DNA from: Gemmata obscuriglobus
GTDB taxonomy: Bacteria > Planctomycetota > Planctomycetia > Gemmatales > Gemmataceae
Assembly (NCBI RefSeq): GCF_008065095.1
Contig: NZ_CP042911.1
Coordinates: 6,330,001-6,362,000, forward strand
Reading direction: 5' to 3'
DNA: 32,000 bases
Part shown: piece by piece, positions 1-32,000 of the stretch
Numbering within the stretch: position 1 is the stretch's first letter
How the letters are laid out: each line of letters starts with the position of its first letter
Notes under the pieces: model-generated
Seen by the model: the letters and a program-made list of their open reading frames with translations, nothing else
Told to the model about the DNA's origin: nothing
Database searches by the model: none
Made by a program: the position numbers and the translations under genes

Positions 1-49
1 TGGGACAACCGTTTTCTCCGCCGCAGCGCCCCTGGACGACATCGCGCAG

Positions 50-3000
50 GTGACCCAACCGGTCGTTCCAAGCCTCGCGCAAATCACGACCGGCGGTTTC
101 GGCTCGTACTGCGCGTGCCTGCTCCCCCAACTTGATCGAGACGTCTCCCTGAGCTCCGGGGCGATTATTTTCAGCGGGTCAGTCAATACCGATTCCGACT
201 CGCTCTCCTTGCTGTGGTCAGGCGCAACCAACGAGACTCTGCGTCAGGCCACGAAGGGCGGCTTCGGCTCGTACTGCGCGCCGTTGCTGCCGCGGGCCTA
301 CGTACCGGAGAGCCCGTACGTGCGTGTAGTTCGCGAGGCCGCTCCGGGAACGCACTTTATAGCGGCCGACGACGTGCGTGTGGCGACCCGGCAAGCGACC
401 GGAAACGCACTGGTGTTCTCGCAGGCCGTCGCCGATCATCCGCCACCGAGCCCCACTTCCGAGCCCCGGCAAGTGTTCAACTTCGTCACCGGGCTATTCG
501 GCAGCCCGCGGGACGCAACTCCGTCAGAAAGAACGTCTGACAAGACGGCCACGGCCTCCGTTCCGGCCGAAGTGGTGCCCACGTTCCGGCCGCTTCCACC
601 GGCGCCGCCCGGCGTGATTCGCACCGTTGAGGCCGTCGAAGACGCGGTGATGACGCCGCCGACGTGCCCCCCGTGCCCGCTGCCGAAGGTCACACCGAAT
701 CCGCTGCTCGGGACGTGGTACCACGAAGCGCCGACGCTCGGGGTCGTGACCGCCCTGACCTTCGCGCACGACGAACTGAAAATGAGCGTGGCCCACCAGT
801 TCAACGGGCACGTCCTGACGGTCAACGTCACCGCGCACTACACCCTCACGCCAGACGGGCTCGTCTACGGGGCCGTGACCGGCGCGGACGTGGGCATCAA
901 AGCCGACCCGAAAGCGGAGTCACCGGCCGGTGAGTTGGCCAAAGCGGCGTTGATCTCCCAAATGGTCGTGGACGCCCCCTTTTCCTGTCGGACCAAAGCC
1001 ACTTCCGCCGGACTGATGGTGAGCGGCGTCAAGTTCGGTCTGAAGCTGGAAGCGGACGAGAACGAACAACTTCAGATGGCGTTCGGCGGGCTGTTCAAGT
1101 GCGCGAAGGACGGGCAGGCTCCGCCGCAGCCGGTCGCCATCAAGACCAAGGCCGCCGGCAAGTGTGACTGCGGCTTTAATCCGAACGACTACGCGGATCT
1201 CAAACCGAAAGCTCAGCCGATCGAGTCCACCGGTGGTGCTACGTCGCGGCCCGCTCCCGTTACGCCAAGCGCCGGCACCGAGTCGTTCGGGCCGCCGTTC
1301 CTGACGAAGATTAAGGGCCTGGACCCGTACAGCCCGCAAGCGGTTCCGGCTGTTCCGCCTCCCGCGCCGGCGCGCCAGCCGGGGGTCTCGGAAGACAGCA
1401 CCAAGCAGATGGCGCTGGAGGCGTTCGGCCAACTGCTCCAACAAAGCGGCGTGGTGCGCCCGGCCACAAGCGGGATGACGCTGCCTTCCGGACGGTATGA
1501 ACCTTACCCTCAGTACTTTCCGCCGGACCCGGTCCCCCCGCTGCCGCGCGAGTTGGCGAACGAAGGCGCGGTGCGGCCCGCGACGGCGATCGATCCGTGC
1601 GCCGTCGAGCGTTTCAACTCCGTTGCCAAGCAGGCTACTTTAGCCCAGTTCGGTACTCCGAATTCGATCCTCAGCACGTGGTACCACGAGGTGCCGGCAC
1701 ACGGGGCCGTGATCGCCATGACGTTCACGCGCGACGAGTTGCAAACGCGCCTGACCCTCAGCGTCGAAGGGAACGTCCTCACGGTCGCCACGACCGCACG
1801 CTATACGTTCACGCCGGATGGGCAGGTGTTCGGCGTCGTCACCGGCGTTGATGTGGAGATGAAGGGCGGTAAGGCTGAAAAAACCGTCTCACACCTGCGC
1901 GGCGAACTGCAGGTGATGACACAAACTCTGCTGGGCGCACCGTTCGCGTTCCGCGCAAACGTCACCTCAATCGGGCTAACGGTGGAGGGCGCGAAGTGCG
2001 GGCTTAGCGCGGGGAAGAAAGAGGCCGATGTTGTAGGGGACGTGTTCAATGGCCAATTCAAGAAGGCCAATGGTGCCAACATTCCTCAGCCCACCGAACC
2101 CAAAATGAGCGGGTTCGTACCCGAGGCCGCAGTTGGTTCCACGACTCCCCCGAGTGGGCCGACTCGTCACGTGCGCCCTGGTATCGAGGTGGTTGCCGGT
2201 GAAGTTGGGGGGGGTGCCATCGACCAATCGTACCGTTATATAGAAGGCCCGACGACGATCCCTTACGTAGAAGGCCCGAACGGTGAGATAGTCACGGGCG
2301 CGCGCGGGGTGACGGTGCCCTCCGGACGGTGTGAACCTTGCCCGCAGAACGCCGTTCCCTTCGACTACGTTGCCACACAGGCCACGTTAGCCCCGCTGGC
2401 GGCACCGAAGGTCGGGACGTGGTACCGCATCGCCACACAGGGCACGGTCGCCCCGCTAGCGGCACCAAAGGGCGCGCCGGTCGGGACGTGGTACCGCGAC
2501 ATTGCCGGTAAGCAGTGCGTGGTGAAGGTGACCCCGGATCACCTCACCCTCACCGTCCACGACGCGCAAGAGGTGGACGGCAAGGTTTCGACCGCCAGCC
2601 TCGTCATCACGGCCGATTACCACCTCACCCGCGACGGGATCACCGCGCTGGGGCTCATCACGAGCGTGGACGTGAACTTCGAGGGCGACTTCCCGGCCGA
2701 CGACTCGAAGCCGTTCTTCGAGATGCTCGGCGACCTGCAAAAGTCGCTCGAAGACAAGCCGCTGGCGCTGACGTTCCGCACCTACGGCGACTCGCTGGTG
2801 ATCGGGAACGTGCGGATGCCGTCGGCGTCGGACCGGCTCGACGCGCAGCCGGCCGGGTACATGGCCGGACGGTATAAGGCCGCCGGGGACAAGCTGCCGA
2901 AACCGAAGCCGACCAAGATGCCGGCGGAGCCGAGAGCGTTCGTGCCGAACGGCCCGCCGCCGGGGTTGCCGGTCGGGGGCAACCCGGGTTCCTCGCTCGG

Positions 3001-3397
3001 GCAACCGCTCGGCGCCCCCGGAGGGTTCTTACCGCCGCCAGGAAATGCGCCCCCGGCCATCGGACCAACGTACCCCCCACCGCTCCCGTCGTCGAACAGC
3101 GACCTGCTCCCACCGCAGCAGATCCCGTCGGCCCCGCCCGCGCGGGTCGTGCCGTCGGGCGGTGAGGATTCGTGGGTGCCGCCGATGGCCCAGCCAGCCA
3201 AACCCGGGCCGGTGCGGCCGGTGATCGAGGGGGAAGAATCGAGAACAAAGGGGACGTTTAACCCGAATATTAGCGGGCTGTTGTTCCGGTCGGAAAGTGG
3301 TGACCTCCACCAGATCCAGAACGAGTGGCGCCGGTTCTGGTTCGACGACCGGCCGAGCGAGCCGACGCCGGAACGAATTCACGGCGGCATCTACTGA
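50..3397 (+). CDS. Large repetitive proline-rich protein with three lipocalin-like 'GTWY' modules (possibly 5'-partial)
   Basis: Longest ORF in this region, with G/C-rich third codon positions. The frame has no stop back to base 2, so the true start may lie upstream of the window. It contains three ~115-aa modules, each opening with G-T-W-Y, a duplicated GGFGSYCAxLLP motif (nt 92-115 and 257-280), Pro-rich linkers and a Pro-rich C-terminal third. Confidence 0.8.
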   Translation: MTQPVVPSLAQITTGGFGSYCACLLPQLDRDVSLSSGAIIFSGSVNTDSDSLSLLWSGATNETLRQATKGGFGSYCAPLLPRAYVPESPYVRVVREAAPGTHFIAADDVRVATRQATGNALVFSQAVADHPPPSPTSEPRQVFNFVTGLFGSPRDATPSERTSDKTATASVPAEVVPTFRPLPPAPPGVIRTVEAVEDAVMTPPTCPPCPLPKVTPNPLLGTWYHEAPTLGVVTALTFAHDELKMSVAHQFNGHVLTVNVTAHYTLTPDGLVYGAVTGADVGIKADPKAESPAGELAKAALISQMVVDAPFSCRTKATSAGLMVSGVKFGLKLEADENEQLQMAFGGLFKCAKDGQAPPQPVAIKTKAAGKCDCGFNPNDYADLKPKAQPIESTGGATSRPAPVTPSAGTESFGPPFLTKIKGLDPYSPQAVPAVPPPAPARQPGVSEDSTKQMALEAFGQLLQQSGVVRPATSGMTLPSGRYEPYPQYFPPDPVPPLPRELANEGAVRPATAIDPCAVERFNSVAKQATLAQFGTPNSILSTWYHEVPAHGAVIAMTFTRDELQTRLTLSVEGNVLTVATTARYTFTPDGQVFGVVTGVDVEMKGGKAEKTVSHLRGELQVMTQTLLGAPFAFRANVTSIGLTVEGAKCGLSAGKKEADVVGDVFNGQFKKANGANIPQPTEPKMSGFVPEAAVGSTTPPSGPTRHVRPGIEVVAGEVGGGAIDQSYRYIEGPTTIPYVEGPNGEIVTGARGVTVPSGRCEPCPQNAVPFDYVATQATLAPLAAPKVGTWYRIATQGTVAPLAAPKGAPVGTWYRDIAGKQCVVKVTPDHLTLTVHDAQEVDGKVSTASLVITADYHLTRDGITALGLITSVDVNFEGDFPADDSKPFFEMLGDLQKSLEDKPLALTFRTYGDSLVIGNVRMPSASDRLDAQPAGYMAGRYKAAGDKLPKPKPTKMPAEPRAFVPNGPPPGLPVGGNPGSSLGQPLGAPGGFLPPPGNAPPAIGPTYPPPLPSSNSDLLPPQQIPSAPPARVVPSGGEDSWVPPMAQPAKPGPVRPVIEGEESRTKGTFNPNISGLLFRSESGDLHQIQNEWRRFWFDDRPSEPTPERIHGGIY
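704..1050 (+). repeat. Internal protein module 1 (LLGTWYHEAP...GVKFGLKLE), lipocalin-like
   Basis: Aligns by eye with modules 2 and 3. Shared pattern: GTWYxE, a hydrophobic strand, 'F..DEL', 'G..LTV', 'YT(L/F)TPDG.V(Y/F)G.VTG.DV'. The DNA of modules 1 and 2 is also visibly similar (for example gtggtaccacga). Confidence 0.65.
1666..2015 (+). repeat. Internal protein module 2 (ILSTWYHEVP...GAKCGLSAG), lipocalin-like
   Basis: Same motif order as module 1. It is preceded by a PSGRYEPYPQ linker, which recurs as PSGRCEPCPQ before module 3. Confidence 0.65.
2372..2497 (+). repeat. In-frame tandem duplication (60-nt unit plus a 66-nt unit) inside the large ORF
   Basis: gccacacaggccacgttagccccgctggcggcaccgaag...gtcgggacgtggtaccgc is followed directly by gccacacagggcacggtcgccccgctagcggcaccaaag[ggcgcgccg]gtcgggacgtggtaccgc. 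At protein level: ATQATLAPLAAPKVGTWYR / ATQGTVAPLAAPKGAPVGTWYR. Confidence 0.85.
2476..2822 (+). repeat. Internal protein module 3 (PVGTWYRDIAGK...VIGNVRMP), diverged lipocalin-like
   Basis: Starts with GTWY, then 'V.VTPDHLTLTV' and 'ADYHLTRDGI..LGLITSVDV'. More diverged than modules 1 and 2. Confidence 0.5.
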
Positions 3398-3421
3398 TCG
3401 GTTTTCGGCGCATGATCTTGT

Positions 3422-3483
3422 CGGTACGCGTGCGGGGGCGGTGAGGGGCAACAAGTCCCCTCACCGCCCCCGCACGCGTACCG
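3422..3483 (+). terminator. Perfect 27-bp GC-rich hairpin downstream of the large ORF (putative terminator, no U-tract)
   Basis: cggtacgcgtgcgggggcggtgagggg / loop caacaagt / cccctcaccgcccccgcacgcgtaccg. It begins 25 nt after the stop at 3397. The terminator function is inferred. Confidence 0.5.
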
Positions 3484-3604
3484 GCCCGGCTGCTGAGCAT
3501 GGTAGACGACAAATGAAGATTCCGTGAGAGGCTGCTACCGCACTGCAATTCCGGCCGAATCGCACGCATATTAAACTGACTTTCACCTTCCGGAGGACGG
3601 CCCC

Positions 3605-3841
3605 ATGCTGAACTGGATCAGGCGACGGCTCGCCAAGTCCGCTGCGTCCGCCGTCTTGACCGATCCGGCGCCGATGGACATCCTCCACGACAAGATCGCG
3701 GCCCGTGCGGCGGAAATCTGGGACCGAAAGGGACGCCCGCACGGTCAGGACGTACAGAACTGGATGGAGGCCGAGGCCGAACTGCGGGCCGAGTTCGCCG
3801 CCCATCCAACCCCCGAACCGTTGCCGCGAAAGCCCCGATGA
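3605..3841 (+). CDS. DUF2934-like small protein
   Basis: AAEIWDRKGRPHGQDVQNWMEAEAELR matches the DUF2934 signature as I recall it (IW...G.P.G.D..dW..AE.el). GGAGGA lies 8 nt upstream of the ATG. The stop overlaps the next start (ATGA at 3838-3841). Confidence 0.75.
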   Translation: MLNWIRRRLAKSAASAVLTDPAPMDILHDKIAARAAEIWDRKGRPHGQDVQNWMEAEAELRAEFAAHPTPEPLPRKPR

Positions 3842-4590
3842 CGCTCGCGTTCCGCCACCGCCCGGCCCCCCCATCCCCGCTGAGCCGGTGGGACGGCCGG
3901 TGGAAGCTCGCCGCCGTCCTGCTCACCGTGGCCGCAATCGCCGCGCTCGATCGATTGGCTCCCGCTGCTGCGGCGTTGGGGCTGGGGTTGGGTTTGCTCG
4001 CACTGGCCCGGCTCCCGGGCTCCTGGGTCCGCCCCCGGTTACTCGTTTTCGCAGCCTCTGCCCTTCCCTTCCTCCTCGTTCTGCCGTTCACCCTGGACGG
4101 CGCCGGCTGGGATGTCGGCCCGGTCCACGTCTCCGAGCGCGGGCTGCTCGTCGGGCTCGCGGTGCTGTGCCGAGGGCTCGCGATCGGCAGCCTCGCACTT
4201 CTCCTGGTGGGCACCGCGCCGCTCCACCACACACTCGCCGCCGCGCACAAACTCAAAATGCCGGGGCTACTGGTTCAGCTCACGGTCCTGGCGTACCGCT
4301 ACACCTTCTTGCTGGCGGACGAGTTGCGCCGGCTGCGGGTGGCGATGCGCACCCGCGGGTTCCGCGTGAGCGCCGACCGCCACGGCTACCGCACACTCGG
4401 GCACGCGACCGGGGCGCTGCTCGTGCGCGGGGCCGATCGCGCCGACCACGTGGCCGCCGCGATGCGGTGCCGCGGGTTCGACGGCACATTTCACACACTT
4501 TTAGGATTTCGTACTACCGCCAGCGATATCATCTCCTTTGCGGCCCTCGTCGCCGCGGCCGTCGCCCTTGTGCTGTGGGACCGCGCTTAA
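3838..4590 (+). CDS. cbiQ: ECF-type transporter transmembrane (T) component, CbiQ/EcfT family
   Basis: Multi-pass hydrophobic protein. The N-terminal 'L.RWDGRWKL' resembles the family's 'ldpR.Kl' motif. The 'LRVAMRTRGF' motif is the Ala-Arg-Gly coupling motif of EcfT/CbiQ. It overlaps both neighbours (ATGA upstream, TAATG downstream). Confidence 0.8.
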   Translation: MTLAFRHRPAPPSPLSRWDGRWKLAAVLLTVAAIAALDRLAPAAAALGLGLGLLALARLPGSWVRPRLLVFAASALPFLLVLPFTLDGAGWDVGPVHVSERGLLVGLAVLCRGLAIGSLALLLVGTAPLHHTLAAAHKLKMPGLLVQLTVLAYRYTFLLADELRRLRVAMRTRGFRVSADRHGYRTLGHATGALLVRGADRADHVAAAMRCRGFDGTFHTLLGFRTTASDIISFAALVAAAVALVLWDRA

Positions 4591-5387
4591 TGCGGAACGC
4601 GGAACTCGCTACCCGTACCGAAACGATCGAACGCCCCGCCGGCTCGGCTCCCCGCGCTCTGCCCCCCGCGCTCCGCGCGTCCGCACTGTCACACCGATAC
4701 GCGGACGGCCGCCCGGCACTCGAAGGCGTCTCGTTCGATCTGGAGCCCGGGGCGTGCGTGGCCATCGTCGGGCCGAACGGCGCCGGCAAGACGACGCTGT
4801 TCCTGCGGCTGTGCGGCGTGCTGAACGGCAAACCGGGACAGGCGTCCGTCGGCGGGCTCGACCCCGCGGTCCCGGAACACCGGAAGAAGCTGCCGGAGGT
4901 GGTCGGGGTGGTGTTCCAGAACCCCGACGACCAGCTTTTCAGCCCCACAGTCGCCGAGGACGTGGCGTTCGGCCCGCTAAACATGGGCCACCCGCCCGGG
5001 GAGGTGCGGGCGCGGGTGGCGGACGCGCTCGGCGCGGTCGGACTGTCCGGGGCCGGTGAGCGGGTGCCGTTCCAGCTTTCCGGCGGGGAGAAGCGCCGGG
5101 CCGCGCTCGCCGGTGTGCTCGCGATGCGCCCAGCGGTGCTGCTGCTCGACGAGCCGAGCATGTTCCTCGACCCGCGCAGCCGGCGCGAGCTGATCGGGCT
5201 GGTACGCGATCTGCCGGGCACGAAGCTCATCGCCACCCACGACCTCGACCTCGTTCTGGACACCTGCCCGCGGGTGCTGGTGCTGGACGCCGGCCGGATC
5301 GCGGCCGACGGCCCCGCCGAAAAGCTCCTGGCGGACCCGGAGCTGATGGAGCGGCACGGGCTGGAGGTGCCCCACCGGCTCCGCTGA
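4590..5387 (+). CDS. cbiO: ECF/ABC transporter ATP-binding component, CbiO/EcfA family
   Basis: Walker [11 protein letters not shown]-loop, ABC signature LSGGEKRR, Walker B LLLDEP and H-loop ATHD are all present. ATG 4590 overlaps the cbiQ stop (TAATG). The 560-aa track ORF starting at 3705 is an out-of-phase upstream extension across cbiQ. Confidence 0.9.
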
Positions 5388-5464
5388 GCGGCCCGGATTT
5401 CGGGAATCTGGCGACCGGTTCTGCATCATATATTGAACGGACCGTCGGTTCCGCCATTCACCCC

Positions 5465-6310
5465 GTGCGCCACACCATGCCTTCCACCCTGCTCGCCGAA
5501 CCGCCGCTGAACCCCGTTCACGAGGTCTTTCACGTCGATCGCGTCCTGCGGCCGAGCGAAACCGGGCCGCAGCGCAAGCACAAGATCATTGCGGTGCTGC
5601 CCGCCTACAACGCGGAACAGACGCTCGCGGCCACGATCGCCGATTTCCCGGCGGGGTGCGTCGACGAAATCCTGCTCGTGGACGACGGGAGCAAGGACAA
5701 CACCGTCGCCATCGCCCGCGAGATGGGGCTGACGGTCATCGTCCACGAGAAGAACACGGGCTACGGCGGCAACCAGAAAACGTGCTACAAGTACTGCCTG
5801 GACAACGGCGCCGACGTGGTGGTGATGATCCACCCGGACTACCAGTACGACGCCCGGGTGATCCCGCACGCCGTCGGGATGATCGAACTCGGCATCTGCG
5901 ACGTGATCCTCGGGAACCGCGTCCGCAGCCGGGCCGAGGCGCTGAAGTGCGGGATGCCGTGGTGGAAGTACGTCAGCAACCGCGGGCTGACCGCGTTCGA
6001 GAACCTCTTCCTAGGGCAGAACCTGGGTGAGTTCCATTCGGGCTTCCGGGTGTACCGCCGCAACGTGTTGGAAACGATCCCGTTCGAGCGGAACAGTAAC
6101 GACTTCGTGTTCGACACGCAGTTCCTGGTTCAGGCGGTCCACTTCGGGTTCCGCCTCGGCGACATCCCCGTTCCCGTCCGCTACTTCGACGAGGCGAGCC
6201 AGATCAACTTCCGTCGCAGCACGAAGTACGGCCTCCAGACGCTCACCGCCGTGGGCCGCTTCTGGCTCAACAAGTTCGGCTGGAAGAGCGACCTGTTCCG
6301 GCCGAAATAG
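5465..6310 (+). CDS. Family 2 glycosyltransferase (Dpm1/GtrB-like)
   Basis: AVLPAYNAE...[13 protein letters not shown]...NTGYGGN...[11 protein letters not shown] is a typical GT-A/GT2 N-terminal fold with the DxD-type region. GTG 5465 or ATG 5477 are both possible starts. Confidence 0.85.
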
Positions 6311-6680
6311 TGCCCCGTGCGCGGCCCTTGATTCGTGCCGTGCTTGGGCCCGGCGCGAACGACGGTAACGCACCGGTACGGCGCCCGCGCCGGCACTCAC
6401 CGCGCGCGCAAATCCGGGGTGCCGTTGGCGGCTTCTCGGAAGAACGTCTCCACACCCGGTCCGGCTCCCAGGCTCGGGCGCGGTCCAGGGCCGCCGCCCG
6501 GTGCCCGGCGCAAAATGCCGGGTCGTCCCACAGACGTTCGATCGCGAACACCCATCCCTCGACCTCCTCTGCGGTGGGTGCCTCGGTGAACCGTTCCGGA
6601 CGCGGGAGCGTGTTCGGGGCCGCGGGCCTCTTCGCACGGGTCGGTATCGGGAGCAACTGGCATCGCGGGCATTTTTCCAC
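6267..6680 (-). CDS. Hypothetical ORF; N-terminal half reads like the C-terminal end of a GT1-type glycosyltransferase, and the rest is Arg-rich and doubtful
   Basis: G/C-rich third codon positions. '[31 protein letters not shown]' resembles the usual 'AI..LL.DP.l...g.aAr.ra..fsW..v' tail. A stop lies immediately upstream of the GTG, and the 3' end overlaps the GT2 gene convergently. Possibly a decayed remnant. Confidence 0.25.
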
Positions 6681-7197
6681 CTTTCATTCCGCTCGCAACC
6701 ACTCCGAACGGCCTCTGCCGCCTTATACCTGCATCGAGAAAATCGGGCACAAGTATTGGAAAGGAAACCGGTTGCGGCAATCAACCCGGGCTGTCATGGG
6801 GTCGACCCCACTCGCTCGGGGCGCCGCGATCGTGGAATCGGGCGCGATTCGTGGGTAGCGAACGCTCCAGCGGTTTGGCAGCGAATTGCCAGCGGGCCGG
6901 TAGCGGATGTCCCGTTGCTGCCCCTGTCCGTTACTCCCGGCTTCACGCGGTGTTCTTGTTCCGGCGGCAGGAATACAGCAAACCACCTGCAGCGTCGCTT
7001 CTGTTGACGAGCCGCGACCGCCCGGGAGCGCGGTCACGGCTCGTCAGGAAGGCGGACGTGCTACCGGGTCCGCGCGTCCGCCGATCCGCGCACGAGAACT
7101 CCCACAATAGCCAGATGGCACGGAGCGACCTGTGGGCGCGTACCGCCGGTGCGGTCGCCGCCCCCGGATGAAACGAGCGACGATGATGTGCGCGGCG

Positions 7198-7253
7198 TTC
7201 GGTATGGCGGGCCGCGCCCGAGCACGTGCCCCGGCGCGGCCCGCCATACCGAA
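7198..7253 (-). terminator. Perfect 21-bp GC-rich hairpin downstream of the SdrD-like gene stump
   Basis: ttcggtatggcgggccgcgcc / 14-nt loop / ggcgcggcccgccataccgaa. On the minus strand it lies 27 nt past the stump's stop. No U-tract. Confidence 0.45.
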
Positions 7254-7279
7254 CGGAACGAAGATCGCTGGAATGCGGG

Positions 7280-7537
7280 TTAAATGCCCGAACTGCCGGA
7301 CCCGCCGGAGCCGGCCCACCACATGCCCGCGTCCAGGTCCAGGTACTGCTGGTTGGCCGAAAGGCTGAACACGGCGCTGCGCCCGGTGGTGGTGTCGGCG
7401 TCGCTGTCGAGGGCGTCGTTACCGCCCTGGTCCTTGGGGCTGAACGTGTACCCGCCAGACGGGTGGAAGGTGCGAGCGGTGATGCGTGGGCTAAGGCCGG
7501 GCTTGGCTGCCTCTTGTAAGTGGTTGACGTAGCGATA
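7280..7537 (-). pseudogene. 3' stump of an SdrD B-like / Cna-B-type repeat protein gene (no start codon, truncated upstream)
   Basis: My own minus-strand translation: ...ITARTFHPSGGYTFSPKDQGGNDALDSDADTTTGRSAVFSLSANQQYLDLDAGMWWAGSGGSGSSGI*. 'GYTFSPKDQGGND..DSDAD..TG....F.L.......LDLDAG' is the characteristic end of an SdrD B-like domain. The frame is closed by TAG at 7538-7540, exactly where the composition drops to lower G+C. There is no Met, so it is absent from the ORF track. Confidence 0.6.
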
Positions 7538-7582
7538 CTATTGTTGCGTCTAAAATTGAACAGCTATCTGTCTGCTGCCTTT

Positions 7583-8026
7583 TTAAATGCCATTCGCTCT
7601 CGTTCTGCCCCATCGCCCCCCCCACAAAACGGTCACGAGCTCAGTCTCGGAGATGGCTTCGATGGTAACCTCTCGTGTGCTGGCGACATCGCCCTCTTCG
7701 ATACCGCCGCTGGTTAGTCGCAAGGTGGCATCTGACACTTTGTAGGTTCCAACGATGACGTGCGTCCGCCCCAGCGTATTGCTGCGAATGATTAGCTTGT
7801 CGGGCAACGAAAACTCGATAGATATGTCGGTATGCTCCTGGCAGTCTACGTTATTGATTGCAACTGCCTTCCACGTTCCAACGAGCAAGTCCTGTGTCGC
7901 TCTCGCTGCTGGCGGTGAAAAGTCCTTGTCCTTATCGCGTTCTCGCTGACCAAAAAAGTACCACGTCCCAGCGCACAAGAAAGTACAAGTCGCGACTAAC
8001 GCAAGCAGTCGAAGTCGAGTGCCCAT
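7583..8026 (-). CDS. Small secreted/anchored lipocalin-like protein (GxW paralog 1)
   Basis: Starting from ATG 8026 gives MGTRLRLLALVATCTFLCAG, a signal/anchor sequence, followed by LLVGTWKAV and a beta-rich ~100-aa body. It is paralogous to the next two genes. I recall planctomycete paralog families TIGR03066/TIGR03067 as similar; this is not verified. Confidence 0.75.
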   Translation of the reverse strand: MGTRLRLLALVATCTFLCAGTWYFFGQRERDKDKDFSPPAARATQDLLVGTWKAVAINNVDCQEHTDISIEFSLPDKLIIRSNTLGRTHVIVGTYKVSDATLRLTSGGIEEGDVASTREVTIEAISETELVTVLWGGRWGRTRANGI

Positions 8027-8251
8027 ACTGTTTCCGTGATGGGCAGATGTAGAAAATGAATGCGGTAAAGGTACGCACATCCTAATATGCACCAGCTAGA
8101 CTGACGACAGAAAGTACACGTCGATTGCTTGACCTCATGACTTGCGGCCTGCGATGAAGCCCCTGTAGACGTTCGCCCGAACTCCCGACGCGGGGTTGAC
8201 CGGTGACTCACATGGCCGCGAGGTGTGTCACACCGCATCTTGAGGGAAGGC

Positions 8252-8728
8252 TCATTTCTTTCGGATGTACTCATACCTTGAGCGACCCCCGTCAACACGA
8301 GATGCGGTAACCAACTTCTCTTTAGTGATCTCTTCCGCCAGCAAGCTGTAAAATTTATTGTCATTTGTATATTTTAGCGAAACCACCTTGCCACTCACCT
8401 CGTATGTACCCTGCTGCTGCCTGATGCCATATTTTGCGTCATTTGTTTCAAATTCAAATGTTCCATTTTTGTTGAATCTTACAGTAACAGTTACAAGTTT
8501 TGGCACCGCTGGATTGCTTGTTTTGACAGCCTGCCACTCACCAACAAGCAGTTCATGCGTCGATGGCTTCTCGCGCGGCGGAGGCGCCAGCGGGCGCCCG
8601 TCGCCCACTCGTTTCTGATCCTGAGCGACAACCGCCCCCCAGCTACTCATCATCGGAACAGCATCGGCCACAAAAACGATAAGAGAGAATGTGAGCGATG
8701 CAAGCCGGGCAGGAAGTCGCGTTTTCAC
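8252..8728 (-). CDS. Small secreted lipocalin-like protein (GxW paralog 2)
   Basis: GTG 8728 is preceded by AGGAG 9 nt upstream and gives (M)KTRLPARLASLTFSLIVFVADA, a signal-like sequence. This is followed by LLVGEWQAVKT and 'GTYEVSGKVVSL'. The track ORF extends to 8761. Confidence 0.75.
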   Translation of the reverse strand: MKTRLPARLASLTFSLIVFVADAVPMMSSWGAVVAQDQKRVGDGRPLAPPPREKPSTHELLVGEWQAVKTSNPAVPKLVTVTVRFNKNGTFEFETNDAKYGIRQQQGTYEVSGKVVSLKYTNDNKFYSLLAEEITKEKLVTASRVDGGRSRYEYIRKK

Positions 8729-9009
8729 AACTAGATACTCCTGAAAATCAAACAAGCGCACCTATTGCCTTGAGAGGTGTGAATGGTAACTATCTTTATC
8801 TCGGCTTGCAAACAAATTCTACGAATTTGCCGATCAACAGGATTGCTGGCGGCTTGCGCGAACATCGCAGCCTGCATTTGCAGGCACTCGCTACGCACCG
8901 GCCGGCAACGCGTCGTGAGCTCACCCCTCGAAGCACTCGGCGCCAAGACTGCCCAGGCGAGCAAGGGAAAATCAATTACTCCTCCAAAAAGACAACGTTC
9001 GCGATTGTC

Positions 9010-9474
9010 TCACTCCCCTTCCAGGACACGTCGCCATCTCTTTGGGCTGTGAATTCGCCGCACGCCGAGTGTAGTTAAAATCTCCTTGTCGTTTATTTCT
9101 TCAATATTCATGTAGCGAGTTCGTATCGGGTTGCCGTCGTCATCAACCGGCGAAGTTATTGATAGAACCGTATCGCTGATCAGATACAATCCACTGACAT
9201 CTGCCACCCTGCCGTTTTTGCAATCAACATGAATATCAATCAGGACATTCTCATGAAATTTGAAATATACATTCCAGTCATCTTGTATCTTTCGGCCATT
9301 TTCCTCAACCACTCGCCATTTCCCAATTATCATCTCCGCCACGGTCTTCTTCATTCGCGGCGGCGGCGCGGTGGGCAGCCCGCTCGCAGTCTCCTTCTCC
9401 GCGAGCGCGCCGACCTCGCTCGGCGGCACCTCAAGGGGAGCTGAGCAGCTAAATGCAAATAAGGTCACAGCCAC
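9010..9474 (-). CDS. Lipocalin-like protein (GxW paralog 3), 5' end clipped by the IS66-family element
   Basis: MIIGKWRVVEENG...GLYLISDTVLSI matches the pattern of paralogs 1 and 2. The only available start (GTG 9474-9472) is a hybrid codon spanning the IS end at 9473. Only a partial hydrophobic leader (AVTLFAFSC) remains. Confidence 0.65.
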   Translation of the reverse strand: MAVTLFAFSCSAPLEVPPSEVGALAEKETASGLPTAPPPRMKKTVAEMIIGKWRVVEENGRKIQDDWNVYFKFHENVLIDIHVDCKNGRVADVSGLYLISDTVLSITSPVDDDGNPIRTRYMNIEEINDKEILTTLGVRRIHSPKRWRRVLEGE

Positions 9475-9556
9475 GACTGGCAGAGCCGTAGCCGTTCACA
9501 GGTGAGACATCGGCATATCAGCGAATTGATATGCCGACGCCGTGCGGGAATTCGGA

Positions 9557-10098
9557 TTAGGCCGGGAGCAGTGTCGGTGCCGGCTCGCCATTGCGGTGTG
9601 AGCGGATGGCGTCGGTGAGGAATGCCAAGGCGTTGCGGTTCTGCCGGCGGCACGAGGCGAGGACCGTCAAGATGCGTTCCACGAATCGGCTCCCGCGTTC
9701 GCTGTCGGTCCCGAAGCTGGTCTTGCGCCAGCACACCGCGTGGCGCACTTCGCGCTCGGCCGCGTTGTTGGTCGGTTCCACACCGACGACCCGCGCGAAC
9801 GTCCACAACGACGCCTCGACGGCCAACAGGTCGCCGCAGGTGGCGGCGGTCTTGGCGCAGCTGCACGCGGCCCCGGTCCGCAGGTGCTCGCCGACCTGGT
9901 GACGCAATTCGGGGACGTAGCTGGATCGGAATGTGGACCGCGCGAGGGTTCCGCCCCGAACCCGATACCAGTGCTCGAACAGGGCGTTCGAACTCGCCAA
10001 CAGAGCCGCACCGATCGCCATCCCGGAACCGCCGCGGTCGATCATCGCCTGGAAATCGCGACGCAGGTGCGCCCAGCACAGCTGGCGCTTGTGCTTAG
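9557..10098 (-). pseudogene. IS66-family transposase, C-terminal half (interrupted gene)
   Basis: ...KHKRQLCWAHLRRDFQAMIDR...VEPTNNAAEREVRHAVCWRKTSFGTDSERGSRFVERILTVLASCRRQ. The CWAH..R.F and TNN.AER..R motifs are characteristic of IS66 transposases. Confidence 0.85.
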
Positions 10099-10106
10099 TA
10101 CTACTC

Positions 10107-10149
10107 CGTTAGAGGCACGAATCGTCTCAAGCGATTCGTGCCTCTAACG
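10107..10149 (+). promoter_or_regulatory. Perfect 18-bp hairpin between the left IR and the transposase start codon of the IS701-like element
   Basis: cgttagaggcacgaatcg / loop tctcaag / cgattcgtgcctctaacg. The left arm overlaps the terminal IR, and the right arm ends 4 nt before ATG 10154. Confidence 0.6.
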
Positions 10150-10153
10150 TTGC

Positions 10154-11452
10154 ATGAAGACCTATACTCCTACTCTCGATCCTGCGGTCCTCGACCGGCT
10201 CCGTGAGTACGCGGCCCTGTTCGCGGATGAGTTCCCCCAGGCCAAGCCCGCTGCGTGGGCGGGCGTCTACCTCCAAGGGTTGCTGTTGGATGGGGAGCGC
10301 AAATCGATCGAACCGCTCTCCCACCGGGTGCGGCTGCCCGAGGGGCTCACCTCGAAGGATCCCGAGCAGGCGCTCCAACAGTTCGTCAACCAAAGCCCTT
10401 GGGATGACAAGGCCGTGCTCCGGCGCTACCGCGCGCACCTCGCCCCGACGTTCGCCAGCCCCGAAGGCATTTTCCTCTTCGACGACGTGTCCTTCCCCAA
10501 ACAGGGGACGCACTCCGTCGGGGTCCAGCGGCAGTACTGCGGGGCGTTGGGCAAGAAGGCCAACTGCCAGGTCGCCGTCAGCGCCCACTATGTCGGCCCC
10601 AAAGGTCACTACCCTCTGGACGTCCGCCTGTACCTGCCGGACGCGTGGCTCAAGGACGGCAAGCGACTCAACAAGGTGGGCATTCCCAAGGACCAGCGGC
10701 GGTCCGTGACCAAACCGGAGATCGCTCTGGAATTGCTGGACCGGGTTCGGGCCGAGGGCTTGCCCGGTCGCTTCGTCGTGGCCGATGCCGGGTACGGTGT
10801 TTCGGGTCCGTTTCGCGCCGGGTTGGAGCAACGTGGGCTGACGTACATCGTCGGCGTGAACGGGGACTTCGTGGTGTTCACGGAACAACCGACGTGGGAT
10901 CGGCCCACGGCCGGCCCATCCGGGCCGGGCCGGCCCCGGACGCGACCCCAGTTGGCCCCGAACAGTCCCCGACCCGTGACCTTGAGTGAACTGGCCGCGC
11001 GCACGCGGCGGCACCGGGTGGGCTGGCGCGAGGGCACGAAGGGGACGTTGTCCGAGCACTTCGCGTGGGTCCGGGTGTGGCCGGCCCACGGGTGGAAGAC
11101 GGGCGAGTGTGCGGACGAGAAGCCGTTGTGGGTGTTGGTCGAGAAGCAAGGCGAGGATGGTCCGTTGAAGTTCGCATTCTCGAACCGACCGGCGGGCACG
11201 AGTCGGATCGCGGCGGTGCGGCTGTGGAAGAGCCGGTGGCCGGTGGAACAGGGGTACCAGCAATTGAAGGAGGAGTTGGGGTTGGACCACTTCGAGGGCC
11301 GGTCGTGGCGCGGGTTCCACCACCACGCGGCCATGACCCTGTTGGCGTACGGGTTCCTGTTGCTCGAGAGAGACCGGCTCGGGGCCGAACGGGATCGGGC
11401 CAACCGCACCCGCCCGGAGCGGGTAAAAAAGGGGGCGCCGAACCGCCCCTGA
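10154..11452 (+). CDS. IS701-family DDE transposase
   Basis: FLFDDVSFPKQGTHSVGVQRQYCGALGKKANCQV...RFVVADAGYG...WPVEQGYQQLKEELGLDHFEGRSWRGFHHH shows the typical IS701/ISL3-like DDE_5 signature order. Confidence 0.9.
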   Translation: MKTYTPTLDPAVLDRLREYAALFADEFPQAKPAAWAGVYLQGLLLDGERKSIEPLSHRVRLPEGLTSKDPEQALQQFVNQSPWDDKAVLRRYRAHLAPTFASPEGIFLFDDVSFPKQGTHSVGVQRQYCGALGKKANCQVAVSAHYVGPKGHYPLDVRLYLPDAWLKDGKRLNKVGIPKDQRRSVTKPEIALELLDRVRAEGLPGRFVVADAGYGVSGPFRAGLEQRGLTYIVGVNGDFVVFTEQPTWDRPTAGPSGPGRPRTRPQLAPNSPRPVTLSELAARTRRHRVGWREGTKGTLSEHFAWVRVWPAHGWKTGECADEKPLWVLVEKQGEDGPLKFAFSNRPAGTSRIAAVRLWKSRWPVEQGYQQLKEELGLDHFEGRSWRGFHHHAAMTLLAYGFLLLERDRLGAERDRANRTRPERVKKGAPNRP

Positions 11453-11566
11453 CCTTGCCCGGCGTCCGCCGCGCGTTGCAACACCTGCTCCGCCCGTGGG
11501 CCCAGCCGGACTGTGTCCACTGCCGGGCACAGCACTTACATCCGATTCAAATCTAACGGAGTAGTA

Positions 11567-12447
11567 TTAGAAAGGTGCGCGTACACCGGATACCGGTCGG
11601 TCGTGTGGACGGCCGCCGAGCCCGCTCGCAGGTCCTCGAAGGCGCTTCGGCCCCGGGTGTTGCGGATCAGGAAGGCCACCACGAACGTGGTCACGGCCAC
11701 CCACAACCAGGCCCGCTGGCTCCCTTGGGTCCAGCCGGTCTCGTCCACGTTGGCCGGTTGCCCGCGGGCGTAGATCAGGGCGCCCGCGGCCACCGGCTTC
11801 AACGCCTCCGCGGTGCGGTGCTGGAGCTTGCACACCATCGCCGGGCTCAGGGGCAGGGCGAACAGGTCGGCGAACAATTGGCTCGTGCCGCGCTTGCCCA
11901 GGCGGCACGAGCCGGTGAGCATCGCGGCCACCGCCTGAGCCCGGGGCCCATATCCGGTCGCCGCCTCGGCCGGCACCGCCGCCACGGTCGTCGTGCCGCA
12001 GTGCGGGCACCGGAGCCGGTGGCACCGATACTCGGTGACGTGAGGCGTGATGACCGGGATCTCGTGGACCCGATGAACGGCCGGTTGCGGGTCGTCCCCG
12101 GTCAACGGGTGCGCACAGCCCCGGCACGTGGTCGGCTGGAGGGCCCGGATCTCATCGGCCGGCAGCAGGGTGCGTTCCGCCTTGGGGTGCCCCGGTTGGC
12201 CCCCGCGACGCTTGCCCGAGGGCGGCTTGGGCGGGGCCGGTTTCACGTGCGGGGCGTCGGACGAAGGGGGCTTGGACGAGTTGGTGGAGTTCTGGTTGAG
12301 ACGGGCCTCGAGTTCCGCGACGCGGGTGGTGAGCCCGGTCACCTGGGCGGTGAGCTCGGCAATCGTGGCCTCCAGAATGCGGATATACGCCACGACCTGT
12401 GGGGGCAGGTCGCTCGGGAGTTCCGGCGGTTGAGGGACAGGCGTCAT
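11567..12447 (-). pseudogene. IS66-family transposase, N-terminal half (interrupted gene)
   Basis: Coiled-coil leader, then NSTNSSKPPSSD, a Zn-finger-like C..C...CPHCG and the DDE start NVDETGW. The track ORF (to 11536) ends with 10 residues read from the nested IS. Confidence 0.85.
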
Positions 12448-12765
12448 CGCGTCCGTTCAATTACGGAAGACGGGTACTTGAGGCAACCACTCACGGACCT
12501 CATGCAAAAAGCCCTGAAAAACGCAGGGCCAGTCTCCTGTGAACGGTTACGGCAGAGCCAGTCGTCGCGCGCTCATGGCAGCTCCCCAAGGGTAGGTCCA
12601 GTGTCATCACATTGATTCATTGAACGATTGAGCAAGGGCCGACACCGCCAACGTTAAACAATTTGCCGCGTATAGTCAATTAAAAATCAACCGCCCGTTC
12701 ACAATTGTCGATCGCAAGCAAAGCGTGAGCAAGGCCACGGAGACAATTCTGTCACCACGCGAGCG

Positions 12766-13146
12766 TCACTTTGCGGTGATCTTGAAGCGGCCCGCGCCCT
12801 GGACCCGGACTTCCGAGGCCCCGACCGTTTGGACATCGCCACCGTTCCACCAGAGCGTGCCCTGGACCTTCAGCGTGCTGCTGCTCAGGATGCGCCGGCC
12901 CGTGTTCCAGACTTCGAGCTGCGCGTCGGGCGCGATCGTGAGGCTGGCGGCGGCGATCGTGCCGCACCGCCAACTGCCCTTGGCGCCGGTACCCAGCACC
13001 CGCGCCCCGTCCGCCAGGGTGCCTCCCCACTGGTCGAAGGTGGTCGTTACGGTCAGCGTGTGCGTCAGCGCGACGCGGGCCGTGGACGTGCCTCCCAGCT
13101 TCAGCCCTTCCCTTTCCATCATCGCGAAACGGACCATCGGCGTCAC
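12766..13146 (-). CDS. Hypothetical beta-strand-rich protein (Gly/Thr-rich, 'GTL' repeats)
   Basis: Strongly G/C-rich third codon positions in this frame only. Starts are GTG 13146 or ATG 13137, with an in-frame TGA just upstream. I recognise no family. It lies 25 nt from the IS3 left end. Confidence 0.45.
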   Translation of the reverse strand: MTPMVRFAMMEREGLKLGGTSTARVALTHTLTVTTTFDQWGGTLADGARVLGTGAKGSWRCGTIAAASLTIAPDAQLEVWNTGRRILSSSTLKVQGTLWWNGGDVQTVGASEVRVQGAGRFKITAK

Positions 13147-13238
13147 TATTCACAACGATCGCCGCCGGAACAGTATAGTGGACCCCGAAAACTGGACCGC
13201 CGGTTAAGCTATACCGGAGGCCCAGGAAAGGGGAACCC

Positions 13239-13526
13239 ATGGCGGGCAAGCGGAAGAGTCACTCGGCGGCGTTCAAGGCCCAGGTCGCGCTGGCGGCCCT
13301 CAAGGGCGACAAGACCATCAACGAACTGGCGAGTCAGCACGGCGTCCACCCGACCCTGATTCATGGGTGGAAGAAGCAGTTGCTCACCGGGGCCGAGGCC
13401 GTGTTCGCCTCGGGGGCGAAGGGCACCGGCCCCCCGGAAGACAAGACGACCGAGTTGTACGAGCAGATCGGCCGCCTCAAGGTGGAACTCGACTGGGTGA
13501 AAAAAAAATCGGCCGCCCTCGGCTGA
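13239..13526 (+). CDS. IS3-family transposase OrfA (HTH)
   Basis: KRKSHSAAFKAQVALAALKGDKTINELASQHGVHPTLIHGWKKQLL plus a leucine-zipper-like tail ending in the A-run. This is a typical IS3/IS911 OrfA. Confidence 0.9.
   Translation: MAGKRKSHSAAFKAQVALAALKGDKTINELASQHGVHPTLIHGWKKQLLTGAEAVFASGAKGTGPPEDKTTELYEQIGRLKVELDWVKKKSAALG
13500..13508 (+). promoter_or_regulatory. A9 homopolymer at the orfA/orfB overlap (recoding / slippage site)
   Basis: ggtg-aaaaaaaaa-tcgg. The orfB frame opens at 13501, immediately after a TGA at 13498-13500. Confidence 0.6.
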
Positions 13527-14367
13527 GGCCAAGCGTGCCCGGATCGAGGCCGAGCACCCGGAGCTGAGCGTCCGGCGCCAGTGCGAGCTGATCGGATTGA
13601 ACCGCTCGACGGTGTACTACGAGCCGACCCCGGAGAGCGCGGAGAACCTGACGCTGATGCGGTTGATCGACGAGCAGTACACGACGTGCCCGTTCTACGG
13701 GAGCCGGCGCCTGGCCGCGTGGCTGGGCACCCAGGGCCACGAGGTGAACCGCAAGCGGGTGCAGCGGCTGTTGCGGATCATGGGGTTGGAGGCCCTGTAC
13801 CCCAAGCCCAAGCTGTCGGTCGGGTCCGGGCACAAGGTGTACCCGTACCTGTTGCGGGGCGTGGCCATCGACCGGGTCCATCAGGTGTGGAGCACGGACA
13901 TCACGTACATCCCGATGCCCACCGGGTTCATGTACCTGGCCGCAACGATGGACTGGTTCAGCCGGTACGTGGTGGCCTGGCGACTGTCCAACACGTTGGA
14001 CGGGTCATTCTGCCAGGACATGCTGGAGGAGGCCTTGGGCCGGGGCAAGCCGGAGGTGTTCAACACGGACCAGGGAGTCCAGTTCACGGCCGCCGCGTGG
14101 GTCGGGCGATTGGAGCGGGCCGGGGTCGCGGTGAGCATGGACGGGCGGGGCCGGTGCCTGGACAACGTGTTCGTGGAGCGCCTGTGGCGGAGCGTCAAGT
14201 ACGAGGACGTGTACCTCAAGGGTTACGAGTCGGTGCCGGCCCTGGAGAGTGGGCTCCGGGCGTACTTCGGGTTCTACAACACCGAGCGGTTACACCAGTC
14301 CCTGGACTACCGCACCCCGGCTCAGGTGTATGGCGTCGGAGCCACGAAGGCCCCGACGAAACAGTAG
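13501..14367 (+). CDS. IS3-family transposase OrfB (rve/DDE integrase core)
   Basis: The frame opening at 13501 reads KKNRPPSAEAKRARIEAEHPELSVRRQCELIGLNRSTVYY. It continues with HQVWSTDITYIPM...NTDQGVQFTA...DNVFVERLWRSVKYE...YNTERLHQSLDYRTP. The first ATG is at 13597. It is in the +1 frame relative to orfA. Confidence 0.9.
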   Translation, partial: KKNRPPSAEAKRARIEAEHPELSVRRQCELIGLNRSTVYYEPTPESAENLTLMRLIDEQYTTCPFYGSRRLAAWLGTQGHEVNRKRVQRLLRIMGLEALYPKPKLSVGSGHKVYPYLLRGVAIDRVHQVWSTDITYIPMPTGFMYLAATMDWFSRYVVAWRLSNTLDGSFCQDMLEEALGRGKPEVFNTDQGVQFTAAAWVGRLERAGVAVSMDGRGRCLDNVFVERLWRSVKYEDVYLKGYESVPALESGLRAYFGFYNTERLHQSLDYRTPAQVYGVGATKAPTKQ

Positions 14368-14515
14368 CGAAGGATAGCAACTTTTTGGTCTAGACAATGG
14401 GGTCCACTGTACAGCTTAATCTTCGAGCTGCTCAAGACCGGAAAATTTGACCAAACGGATCATGGGGGATACCAAGTGGCTAGAGTAAAATCATTCGAAA
14501 CACTACATAGATTCG

Positions 14516-16663
14516 TCAATTCTTCTGAACTTTCCAGACAAGGACGGTTGTGTCCTCTGAAGCCGTCGCCAACAGAGAGGAGTCAGCACTGAACGCCATT
14601 TCAAGAACTCGCGCCCCGTGCCCCCTCAAGGTGGTAACGAGCTTATACGACGGTATCGCATACAGACGAATCACCGGCACGTTCTTCTCCATCCCGCCGA
14701 CCGCCATCCTCCGCCGATCAGGGCTAAGCAGGAGCGGGCTTGGCGAACTGGCCCCGCCAGTAATCGCCCCCCTAACCGCCCGGTCACCAGTATCAGCCTC
14801 AAACTCACTCACTGTGTATCCACCATCCGACGCATTGTGGAATAGAAGAATCGTCCACCCGTTCCCCAGCACGTGCAGCCCGTCATATGGCCACGGCTGG
14901 AGCCCATCTACCGTATTCTCAGATAGCTTCTCCTTTGTTCGCAGATCCCAGGTGGTGATCTTGAGCGGGTTAGCTGCTCGCGGCCGTGCTCGACCGTTCG
15001 GCTGAATGACTATTAGCCGGGAGCCGTCGGGCGAAAAGCCACAGACGGCTCTTTCCGGGACTTCGACCTCTGGGCTCTTCACCTGCTTACCGGTTTTCAC
15101 GTCGAAAAGAGGAAGATAGGTAGGAGGTGCCCCCTTCTCCCAACGATAGCTACCGCCTCGAACCAAGAACTCGCCCGTCGGCGAATAAACGGTTCGTTCG
15201 TCGGACCTCTCCAGGTTAACCGGCTCGGTTTTCTGAAGCACCCGTCCCGTTTTGAGGTCGCAGATCAGGGCACTACCGCCCCAACGGCCCGCTCGTCCAA
15301 GAACAAACGTGCGGCAGTCCGGGGAAATGGCTTCAACGAACCCGTCGTCTACAAACTCGCTAGGCAGGTCTCGCGGGCGAATGGACACAACCGTCGGCTC
15401 GCCACCGGACAGCGTCCAGTTGAGCGGGCTTGCGATGCCGGCCATGGCCAAATACAGGGATTTTCCATCGGGCGCGAACCGCATTGTCAGTGGCAGGGAC
15501 GGATAACCTGAGACCGGTGTTAAGAAGCGACCCTGCTCGGCATCCCAGGTGGCCACCGCTTCGCCCCACCTTCCGAGTCCGGTCAACCGCCCGTCGGGCG
15601 TGTATTCGATAGCATCCCCCAAGAGTTTACCGCGAGGGACGATGGCGGGCGGCAACTCGGGTGGGGCGTGCGCCGCCCGGTGCTTCCCGGTGGCGGCGTC
15701 CCACACCAGCACTCGGCCAGAGGATTCCAGGTTGGCGACCCACTTGCCGTCCCGGGAGAAGGTCCAAGAAACCGGCCGCGCGGCGCCCACGACCGTTTCG
15801 AGCGAGCACACCTTCTTCTTGGTGCCCAGATCCCAGATGACGCCGTGGCCGTCGCCGTCGACCGCTACGACTCGGGTCGAATCTGAGAAGAACACAACAG
15901 TGCCGGCGTACGTCTCTCCGGTGTCGAGCAAGTACCGCTCACGCCCGGTAGCCACATCCCAGACCTGAATCTGCCCGCACACCGCCGCCGGCGCGTCCGA
16001 GTTCGGGTCTCGCACCCCTTCGGCCCCGCCGGTGACCAGCGTCTTTCCGTTGGGAGAAATGACGGCCCACACCCACGCCCGCTGGACCACCTCGAATTCC
16101 TGAGCCACCACCTTCTCACCGAGTCGGAGCACCATTGCCCGGCCGCTTGCCCCATTCATCTGAGGTCTCTCGCAGCCGAACGCGACGGTGGCCCCGTCCG
16201 CCGACACCGACAAGGGGCTGATGCGGACGCCGTTATCGATGACGGGCAACCCGTCCCAACTCGTCACCTCACGCCCCGAGTTGGTGTCGAATACCCGCAG
16301 CGTTTTACCGTCCACCACGAACAATCGGTTGCCACGCACCACCGGTGGTGACATGTAGACCGGCTCGCGTGCGAAGTAGAACGACCTCTCGATCACACCA
16401 GAGTCGAGGTTCAGTAGCCCGGCTGCGTCGCGGCTGGTCAGCAGCGCCCGGCCATTGGGCGCAAAGCTATCGGGAGCGAAGAAGGGCGCGGTGCGAAACC
16501 GAGCCGTTCCCAAACGGGCCACGGCCCCATTGGGAAGCGGCTCTGGCACGCCCTTAGGCGGCGGCTCGCCCGCCCTCGCGGATACAGGAACAGCGAAAAT
16601 CGTTAAGAACAGGCCCGCAACGGAGGGGCCGTAGAAACGCGAGTTCCCATCTCGGTCGCTCAT
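14516..16663 (-). CDS. Secreted WD40 / beta-propeller repeat protein
   Basis: ATG 16663 gives MSDRDGNSRFYGPSVAGLFLTIFAVPVSARA, which is signal-like. The body has many 'SPDG/SRDG...tg' blades and a canonical final WD40 repeat: LRGHGARVLEMAFSADSSLLATASEDTTVLVWKV. The track ORF extends to 16828. Confidence 0.85.
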   Translation of the reverse strand: MSDRDGNSRFYGPSVAGLFLTIFAVPVSARAGEPPPKGVPEPLPNGAVARLGTARFRTAPFFAPDSFAPNGRALLTSRDAAGLLNLDSGVIERSFYFAREPVYMSPPVVRGNRLFVVDGKTLRVFDTNSGREVTSWDGLPVIDNGVRISPLSVSADGATVAFGCERPQMNGASGRAMVLRLGEKVVAQEFEVVQRAWVWAVISPNGKTLVTGGAEGVRDPNSDAPAAVCGQIQVWDVATGRERYLLDTGETYAGTVVFFSDSTRVVAVDGDGHGVIWDLGTKKKVCSLETVVGAARPVSWTFSRDGKWVANLESSGRVLVWDAATGKHRAAHAPPELPPAIVPRGKLLGDAIEYTPDGRLTGLGRWGEAVATWDAEQGRFLTPVSGYPSLPLTMRFAPDGKSLYLAMAGIASPLNWTLSGGEPTVVSIRPRDLPSEFVDDGFVEAISPDCRTFVLGRAGRWGGSALICDLKTGRVLQKTEPVNLERSDERTVYSPTGEFLVRGGSYRWEKGAPPTYLPLFDVKTGKQVKSPEVEVPERAVCGFSPDGSRLIVIQPNGRARPRAANPLKITTWDLRTKEKLSENTVDGLQPWPYDGLHVLGNGWTILLFHNASDGGYTVSEFEADTGDRAVRGAITGGASSPSPLLLSPDRRRMAVGGMEKNVPVIRLYAIPSYKLVTTLRGHGARVLEMAFSADSSLLATASEDTTVLVWKVQKN

Positions 16664-17149
16664 GATTGCACCAGCGCGAGGCCTATTGTTCAACAATCGC
16701 AGTTGTGCATCGGAATCGACGTAGCTCGCGGCCGAACCGCCGAAACCCACCGGCTTCTTGGTCCGGCCACACCATCTCGGCGTGACTAGACGCAAGGCGC
16801 CTTGACGCGAGTCTATTAAGGGGAGCAACCGCCTAATGCAAAAAGCCGCACAATCACGAGACCATGCACGATCGATATCGCGCGACCGCGTCTAAATTGC
16901 CTCGTAGCTTTTCGTGACGATGGTAATCTCTCCTGCAGAGTCATTCAACAAGATATTTAAAAACGCCAGTCTATTGAGCTGCAGGACCTGGGTGAAATTA
17001 GCGTTTTCACTTCACGGGAGTTGCAGTCATTTAGCAGGCAATACAAGCGACGCCGCATCGCTCATGCACGGAATAATAAAGAAAATATGACACTATTAAT
17101 GATAAAATACTTATAATTTTAATGCTATCGCATTCGATCCCGCTACGGC

Positions 17150-17262
17150 TCATGGGGCCACCAGAAGGCGTGTAGGTGATGGTGCCATCCGGGTTCGCGG
17201 CCGTGGTGCCGAACAGCCCCTCGGACGCGCCGACCACCGTGAGCGGATCGCGGCCCGGGCCG
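17150..17262 (-). pseudogene. Short remnant of a cadherin-like/VCBS-type repeat gene
   Basis: The minus-frame translation GRDPLTVVGASEGLFGTTAANPDGTITYTPSGGP fits the common '..D.LTV......G.....N.DGTiTYTP' repeat phrase. The frame then degenerates into an AT-rich patch at about 17040-17140. Weak evidence from a single motif. Confidence 0.3.
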
Positions 17263-17537
17263 GCAGTAACCCATCCGATACGGCAGCATGAACGGGATCG
17301 ACGCGAATCGGCACTCAGCCGCCGGGTTACCCGAGCAGGCCGTTGAAGAAGCCACTATCGAAACCCCGAAAACACAATTCTTGGCTACCCACACTTTGCA
17401 CGATTTCGTGTCCGCGATCGGCCAAGAGTTCGCCGGTGGACAGGCGCCGGCCTGTCCAAGGCGGTGCGTCCGCTTGGGATGGAGCCGGCACCGCCGGAGG
17501 CTCCCGACCTGATTGGATAGCTCCGGCGGTCTGCAGT

Positions 17538-18872
17538 TCAGGGCTTCTTCTCTTCGTGGTTGTGCTCGTGCTTCTTCCGATCGGCGTAATACTTCAGTTG
17601 CCCGAATGTGCGGACCTTCTCAGACGTCTTCTTCGCATCGTCCGCGATCTCCTTGACCGAGGCCAGCGCCGTCGCGCTTTCCTTGAGTGCACTGAGGGCC
17701 GCTTCGGATTCCTGTAAACCCGCGAGAGCGAGCCCCTGTGCCGCGGACACCGACAGTTCGGCCGTCAGTTCCTCCTCCGTTGGGGGGATCACCGCGGCGT
17801 CCCCCACCGCCTTGGGGTTCGCGGCCATGACCGCGGCGGCCCGCGGCGCGGCCACCTTCTTCACCATGGACGGTTTGCTCGCCATTTCCTGCAGGTACTC
17901 CAGTGCGACCTTATTCTTCGACTTGTGAATGAGGTCGCCGAGGTGGATCAGGACGGCGTTCTTCGCCCGAAACTCATCCGCCCCAGACCGCTCGCTCTTG
18001 ACGAACTTAATGAGCGGCTCGACGGCCTTCTCGTCGGCGATGAAGCACAGGGTCGTGACGATCTCCGGAAGGTGCTCCTTCTCGGCCGGGTCGTCGAGCA
18101 TCTTCAGCAGCGTCTCGACGGCACCCTTGTACTTGTCCTGGTCTCGGAGCTTGACGGCGATCTCGAACGGGACGCCCTCGGGGTAGTGCCTGCGGACGAA
18201 CTCCTTAACATCCTTCGGATCGGGGAGTGGTTGCTCTGCGGCCACAGCAGCCCCGGCGGTGAGTGCGGCCGGGCCGTTGCGGTACCGGTTGGACTCGGGC
18301 AAGCTCACCACCCGGTGGGTCGAGCCGATGCTCGGGAACATGACCGCATTTGGGTCGTCCGTGCGGTGACTCAGGCCGCAGTTGTGCCCGTACTCGTGGA
18401 CCCACAGGATGCCTTCGAGGGCCGGGGTGAACCGGACGGCCCCGATGTTCACGACCGGACTGCCCACCGGGGCGCACCCGATAATCGATCCGCCCGGCCC
18501 GCCGCAGAAGTTGATGGCGCGGACGATCTTAACCCCGCTTGGGGCGTTGAACAGGGCGTTCAACTGGGCCTGCGTTTGGATGACGGCGGCGACGTTTGCC
18601 GGGAGCAGTTGGACGCTCCCGTCACGGACGAACGTGACGGGCGTGGTGACGTCCTTGCTCGTGTCCTTCGTCTGGAGGACGTTGCCCATGCTGGCCAGGG
18701 CCGCATCGGCCTCGGCGTTCGTGAGCGAGACCGACTTGTGGCGGAACACCTTGACCTTGACGGCTTTGGCCGCTTCTGCACCGTCCTTGGTTACGCCCCC
18801 GGCCCCGCCGACGGCGACGGCCCCGCAGGCCATCAGGGCGAACGCGACCCCGGCACGATACTGGCATCTCAT
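17538..18872 (-). CDS. Secreted metzincin-type zinc metallopeptidase with a C-terminal HEAT-like helical region
   Basis: ATG 18872 gives MRCQYRAGVAFALMACGAVAVGG, which is signal-like. HEYGHNCGLSH matches HExxHxxGxxH, followed by a Met-turn-like AVMFP. The C-terminal ~230 aa is helical and repeat-like (AVETLLKMLDDP...AVEPLIKFV) and ends in KKHEHNHEEKKP. Confidence 0.8.
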   Translation of the reverse strand: MRCQYRAGVAFALMACGAVAVGGAGGVTKDGAEAAKAVKVKVFRHKSVSLTNAEADAALASMGNVLQTKDTSKDVTTPVTFVRDGSVQLLPANVAAVIQTQAQLNALFNAPSGVKIVRAINFCGGPGGSIIGCAPVGSPVVNIGAVRFTPALEGILWVHEYGHNCGLSHRTDDPNAVMFPSIGSTHRVVSLPESNRYRNGPAALTAGAAVAAEQPLPDPKDVKEFVRRHYPEGVPFEIAVKLRDQDKYKGAVETLLKMLDDPAEKEHLPEIVTTLCFIADEKAVEPLIKFVKSERSGADEFRAKNAVLIHLGDLIHKSKNKVALEYLQEMASKPSMVKKVAAPRAAAVMAANPKAVGDAAVIPPTEEELTAELSVSAAQGLALAGLQESEAALSALKESATALASVKEIADDAKKTSEKVRTFGQLKYYADRKKHEHNHEEKKP

Positions 18873-19368
18873 CACGGCACTCCTTACGAAATGGGAGAGG
18901 CACGGTCCTCCGACCCCGCATGGGGCAGGCTGTATTGAGGGACGCAACGCCGCGTCCAGACATGGTGGCTTAGGCAATCAGCCAAATCGCAGTTGCCATT
19001 CCGCAGACGCCGACGGCTCAGCCGCTGACGCATTTACGGTCTGCGTTCGCCTCACTGAACCTAACAATGGGGTCTATCACCGTTTGTTCGCCTCCCGGCT
19101 TCCACCGAGGACGAGTGTGAAGTCCGAAATGGCGGTTAATGTGGTGACGGTTGACGAGTTGCTTTCCCTGCGGGGCTCGACTACGTGCTGGACAGACTCG
19201 TCTGCTCTCAAAGGCCAGACATTTTACCTGCTGAAATGACCTGCCGACAATCAGGCGACTGCCCAGGAAGGAAGGTCTCGTGGGCAGTGACGCAAGCCGT
19301 GAAAGGTGCTGGGTGAGCGACCGCGAGTTCAGGCTCAGGCCGAGTTGGTAACGTATCCTTCGCTGCAG

Positions 19369-19397
19369 AACCCCAGCCCCTTCCATGGGCTGGGGTT
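19369..19397 (-). terminator. 11-bp hairpin about 100 nt downstream of the DUF1559 gene (putative operon terminator)
   Basis: aaccccagccc / loop cttccat / gggctggggtt. On the minus strand it is followed by TTCTGC. The function is inferred. Confidence 0.4.
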
Positions 19398-19496
19398 GCG
19401 ATTTGCCGGCTACAGCCGTCACCGATCCGACCACGCACCCGTCGCCGGACGAGCACGATCCCGTTCTCCGTCAGGCACAAGATGGGGGGGAGAGGC

Positions 19497-20501
19497 TTAC
19501 TCTTCACTCGCGACCACCTCGCCCCCGCTTCGGGTGCCAAGCGCACGCCAAGTCTCGAACGCGATCGAGTCCCGGACGAACCGCACGGAGCCGTCGGCGA
19601 AGCACACGTTCACACCGCCGCTGTGGTAGCTGCGCGCGGCGAGGTGGAATTGGTCCGCGCTCTCGATCATGCAATCTCGACCAGTATAGTTTGGCAAAAA
19701 AGTGTGCGTGTACAGGGCGGTCTGCGGGGCGCCGCGATAGAACTGTAACCCGGTGATGTTCTCGGTTTTCACGGCCGTGTTACAGAACGAAACGAGCGAA
19801 GCGGAAGGGGTTCTGTTATTGGGGTTCGTTGCCGGGTTCCCCACTCCCCACACGGGAAGGGGAACAAGAGTCACGTCGAATCGGTTGTGATCCGGGCTCG
19901 CGCCCCGTACAACTTCGGCGAATAGAACCGTGTTGCTCGTCCCGTCCGTGATTCCGGCCAAAGAGATCCGAAAGGCATTCCCGAACACCCCCGCGAGCGA
20001 TGGGGGCTTGATCACAGTTCCGCGACTGTCCTGCCACCACCCATGCGCGCCCGCATTGCCAAAGTAGTTGCTCCGTCCGGACTGTCCTGCCGTAACACCG
20101 AACGGTGAGTTTTGATCAACGTACATTCCATTTGATGGATCGGCCGGGCAAAGGTAAATCGGCACATCGCCAACGCGGCCAGTGTAATTATCCGGATGTG
20201 AGAAAACGTTCCGCAGCAAATCAAACCGTTGAAACCGCGCGTCCTGTTCGACGTACTGGAGGAGTTGGAGTTGAACGGAGGCGTAGGCAGGTGGACCCGT
20301 GGCCCCGGCTGGGAACGTACCGACCGCTGCTGTAAAGTTGTGCGCAGCCTTGCCCATTTGAGCCAAGTTGCTGGCACACTGGATCCGGGCAGCTGCCCCT
20401 CGCACCTTCTGGACGGCGGGAAGGAGCAGCCCGATGAGGACCGCAATGATCGCGATCACCACCAGTAATTCAATGAGCGTGAACGCGCCACGGGATCTCA
20501 T
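19497..20501 (-). CDS. DUF1559-type protein with prepilin-like N-terminal methylation motif and H-X9-DG motif
   Basis: [34 protein letters not shown] is a type IV pilin-like leader. The C-terminal part has [17 protein letters not shown], which is H-X9-DG. This family is hugely expanded in Planctomycetes. A TTG at 20507 is an alternative start. Confidence 0.9.
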
Positions 20502-20576
20502 AGTCAAGCACCTTTGGCAACCAAAAGCATCGCTCCAACCCTCAACGCATCTCGGCGCCCAATAATTTATTTATTG

Positions 20577-21212
20577 TCACATTGTCGATATGTTTCGCGG
20601 CGTAGCCGTATCTACATTAGAATCCAATGCATTCAGCACGTAATTATGACTTCCACTGTCGAGCGAAGGAAACACCGCGATCCAGAAGCTATTAGACAGG
20701 CTACTGAACAATGATTCAGCAAGAATTGTCCTACCCCCCTCCGCCAGCCAGACAGACACAGCATCGTGTGAGAGCGGACCATAGGCCACGAAGTAATCCC
20801 TTTCATCCGATATGTCGGCATTTGGAGCGGGATACTCGAATTCAATGAACTTTTCGCCCCATAGACCGTTGGACTCAAACTGGACCTGCTTAACCAACTC
20901 AATACCGTTCTGAGCATTGACTTTACTCAAGTACAAAGTGTGGACACCGCTTGAAATCCTCCTCTCATCATCACCAAACAGTGTAAAATAGTACCGATTC
21001 CCGTCGCCATCTGTGTACATCCAGGCTGCAGTACCCGGGATTGCCTTCTGCTCCCTGGGCGGCGCATCGAGCGTCGCGACGATGCCGACGATGTCCGGTT
21101 CGTCTCGAATCCGTACGGCCGATATGAACAAACCCGGCACACGCCTGTCACGCCCTCCGTTGGGCCGATCATCTCGGTTGCATACGGTCGGATGTTTAAC
21201 TTCGATCGGCAT
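20577..21212 (-). CDS. Hypothetical protein, lower-G+C orphan with no recognisable motif
   Basis: A 211-codon ORF in a visibly A/T-richer stretch. AAGGAG (21221-21226) lies 8 nt upstream of the ATG. No signal peptide is apparent. It sits between the kinase and DUF1559 genes on the same strand. Confidence 0.65.
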   Translation of the reverse strand: MPIEVKHPTVCNRDDRPNGGRDRRVPGLFISAVRIRDEPDIVGIVATLDAPPREQKAIPGTAAWMYTDGDGNRYYFTLFGDDERRISSGVHTLYLSKVNAQNGIELVKQVQFESNGLWGEKFIEFEYPAPNADISDERDYFVAYGPLSHDAVSVWLAEGGRTILAESLFSSLSNSFWIAVFPSLDSGSHNYVLNALDSNVDTATPRNISTM

Positions 21213-21244
21213 TCTCGGTTCTCCTTACTACTTGGAACTACTCA

Positions 21245-23374
21245 CTACTTCTTGCCAAGCGGCGTCACCGTGACCCGGTCGAAGAATGCGGACGCCCTCA
21301 CCACATACAGGCCCAATCCACCGCGGGGCACGAAGTTGGGCCTCAGGTCGCGCACGAACGGGTTGTCACGGTGCCGTTCGGCCCTTCGGATGAGGTCTGT
21401 GGCGGTGGATAAGTTCAGATCCCAATCACGAACGGCAATCGAGAACTTCTGGCCGTCCCATTCCGTGATGAGTTCATCGGGGCCGACGGTGACCTCAATG
21501 TTGTGCCATTCGCCTCGTGTCTCGTCTTCCAATTTCGACCCCACCGGCCCGAGCCCTTTCACGTCCAGCGCCGGCGGGACGTCCGGCTCGGAAAGCAACA
21601 CCGGGTTCATCGTCACCTGTTTCGTCGGCACCAGGGTCCGATGCGATCCGTTCGGTCGGACGACCTCCACTTTGGGTGGCGCGGACACGTCGTCGAAGGA
21701 GACCCGGGTCAGCACGTGGATGTCGCTACCTCCACCGGGGTGGGCACACCGCCCGACGTAAAGCCCCACCGAGGGCGCGCCGCCAAGATCACGGGTGTGT
21801 TTCACGCGGGCCGCGACTCGATACTGACTCATTTGCGGATCGGACAGGAGTTCGAGCAGGGCGACCGATTTCGTTTCGACCTCAAAGTACCCGTCCAGTT
21901 TGGTGTTCGTTCTGCTTGCGGTCTGCCCCATTTTCCACCGGAACCACCTCGGCTTGCCTGTTTCGCCAATCAGGGTGACCGCCTGTCCCGGCGCCGCCCG
22001 CGCCACTTCGGCCTCGATTTCTTTGCGAGTCTCGTCGGTTCCTTCCTCTTGCGGCTGCTCACCCGTGGGCGAGCCCAGGTAAAGCGCGCCCCCGACCGCA
22101 CCGCCAAAGGTAAGAACCACCGCGCCCGCCGCGACCGACCCGCGACGCGCGTTCCGTCGTACCCACCGCATTGCGCGCCGGGCGCGCGTCAGCGGGCGGG
22201 CCTCGGTTGATTCGCCCCGGAGCAGCCGGCCGAGGTCGTCGGCCAGCGCCTGAGCCGACTGGTACCGCCAACTGGGGGGCGCCTCCAAGCACTTCAGACA
22301 AACGGCCTCCAGGTCGGGCGAGATCTGCCTGCGGAGCCGGGACGGCGGAATCACGTTCCCCTCTCGGACCAGGGCGAGGATTGCGTCTTTCGAGTCGGCC
22401 ATGAACGGCGGCACCCCGGTGAGCGTCTCGTACAAGATCGCACCGAGCGCGTACACGTCCGTCCGCTCGCCAATCTCGCTCGTGCGCCCCGCCGCCTGCT
22501 CCGGGGCCATGTAGCTCGCCGTACCCATCACCGCGCCGGTTTCGGTCAGTTGGGCCCCGCTCTCGTCGAGCAGTTTCACCAGACCGAAGTCAGCAATCTT
22601 CATGATGCCGTCGGACCCAATCAGTACGTTCGCCGGCTTGAGATCGCGGTGCACAACTTTTTGCTCGTGGGCGTACGCAACGGCCCCCGCCAGGGTTTGG
22701 ACCTTCTCGGCCGCATCCAGTGGCGCGAGCGAGCCGCCCGCTTTCAGCTTGTCCGCCAGGCTCCCCCCCTCCACCAGTTCCATCGTGAAATAGGGCCGGC
22801 CGTTGTGGTCATCGAAGTGGTGGAACTGAACCACGTTCGGATGCTGCAGCCGCGCCAGGACTTTACCCTCGTTGCAGAACCGCGTGAGCCCATCCGGCCC
22901 CACGGCGAGTATGTCCCGGATTGTCTTCAAAGCGACGACTTGTTTCAGCGGTCGCCGTTCCGCGCGGTACACCACTCCCATCCCGCCACTCCCGATTTCC
23001 TCCAGCAGTGTGTAGCGCCCGAACGTCGTTCCAACCCGAATCTCCCCGGATGACCGGCCCGCCTCCCGATCTTTCGGTTCCGCGTTCAGCGGGTCGGAAC
23101 CGCCCGCGATCATCCCGCCCGCAGCGAGCAGCTCCGAGCCGCCCGTCGATTCGAGCCTCTCGCGCAACCAGGCGTCGAACCCGTTCTTCGCCGCGCCTTC
23201 AATCTCGGCTAGCGCGGCGAGGCAGGCCTCACAAGTCGAGAGGTGGTGGTCGACCGCCTCCAGGTCCGGCTCCGCCAACCGGCCGCTGCTGAACGCGGCC
23301 AACGTTTCCCGATCGGGGCATCGGTCGGGGTCAGCGGGTGTGGCGACTAAAAACATCGCGCGCCTCCGAGTCAA
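21245..23374 (-). CDS. Ser/Thr protein kinase with an N-terminal ZAS-like zinc-finger (anti-sigma-like) segment, one TM helix and an extracytoplasmic C-terminal domain
   Basis: Kinase motifs are present: GSGGMGVVY, ALK, HRDLKPANVLI, DFG, SYMAPE. The N-terminus has HLSTCEAC, which is H-x3-C-x2-C. A hydrophobic segment VAAGAVVLTFGGAVGGALYL is followed by ~270 aa of beta-rich sequence. TTG 23374 overlaps the sigma gene stop; ATG 23356 is an alternative start. Confidence 0.9.
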   Translation of the reverse strand: MTRRRAMFLVATPADPDRCPDRETLAAFSSGRLAEPDLEAVDHHLSTCEACLAALAEIEGAAKNGFDAWLRERLESTGGSELLAAGGMIAGGSDPLNAEPKDREAGRSSGEIRVGTTFGRYTLLEEIGSGGMGVVYRAERRPLKQVVALKTIRDILAVGPDGLTRFCNEGKVLARLQHPNVVQFHHFDDHNGRPYFTMELVEGGSLADKLKAGGSLAPLDAAEKVQTLAGAVAYAHEQKVVHRDLKPANVLIGSDGIMKIADFGLVKLLDESGAQLTETGAVMGTASYMAPEQAAGRTSEIGERTDVYALGAILYETLTGVPPFMADSKDAILALVREGNVIPPSRLRRQISPDLEAVCLKCLEAPPSWRYQSAQALADDLGRLLRGESTEARPLTRARRAMRWVRRNARRGSVAAGAVVLTFGGAVGGALYLGSPTGEQPQEEGTDETRKEIEAEVARAAPGQAVTLIGETGKPRWFRWKMGQTASRTNTKLDGYFEVETKSVALLELLSDPQMSQYRVAARVKHTRDLGGAPSVGLYVGRCAHPGGGSDIHVLTRVSFDDVSAPPKVEVVRPNGSHRTLVPTKQVTMNPVLLSEPDVPPALDVKGLGPVGSKLEDETRGEWHNIEVTVGPDELITEWDGQKFSIAVRDWDLNLSTATDLIRRAERHRDNPFVRDLRPNFVPRGGLGLYVVRASAFFDRVTVTPLGKK

Positions 23375-24033
23375 CCCGCGGCGTCTGATCCCGTGGCAGG
23401 GCGCGGGGCTCCGTCCTCGGGCAGGTCCACCAGTTCGCCGAACTCCTCCAGAAGGCGGTGGAGCACTCGGGACTTCGCGAGGTACACTGAATGCACCCGG
23501 ATACCCAATTCCTGTGCCACATCTTCCGCCCGCTGCCTGTCGATCATGTACCGCCAGAACGCCTGCCGGGTGCGGTCCTTGAACCCGGCCAGGGTCAGCT
23601 CGACCGCCTGACGCAGCACGATCCGCTCTTCGACCGCGTCAGCATCCGCGCCCCCGCCTCGCTCGGGCCGCTCGGGAACGGAGAGGAGCTCTCGCTGCGC
23701 GTCGCTCCCGCCGACGGCCGGGATCTGGCGGGCGTTGCGCCGCCGATGGTCATGGGCCTTGTTCCGGGTGATCATCCGCAGCCAGCCACGCAGCGTGTCT
23801 CCCGGTTGGTCGTGACGGAACCGGTCCATCGCCCGGTCAGCGGCCAGGAACACATCCTGGGACACGTCCTGTGCGTCGTGAGGCCGCAGGCCGTCCTGCT
23901 GGCACCAGTACAGGACCAGGGGCCGGTACAGCGCCTCGAACCGCTCCCACGCGCCGGGGGTCCGCGCGCGCACCCCGGCGAGCAGCGTGGACGAGGTCGT
24001 CTGCCCACTGACGCGAACGCGCCTGTCTATCAC
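23371..24033 (-). CDS. ECF-type RNA polymerase sigma factor (sigma-70 regions 2 and 4)
   Basis: Region 2: YRPLVLYWC...DAQDVSQDVFL...LRGWLRMITRNKAHDHRR. Region 4: RQAFWRYMIDRQRAEDVAQELGIRVHSVYLAKSRVLHRL. GTG start with AGAGG upstream. Confidence 0.9.
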   Translation of the reverse strand: MIDRRVRVSGQTTSSTLLAGVRARTPGAWERFEALYRPLVLYWCQQDGLRPHDAQDVSQDVFLAADRAMDRFRHDQPGDTLRGWLRMITRNKAHDHRRRNARQIPAVGGSDAQRELLSVPERPERGGGADADAVEERIVLRQAVELTLAGFKDRTRQAFWRYMIDRQRAEDVAQELGIRVHSVYLAKSRVLHRLLEEFGELVDLPEDGAPRPATGSDAAG

Positions 24034-24301
24034 GGCTGCCTCTGAAATCGGATATCAGACGGATGAATGGCTGAATTATTTCCTCCGCGCGGCTTTGAAC
24101 GCAAGTGAAAAATTTGCGCAACCGCAGAATCGTATGGGCACAGGCCACTCGGACCGTTTCACGGTTCGGAATTCGGAGGCCGGGTGATAGACCTCGTGTT
24201 CAGGGAAGTGAGCACCCTACCGGCCAGCCCCGCCGCAGGTCCACGCGGCTACCGCGCGGCCGCACCCTGGCGGGCGGTGCCCCTTCTCACAGGTGATCCC
24301 C

Positions 24302-26890
24302 ATGGCCGTGTCCAAGCTCGTCGATTCAGGGCAGCCGTTCGTGAACGAGCCGGACATCCAGCGCACGACCTTCGCGGTCGATGCGCCGGGGCGGTTCTTC
24401 TGCAACACGTGGGACGAGGCCGTCAGCGCGCAGCAGGGCCGTCCGTTCGATGTCGTGATCGTCGGCTCGGGCATGTACGGCGGGTACCTGGCGGCCAAGC
24501 TGTACGAGTTCGGCGGGGACCTGCCCGAGGCCGACCGCCCCCGGGTGCTGGTGCTGGAGTCCGGCCCGTTCCTGCTCGCCGAACACATCCAGAACCTGAC
24601 CGGGATGGGGGACGCGTTTGACCTGCCCGCCCGCGACCTGATCGACGAGGCGACGCAGGGGCGTGGGGACAAGATCGACCCCGGCCGGCTGTTCGTCCGG
24701 CACCACCGGTGCGTCGGCGGCAAGTCCCCGTTCTGGGGCGGCTGGGCCCCGCGGCTGACCGAGGAGGACCTGGCGCAGTGGCCGGCCGAGGTCCGGGAGT
24801 ACCTGCTCCAGGCCGGCCGGCCCGACGGGTACGAGTACGTCGAGCGGGAAATCGGGGCGCGGCCGACGGCCGACTTCATGAGCGGCAAGCTGCTCGACGC
24901 CCTGCTCGCGCGCGTGAGGGAGTCGCTCCCCGGCGACCCGCGCCTGGCCTTCGTGGATGACGCCCCCATCGCCGTGCTCGGCCAGTCGCCGGGGTCCGGC
25001 CTGTTCAGCATGGACAAGTTCAGCAGCCTGGCCCTGCTGCTCTCGGCGGTCCGGGACGACATCGGCCGGGCGAAGAACAAGGGCGGGGACGCGGCCCGGC
25101 GGCTGTTCCTGGTACCAAACGCCGAGGTGCTGCGGCTGGAAACGCAGAGCGGGGCGGTCCGGCAGGTGGTCGCCGCGCTGCGCGACTTCGCCGAGCCGGA
25201 GAACCGGAGCCGGGCGCGAGTGGTCCGGTTGGACGTGCAGCCCGGCGCGGTCGTGGTTCTGGCCGGGAACACCGTGAACTCCACCCGGCTGGCCCTCAAC
25301 TCGTTCCCCCGACCGCGGCAGATGTCGCCGACCGGGGAGCTGATGGGCCGCAACCTGATGGCCCACGTCCGGAGCAACTTCATCTGGAAGGTCGACCGGA
25401 AGAAGCTGATCGGCGACACCGTGCTGGGCACCAACCTCCAGACGGCGGCGCTCCACGTCCAGGGCGCGGCGAACACCGCGAAGGGCCGCGGGCGGTTCCA
25501 CTTCCAGTTCTACGCCGCCCCGAACATGGACACCAACGCATTCCCGGGCGCTTCGAACAACCCGGAGGAGTTCCTCTATCGAATGGTCCCGAGCGTCGAG
25601 GAGTACGAGCGGATGCTCAAGGCCCAGGAGGGGCTGGGCACCCGCATCGTAGTCGGCATCCGCACGTGCGGGGAAACGTTTGGGGACAAAACCACTCCGG
25701 TCGACACGAGCAACGCGGTGAGCTGGATGAACGTCAGTCCGTTCGGCGGCGCCGGGGACGACGTGTACGTCGAGGGCGGGCGGGAGGTGCGCGTCCCGAA
25801 GGCGTTCGCCAACCTGGTCGAGACGGCGGCCGACCGGCAGGTCCGGGACGCCCAGGACGGGGCCGCGTTCGCGCTCATCGAGCGGCTGACCGGGCTGCCG
25901 ACCGGTGCGGCCGGGAGCCGCGACCCGGCCGCACCGGTCGAGCTCATCGCCGAGAACAAGGACCGGATCGGGACCACGTTCCACGACTCCGGCACCCTCT
26001 GGCTCGGTGCCGACCCGGCCGCGTCGGTGACCGACGTCAACGGCCGGTTCCACCACGTCGCCAACGCCGCGTGCGTGGACCAGGCCATCTTCCCGACGGT
26101 CGGGTCCGCCAACCCGGTGCCCACCGGCTTGGCCCTCGCCCGGAAGGCCGCCCGGGCCATCATCGACCGGCACCGGCCGGCCCCCCCGCCGGCCGGGGGC
26201 GAAGCGGGGTTCGAGCCCCTCTACAAGGGCGACTTCGCGGCGGACGGGTGGAAGTACGCCGGGCCGCGGTTCGACGGCCAGGTGCCGTTCTTCGACGTCC
26301 AGGTCGGCGGGCCGGTCCTCGGGGCCGGGGTCGGCAGCCCGTTCTTTGACAGCGTGCTCGGGGTCCTCTGGTTCTCGAAGCGAACGTTCCGGGATTTCGT
26401 CCTTCGGCTGGAGTGGCGGACGTTCGACGGGGCCGCCAACGCCGGGGTGCTTCTACGGGCGCCCGAGCCGGCCCAACTCGACGCGGACCACTTCTACAAC
26501 TCGGCGGTCGAGGTGCAGATCGACGAGCGCGGGTTCGCCTTCGATGCGACCAATCCGGGGAACAGCTTTTACGGAAGTCCGCTCCACCGAACGGGCGCCG
26601 TGTACGGACTGTTCCCCGCCCGGTCGTGGGCGGCCAAGCGGGTGAACTCCCGGGTCCCGGGTCGGGACGCGTACTGGAACCTGTTCGAGATCACCCTTCG
26701 GGGGCCGAACGTCGAAGTGCGGCTGAACGGCCAGATCGTGTCGGGCGGGACGCTCCAGAACCCGCTGCCGGCCGGGGCCGCGAACGCCCCGAACACCGAC
26801 CCGGCCCGCAAGCGGTCGGACGGGTTCCTCGGCCTCCAGTGCCACACCGAAGTCGTTCAGTTCCGCAACATCCGGGTGAAAACCCTGTAA
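24302..26890 (+). CDS. GMC-family FAD oxidoreductase fused to a C-terminal DUF1080 (3-keto-disaccharide hydrolase-like) domain
   Basis: The N-terminal part has FDVVIVGSGMYGG, a Rossmann GxGxxG motif. The GMC C-terminal signature is HDSGTLWLGAD...VTDVNGRFHHVANAACVDQAIFPTVGSANPVPT. From about nt 26200: GWKY...FRDFVLRLEWR...NAGVLLRAP...EVQIDE...TGAVYGL...WNLFEITLRG..VEVRLNG...GFLGLQCH...VQFRNIRVK, the DUF1080 pattern. AGGTGA lies before ATG 24302; GTG 24293 is an alternative start. Confidence 0.85.
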   Translation: MAVSKLVDSGQPFVNEPDIQRTTFAVDAPGRFFCNTWDEAVSAQQGRPFDVVIVGSGMYGGYLAAKLYEFGGDLPEADRPRVLVLESGPFLLAEHIQNLTGMGDAFDLPARDLIDEATQGRGDKIDPGRLFVRHHRCVGGKSPFWGGWAPRLTEEDLAQWPAEVREYLLQAGRPDGYEYVEREIGARPTADFMSGKLLDALLARVRESLPGDPRLAFVDDAPIAVLGQSPGSGLFSMDKFSSLALLLSAVRDDIGRAKNKGGDAARRLFLVPNAEVLRLETQSGAVRQVVAALRDFAEPENRSRARVVRLDVQPGAVVVLAGNTVNSTRLALNSFPRPRQMSPTGELMGRNLMAHVRSNFIWKVDRKKLIGDTVLGTNLQTAALHVQGAANTAKGRGRFHFQFYAAPNMDTNAFPGASNNPEEFLYRMVPSVEEYERMLKAQEGLGTRIVVGIRTCGETFGDKTTPVDTSNAVSWMNVSPFGGAGDDVYVEGGREVRVPKAFANLVETAADRQVRDAQDGAAFALIERLTGLPTGAAGSRDPAAPVELIAENKDRIGTTFHDSGTLWLGADPAASVTDVNGRFHHVANAACVDQAIFPTVGSANPVPTGLALARKAARAIIDRHRPAPPPAGGEAGFEPLYKGDFAADGWKYAGPRFDGQVPFFDVQVGGPVLGAGVGSPFFDSVLGVLWFSKRTFRDFVLRLEWRTFDGAANAGVLLRAPEPAQLDADHFYNSAVEVQIDERGFAFDATNPGNSFYGSPLHRTGAVYGLFPARSWAAKRVNSRVPGRDAYWNLFEITLRGPNVEVRLNGQIVSGGTLQNPLPAGAANAPNTDPARKRSDGFLGLQCHTEVVQFRNIRVKTL

Positions 26891-26916
26891 CGTCCGTCCC
26901 CGCGAGGAGACCCAGC

Positions 26917-28794
26917 ATGCAGACCCGATCCCGGGCCCAGTGGGCCGCCGTTGCATCCTTTGTCGCGGCATCCCTGGTTGCCGGCGGCGCCATCGACGGT
27001 CAAGACGAGAAGAAGGACGACAAGCCCGTGAGCCCGGGCGCCGCCGCGCCGTCGGCGGTCCGGCGGGTCGCGGTGACGCCCCTGAAGGAGCGCAGCCCGA
27101 CCGGCGGCCCGGTGATGGAAGTGCGGCTCCCGGGCGCCGAAAAGCGCCTGGTCCGAGGGTCGGTAACGCAGGACATCAAAATTCCCGAGAGAGGCGTCCC
27201 CGCGGGCGAACCGACGCAGCGAGTGTCGATCGGCCCGGACGAATTGTACCAGGACCAGAAGCGCTACGAAGAGGACCTCCTGAAGGTGGGCGAGTTCGTC
27301 GACTTCTCGGACCGCAGCCGGCACAAACTCGCCCCCAAGGACGCCAAACAGTGGCGGGCGGTCAAAACGCCGGTCGGTCGGGAGACGCAACTGCCGCCGT
27401 ATCTCGGCTCCCCGGTCCTGTGCGAGGAGGACATCCAGACGCTCAGCGAGCGGTGCCTGATGATCCGGGACCCGGCCGTCGTTGACGACCGGCGGGCCAA
27501 GGGCACCGGTGCCTGGTCCTTCGGTCACCTGATGACCGAGATGGCCAACGAGAAGGCGACCGGCATCAAGCCGTCCGATTTCGTGCTCCGCTGGCTTGAG
27601 CACTGGGAGCGGGATCAGAACGTCAACGGGTGCCGGATCGACAACCGCCGGGACGGCATCCGGGCGCTCGTCATCGACCCGTGGCAGGAGGCCAGCGGCG
27701 GCCCGGGCAAGCCGCTGGACCTGGCCAAGGCCCCGTTCCGGCTGATGGCCATCATCAACCGCCTCGACCTGAGCAGTAACGCGGTTCTCGGGGTCGACCG
27801 GATCGGGGACGGCGGGGCCGGTGAGGCACGCCTCATGTTCTGCGCCCTCGACACGCGAAAAGAGAAAGACCTCGACAAGGCACCGCCAGCGCTGTTCACC
27901 GTCATCTTCGAGTACGGGATCAAGCGGAAAAGCTTGCAGGGTGTCAAGGACTGGGCGGAAAGCTGGTACGAGCTGCGGCTCCACGACCCGAAGACGGACG
28001 CGTACAAGGCACGCCTGGAGCGGCTCACCGAGGAATTCGTTCGGGCCGGGGCAGACCCGGAGTGCCCGCCGAACCGCAGCGCACTGGCTCAGCTGCGGAC
28101 GAATGAAATCGCACTGGACCTCGTGGCGAGTGAGTTGGGGGTGGAACTCGACCGGATCGACGGGCTCCCCCGGCCGCTGTGGGAGCTCCGCGAGTTCGTC
28201 GTCAACACCCACGACGACGGGTTCCTATACCAGGTCACGGTCAAGCAAACGCCCCGGCTCGCCCTCCGGGGCGGGGCGGCGAACCCGACCGGTGGGCAGC
28301 GGCTCGCCGAGTACGTGAACGTCCCGGCGAACCTGGACGCCATCCTGAACGAGCGCCACCGGCTGCCCGTGCAGTTCCCCGCGGGTCGGCCGTTCGTGGA
28401 CGGGGCCTCGATCACCCCGTTGGACTTCTTCTGGGATGCGCCGGGGATCAAAGACCCCAAGGCCCGGCACTTGCTGTCACTTGCGACGTGCAGCGGGTGC
28501 CACGCGGGCGAGGCGTTCCCCCGGGTGAATAAGCCCGGCGCGACGTTCACGCACCTGTTCCCCCTCACCCGGGTCGAGGGCCGGGCGGCCGAAGTGTCCC
28601 CGTTCCTGAGCGGCAAGGGGGCCGACGGGAAGGAGTTCGCCTTGCCGGACCCGGCCGGCGCGAAGGGGCCGGACGGGAAGGTGATCGAGCGGAAGTTCGC
28701 CGACCTGGAGCGGCGGGCGTACTTCCTGCGCGACTTCGTGCGGTACTTCCTCTACTACCAGCTCAACCGCGTCCCGATCCAGAACGTCCACTGA
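26917..28794 (+). CDS. Secreted/anchored protein of unknown function with a single C-terminal CxxCH motif
   Basis: GAGGAG lies 7 nt before the ATG. The N-terminal hydrophobic segment is WAAVASFVAASLVAGGAI. CSGCH is at nt 28489-28503. The track ORF from 26413 is an out-of-gene upstream extension overlapping the previous CDS. Confidence 0.8.
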   Translation: MQTRSRAQWAAVASFVAASLVAGGAIDGQDEKKDDKPVSPGAAAPSAVRRVAVTPLKERSPTGGPVMEVRLPGAEKRLVRGSVTQDIKIPERGVPAGEPTQRVSIGPDELYQDQKRYEEDLLKVGEFVDFSDRSRHKLAPKDAKQWRAVKTPVGRETQLPPYLGSPVLCEEDIQTLSERCLMIRDPAVVDDRRAKGTGAWSFGHLMTEMANEKATGIKPSDFVLRWLEHWERDQNVNGCRIDNRRDGIRALVIDPWQEASGGPGKPLDLAKAPFRLMAIINRLDLSSNAVLGVDRIGDGGAGEARLMFCALDTRKEKDLDKAPPALFTVIFEYGIKRKSLQGVKDWAESWYELRLHDPKTDAYKARLERLTEEFVRAGADPECPPNRSALAQLRTNEIALDLVASELGVELDRIDGLPRPLWELREFVVNTHDDGFLYQVTVKQTPRLALRGGAANPTGGQRLAEYVNVPANLDAILNERHRLPVQFPAGRPFVDGASITPLDFFWDAPGIKDPKARHLLSLATCSGCHAGEAFPRVNKPGATFTHLFPLTRVEGRAAEVSPFLSGKGADGKEFALPDPAGAKGPDGKVIERKFADLERRAYFLRDFVRYFLYYQLNRVPIQNVH

Positions 28795-28983
28795 CACGAC
28801 CGGCGCCGGCGGGGCCGGGCGCCCACGGCCCGCCGCGCGTCGGCTTCCGGGCGCCGACCACCCGGTCCTTACCGAGACAAGTAGCCCGCCGTGCCCGCCG
28901 GGCCGACGGGCACTAGATGGACATGCGGCGCGGCCCTCACCCGCCCCTCCCCAGCCCCCTCAGTCACTCGCTAAAGGGTTCTC

Positions 28984-30663
28984 ATGCCACCCGAACAAGT
29001 CGACCAGCACCCCCGTCCGGCGACAGTCCAACAGGTCCAGCCGGCGAAACCTCGCGCGGCTCATACGGTCGTCAAGGCTGAGGCGCCCGTCTGCACCCCG
29101 TCGCAGGTTACGGCGACCGGCCCGAACGGGGACGAGCAGGACTTTCCGACCTACCTCGGCAACTACCACAAGGGGTTGGAACATGATCAGTACGGGGTAG
29201 TGGTCAAGGAAGTCTATGATAATTACTTTCTCGCCGCCGTCGGCACCACCACTCCGGCCCCGGACGCGTTTACCAACATCCCCCTCGCCCTCAAACGGAA
29301 GCTGACCAACCCCCAAGCCGGGTTGGCCACGGACCTGGAAGGTCCGGACCCGAAGACACTGGCCATCCGGTCCGCCCCGAAGGTCAACAGCCCCGAGGCC
29401 GCCGCCGAGGCCGTCGAACTGTACTGGATGTCCCTGCTCCGCGACGTCCCGTTCTCCCAGTTCGGCGACACCGACACGCACCCGCTGATCGCGACCGCGC
29501 TCACAGATCTCTCCCGGCTCGCCGCGTTCACCGGCCCGAAGGTGGGCGGCAAGGTGACCCCCGAGACGCTGTTCCGCGGGTGCGCCGCCGGGTCGAACCG
29601 CGGCCCGCTCGTGTCCCAGTTCCTCCTCCTCGATGTCCCCTACGGGTCGCTCACGATCAGCCATCGGCAGCGAACGGTTGTCGGCGGTCACGAGTACCTA
29701 ACGGACCCGGTCACCTGGCTCGCGGTCCAGGACGGGAGCCCGGCCGCCCCGCCGGATCTGTTCGACCCGACCCCGCGGTACATCCGGAACATGCGGGACC
29801 TGGGCCAGTACGTCCACGTCGACGCGCTGTACGAGGCGTACTTAAACGCCTGCCTGATCCTGCTCGGGATGAACGCCCCGGTGGACAAGGGGAACCCGTA
29901 CTACGCGAACGCCCCCTACGGGCAACCGAGCTGCCTGCCGAGCGGCAACCAGTCGAAAACGCAGATCGGGTTCGGGACGTTCGGGGGGCCGCACATCCTC
30001 AGTTTGGTCTGCGAAGTGGCCACCCGCGCGCTGAAGGCCGTCTGGTTCCAGAAGTGGTTCGTCCACCGGCGCCTCCGCCCCGAAGCGTACGGGGGGCTGG
30101 TCCACTTCCGGAAGACCGGCGCGCGCCAGGACTTCCCGGTCCACGACGACGTCCTCAACTCGCCCGCGCTCGACGAGGTGTTCGCACGGCACGGGACGTA
30201 CCTGCTCCCCATGCAATTTCCCGAGGGAAGCCCGACGCACCCGGCGTACGGGGCCGGGCACGCGACGGTGGCCGGGGCGTGCGTCACCATCCTGAAGGCC
30301 TTCTTCGACGAGGATTACCCGATCCCCCACCCGGTGGTGCCGAACGACGACGGAACGGCCTTGGTCCCGTACACGGGTCCGGACGCCCACCGGCTGACCG
30401 TCGGCGGGGAGCTGGACAAGGTCGCGGCCAACATCGCGATCGGGCGGAACATGGCCGGGGTTCACTGGCGGAGCGACTACCGGGAGTCGGTTCTGCTGGG
30501 CCAGACCGTGGCGCTGTGCGTCCTCCACCGGCAGGCCCGCGATTACCACGAGGACTACTCGTTCACCGTCACGCTGTACGACGGAACGCGGGTGGTCGTT
30601 GACAAGAGCGGGGTGAAGACCGCGGACGGCAAGCCCTACGCGCTGCCGGGCTGCGCGCACTGA
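28984..30663 (+). CDS. Vanadium-dependent haloperoxidase-like / PAP2-superfamily protein
   Basis: Three PAP2/haloperoxidase-type motifs occur in order: KWFVHRRLRP (~30052), PTHPAYGAGHAT (~30235) and GRNMAGVHWRSD (~30441). The N-terminal 'NYHKGLEHD' phrase is common in bacterial members as I recall them. No signal peptide is seen. Confidence 0.8.
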   Translation: MPPEQVDQHPRPATVQQVQPAKPRAAHTVVKAEAPVCTPSQVTATGPNGDEQDFPTYLGNYHKGLEHDQYGVVVKEVYDNYFLAAVGTTTPAPDAFTNIPLALKRKLTNPQAGLATDLEGPDPKTLAIRSAPKVNSPEAAAEAVELYWMSLLRDVPFSQFGDTDTHPLIATALTDLSRLAAFTGPKVGGKVTPETLFRGCAAGSNRGPLVSQFLLLDVPYGSLTISHRQRTVVGGHEYLTDPVTWLAVQDGSPAAPPDLFDPTPRYIRNMRDLGQYVHVDALYEAYLNACLILLGMNAPVDKGNPYYANAPYGQPSCLPSGNQSKTQIGFGTFGGPHILSLVCEVATRALKAVWFQKWFVHRRLRPEAYGGLVHFRKTGARQDFPVHDDVLNSPALDEVFARHGTYLLPMQFPEGSPTHPAYGAGHATVAGACVTILKAFFDEDYPIPHPVVPNDDGTALVPYTGPDAHRLTVGGELDKVAANIAIGRNMAGVHWRSDYRESVLLGQTVALCVLHRQARDYHEDYSFTVTLYDGTRVVVDKSGVKTADGKPYALPGCAH

Positions 30664-30681
30664 CCCGGCGGCGCCGGGTTC

Positions 30682-30718
30682 GACCGCGGGACGGCGGCGC
30701 TCACGCCGTCCCGCGGTC
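30682..30718 (+). terminator. Perfect 14-bp GC hairpin between the haloperoxidase-like gene and the small ORF
   Basis: gaccgcgggacggc / 9-nt loop / gccgtcccgcggtc, 19 nt after the stop at 30663. No U-tract, so it could be a terminator, attenuator or RNA-stability element. Confidence 0.4.
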
Positions 30719-30775
30719 ACGCATCACGGTTCCCGACCAGCCGGCCCGAGCCGAACGAACCAAGGGGGAGGCACA

Positions 30776-31138
30776 ATGACCCGTTACGAGCGCGTCCAGC
30801 AGATCCTCGACCAGTCCGTCGGAGGCCCGGGCGTCGACATCGGGGTCCACGGGGCGTTCTGGCGCAACCGGACGCGCGACCAGTTCGTCACGTTCCGGTT
30901 CCGAGGTCTTGACCTCGTGGCGGTGGGGGACGGGGCGGAGTCGAACCTTGTGAAGGCGTTGCGGGGGGAGGCGCCTTTCGGTGCCGACCTCCCGAACCCG
31001 CCGCCTGGGGCCCGGTTCAGCCGAATGCCCGCGGGACTCGACCCCGTCCCCGATCCGGACATCGCGTTCATTCAGCGGTGGATCGACGCCGGCTGTCCGG
31101 AGGACCAGTTCGCCTCCGGCCGACTGGAACACCAATAA
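30776..31138 (+). CDS. Small hypothetical protein (120 aa)
   Basis: GGGGGAGG lies 4 nt upstream of the ATG. G/C-rich third codon positions. Conserved-looking HGAFW...RMP...IQRWIDAGCP. I cannot name a family. Confidence 0.7.
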   Translation: MTRYERVQQILDQSVGGPGVDIGVHGAFWRNRTRDQFVTFRFRGLDLVAVGDGAESNLVKALRGEAPFGADLPNPPPGARFSRMPAGLDPVPDPDIAFIQRWIDAGCPEDQFASGRLEHQ

Positions 31139-31151
31139 AGAGGACGCTCTG

Positions 31152-32000
31152 GTGCCACACGGATTCATCACCTGGCGACCGGCCGGGCACGCGGGTAACG
31201 CGCGCGTCGCCGCCCCGCCGGCGTTCGCCCTGGCGGGAGCGGCGGGGCCGCAGTTGTGCCCGGCCCCGCCGGAGCCCCGGCCGGAAGCCGCTCAACCGCT
31301 GGCGGCTCGGGACGAGGCCGTCTTCCTCCTTCACACCGCGGCCGAGATCGAGCACGCGCTGCTCGTTCAGTACCTCTACGCCGCGTTCTCGTTCGGCGAG
31401 CCGGCGGCCCGCCTGCGCGCGAACGGGGGCGACCTCGAGCCGGAACCGCACGCCAAAGTGTTCGGCCCCGGCGGGTGGGACCGGACGCTCCTCGACATCG
31501 CGGTGGAGGAAATGTTCCACCTGATGACCGTCCAGAACGTGCTCCGGGCGATCGGCGGCCCGCTCAACCTGGAACGCGAGGACATGCCGTTCCGCAGCGA
31601 GTTCTACCCGTTCCCCTTTACCCTGGAGCCGGTGACCAAGGCGTCCCTGGCCCGGTACGTGGCCGCCGAAATGCCCGCCCGGCCCGACCCGGCTGCGTAC
31701 CCACTCCTTCCAGAGATTTTGGCCCGCGCGCGGGTCGCCAACCACCAGGGGGAGATCAACCGGGTCGGCGCGCTTTACGCCCGCATCCTCGAGCTCCTCG
31801 GGCGCGTCCCGTCGGATGCGTTCCGACCGGAGACCGCAAACGGGTACCAGGCGGACCCGGCGGAATGGGGCGGGAGCGACGCCACGGCCCTACCGGCCAA
31901 CAAGCGCGCCCGCATTCTGGCGCGGTTCGGGGGCACGCCGTCCGAGACCAAAAACAAGGTTCGTGCCGTACTCTCCCTGATCGCGGAGCAGGGCGAAGGG
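31152..32000 (+). CDS. Ferritin-like domain protein (PF12902-like), 3'-partial at the window end
   Basis: Not in the ORF track because no stop falls in the window. My translation from GTG 31152 (AGAGGA 7 nt upstream) gives ...FLLHTAAEIEHALLVQYLYAAFSF...LLDIAVEEMFHLMTVQNVLRAIGGPLNLEREDMPF...YPFPFTLEP..KASLARYVAAEMP. This is the EIEH...EEM.HL pattern of the VioB-N-terminal-type ferritin-like family. Open through base 32000. Confidence 0.75.
   Translation, partial: MPHGFITWRPAGHAGNARVAAPPAFALAGAAGPQLCPAPPEPRPEAAQPLAARDEAVFLLHTAAEIEHALLVQYLYAAFSFGEPAARLRANGGDLEPEPHAKVFGPGGWDRTLLDIAVEEMFHLMTVQNVLRAIGGPLNLEREDMPFRSEFYPFPFTLEPVTKASLARYVAAEMPARPDPAAYPLLPEILARARVANHQGEINRVGALYARILELLGRVPSDAFRPETANGYQADPAEWGGSDATALPANKRARILARFGGTPSETKNKVRAVLSLIAEQGEG

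What the first reader, a model, noticed from the sequence alone, without database searches (positions are those of the whole stretch)
19369..24033. ECF sigma, ZAS-finger Ser/Thr kinase, orphan and DUF1559 pseudopilin-like operon
Seen in the sequence: four minus-strand genes in series. The sigma stop overlaps the possible TTG start of the kinase, the other gaps are 32 and 75 nt, and a hairpin follows the last gene. The kinase begins with H-x3-C-x2-C (HLSTCEAC, nt 23222-23245), the zinc-binding anti-sigma (ZAS) signature. This is followed by a full Hanks kinase domain, one TM helix and an outside domain. Established knowledge: ECF sigma factors genomically linked to Ser/Thr kinases instead of classical anti-sigma factors have been described (ECF43-type and planctomycete ECF-STK groups). 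In one studied case the sigma factor is regulated by phosphorylation. Inference: here the anti-sigma-like finger and the kinase sit in the same polypeptide, so sequestration and phosphorylation could be combined. The two downstream genes, and possibly the divergent redox cluster, may be the regulon.
Basis: partly seen in the sequence, partly recalled or inferred. Interest (0 to 1): 0.62.

Follow-up and report, generated by a model that had tools for sequence, protein, structure and literature searches.

The report
Sigma factor with anti-sigma kinase cassette
A planctomycete (Gemmataceae) four-gene cassette pairs an alternative sigma factor with a membrane receptor kinase that carries a genuine zinc-type anti-sigma domain, which suggests how kinase-linked sigma factors are held in check and gives a pilin-like gene of a huge unknown family a likely regulator.

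Summary
Four co-directional minus-strand genes encode an ECF sigma factor, a 703-aa single-pass Ser/Thr kinase, a 211-aa protein and a DUF1559/HX9DG prepilin-like protein.

The kinase N-terminus (C13-x24-H38-x3-C42-x2-C45) is a true class I zinc anti-sigma domain:
- The four ligands are invariant in orthologs and paralogs.
- A profile of it hits only ECF anti-sigma factors in the PDB (DdvA, RslA, ChrR, RsiW).
- A confident AlphaFold model matches the same structures.

In this genome 11 of 104 kinases carry the motif, and 10 of those 11 follow an ECF sigma gene.

- The kinase probably starts at ATG 23356, not the TTG.
- The "orphan" is a conserved but fast-evolving member of the cassette.
- The whole four-gene order recurs across Gemmataceae.
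- The divergent redox cluster is not conserved with it.

The outside domain is a concanavalin-like jelly roll, closest to DUF1080.

The sigma keeps its acidic sigma2.2 motif, so sequestration by the built-in anti-sigma domain, modulated by the kinase, is my preferred mechanism. It is untested. ECF group assignment, operon transcription and the promoter could not be settled.

Earlier notes of this scan report the same sigma/anti-sigma-kinase architecture in other planctomycete genomes and elsewhere in this genome.

The parts
23371..24033 (-). ECF sigma factor, 220 aa, GTG start. N-terminal T12-T13-S14-S15-T16-L-L, sigma2.2 D53-A-Q-D56 retained, linker G-G-S110-D.
   Evidence: Pfam Sigma70_r2 4.6e-15 and TIGR02937 65.2 bits against cut-off 42.9. 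49% identical to the syntenic sigma of L002. The ortholog alignment confirms the M-x-D start.
21245..23356 (-). Receptor Ser/Thr kinase, 703 aa from ATG 23356. The alternative TTG at 23374 overlaps the sigma stop. Layout: anti-sigma domain, linker, kinase, TM helix, outside jelly-roll domain.
   Evidence: Pkinase 176.7 bits. Seven full-length orthologs at 42-45% identity. GGAGG lies 6 nt before the ATG.
23147..23320 (-). Zinc-type class I anti-sigma domain (residues ~13-70). Ligands are C13, H38, C42 and C45; the H-x3-C-x2-C lies at 23222-23245.
   Evidence: Ligands are invariant in 25 of 25 aligned sequences. The profile hits DdvA 5e-7, RslA 2.6e-4, ChrR ~1e-3 and RsiW 4e-3, and nothing else significant. 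zf-HC2 is hit in 19 of 25 members. AF2 pLDDT is 91-96 for residues 11-50. The top 12 Foldseek hits are RsiW, ChrR and RslA.
22238..23014 (-). Hanks-type kinase domain (residues ~115-373) with K144, D238 (HRD), D256 (DFG), a T-E-T activation loop and APE.
   Evidence: The catalytic residues are invariant in the ortholog alignment.
22073..22144 (-). Single transmembrane helix (residues ~405-428) preceded by RRAMRWVRRNARRG, which gives an N-in, C-out topology.
   Evidence: Hydropathy scan. Topology is inferred from the positive-inside rule.
21248..22039 (-). Extracytoplasmic sensor domain (residues ~440-703). It is a beta jelly roll of the concanavalin A-like class, closest to DUF1080 / 3-keto-glycoside eliminase-hydratase structures. 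The family is specific to the order Gemmatales in the sample searched.
   Evidence: AF2 pLDDT 95, pTM 0.91. Foldseek E ~1e-6, TM 0.38-0.48. No Pfam hit at E<=1. Found in 87 of 201 genomes of the order and in none of the 400 other genomes of the phylum-wide sample.
20577..21212 (-). Third gene, 211 aa, AAGGAG ribosome-binding site. Conserved in position but fast-evolving. It has two tandem beta-rich halves (Ig-like?) and no signal peptide or TM helix. G+C is lower than in its neighbours.
   Evidence: A 197-234-aa gene without Pfam hits occupies this slot in the six ortholog contigs where its full length is seen; in the seventh it is cut at the contig end after 138 aa. Pairwise E-values are 1e-6 to 5e-10. 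Alignment of 18 members. Only scattered weak Ig-like hits. A 55%-identical homolog exists. G+C is lower than the kinase in 19 of 19 loci.
19497..20501 (-). DUF1559 / HX9DG prepilin-like protein, 334 aa from ATG 20501, with a G-FTLIELL prepilin-type N-terminus. It is orthologous across the cassettes.
   Evidence: PF07596 133 bits, N_methyl 28 bits, TIGR04294 41.9 bits. 54% identical to the syntenic gene of L001. Syntenic copies score 1e-73 to 1e-116, against ~1e-29 to 1e-31 for unrelated paralogs.
19369..19397 (-). 11-bp G+C-rich hairpin about 100 nt after the last stop codon, with no U tract. A possible but non-canonical terminator.
   Evidence: Not picked up by the terminator scan.
24034..24292 (.). 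Intergenic region upstream of the sigma gene, expected to hold the promoter. Candidate sites are GGAAAT-N16-CGTC at -50 and CAAATTTTT at 24108-24116. Neither is established.
   Evidence: Motif searches were weak or not significant.

Best explanation
This is a self-contained transmembrane signalling cassette conserved in Gemmataceae.

Shown by homology, fold and synteny:
- The ECF sigma factor is co-encoded with a single-pass receptor kinase.
- The cytoplasmic N-terminus of that kinase is a zinc-type class I anti-sigma domain.
- Its periplasmic C-terminus is a concanavalin-like (DUF1080-like) jelly roll.

Inferred mechanism:
- At rest the zinc-bound anti-sigma domain holds the sigma factor at the membrane. 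The sigma has an intact acidic sigma2.2 motif and should otherwise bind RNA polymerase.
- A ligand at the outside domain, probably a glycan, switches the kinase.
- Phosphorylation then changes the hold on the sigma. The target could be the sigma (candidates: the conserved N-terminal T-S-x-S/T-L-L, or linker Ser110) or the kinase's own anti-sigma/linker region, as PknB does to RshA and RseA in mycobacteria.
- The freed sigma transcribes its own operon, including the fast-evolving 211-aa protein and the orthologous DUF1559 prepilin-like protein. These two are the likely outputs.
For: Anti-sigma domain:
- The Cys/His ligands are invariant.
- The profile hits only ECF anti-sigma factors in the PDB.
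- zf-HC2 is hit in 19 of 25 members.
- The helical model is confident, and its best structural matches are RsiW, ChrR and RslA bound to their sigmas.

Link to the sigma:
- In this genome 10 of 11 motif-bearing kinases have an ECF sigma directly upstream, against 14 of 93 others.
- All 10 partner sigmas form one coherent paralog group and keep D..D in sigma2.2.

Kinase: catalytic residues are invariant in orthologs.

Topology: one TM helix after an Arg-rich stretch.

Sensor fold.

Cassette:
- All seven metagenome ortholog contigs show the kinase followed by the ~200-aa gene. The upstream sigma is confirmed in five of them; the other two contigs break in the gene upstream of the kinase.
- DUF1559 follows in the two contigs that reach that far (P0112, P0089).
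- The full order recurs in most of the 20 Gemmataceae genome loci.

Precedent for kinase control of ZAS anti-sigma factors: PknB with RshA/SigH and RseA/SigE, as reviewed in PMC8999054.
Against: - No binding, zinc or phosphorylation data exist.
- The window protein alone scores below the Pfam zf-HC2 cut-off (18-20 bits against 22.2).
- Foldseek E-values for the 50-residue domain are weak (0.4-3), although the ranking is clean.
- No Ser or Thr is invariant in the anti-sigma domain or linker. The sigma's linker Ser is present in only 11 of 18 orthologs.
- No shared promoter motif was found.
- RNA data could not be consulted, so co-transcription is inferred from spacing only.
- Two ZAS-bearing orthologs (L035, L045) have no sigma gene next to them.
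- The closest sensor homolog, P0121, carries a different N-terminus.
Confidence: 0.55

Rival explanations
1. Docking, not inhibition. The anti-sigma-like domain only recruits the sigma factor as a substrate. Phosphorylation of the sigma (for instance at linker Ser110 or the N-terminal Thr/Ser cluster) is the true on-switch, as in ECF43 EcfP/PknT and EcfK/PknS.
For: - Sigma phosphorylation by the neighbouring kinase is demonstrated for ECF43 pairs, including linker sites in EcfK (PMC13147305).
- The sigma orthologs have a conserved T-S-x-S/T-L-L and a G-G-S/T/D linker position.
- PknS also has an N-terminal 3-4-helix region of unknown role.
Against: - The sigma keeps the acidic D-A-x-D of sigma2.2 in all orthologs and in 10 of 10 paralog partners, so it lacks the defect that makes ECF43 factors phosphorylation-dependent.
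- The domain's nearest relatives are all inhibitory anti-sigma factors.
Confidence: 0.2
2. The anti-sigma function and the kinase are uncoupled. The N-terminal domain is a conventional membrane-tethered anti-sigma factor released by proteolysis or by thiol oxidation of the zinc site. The kinase phosphorylates other targets, such as the 211-aa protein or unlinked proteins.
For: - Membrane ZAS anti-sigma factors with large extra domains exist and work without a kinase (DdvA with a CHAT domain, RsiW, RslA).
- Zinc sites can act as redox sensors (ChrR and RsrA; PMC7406223).
- No conserved phospho-acceptor was found in the anti-sigma domain.
Against: - The fusion of anti-sigma domain and kinase recurs in 11 paralogs here and in at least 30 of the top 147 cluster representatives, with very different outside domains. 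This argues that the two cytoplasmic modules work together.
- Catalytic residues are invariant.
Confidence: 0.17
3. The zinc motif is a vestigial or purely structural cap on the kinase with no sigma binding, and the gene adjacency reflects only co-expression.
For: - The window protein is below the Pfam cut-off.
- Some orthologs lack an adjacent sigma.
- Sensor-family kinases exist with other N-termini.
Against: - All four ligands, plus helix-1 residues, are invariant across 42-45%-identical orthologs and 20-35%-identical paralogs.
- The association with an upstream sigma is strong.
- The fold matches sigma-bound anti-sigma domains.
Confidence: 0.08

Closest known systems
Kinase-linked ECF sigma groups of Planctomycetes (ECF59, ECF61, ECF62, ECF217; formerly ECFSTK1-4; Jogler 2012, Casas-Pastor 2021 PMC7826278)
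   Same: A planctomycete ECF sigma with a Ser/Thr kinase gene in the +1 position. The mechanism is uncharacterised.
   Different: [quoted passage not shown] Here the kinase itself carries a bona fide anti-sigma domain. Group membership could not be tested: no ECF-group HMMs were available, and Jogler 2012 and the supplements are not held.
ECF43 pairs EcfP/PknT (Vibrio parahaemolyticus) and EcfK/PknS (Xanthomonas citri)
   Same: A sigma gene next to a transmembrane Hanks kinase. PknS also has about 80 N-terminal residues predicted as 3-4 helices before the kinase domain (PMC13147305).
   Different: ECF43 sigmas lack the acidic sigma2.2 motif and are switched on by a phospho-Thr there. This sigma keeps D53-A-Q-D56. 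No zinc motif is reported for PknS or PknT.
Zinc-binding class I anti-sigma factors: ChrR/SigE, RslA/SigL, RsiW/SigW, RsrA/SigR
   Same: H-x3-C-x2-C plus a fourth ligand about 25 residues upstream. A three-helix core. Encoded directly after the cognate ECF sigma. These are the best sequence and fold matches.
   Different: None of them contains a kinase domain. A fourth helix is only weakly predicted here.
DdvA/DdvS of Myxococcus xanthus (PMC11506125)
   Same: The best PDB sequence match (5e-7). It is a single-pass membrane protein with an N-terminal ZAS domain joined to a large enzyme-like domain, partnered with an ECF sigma.
   Different: The extra domain of DdvA is a periplasmic CHAT protease-like domain, not a cytoplasmic kinase. 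Its outputs are CBASS and CRISPR-Cas genes.
PknB control of RshA/SigH and RseA/SigE in Mycobacterium tuberculosis
   Same: A Hanks kinase phosphorylates a ZAS anti-sigma factor and thereby releases the ECF sigma (review PMC8999054). This is the mechanistic model adopted here.
   Different: There the kinase and the anti-sigma factor are separate, unlinked proteins. Here they are one polypeptide.

Membership tests
Zinc-binding class I anti-sigma domain (ZAS; Pfam zf-HC2 PF13490) | H-x3-C-x2-C motif spanning helices 2-3, plus an upstream Cys/His ligand | tested here: met
   C13-x24-H38-x3-C42-x2-C45, invariant in 25 of 25 aligned orthologs and paralogs.
Zinc-binding class I anti-sigma domain (ZAS; Pfam zf-HC2 PF13490) | Score at or above the curated Pfam threshold | tested here: not met
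   The window protein scores 18.0-19.9 bits against a cut-off of 22.2. 19 of 25 relatives hit at E<0.1, the best at 5.7e-6.
Zinc-binding class I anti-sigma domain (ZAS; Pfam zf-HC2 PF13490) | Sequence homology to experimentally solved anti-sigma domains | tested here: met
   Profile against the PDB: DdvA 5.1e-7, RslA 2.6e-4, ChrR 1.2e-3, RsiW 4e-3. No other hit is below E=2.
Zinc-binding class I anti-sigma domain (ZAS; Pfam zf-HC2 PF13490) | Helical bundle fold superposable on sigma-bound anti-sigma domains | tested here: met
   AF2 gives helices 16-23, 29-41 and 43-70 with pLDDT 88-96. Foldseek ranks 1-12 are RsiW, ChrR and RslA, with probability up to 0.99 and rmsd 1.5-2.2 A over ~50 columns; E-values are weak at 0.4-3.
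Zinc-binding class I anti-sigma domain (ZAS; Pfam zf-HC2 PF13490) | Binds zinc and its cognate ECF sigma and inhibits it | not testable with these tools
   This needs a co-fold of two chains or a bench assay. Only genetic linkage is shown.
ECF (group 4) sigma factor | Sigma2 and sigma4 regions only; passes the ECF superfamily model | tested here: met
   TIGR02937 65.2 bits against 42.9, covering residues 28-197; Sigma70_r2 55.6 bits.
ECF43-type phosphorylation-activated sigma | Acidic DAED motif of sigma2.2 replaced by uncharged residues with a conserved Thr | tested here: not met
   D53-A-Q-D56 is present. D..D is kept in all orthologs and in 10 of 10 paralog partners.
Planctomycete kinase-linked ECF groups (ECF59/61/62/217) | Ser/Thr kinase gene conserved in the +1 position | tested here: met
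Planctomycete kinase-linked ECF groups (ECF59/61/62/217) | Match to the group-specific ECF Hub HMM | not testable with these tools
   No ECF-group models are on hand. The NCBIfam planctomycete subfamilies TIGR02989 (42.8 against 124.6) and TIGR02984 (29.2 against 183.8) are not passed.
Hanks-type Ser/Thr protein kinase (PF00069) | Pfam threshold and the catalytic Lys, HRD Asp, DFG Asp and APE | tested here: met
   176.7 bits against 31.7. The residues are invariant in orthologs.
DUF1559 / HX9DG prepilin-like proteins (PF07596, TIGR04294) | Prepilin-type N-terminal methylation motif, DUF1559 body and C-terminal H-X9-DG | tested here: met
   PF07596 133.1 against 23.3; N_methyl 28.1 against 21.2; TIGR04294 41.9 against 19.
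DUF1080 / 3-keto-disaccharide hydrolase (PF06439), considered for the sensor domain | Sequence match to the family model | tested here: not met
   No Pfam hit at E<=1 in 7 members. hhalign against the neighbour's DUF1080 domain gives probability 0.2. Only fold-level resemblance remains (TM 0.38-0.48).

The most novel reading that the evidence does not exclude
One polypeptide is at once receptor, kinase and anti-sigma factor. It sequesters its ECF sigma through a zinc anti-sigma domain and releases it by signal-dependent (auto)phosphorylation. This would be the missing regulatory logic for the planctomycete kinase-linked ECF groups that the literature describes as lacking anti-sigma factors. 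In this cassette the pathway would specifically switch on one DUF1559 pilin-like protein and its hypervariable partner in response to an envelope glycan. That would give the first defined regulator and cue for a member of the huge DUF1559 family.
Probability: 0.35. Interest if true: 0.72.

Novelty: new variant of a known kind. Interest (0 to 1): 0.58.

Why it matters
Planctomycetes carry dozens of ECF sigma factors and about a hundred Ser/Thr kinases per genome. How the kinase-linked sigma factors are controlled is an open question, and the only worked examples (ECF43) use a different logic.

A built-in anti-sigma domain gives a concrete model that is easy to test. The tests are binding, zinc content, phosphosite mapping and a reporter in E. 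coli. The model would apply to a large family: 11 copies in this genome, and at least 30 kinase fusions among the top 147 cluster representatives.

The conserved linkage to an orthologous DUF1559 gene also offers a rare experimental handle on that very large family of unknown function.

Tried and rejected
1. Promoter motif. Dyad and k-mer counts, an EM motif finder and pattern tests were run on 16 ortholog and 9 paralog upstream regions.
   - Only a weak A/T-rich (G/C)AAATTTT-like element appeared, at variable distance.
   - GGAAAT-N16-CGTC occurred in 2 of 16.
   - Neither is significant.

2. Sensor as DUF1080 by sequence. There is no Pfam hit at E<=1, and hhalign probability is 0.2. Only the fold resembles it.

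3. The divergent redox cluster and the downstream metzincin as part of the unit. Neither was found in any of 24 orthologous loci.

4. Recent horizontal origin of the low-G+C third gene. Rejected, because the third gene is lower in G+C than the kinase in 19 of 19 loci.

5. Third-gene family against the PDB and Pfam. There is no PDB hit, and only scattered weak Ig-like hits.

8. Rfam. Nothing in 17000-27000.

9. Literature.
   - No held paper names an anti-sigma/kinase fusion.
   - Jogler 2012, Wiegand 2020 and the supplements of Casas-Pastor 2021 are not held, so an earlier mention cannot be excluded.
   - Casas-Pastor 2020 discarded 132 anti-sigma-domain subgroups whose other Pfam domains looked unlike anti-sigma factors. 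That step may have removed such fusions.

10. A mirror-tree co-evolution test was considered and dropped. Adjacent co-duplicated genes correlate regardless of contact.

Full report
**Setting.** The window is positions 6,330,001-6,362,000 of a single 9.0-Mb contig with 67% G+C.
- Relatives carrying the same genes belong to Gemmataceae. One hit, on a contig of the same length as G475:C1, is named Zavarzinella formosa.
- An earlier scan note calls this genome Gemmata obscuriglobus. I did not verify that name.

**Observation.** Four minus-strand genes lie in series.
- Sigma: 23371-24033.
- Kinase: 21245-23374.
- A 211-aa gene: 20577-21212.
- A DUF1559 gene: 19497-20507.
- The sigma stop overlaps a TTG (TTGA).
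- An ATG at 23356 with GGAGG 6 nt upstream fits the orthologs better, because they begin about 12 residues before the first Cys.
- A database gene call of 685 aa starts still later and cuts off that Cys.
- The gaps of 32 and 75 nt are correct.
- An 11-bp hairpin sits at 19369-19397. It has no U tract, and the region does not fold better than shuffles.

Family assignments:
- The sigma passes the ECF superfamily model.
- The kinase passes Pkinase with 177 bits.
- The last gene passes DUF1559, N_methyl and HX9DG.
- The 211-aa protein hits nothing.

**The kinase N-terminus is an anti-sigma domain.** Residue numbers count from ATG 23356.
- Seven full-length orthologs at 42-45% identity keep C13, P14, H38, C42 and C45 invariant. 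So do 25 aligned orthologs and paralogs.
- The pattern C-x24-H-x3-C-x2-C has the spacing I recall for RsrA and ChrR (from memory).
- A profile of this region finds six significant PDB sequences, all ECF anti-sigma factors: DdvA (5e-7 and 8e-6), RslA, ChrR (two entries) and RsiW.
- Pfam zf-HC2 is hit by 19 of 25 members. The window protein itself stays just under the cut-off.
- AlphaFold2 on residues 1-110 gives three helices with pLDDT 88-96.
- Foldseek ranks RsiW, ChrR and RslA, all solved in complex with their sigmas, in places 1-12. Probabilities reach 0.99 and rmsd is 1.5-2.2 A, but E-values are weak, as expected for 50 residues.
- A search of 1.84 billion cluster representatives finds 20,499 proteins at E<=1e-3. 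Among the top 147, 30 have a kinase domain, 34 carry 3-5 tandem copies of the motif, and the rest are short.

**Link to the sigma.** In this genome I count 104 kinase ORFs.
- Eleven have the full motif before the kinase domain.
- Ten of these eleven have an ECF sigma gene directly upstream on the same strand, against 14 of the other 93 (Fisher p = 7e-7; paralogs are not independent).
- The ten partner sigmas form one coherent group, and all keep the two acidic residues of sigma2.2. The 12 distinct sigmas next to kinases without the motif are heterogeneous.
- The orthologous sigmas also share an N-terminal T-S-x-S/T-L-L.
- A G-G-S/T linker position holds Ser or Thr in 11 of 18 orthologs and is otherwise Asp or absent. 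These are candidate phospho-sites only.

**The rest of the kinase.**
- The catalytic residues and a T-E-T activation loop are conserved.
- One TM helix follows an Arg-rich stretch, which puts the last ~265 residues outside the membrane.
- That domain has no Pfam match.
- It folds with pLDDT 95 into a jelly roll. The nearest solved structures are DUF1080 / 3-keto-glycoside eliminase-hydratases, then GH16, PL7 and galectin-like proteins.
- TM-scores are below 0.5 and hhalign to a DUF1080 domain fails. I therefore call it concanavalin-like, not a DUF1080 member.
- It occurs in 87 of 201 genomes of the order. It was found in none of the 400 other genomes of a phylum-wide sample.
- It nearly always sits in ~620-800-aa reading frames.
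- The closest sensor homolog (72% identical) has a different N-terminus, so the modules shuffle.

**The cassette.**
- All seven metagenome orthologs show the kinase followed by a ~200-aa gene without Pfam hits. That gene is 197-234 aa in six contigs and is cut at 138 aa by the contig end in L056.
- The upstream sigma is confirmed in five of the seven. In the other two (P0089, L056) the contig breaks in the gene upstream.
- A DUF1559 gene follows in the two contigs that reach that far, P0112 and P0089.
- Most of 20 Gemmataceae genome loci show the same order.
- Against the L001/L002 cassette the sigma is 49% identical, the kinase 44-45% and DUF1559 54%. The third protein is 29% identical over 70 residues.
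- Eighteen third-gene products align, with two similar beta-rich halves and no signal peptide. They give only faint Ig-like hits, and a 55%-identical homolog exists.
- The lower G+C of the third gene is a family trait, seen in 19 of 19 loci.
- Only 2 of the 11 motif-bearing kinases here are followed by a DUF1559 gene. Only 3 of 140 DUF1559 genes follow a kinase. The linkage is therefore specific to this ortholog group.
- The divergent redox cluster and the downstream metzincin are absent from all orthologous loci.
- Two orthologs lack an adjacent sigma.

**Mechanism.**
- Shown: the domain identities, the topology signal, the linkage and the synteny.
- Inferred: the anti-sigma domain sequesters an intrinsically competent sigma, and the kinase, set by the outside domain, governs release.
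- The nearest precedent is PknB phosphorylating the ZAS anti-sigma factors RshA and RseA.
- The rivals are docking-only, uncoupled modules and a vestigial motif. They are listed with their tests.

**Literature.**
- The ECF reclassification lists ECF43, 59-62, 217, 267 and 283 as kinase-linked and says they typically lack anti-sigma factors.
- The class I anti-sigma survey discarded subgroups whose extra Pfam domains looked unlike anti-sigma factors.
- The PknS paper notes an unexplained helical N-terminus.
- I found no held paper that describes the fusion. Jogler 2012 and the supplements were not readable.

**Earlier scan notes.** They report the same architecture in several other planctomycete genomes and at a paralog in this genome. 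I treat them as leads only.

Noticed in passing
window 20577-21212 and the syntenic genes in L001, L034-L050, L054-L056: The third gene of the cassette evolves much faster than its three neighbours: 29% identity over a third of its length, where the neighbours are 44-54% identical. It is lower in G+C than the kinase in 19 of 19 loci. In the window its third-codon-position G+C is only 0.57. This may be a hypervariable, possibly diversifying, partner of the DUF1559 protein.
   Followed up: partly
proteins P0158-P0160, P0162, P0169 and others: Thirty-four of the top 147 matches to the anti-sigma-domain profile are 300-460-aa proteins that carry three to five tandem H-x3-C-x2-C units and no kinase. 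I do not recognise this repeat architecture of ZAS-like modules.
   Followed up: no
G509:C155:1-13000 (L053) and G509:C165 (L051): Tandem arrays of two or three kinases share the same outside jelly-roll domain. The L053 copies lack the zinc motif and have no sigma gene. In L051 two motif-bearing copies share one upstream sigma.
   Followed up: partly
window 24293-26890 (+): Divergent from the sigma gene lies an 865-aa fusion of a GMC oxidoreductase and a DUF1080 domain. The kinase's outside domain has a DUF1080-like fold. However, the neighbour is not conserved with the cassette, so the resemblance is probably coincidental.
   Followed up: partly
own genome, e.g. G000:C1:6061064-6061627 and 6852156-6852812: Sigma genes upstream of kinases without the zinc motif are of other types. 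Several have uncharged residues in place of the acidic sigma2.2 motif (for example LQPTALVHEAF). This fits a separate, phosphorylation-activated class in the same genome.
   Followed up: partly
L035 6600-9500: In one ortholog (G589) the sigma gene is missing. Unrelated genes, one encoding a large P-loop-like protein, sit upstream of the motif-bearing kinase. This suggests an insertion or rearrangement.
   Followed up: no
window 8001-9000 and 6300-17300: A low-G+C stretch (0.52) lies inside a region that first-reader notes describe as rich in IS elements. It was not examined here.
   Followed up: no

Follow-up and report, generated by a model that had tools for sequence, protein, structure and literature searches.

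Accessory genes of Gemmata obscuriglobus for a flavoenzyme, a vanadium haloperoxidase homologue and a ferritin-like protein, possibly linked through hydrogen peroxide

Related oxidase, peroxidase and lyase systems

Fungi that decay lignocellulose use GMC oxidases (pyranose 2-oxidase, aryl-alcohol oxidase) to feed class II or DyP peroxidases. A bacterial POx-MnP couple has been described in vitro (PMC6581175). Like these couples, a gene set of Gemmata obscuriglobus combines a putative FAD-dependent GMC enzyme, which could make H2O2 from O2, with a peroxidase that would use H2O2 to oxidize a substrate. Unlike in those couples, the pairing here is one of gene adjacency in bacteria. The GMC enzyme carries a DUF1080 lyase-like domain in the same chain, its partner peroxidase can come from any of three unrelated families (a vanadium enzyme among them), no signal peptides are present on the proteins, and a ferritin-like protein recurs as an additional partner.

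DUF1080 proteins are 3-keto-glucoside lyases/hydratases, as described for the Bacteroides/Alistipes systems BT2156-2160 and AL1-5 (bioRxiv 10.1101/2024.03.25.586180). Other systems pair a glycoside 3-oxidase with an eliminase or deglycosidase (PMC10646112, PMC10628242), and the bacterial GMC enzymes among these 3-oxidases use O2 as acceptor and form H2O2 (PMC10646112). All of these systems first oxidize the sugar and then carry out an elimination with a lyase of the DUF1080 or the sugar-phosphate-isomerase fold. The DUF1080 domain of the Gemmata fusion retains a C-terminal Q-x-H resembling the sugar-binding residues of BT2, and a DUF1080-less relative of its GMC part adjoins a gene of the sugar-phosphate-isomerase family, i.e., the other lyase family. 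Whereas the gut systems use an NAD-bound Gfo/Idh/MocA oxidoreductase and separate periplasmic proteins, a divergent GMC domain is found here in one cytoplasmic chain.

The closest structures to the haloperoxidase homologue (VHPO) are the crystallized vanadium bromoperoxidases of Corallina (1QHB, 1UP8, 7QVW), Ascophyllum (1QI9) and Acaryochloris (5LPC), which match it over nearly its full length with E values of 1e-98 to 1e-77. The haloperoxidase-like call is thus much firmer than the initial annotation took it to be (E ~1e-97 to bromoperoxidases). The homologue keeps the vanadate-binding residues, namely a Lys (K357), two Arg (R365, R488), three His (H419, H426, H494) and a Gly (G425). In contrast to the algal and cyanobacterial enzymes, the host is a planctomycete and the vanadate-contacting Ser is replaced by Ala424, a change shared by 30 of 80 close bacterial homologues. 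No signal peptide was found on this 559-aa protein.

The database name of the ferritin-like protein, "oxygen-dependent dichlorochromopyrrolate synthase," is taken from VioB/RebD/StaD, enzymes for which an H2O2-producing flavin amino-acid oxidase (VioA/RebO) catalyzes the step just before. These iminophenyl-pyruvate dimer and chromopyrrolic acid synthases share the PF12902 domain with it, but the Gemmata protein, with its 714 aa and its cytochrome-like domains at the C terminus, differs in length and architecture and has no VioA/RebO-type neighbor. The NCBIfam VioB model scored 38 bits on it, against a cutoff of 1250. By analogy only, it resembles rubrerythrin, a peroxide reductase made of a ferritin-like di-iron domain and a small electron-transfer domain, in having an ExxH di-metal four-helix bundle, a small redox-protein-like domain and a putatively peroxide-related context. 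However, sequence kinship with rubrerythrin goes no further than the superfamily, and the appended domain is cytochrome c-like without CxxC.

Gene layout and transcription units

The window, a 32,000-nt stretch of the G. obscuriglobus genome, was analyzed by ORF listing and translation. This reproduced the annotated run of five same-strand genes, the gaps between them (26, 189, 112 and 13 nt) and the distance of the run from a divergent ECF sigma factor gene (Table 1). The Shine-Dalgarno-like motifs seen directly in the sequence also agree with that annotation: in gene order they are AGGTGA, GAGGAG, AAAGGG, AAGGGGGAGG and AGAGGA, and only the third, at the VHPO gene, is weak. The co-directional run continues for at least four genes past the window end, where the ferritin-like gene is followed by genes for a protealysin-type M4 protease, its inhibitor emfourin, a His-phosphatase and a 193-aa protein. 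An IS66 transposase gene lies elsewhere in the window.

Table 1. Features of the Gemmata locus (coordinates are positions in the window)
Feature	Coordinates	Strand	Description
Ser/Thr protein kinase	21245-23374	-	703-709 aa; Pkinase
ECF-type sigma-70 factor	23371-24033	-	220 aa; Sigma70_r2, TIGR02937
Divergent intergenic region	24034-24301	.	268 nt, A+T-richer core; presumed promoter region both ways
GMC::PF06439 (DUF1080) fusion	24302-26890	+	862 aa
CxxCH protein (CxxCH625)	26917-28794	+	625 aa
VHPO (vanadium-haloperoxidase) homologue	28984-30663	+	559 aa
Hairpin, 15-bp stem	30682-30718	+	from folding and shuffle z-score
120-aa protein	30776-31138	+	stand-alone cytochrome-c-like domain without CxxC
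PF12902 ferritin-like gene	31152-32000, continues past window end	+	first 283 codons of 714 aa

The hairpin, a perfect G+C-rich stem starting 19 nt past the VHPO stop codon, has a folding energy of -38.1 kcal/mol (z = -5.6 versus shuffles). It is not followed by a U tract, and the consensus terminator scan missed it because there is no T run; it is a candidate transcript end or stabilizer. The 189-nt and 112-nt gaps and this strong hairpin argue against a single transcript for the five genes and for at least three transcription units in the region. Neither a sigma-70 consensus nor an Rfam family was matched in the divergent intergenic region.

The ECF sigma factor matches Pfam Sigma70_r2 and NCBIfam TIGR02937 (sigma70-ECF). 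The gene directly downstream of it encodes the kinase (Pkinase, E = 8e-52), with a weak N-terminal zf-HC2 match and a C-terminal part of 239 aa that has no significant similarity to the DUF1080 domain; its length is 703 aa by the gene call in L001. We treat the kinase as context only and not as a member of the cluster. Control of the cluster by this pair, as had been suggested, is unsupported: the argument for it is adjacency in this one genome, and no such pair was found beside the related clusters on a planctomycete-like contig (L093), a Nostoc chromosome (L096), in Polyangiaceae (L099) and on a Nostoc plasmid (L104).

Domains and conserved residues of the products

All the profile-based domain calls of the initial annotation were confirmed by Pfam (GMC_oxred_C with 3keto-disac_hyd, Ferritin-like, Sigma70_r2 and Pkinase). 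In the 862-aa fusion, GMC_oxred_C scores 48 bits and the C-terminal PF06439 (3keto-disac_hyd) 79.8 bits; GMC_oxred_N is not matched, and the protein contains the dinucleotide-binding motif GSGMYGG. This architecture is common to more than 800 homologues. H561, H584/H585, N604 and Q846-x-H848 are invariant. The GMC domain is strongly divergent. A PDB profile search with the fusion retrieved DUF1080 structures; weaker matches were to FAD-GDH, FDH, HMFO and pyranose oxidase, those of the GMC domain reaching only 1e-10 to 1e-7. No signal peptide, Tat motif or hitch-hiker subunit was found for it. We propose that the fusion would act as a glycoside oxidase joined to a 3-keto-glycoside lyase/hydratase, and as the source of H2O2, although neither the substrate of the GMC domain nor its reactivity with O2 is readable from sequence.

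Judged from its sequence, the 625-aa protein starts with a signal-peptide-like segment. Its single c-type heme motif, C525-x-x-C528-H529, is the same in all of 77 homologues. The family is widespread and uncharacterized (315 homologues scored), with no Pfam or NCBIfam entry, and the AF2 model of the protein (pLDDT 87, pTM 0.88) matched no PDB fold at an E value below 1.1. The other cluster genes, including that of the GMC enzyme, were absent from all three neighborhoods of its homologues, and no relative of it was found at the other eight GMC loci, seven of which have the DUF1080 fusion. It is thus probably a lineage-specific passenger in the Gemmata cluster.

The ferritin-like protein, whose full length comes from the gene call in L001, matches PF12902 with 94-102 bits, in line with its original assignment. 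A di-metal four-helix-bundle domain is followed by a helical region and, at the C terminus, by one or more cytochrome-like domains, and E65, E67/H68, E120, H123, E173, E282 and H292 are invariant. The best fold match of its AF2 model (pLDDT 84.6) was 3HL1, followed by ferritins. Elsewhere, ferritin-like proteins are fused to other oxidases and dehydrogenases or encoded next to them, as in fusions with LodA_N and GSDH domains and in a LodA-like cassette, and a link to lodA/lodB has been noted for fungi (PMC4417212).

The 120-aa protein had been labeled a small orphan, wrongly, as it is 55% identical (E = 2e-31) to residues 506-603 of the adjacent ferritin-like protein and represents a free copy of that domain. 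The domain, which has no Pfam model, occurs in approximately 410 representative clusters, with H25, M84-P85, W102 and C107 conserved, and weakly matches FoxE (5MAB, E = 0.006). In L090-92, it begins the gene upstream of the ferritin-like gene, with 70% identity.

Recurrent neighborhoods and possible peroxide chemistry

A peroxidase-family gene lies within three genes of a GMC::DUF1080 gene at 6 of 9 loci and equally close to a gene of the ferritin-like subfamily at 3 of 5, in small, non-systematically chosen samples. The partner of the fusion is a VHPO twice, a DyP-like protein three times and an animal-heme-peroxidase-like protein (An_peroxidase) once. The VHPO cases are the Gemmata window and Azospirillum plasmid p5, on which an N-terminal remnant of VHPO abuts a C-terminal remnant of the fusion. 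The DyP-like partners occur in L096, Polyangiaceae (L099/L100) and L104, with 45-47% mutual identity. L093 has the order An_peroxidase, ferritin-like protein (55% identity), 665-aa protein and GMC::DUF1080 (39% identity), and there, as in L094/95, the ferritin-like gene adjoins the An_peroxidase gene with gaps of 39-44 nt. The DyP-like and An_peroxidase matches are low-scoring (22-63 bits), and both superfamilies also contain non-peroxidase members. No peroxidase gene was found near the GMC gene in L097, L101 and L112, and no VHPO, DyP or An_peroxidase gene among the approximately 100 genes listed for these three and the three CxxCH-protein loci.

The partner GMC genes are non-orthologous (35-59% identity) and the partner peroxidases have unrelated folds, arguing that similar sets were assembled independently. 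The arrangement spans several phyla and three unrelated peroxidase families, suggesting a shared, so far undescribed hydrogen-peroxide chemistry. Viewed from VHPO, the link is rare (approximately 2 of 86 loci): the loci of its 80 closest homologues (51-63% identity) and two plasmid loci held no GMC::DUF1080, CxxCH-protein or 120-aa-domain neighbor and just one weak ferritin-like match. No locus had at least three of the five orthologues together, the threshold proposed with the initial annotation. Hence, the idea that oxidase, peroxidase and ferritin-like protein belong together gained comparative support, but the five genes do not form a conserved self-contained unit.

We favor, with a probability of roughly 45%, an accessory-gene patchwork of three or more transcription units, in which three of the five products, an oxidase, a peroxidase and a di-metal protein, would be tied by H2O2. 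Anatomy, conserved residues and recurrent neighborhoods are computed, and the chemistry is the interpretive part. The GMC domain would oxidize a hydroxyl of a sugar or glycoside, probably at C3, and pass the electrons to O2, yielding H2O2. VHPO, with its vanadate site intact save for the natural Ser-to-Ala variant, would use this H2O2 to oxidize halide; in other lineages, a DyP-like or An_peroxidase-like enzyme may take its place. In the weakest step, the ferritin-like enzyme, with its two ExxH motifs and cytochrome-like domain, might act on peroxide or on the oxidized product. The lack of signal peptides on the three core proteins is awkward for this reading, as free hypohalous acid would be made in the cytoplasm.

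The same neighborhood data would fit simple self-protection, with the peroxidase and the ferritin-like protein only removing the H2O2 by-product of sugar or glycoside catabolism by the flavoenzyme, and with neither halogenation nor modification of a product as their purpose. The ferritin-like di-metal superfamily includes Mn catalases and rubrerythrin peroxidases, AhpC/Redoxin-type genes lie near the ferritin-like gene in L094, and the three proteins look cytoplasmic. However, VHPO would be a poor detoxifier because it converts H2O2 to a more reactive oxidant, catalases and peroxiredoxins would be simpler means, and the partner at the loci seen was always of a substrate-oxidizing type and never a catalase, which makes this explanation rather improbable. 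Unlikely, too, though with a somewhat larger claim, is a chance juxtaposition of independently acquired accessory genes, co-directional in a variable region, with their own promoters and unrelated roles. The long gaps, the hairpin, the missing orthologous synteny of the VHPO and CxxCH-protein genes and the IS66 transposase would suit it, and other phyla, chiefly Nostocales, hold the best homologues of the GMC enzyme (59%), VHPO (54-63%) and M4 protease (71%), pointing to horizontal acquisition. Yet peroxidase-family genes are rare, and adjacency as frequent as that observed would be expected by chance at well below 1% per locus, by a rough estimate rather than a computed statistic; independent assemblies with non-homologous peroxidases and the decayed junction on the Azospirillum plasmid also speak against coincidence.

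We consider it very improbable that the GMC enzyme is a dehydrogenase passing electrons to the adjacent CxxCH protein without forming H2O2, in the manner of the membrane-bound FAD-dependent dehydrogenases for glucose, fructose or glucoside C3 that have a cytochrome c subunit. The 26-nt gap between the two genes and the resemblance of the GMC N-terminal region to the FAD-GDH catalytic subunits 6A2U and 8HDD (E ~1e-10) and to fructose dehydrogenase 7W2J fit this possibility, and proteobacterial relatives of the fusion have a Rieske insert, suggesting that at least some members of the family use protein electron acceptors and work as dehydrogenases instead of oxidases. However, the GMC enzyme and the exported CxxCH protein would be in different compartments, the latter has one heme motif and no similarity to three-heme subunits, and their genes are not neighbors at the other GMC and CxxCH-protein loci examined. 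No more credible is the initial proposal of a self-contained five-gene module for halogenation or small-molecule synthesis under ECF/kinase control. Co-directional genes, the logic of oxidase plus haloperoxidase and the divergent regulatory pair agree with it, but the anatomy indicates several transcripts, synteny of the CxxCH-protein and VHPO genes with the rest is missing elsewhere, as is the ECF/kinase pair at related clusters, and within approximately 10 kb on either side there are no PKS, NRPS, terpene, prenyltransferase, tailoring or export genes, nor any biosynthetic core enzyme, halogenation substrate gene or transporter, which leaves a pathway to a halogenated small molecule unsupported.

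In the favored patchwork linked by H2O2, the M4 protease and emfourin would be companions of the core genes. M4 protease genes are again found close to the fusion or to VHPO in L104 (71% identity), L111 and L076.

Gene layout and transcription units

ORF listing and translation confirmed the arrangement described in the initial annotation: five plus-strand genes separated by gaps of 26, 189, 112 and 13 nt, 268 nt between the divergent ECF sigma gene and the start of the first gene, and purine-rich motifs ahead of four starts, with a weak AAAGGG ahead of the third. Public G. obscuriglobus proteins match the 625-aa and 714-aa products at 100% identity. An exact-protein look-up retrieved L001, a 22-kb G. 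obscuriglobus contig with the same locus that reaches past the window end and gives a full length of 714 aa for the fifth gene product. In L001 the co-directional run continues with genes for an M4 (thermolysin/protealysin-type) peptidase, emfourin, a short His_Phos_1 protein and a 193-aa protein, with gaps of 26 to 54 nt among these downstream genes.

The hairpin reported at 30682-30718, behind the vanadium haloperoxidase (VHPO) gene, was also found. It has a perfect 15-bp stem without a U tract, 19 nt past the stop codon, and its folding energy of -38.1 kcal/mol (z = -5.6) is far stronger than that of shuffled sequence. With this hairpin and the 189- and 112-nt gaps, the layout suggests at least three transcription units: the GMC and CxxCH genes, the VHPO gene alone, and the 120-aa and ferritin-like genes, probably with the genes downstream. 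Consensus promoter and terminator scans of the window were uninformative in this 70% G+C DNA, and no Rfam match to a riboswitch or other RNA element was obtained in 20000-32000. Upstream of the cluster, an IS66-family transposase gene and a stretch of low G+C content point to a variable region.

Control of the cluster by the ECF sigma factor and kinase had been proposed; adjacency is the sole link that we found. The C-terminal domain of the kinase has no significant similarity to DUF1080, hence no hint of a shared ligand. None of 10 proteins matched PADLOC defence-system models.

Coordinates and gene orders of the cluster and of comparison loci (L numbers)
Feature	Sequence	Coordinates	Strand	Remarks
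GMC::DUF1080 fusion, 862 aa (gene 1)	window	24302-26890	+	ORF listing and translation
CxxCH625, 625 aa (gene 2)	window	26917-28794	+	ORF listing and translation
VHPO homologue, 559 aa (gene 3)	window	28984-30663	+	ORF listing and translation
120-aa protein (gene 4)	window	30776-31138	+	ORF listing and translation
Ferritin-like PF12902 protein (gene 5)	window	from 31152, cut by window end	+	ORF listing and translation
ECF sigma gene, divergent	window	23371-24033		then Ser/Thr kinase gene
IS66-family transposase gene	window	11536-12447	-	
Low-G+C stretch, ~1 kb	window	8001-9000		G+C 0.52 vs ~0.66 around
120-aa domain	L001	13684-13977		
M4 peptidase pair	L001	14364-15905		
Nostoc plasmid locus	L104	2570-4231 (M4 peptidase pair)		M4 peptidase, emfourin, hypothetical, DyP-like, GMC::DUF1080
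Planctomycete-type contig	L093			An_peroxidase (animal-haem-peroxidase-like), 39 nt, ferritin-like (55% identity, fused to BNR propeller), 665-aa protein, GMC::DUF1080, two small genes, second ferritin-like gene
Planctomycetaceae loci	L094/L095			An_peroxidase 44 nt upstream of 1244-aa ferritin-like protein
Nostoc chromosome locus	L096			GMC::DUF1080, 94-aa gene, DyP-type protein with LysM domain
Polyangiaceae loci	L099/L100			DyP-like gene immediately upstream of GMC::DUF1080
Azospirillum argentinense plasmid p5 (NZ_CP032326.1)	L111	3500-12500		decayed mosaic of same gene families
Rieske variant of fusion, Rhodoferax	L097	10001-12871		
VHPO locus, Thermodesulfobacteriota MAG	L076	3815-9860	one strand	M4 peptidase, emfourin, LTXXQ protein, two hypotheticals, VHPO homologue
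Ferritin-like cassette	L090	4856-12243		
Ferritin-like cassette	L105	6851-13288		
Ferritin-like cassette	L106	6872-13685		
Ferritin-like cassette	L107, L108, L109, L110			

Domains and conserved residues of the encoded proteins

The assignment of the first gene product as a GMC oxidoreductase joined to a DUF1080 domain was upheld by matches to PF05199 (GMC_oxred_C, 48 bits; cut-off 24.6) and PF06439 (79.8 bits; cut-off 26.8). Pfam GMC_oxred_N was unmatched, and NCBIfam MftG models match residues 50-164 of the putative N-terminal FAD-binding part (3e-7). The protein contains a nucleotide-binding motif, GSGMYGG, that is nearly invariant among 24 aligned family members; the same set shows no variation at H561, H584/H585 and N604, which are predicted to form a His/Asn catalytic pair like that of pyranose and cholesterol oxidases. 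When the family profile was compared with the PDB, its GMC side gave only weak matches, to FAD-GDH (1e-10, residues 2-133), to bacterial pyranose oxidases (~1e-7) and to the dehydrogenase of fructose and the oxidase of HMF, and its DUF1080 side matched the jelly-roll crystal structures 3IMM, 4JQT, 8V31, 8TDA and 8RR2 (1e-17 to 1e-12). Judged from its sequence, the GMC domain of the fusion is highly divergent. The sugar- and metal-binding residues of BT2-type DUF1080 proteins are Glu103, Lys245, Gln273 and His275 (bioRxiv 10.1101/2024.03.25.586180). Q846-x-H848 near the C terminus and the E737/D741 stretch, all invariant in the 24 members, fit these residues at the motif level only, with no Lys counterpart identified.

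Proteins of this architecture are common: over 800 homologues were scored, those of Nostocales at 55-59% identity. A proteobacterial variant of ~955 aa has an inserted Rieske [2Fe-2S] domain (proteins P0289-P0343 and the Rhodoferax locus). Because of this insert, the variants imply that the family is not uniformly oxidase-like and that part of it would be dehydrogenases. Viral-contig scans with the GMC alignment and with the ferritin-like alignment returned nothing.

The third protein is a clear VHPO homologue, as had been proposed, and is predicted to belong to the bromoperoxidase clade. A phmmer search against the PDB matched 7QVW (8e-98), 1QHB (2e-97), 5LPC (2e-88) and 1QI9 (4e-77), the best structures being bromoperoxidases of Corallina, Acaryochloris and Ascophyllum, and a precomputed match to PF22778 (VCPO_2nd) is listed. 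The vanadate site of this family consists of Lys, Arg, an acid-base His, Ser-Gly-His, Arg and a His that serves as covalent ligand, and the Gemmata protein has seven of these eight residues (K357, R365, H419, G425, H426, R488 and H494). The vanadate-contacting Ser is replaced by Ala424; in an alignment of 80 close homologues, 50 have Ser and 30 have Ala there, the other positions being invariant. Ala424 is, by this alignment, a natural polymorphism that marks a putative 'AGH' subgroup of bacterial VHPO homologues.

The ferritin-like protein matches PF12902 at 102 bits, and the predicted di-metal ligands of its ExxH motifs, E65-x-x-H68 and E120-x-x-H123, are conserved in 66 ferritin-like sequences, as are E173, E282 and H292. 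Its structure model is confident (pLDDT 84.6) and agrees with a four-helix bundle; the best Foldseek match is 3HL1, an uncharacterised ferritin-like protein (probability 1.0), followed by ferritins and bacterioferritins. The fourth gene product, previously taken for a small orphan, proved to be related to its neighbour: residues 506-603 of the ferritin-like protein share 55% identity with it (E = 2e-31). An exhaustive HMMER search placed this 120-aa domain in 410 representative clusters, where it stands alone or lies at the N terminus, internally or at the C terminus of larger proteins, the longest having 2100 aa. The residues conserved in it are His25 ... Met84-Pro85 ... Trp102 ... Cys107, and the 120-aa protein weakly matches cytochrome FoxE (E = 0.006). 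This pattern may point to a domain of the class I or planctomycete cytochrome c type in which the CxxC haem-attachment site has been lost. No Pfam match was obtained, even at E <= 10, for this domain or for the C-terminal regions of the ferritin-like protein and CxxCH625.

CxxCH625 has no Pfam cytochrome domain and matches no Pfam or NCBIfam family. Its N terminus reads as signal-peptide-like, and the residues of its single CxxCH motif, C525, C528 and H529, are invariant in 77 homologues. The family profile matches cytochrome c555 around the motif only (9e-7). The AlphaFold model is confident (pLDDT 87, pTM 0.88), and a search with the whole chain gave no solved structure better than E = 1.1; the protein may represent a new haem-protein fold. 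The family is widespread, with 315 scored homologues in Planctomycetota, Acidobacteriota, Pseudomonadota and Methylomirabilota and many invariant residues.

Gene neighbourhoods of the individual families

The initial annotation had suggested that the five genes could be one self-contained module. We scanned for VHPO homologues in one genome per species and obtained 80 loci (51-63% identity, mostly with 10-kb flanks) from Actinomycetota, Nostocales, Thermoanaerobaculia, Planctomycetota and others. When all 13 Gemmata proteins from the locus were used as tblastn queries against these loci, genes for GMC::DUF1080, CxxCH625 and the 120-aa domain were absent throughout, and the search gave one weak ferritin-like match and one M4 peptidase. 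Two VHPO-bearing plasmids had no partner genes, three unrelated CxxCH625 neighbourhoods contained none of the other cluster genes, and the CxxCH625 family HMM found no relative among all neighbour proteins of the other loci examined. A strict module, with at least three of the five genes co-occurring, is refuted by these missing partners around the VHPO and CxxCH625 genes.

Clustering of the VHPO neighbours showed that the recurrent ones are lineage-specific, apart from a Tll0287-type sensor kinase. In six loci of different phyla (L009, L012, L014, L017, L034 and L036), a gene within 6 kb of the VHPO gene encodes a sensor histidine kinase that carries a Tll0287-like domain; the neighbours that recur in Nostocales are a Fer4_5 protein and a reductase of the FHA-FNR type.

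Beside the fusion and the ferritin-like gene, members of other peroxidase families were found (Table). The planctomycete-type contig L093 combines An_peroxidase, ferritin-like and GMC::DUF1080 genes, its GMC::DUF1080 protein being 39% identical to the Gemmata enzyme over the full length. The DyP-like proteins of the Nostoc and Polyangiaceae loci are 45-47% identical to one another, and identity between their GMC partners and the Gemmata enzyme is only 35-59%. On the Azospirillum plasmid, a 132-aa ORF aligns with residues 6-79 of the Gemmata VHPO homologue (E = 4e-14, 40% identity) and is an N-terminal VHPO remnant. Directly against it lies what is left of a GMC::DUF1080 gene, its final third (47% identity), and an M4 peptidase gene comes next; the same strand encodes a 954-aa protein with a DUF8225-like end, and on the opposite strand are a gene for a LodA-like protein, an incomplete radical SAM gene and an IS3 element. 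From these alignments, the plasmid region is a second, decayed VHPO-GMC::DUF1080 junction. When one peroxidase family takes the place of another beside unchanged partners, this is classically read as a sign of functional coupling.

A peroxidase-family gene lies within three genes at 6/9 GMC loci and 3/5 close ferritin-like loci, in a small sample that was not drawn systematically; the DyP-like and An_peroxidase matches in these counts are low-scoring, and both superfamilies include non-peroxidases. No such gene is present among ~100 genes of six comparison neighbourhoods, namely the three CxxCH625 loci and the peroxidase-free L097, L101 and L103, the latter three being already in the denominators of the tallies. 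No peroxidase gene lies beside the Dehalococcoidia GMC gene, nor beside a DUF1080-less Bradyrhizobium relative, which is near a gene of the sugar-phosphate-isomerase family instead, the other known 3-keto-glycoside lyase family. The Rieske-containing Rhodoferax gene, the one such neighbourhood seen, likewise has none, as might be expected if this version of the fusion were a dehydrogenase and not an oxidase.

Shorter relatives of the ferritin-like protein belong to a conserved five-gene cassette that also encodes a ~460-aa protein, a ~250-290-aa protein with a weak LodA_C match and sometimes a PDZ domain, a radical SAM protein and a flavoprotein resembling LodB and tryptophan halogenases. It occurs on a metagenomic contig (L090-92) and on replicons of Bradyrhizobium, Mycetohabitans, Novosphingobium, Embleya and Rhizobium, thereby covering alpha- and betaproteobacteria and actinobacteria, and may be an undescribed quinoprotein-type oxidase maturation system. 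In L090 the gene directly upstream of the ferritin-like gene starts with the 120-aa domain (70% identity). In L109/L110 this domain starts a 910-aa gene, annotated as ferritin-like-domain-containing, whose product matches the domain-plus-BNR-propeller portion of the L093 protein. PF12902 fusions with LodA_N and with GSDH sugar-dehydrogenase domains also exist, and a survey of LodA-type H2O2-producing quinoprotein oxidases placed PF12902 genes beside fungal lodA/lodB (PMC4417212). From the cassette, the fusions and the survey contexts, the ferritin-like protein is a repeated companion of oxidases and peroxidases, as far as gene context can tell. A metagenome scan with it returned only two fragmentary loci.

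Proposed peroxide coupling and its alternatives

The link among these genes appears at the level of function, not of orthologous synteny. Bacterial GMC glycoside 3-oxidases reduce O2 to H2O2 (PMC10646112), and C3 oxidation enables beta-elimination of the aglycone (PMC10628242). The fusion would oxidise a glycoside and eliminate its aglycone in one chain, releasing H2O2 that would be used by the VHPO in Gemmata and by a DyP-like or An_peroxidase-like enzyme elsewhere. In the most speculative step, either peroxide or the oxidised product would be processed by the di-metal ferritin-like protein, which has a cytochrome-like domain of its own and a free copy of that domain beside it. Since all core proteins are without signal peptides, the cytoplasm would be the place where reactive halogen species form. 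We give this coupled-peroxide reading slightly less than an even chance (about 0.45). A broader proposal seems to us unlikely: a cross-phylum bacterial guild in which a one-chain glycoside oxidase-lyase feeds H2O2 to an interchangeable peroxidase (VHPO, DyP-like or An_peroxidase-like), together with a PF12902 di-metal protein whose cytochrome-like domain has no haem-attachment site, and often accompanied by protealysin/emfourin, coupling oxidative deglycosylation to peroxidative transformation of the aglycone (in Gemmata, halogenation) inside the cell.

The genes might be linked by chance, the region being simply an island of horizontally acquired redox genes. The best GMC homologues (59%) are in Nostocales, as are relatives of the M4/emfourin pair and many of the closest VHPO homologues (52-59% identity), and this clustering suggests gene flow between cyanobacteria and G. 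obscuriglobus. Since peroxidase-family genes are a tiny fraction of a genome, we judged, as a rough estimate, their co-location with the GMC and ferritin-like genes to be far above chance.

Other functional identities were rejected. A three-subunit FAD dehydrogenase complex (of the FAD-GDH, FDH or glucoside 3-dehydrogenase type) finds no Tat hitch-hiker small-subunit gene at the locus, and CxxCH625 has a single haem motif, being unrelated in sequence to the cytochrome c subunit and missing at all other GMC loci. To our knowledge, the PF12902 ferritin-like family was known only from VioB/RebD-type enzymes, and databases name the Gemmata protein 'dichlorochromopyrrolate synthase'. Identity as a VioB/RebD/StaD synthase was dismissed: TIGR04492 scores 38 bits vs a cut-off of 1250 over only 130 residues, and no VioA/RebO-type flavin amino-acid oxidase gene is present at the locus. 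The halogenating pathway suggested by the initial annotation also found no support, as Pfam searches of ~10 kb on each side revealed no core biosynthetic, tailoring or exporter gene near the VHPO gene; the content there is a DUF1559 protein, hypotheticals, kinase, sigma factor, M4 protease, emfourin and His-phosphatase.

The enzyme families are all known; the novel part would be the bacterial gene-level association of the GMC::DUF1080 fusion and PF12902 with interchangeable peroxidases and the relationship of the 120-aa domain. The literature searched contained no report of either, no paper linking DUF1080, GMC and peroxidase or Gemmata and haloperoxidase, and, by title and abstract, no relevant paper on vanadium haloperoxidase in Planctomycetes; PF12902 turned up in the LodA survey alone. 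For fungi, the coupling of an oxidase with a peroxidase is classical. We know of no physiological H2O2 source for most bacterial VHPOs and DyP peroxidases; if the coupled-peroxide reading is correct, a genetically linked flavoenzyme would supply one. The fusion, automatically named 'family 16 glycoside hydrolase', would become a candidate single-chain oxidative glycoside-cleaving enzyme, and PF12902 would gain a general context as a partner of H2O2-producing oxidases and peroxidases. The value of the finding rests on the neighbourhood pattern.

The genes downstream of the cluster recur as well. Protealysin is described as an intracellular protease that has emfourin as its inhibitor (PMC9505478). 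On the Nostoc plasmid L104, the M4 peptidase is 71% and emfourin 60% identical to its Gemmata counterpart, and the association is also found on the Azospirillum plasmid and near the VHPO gene of the Thermodesulfobacteriota MAG.
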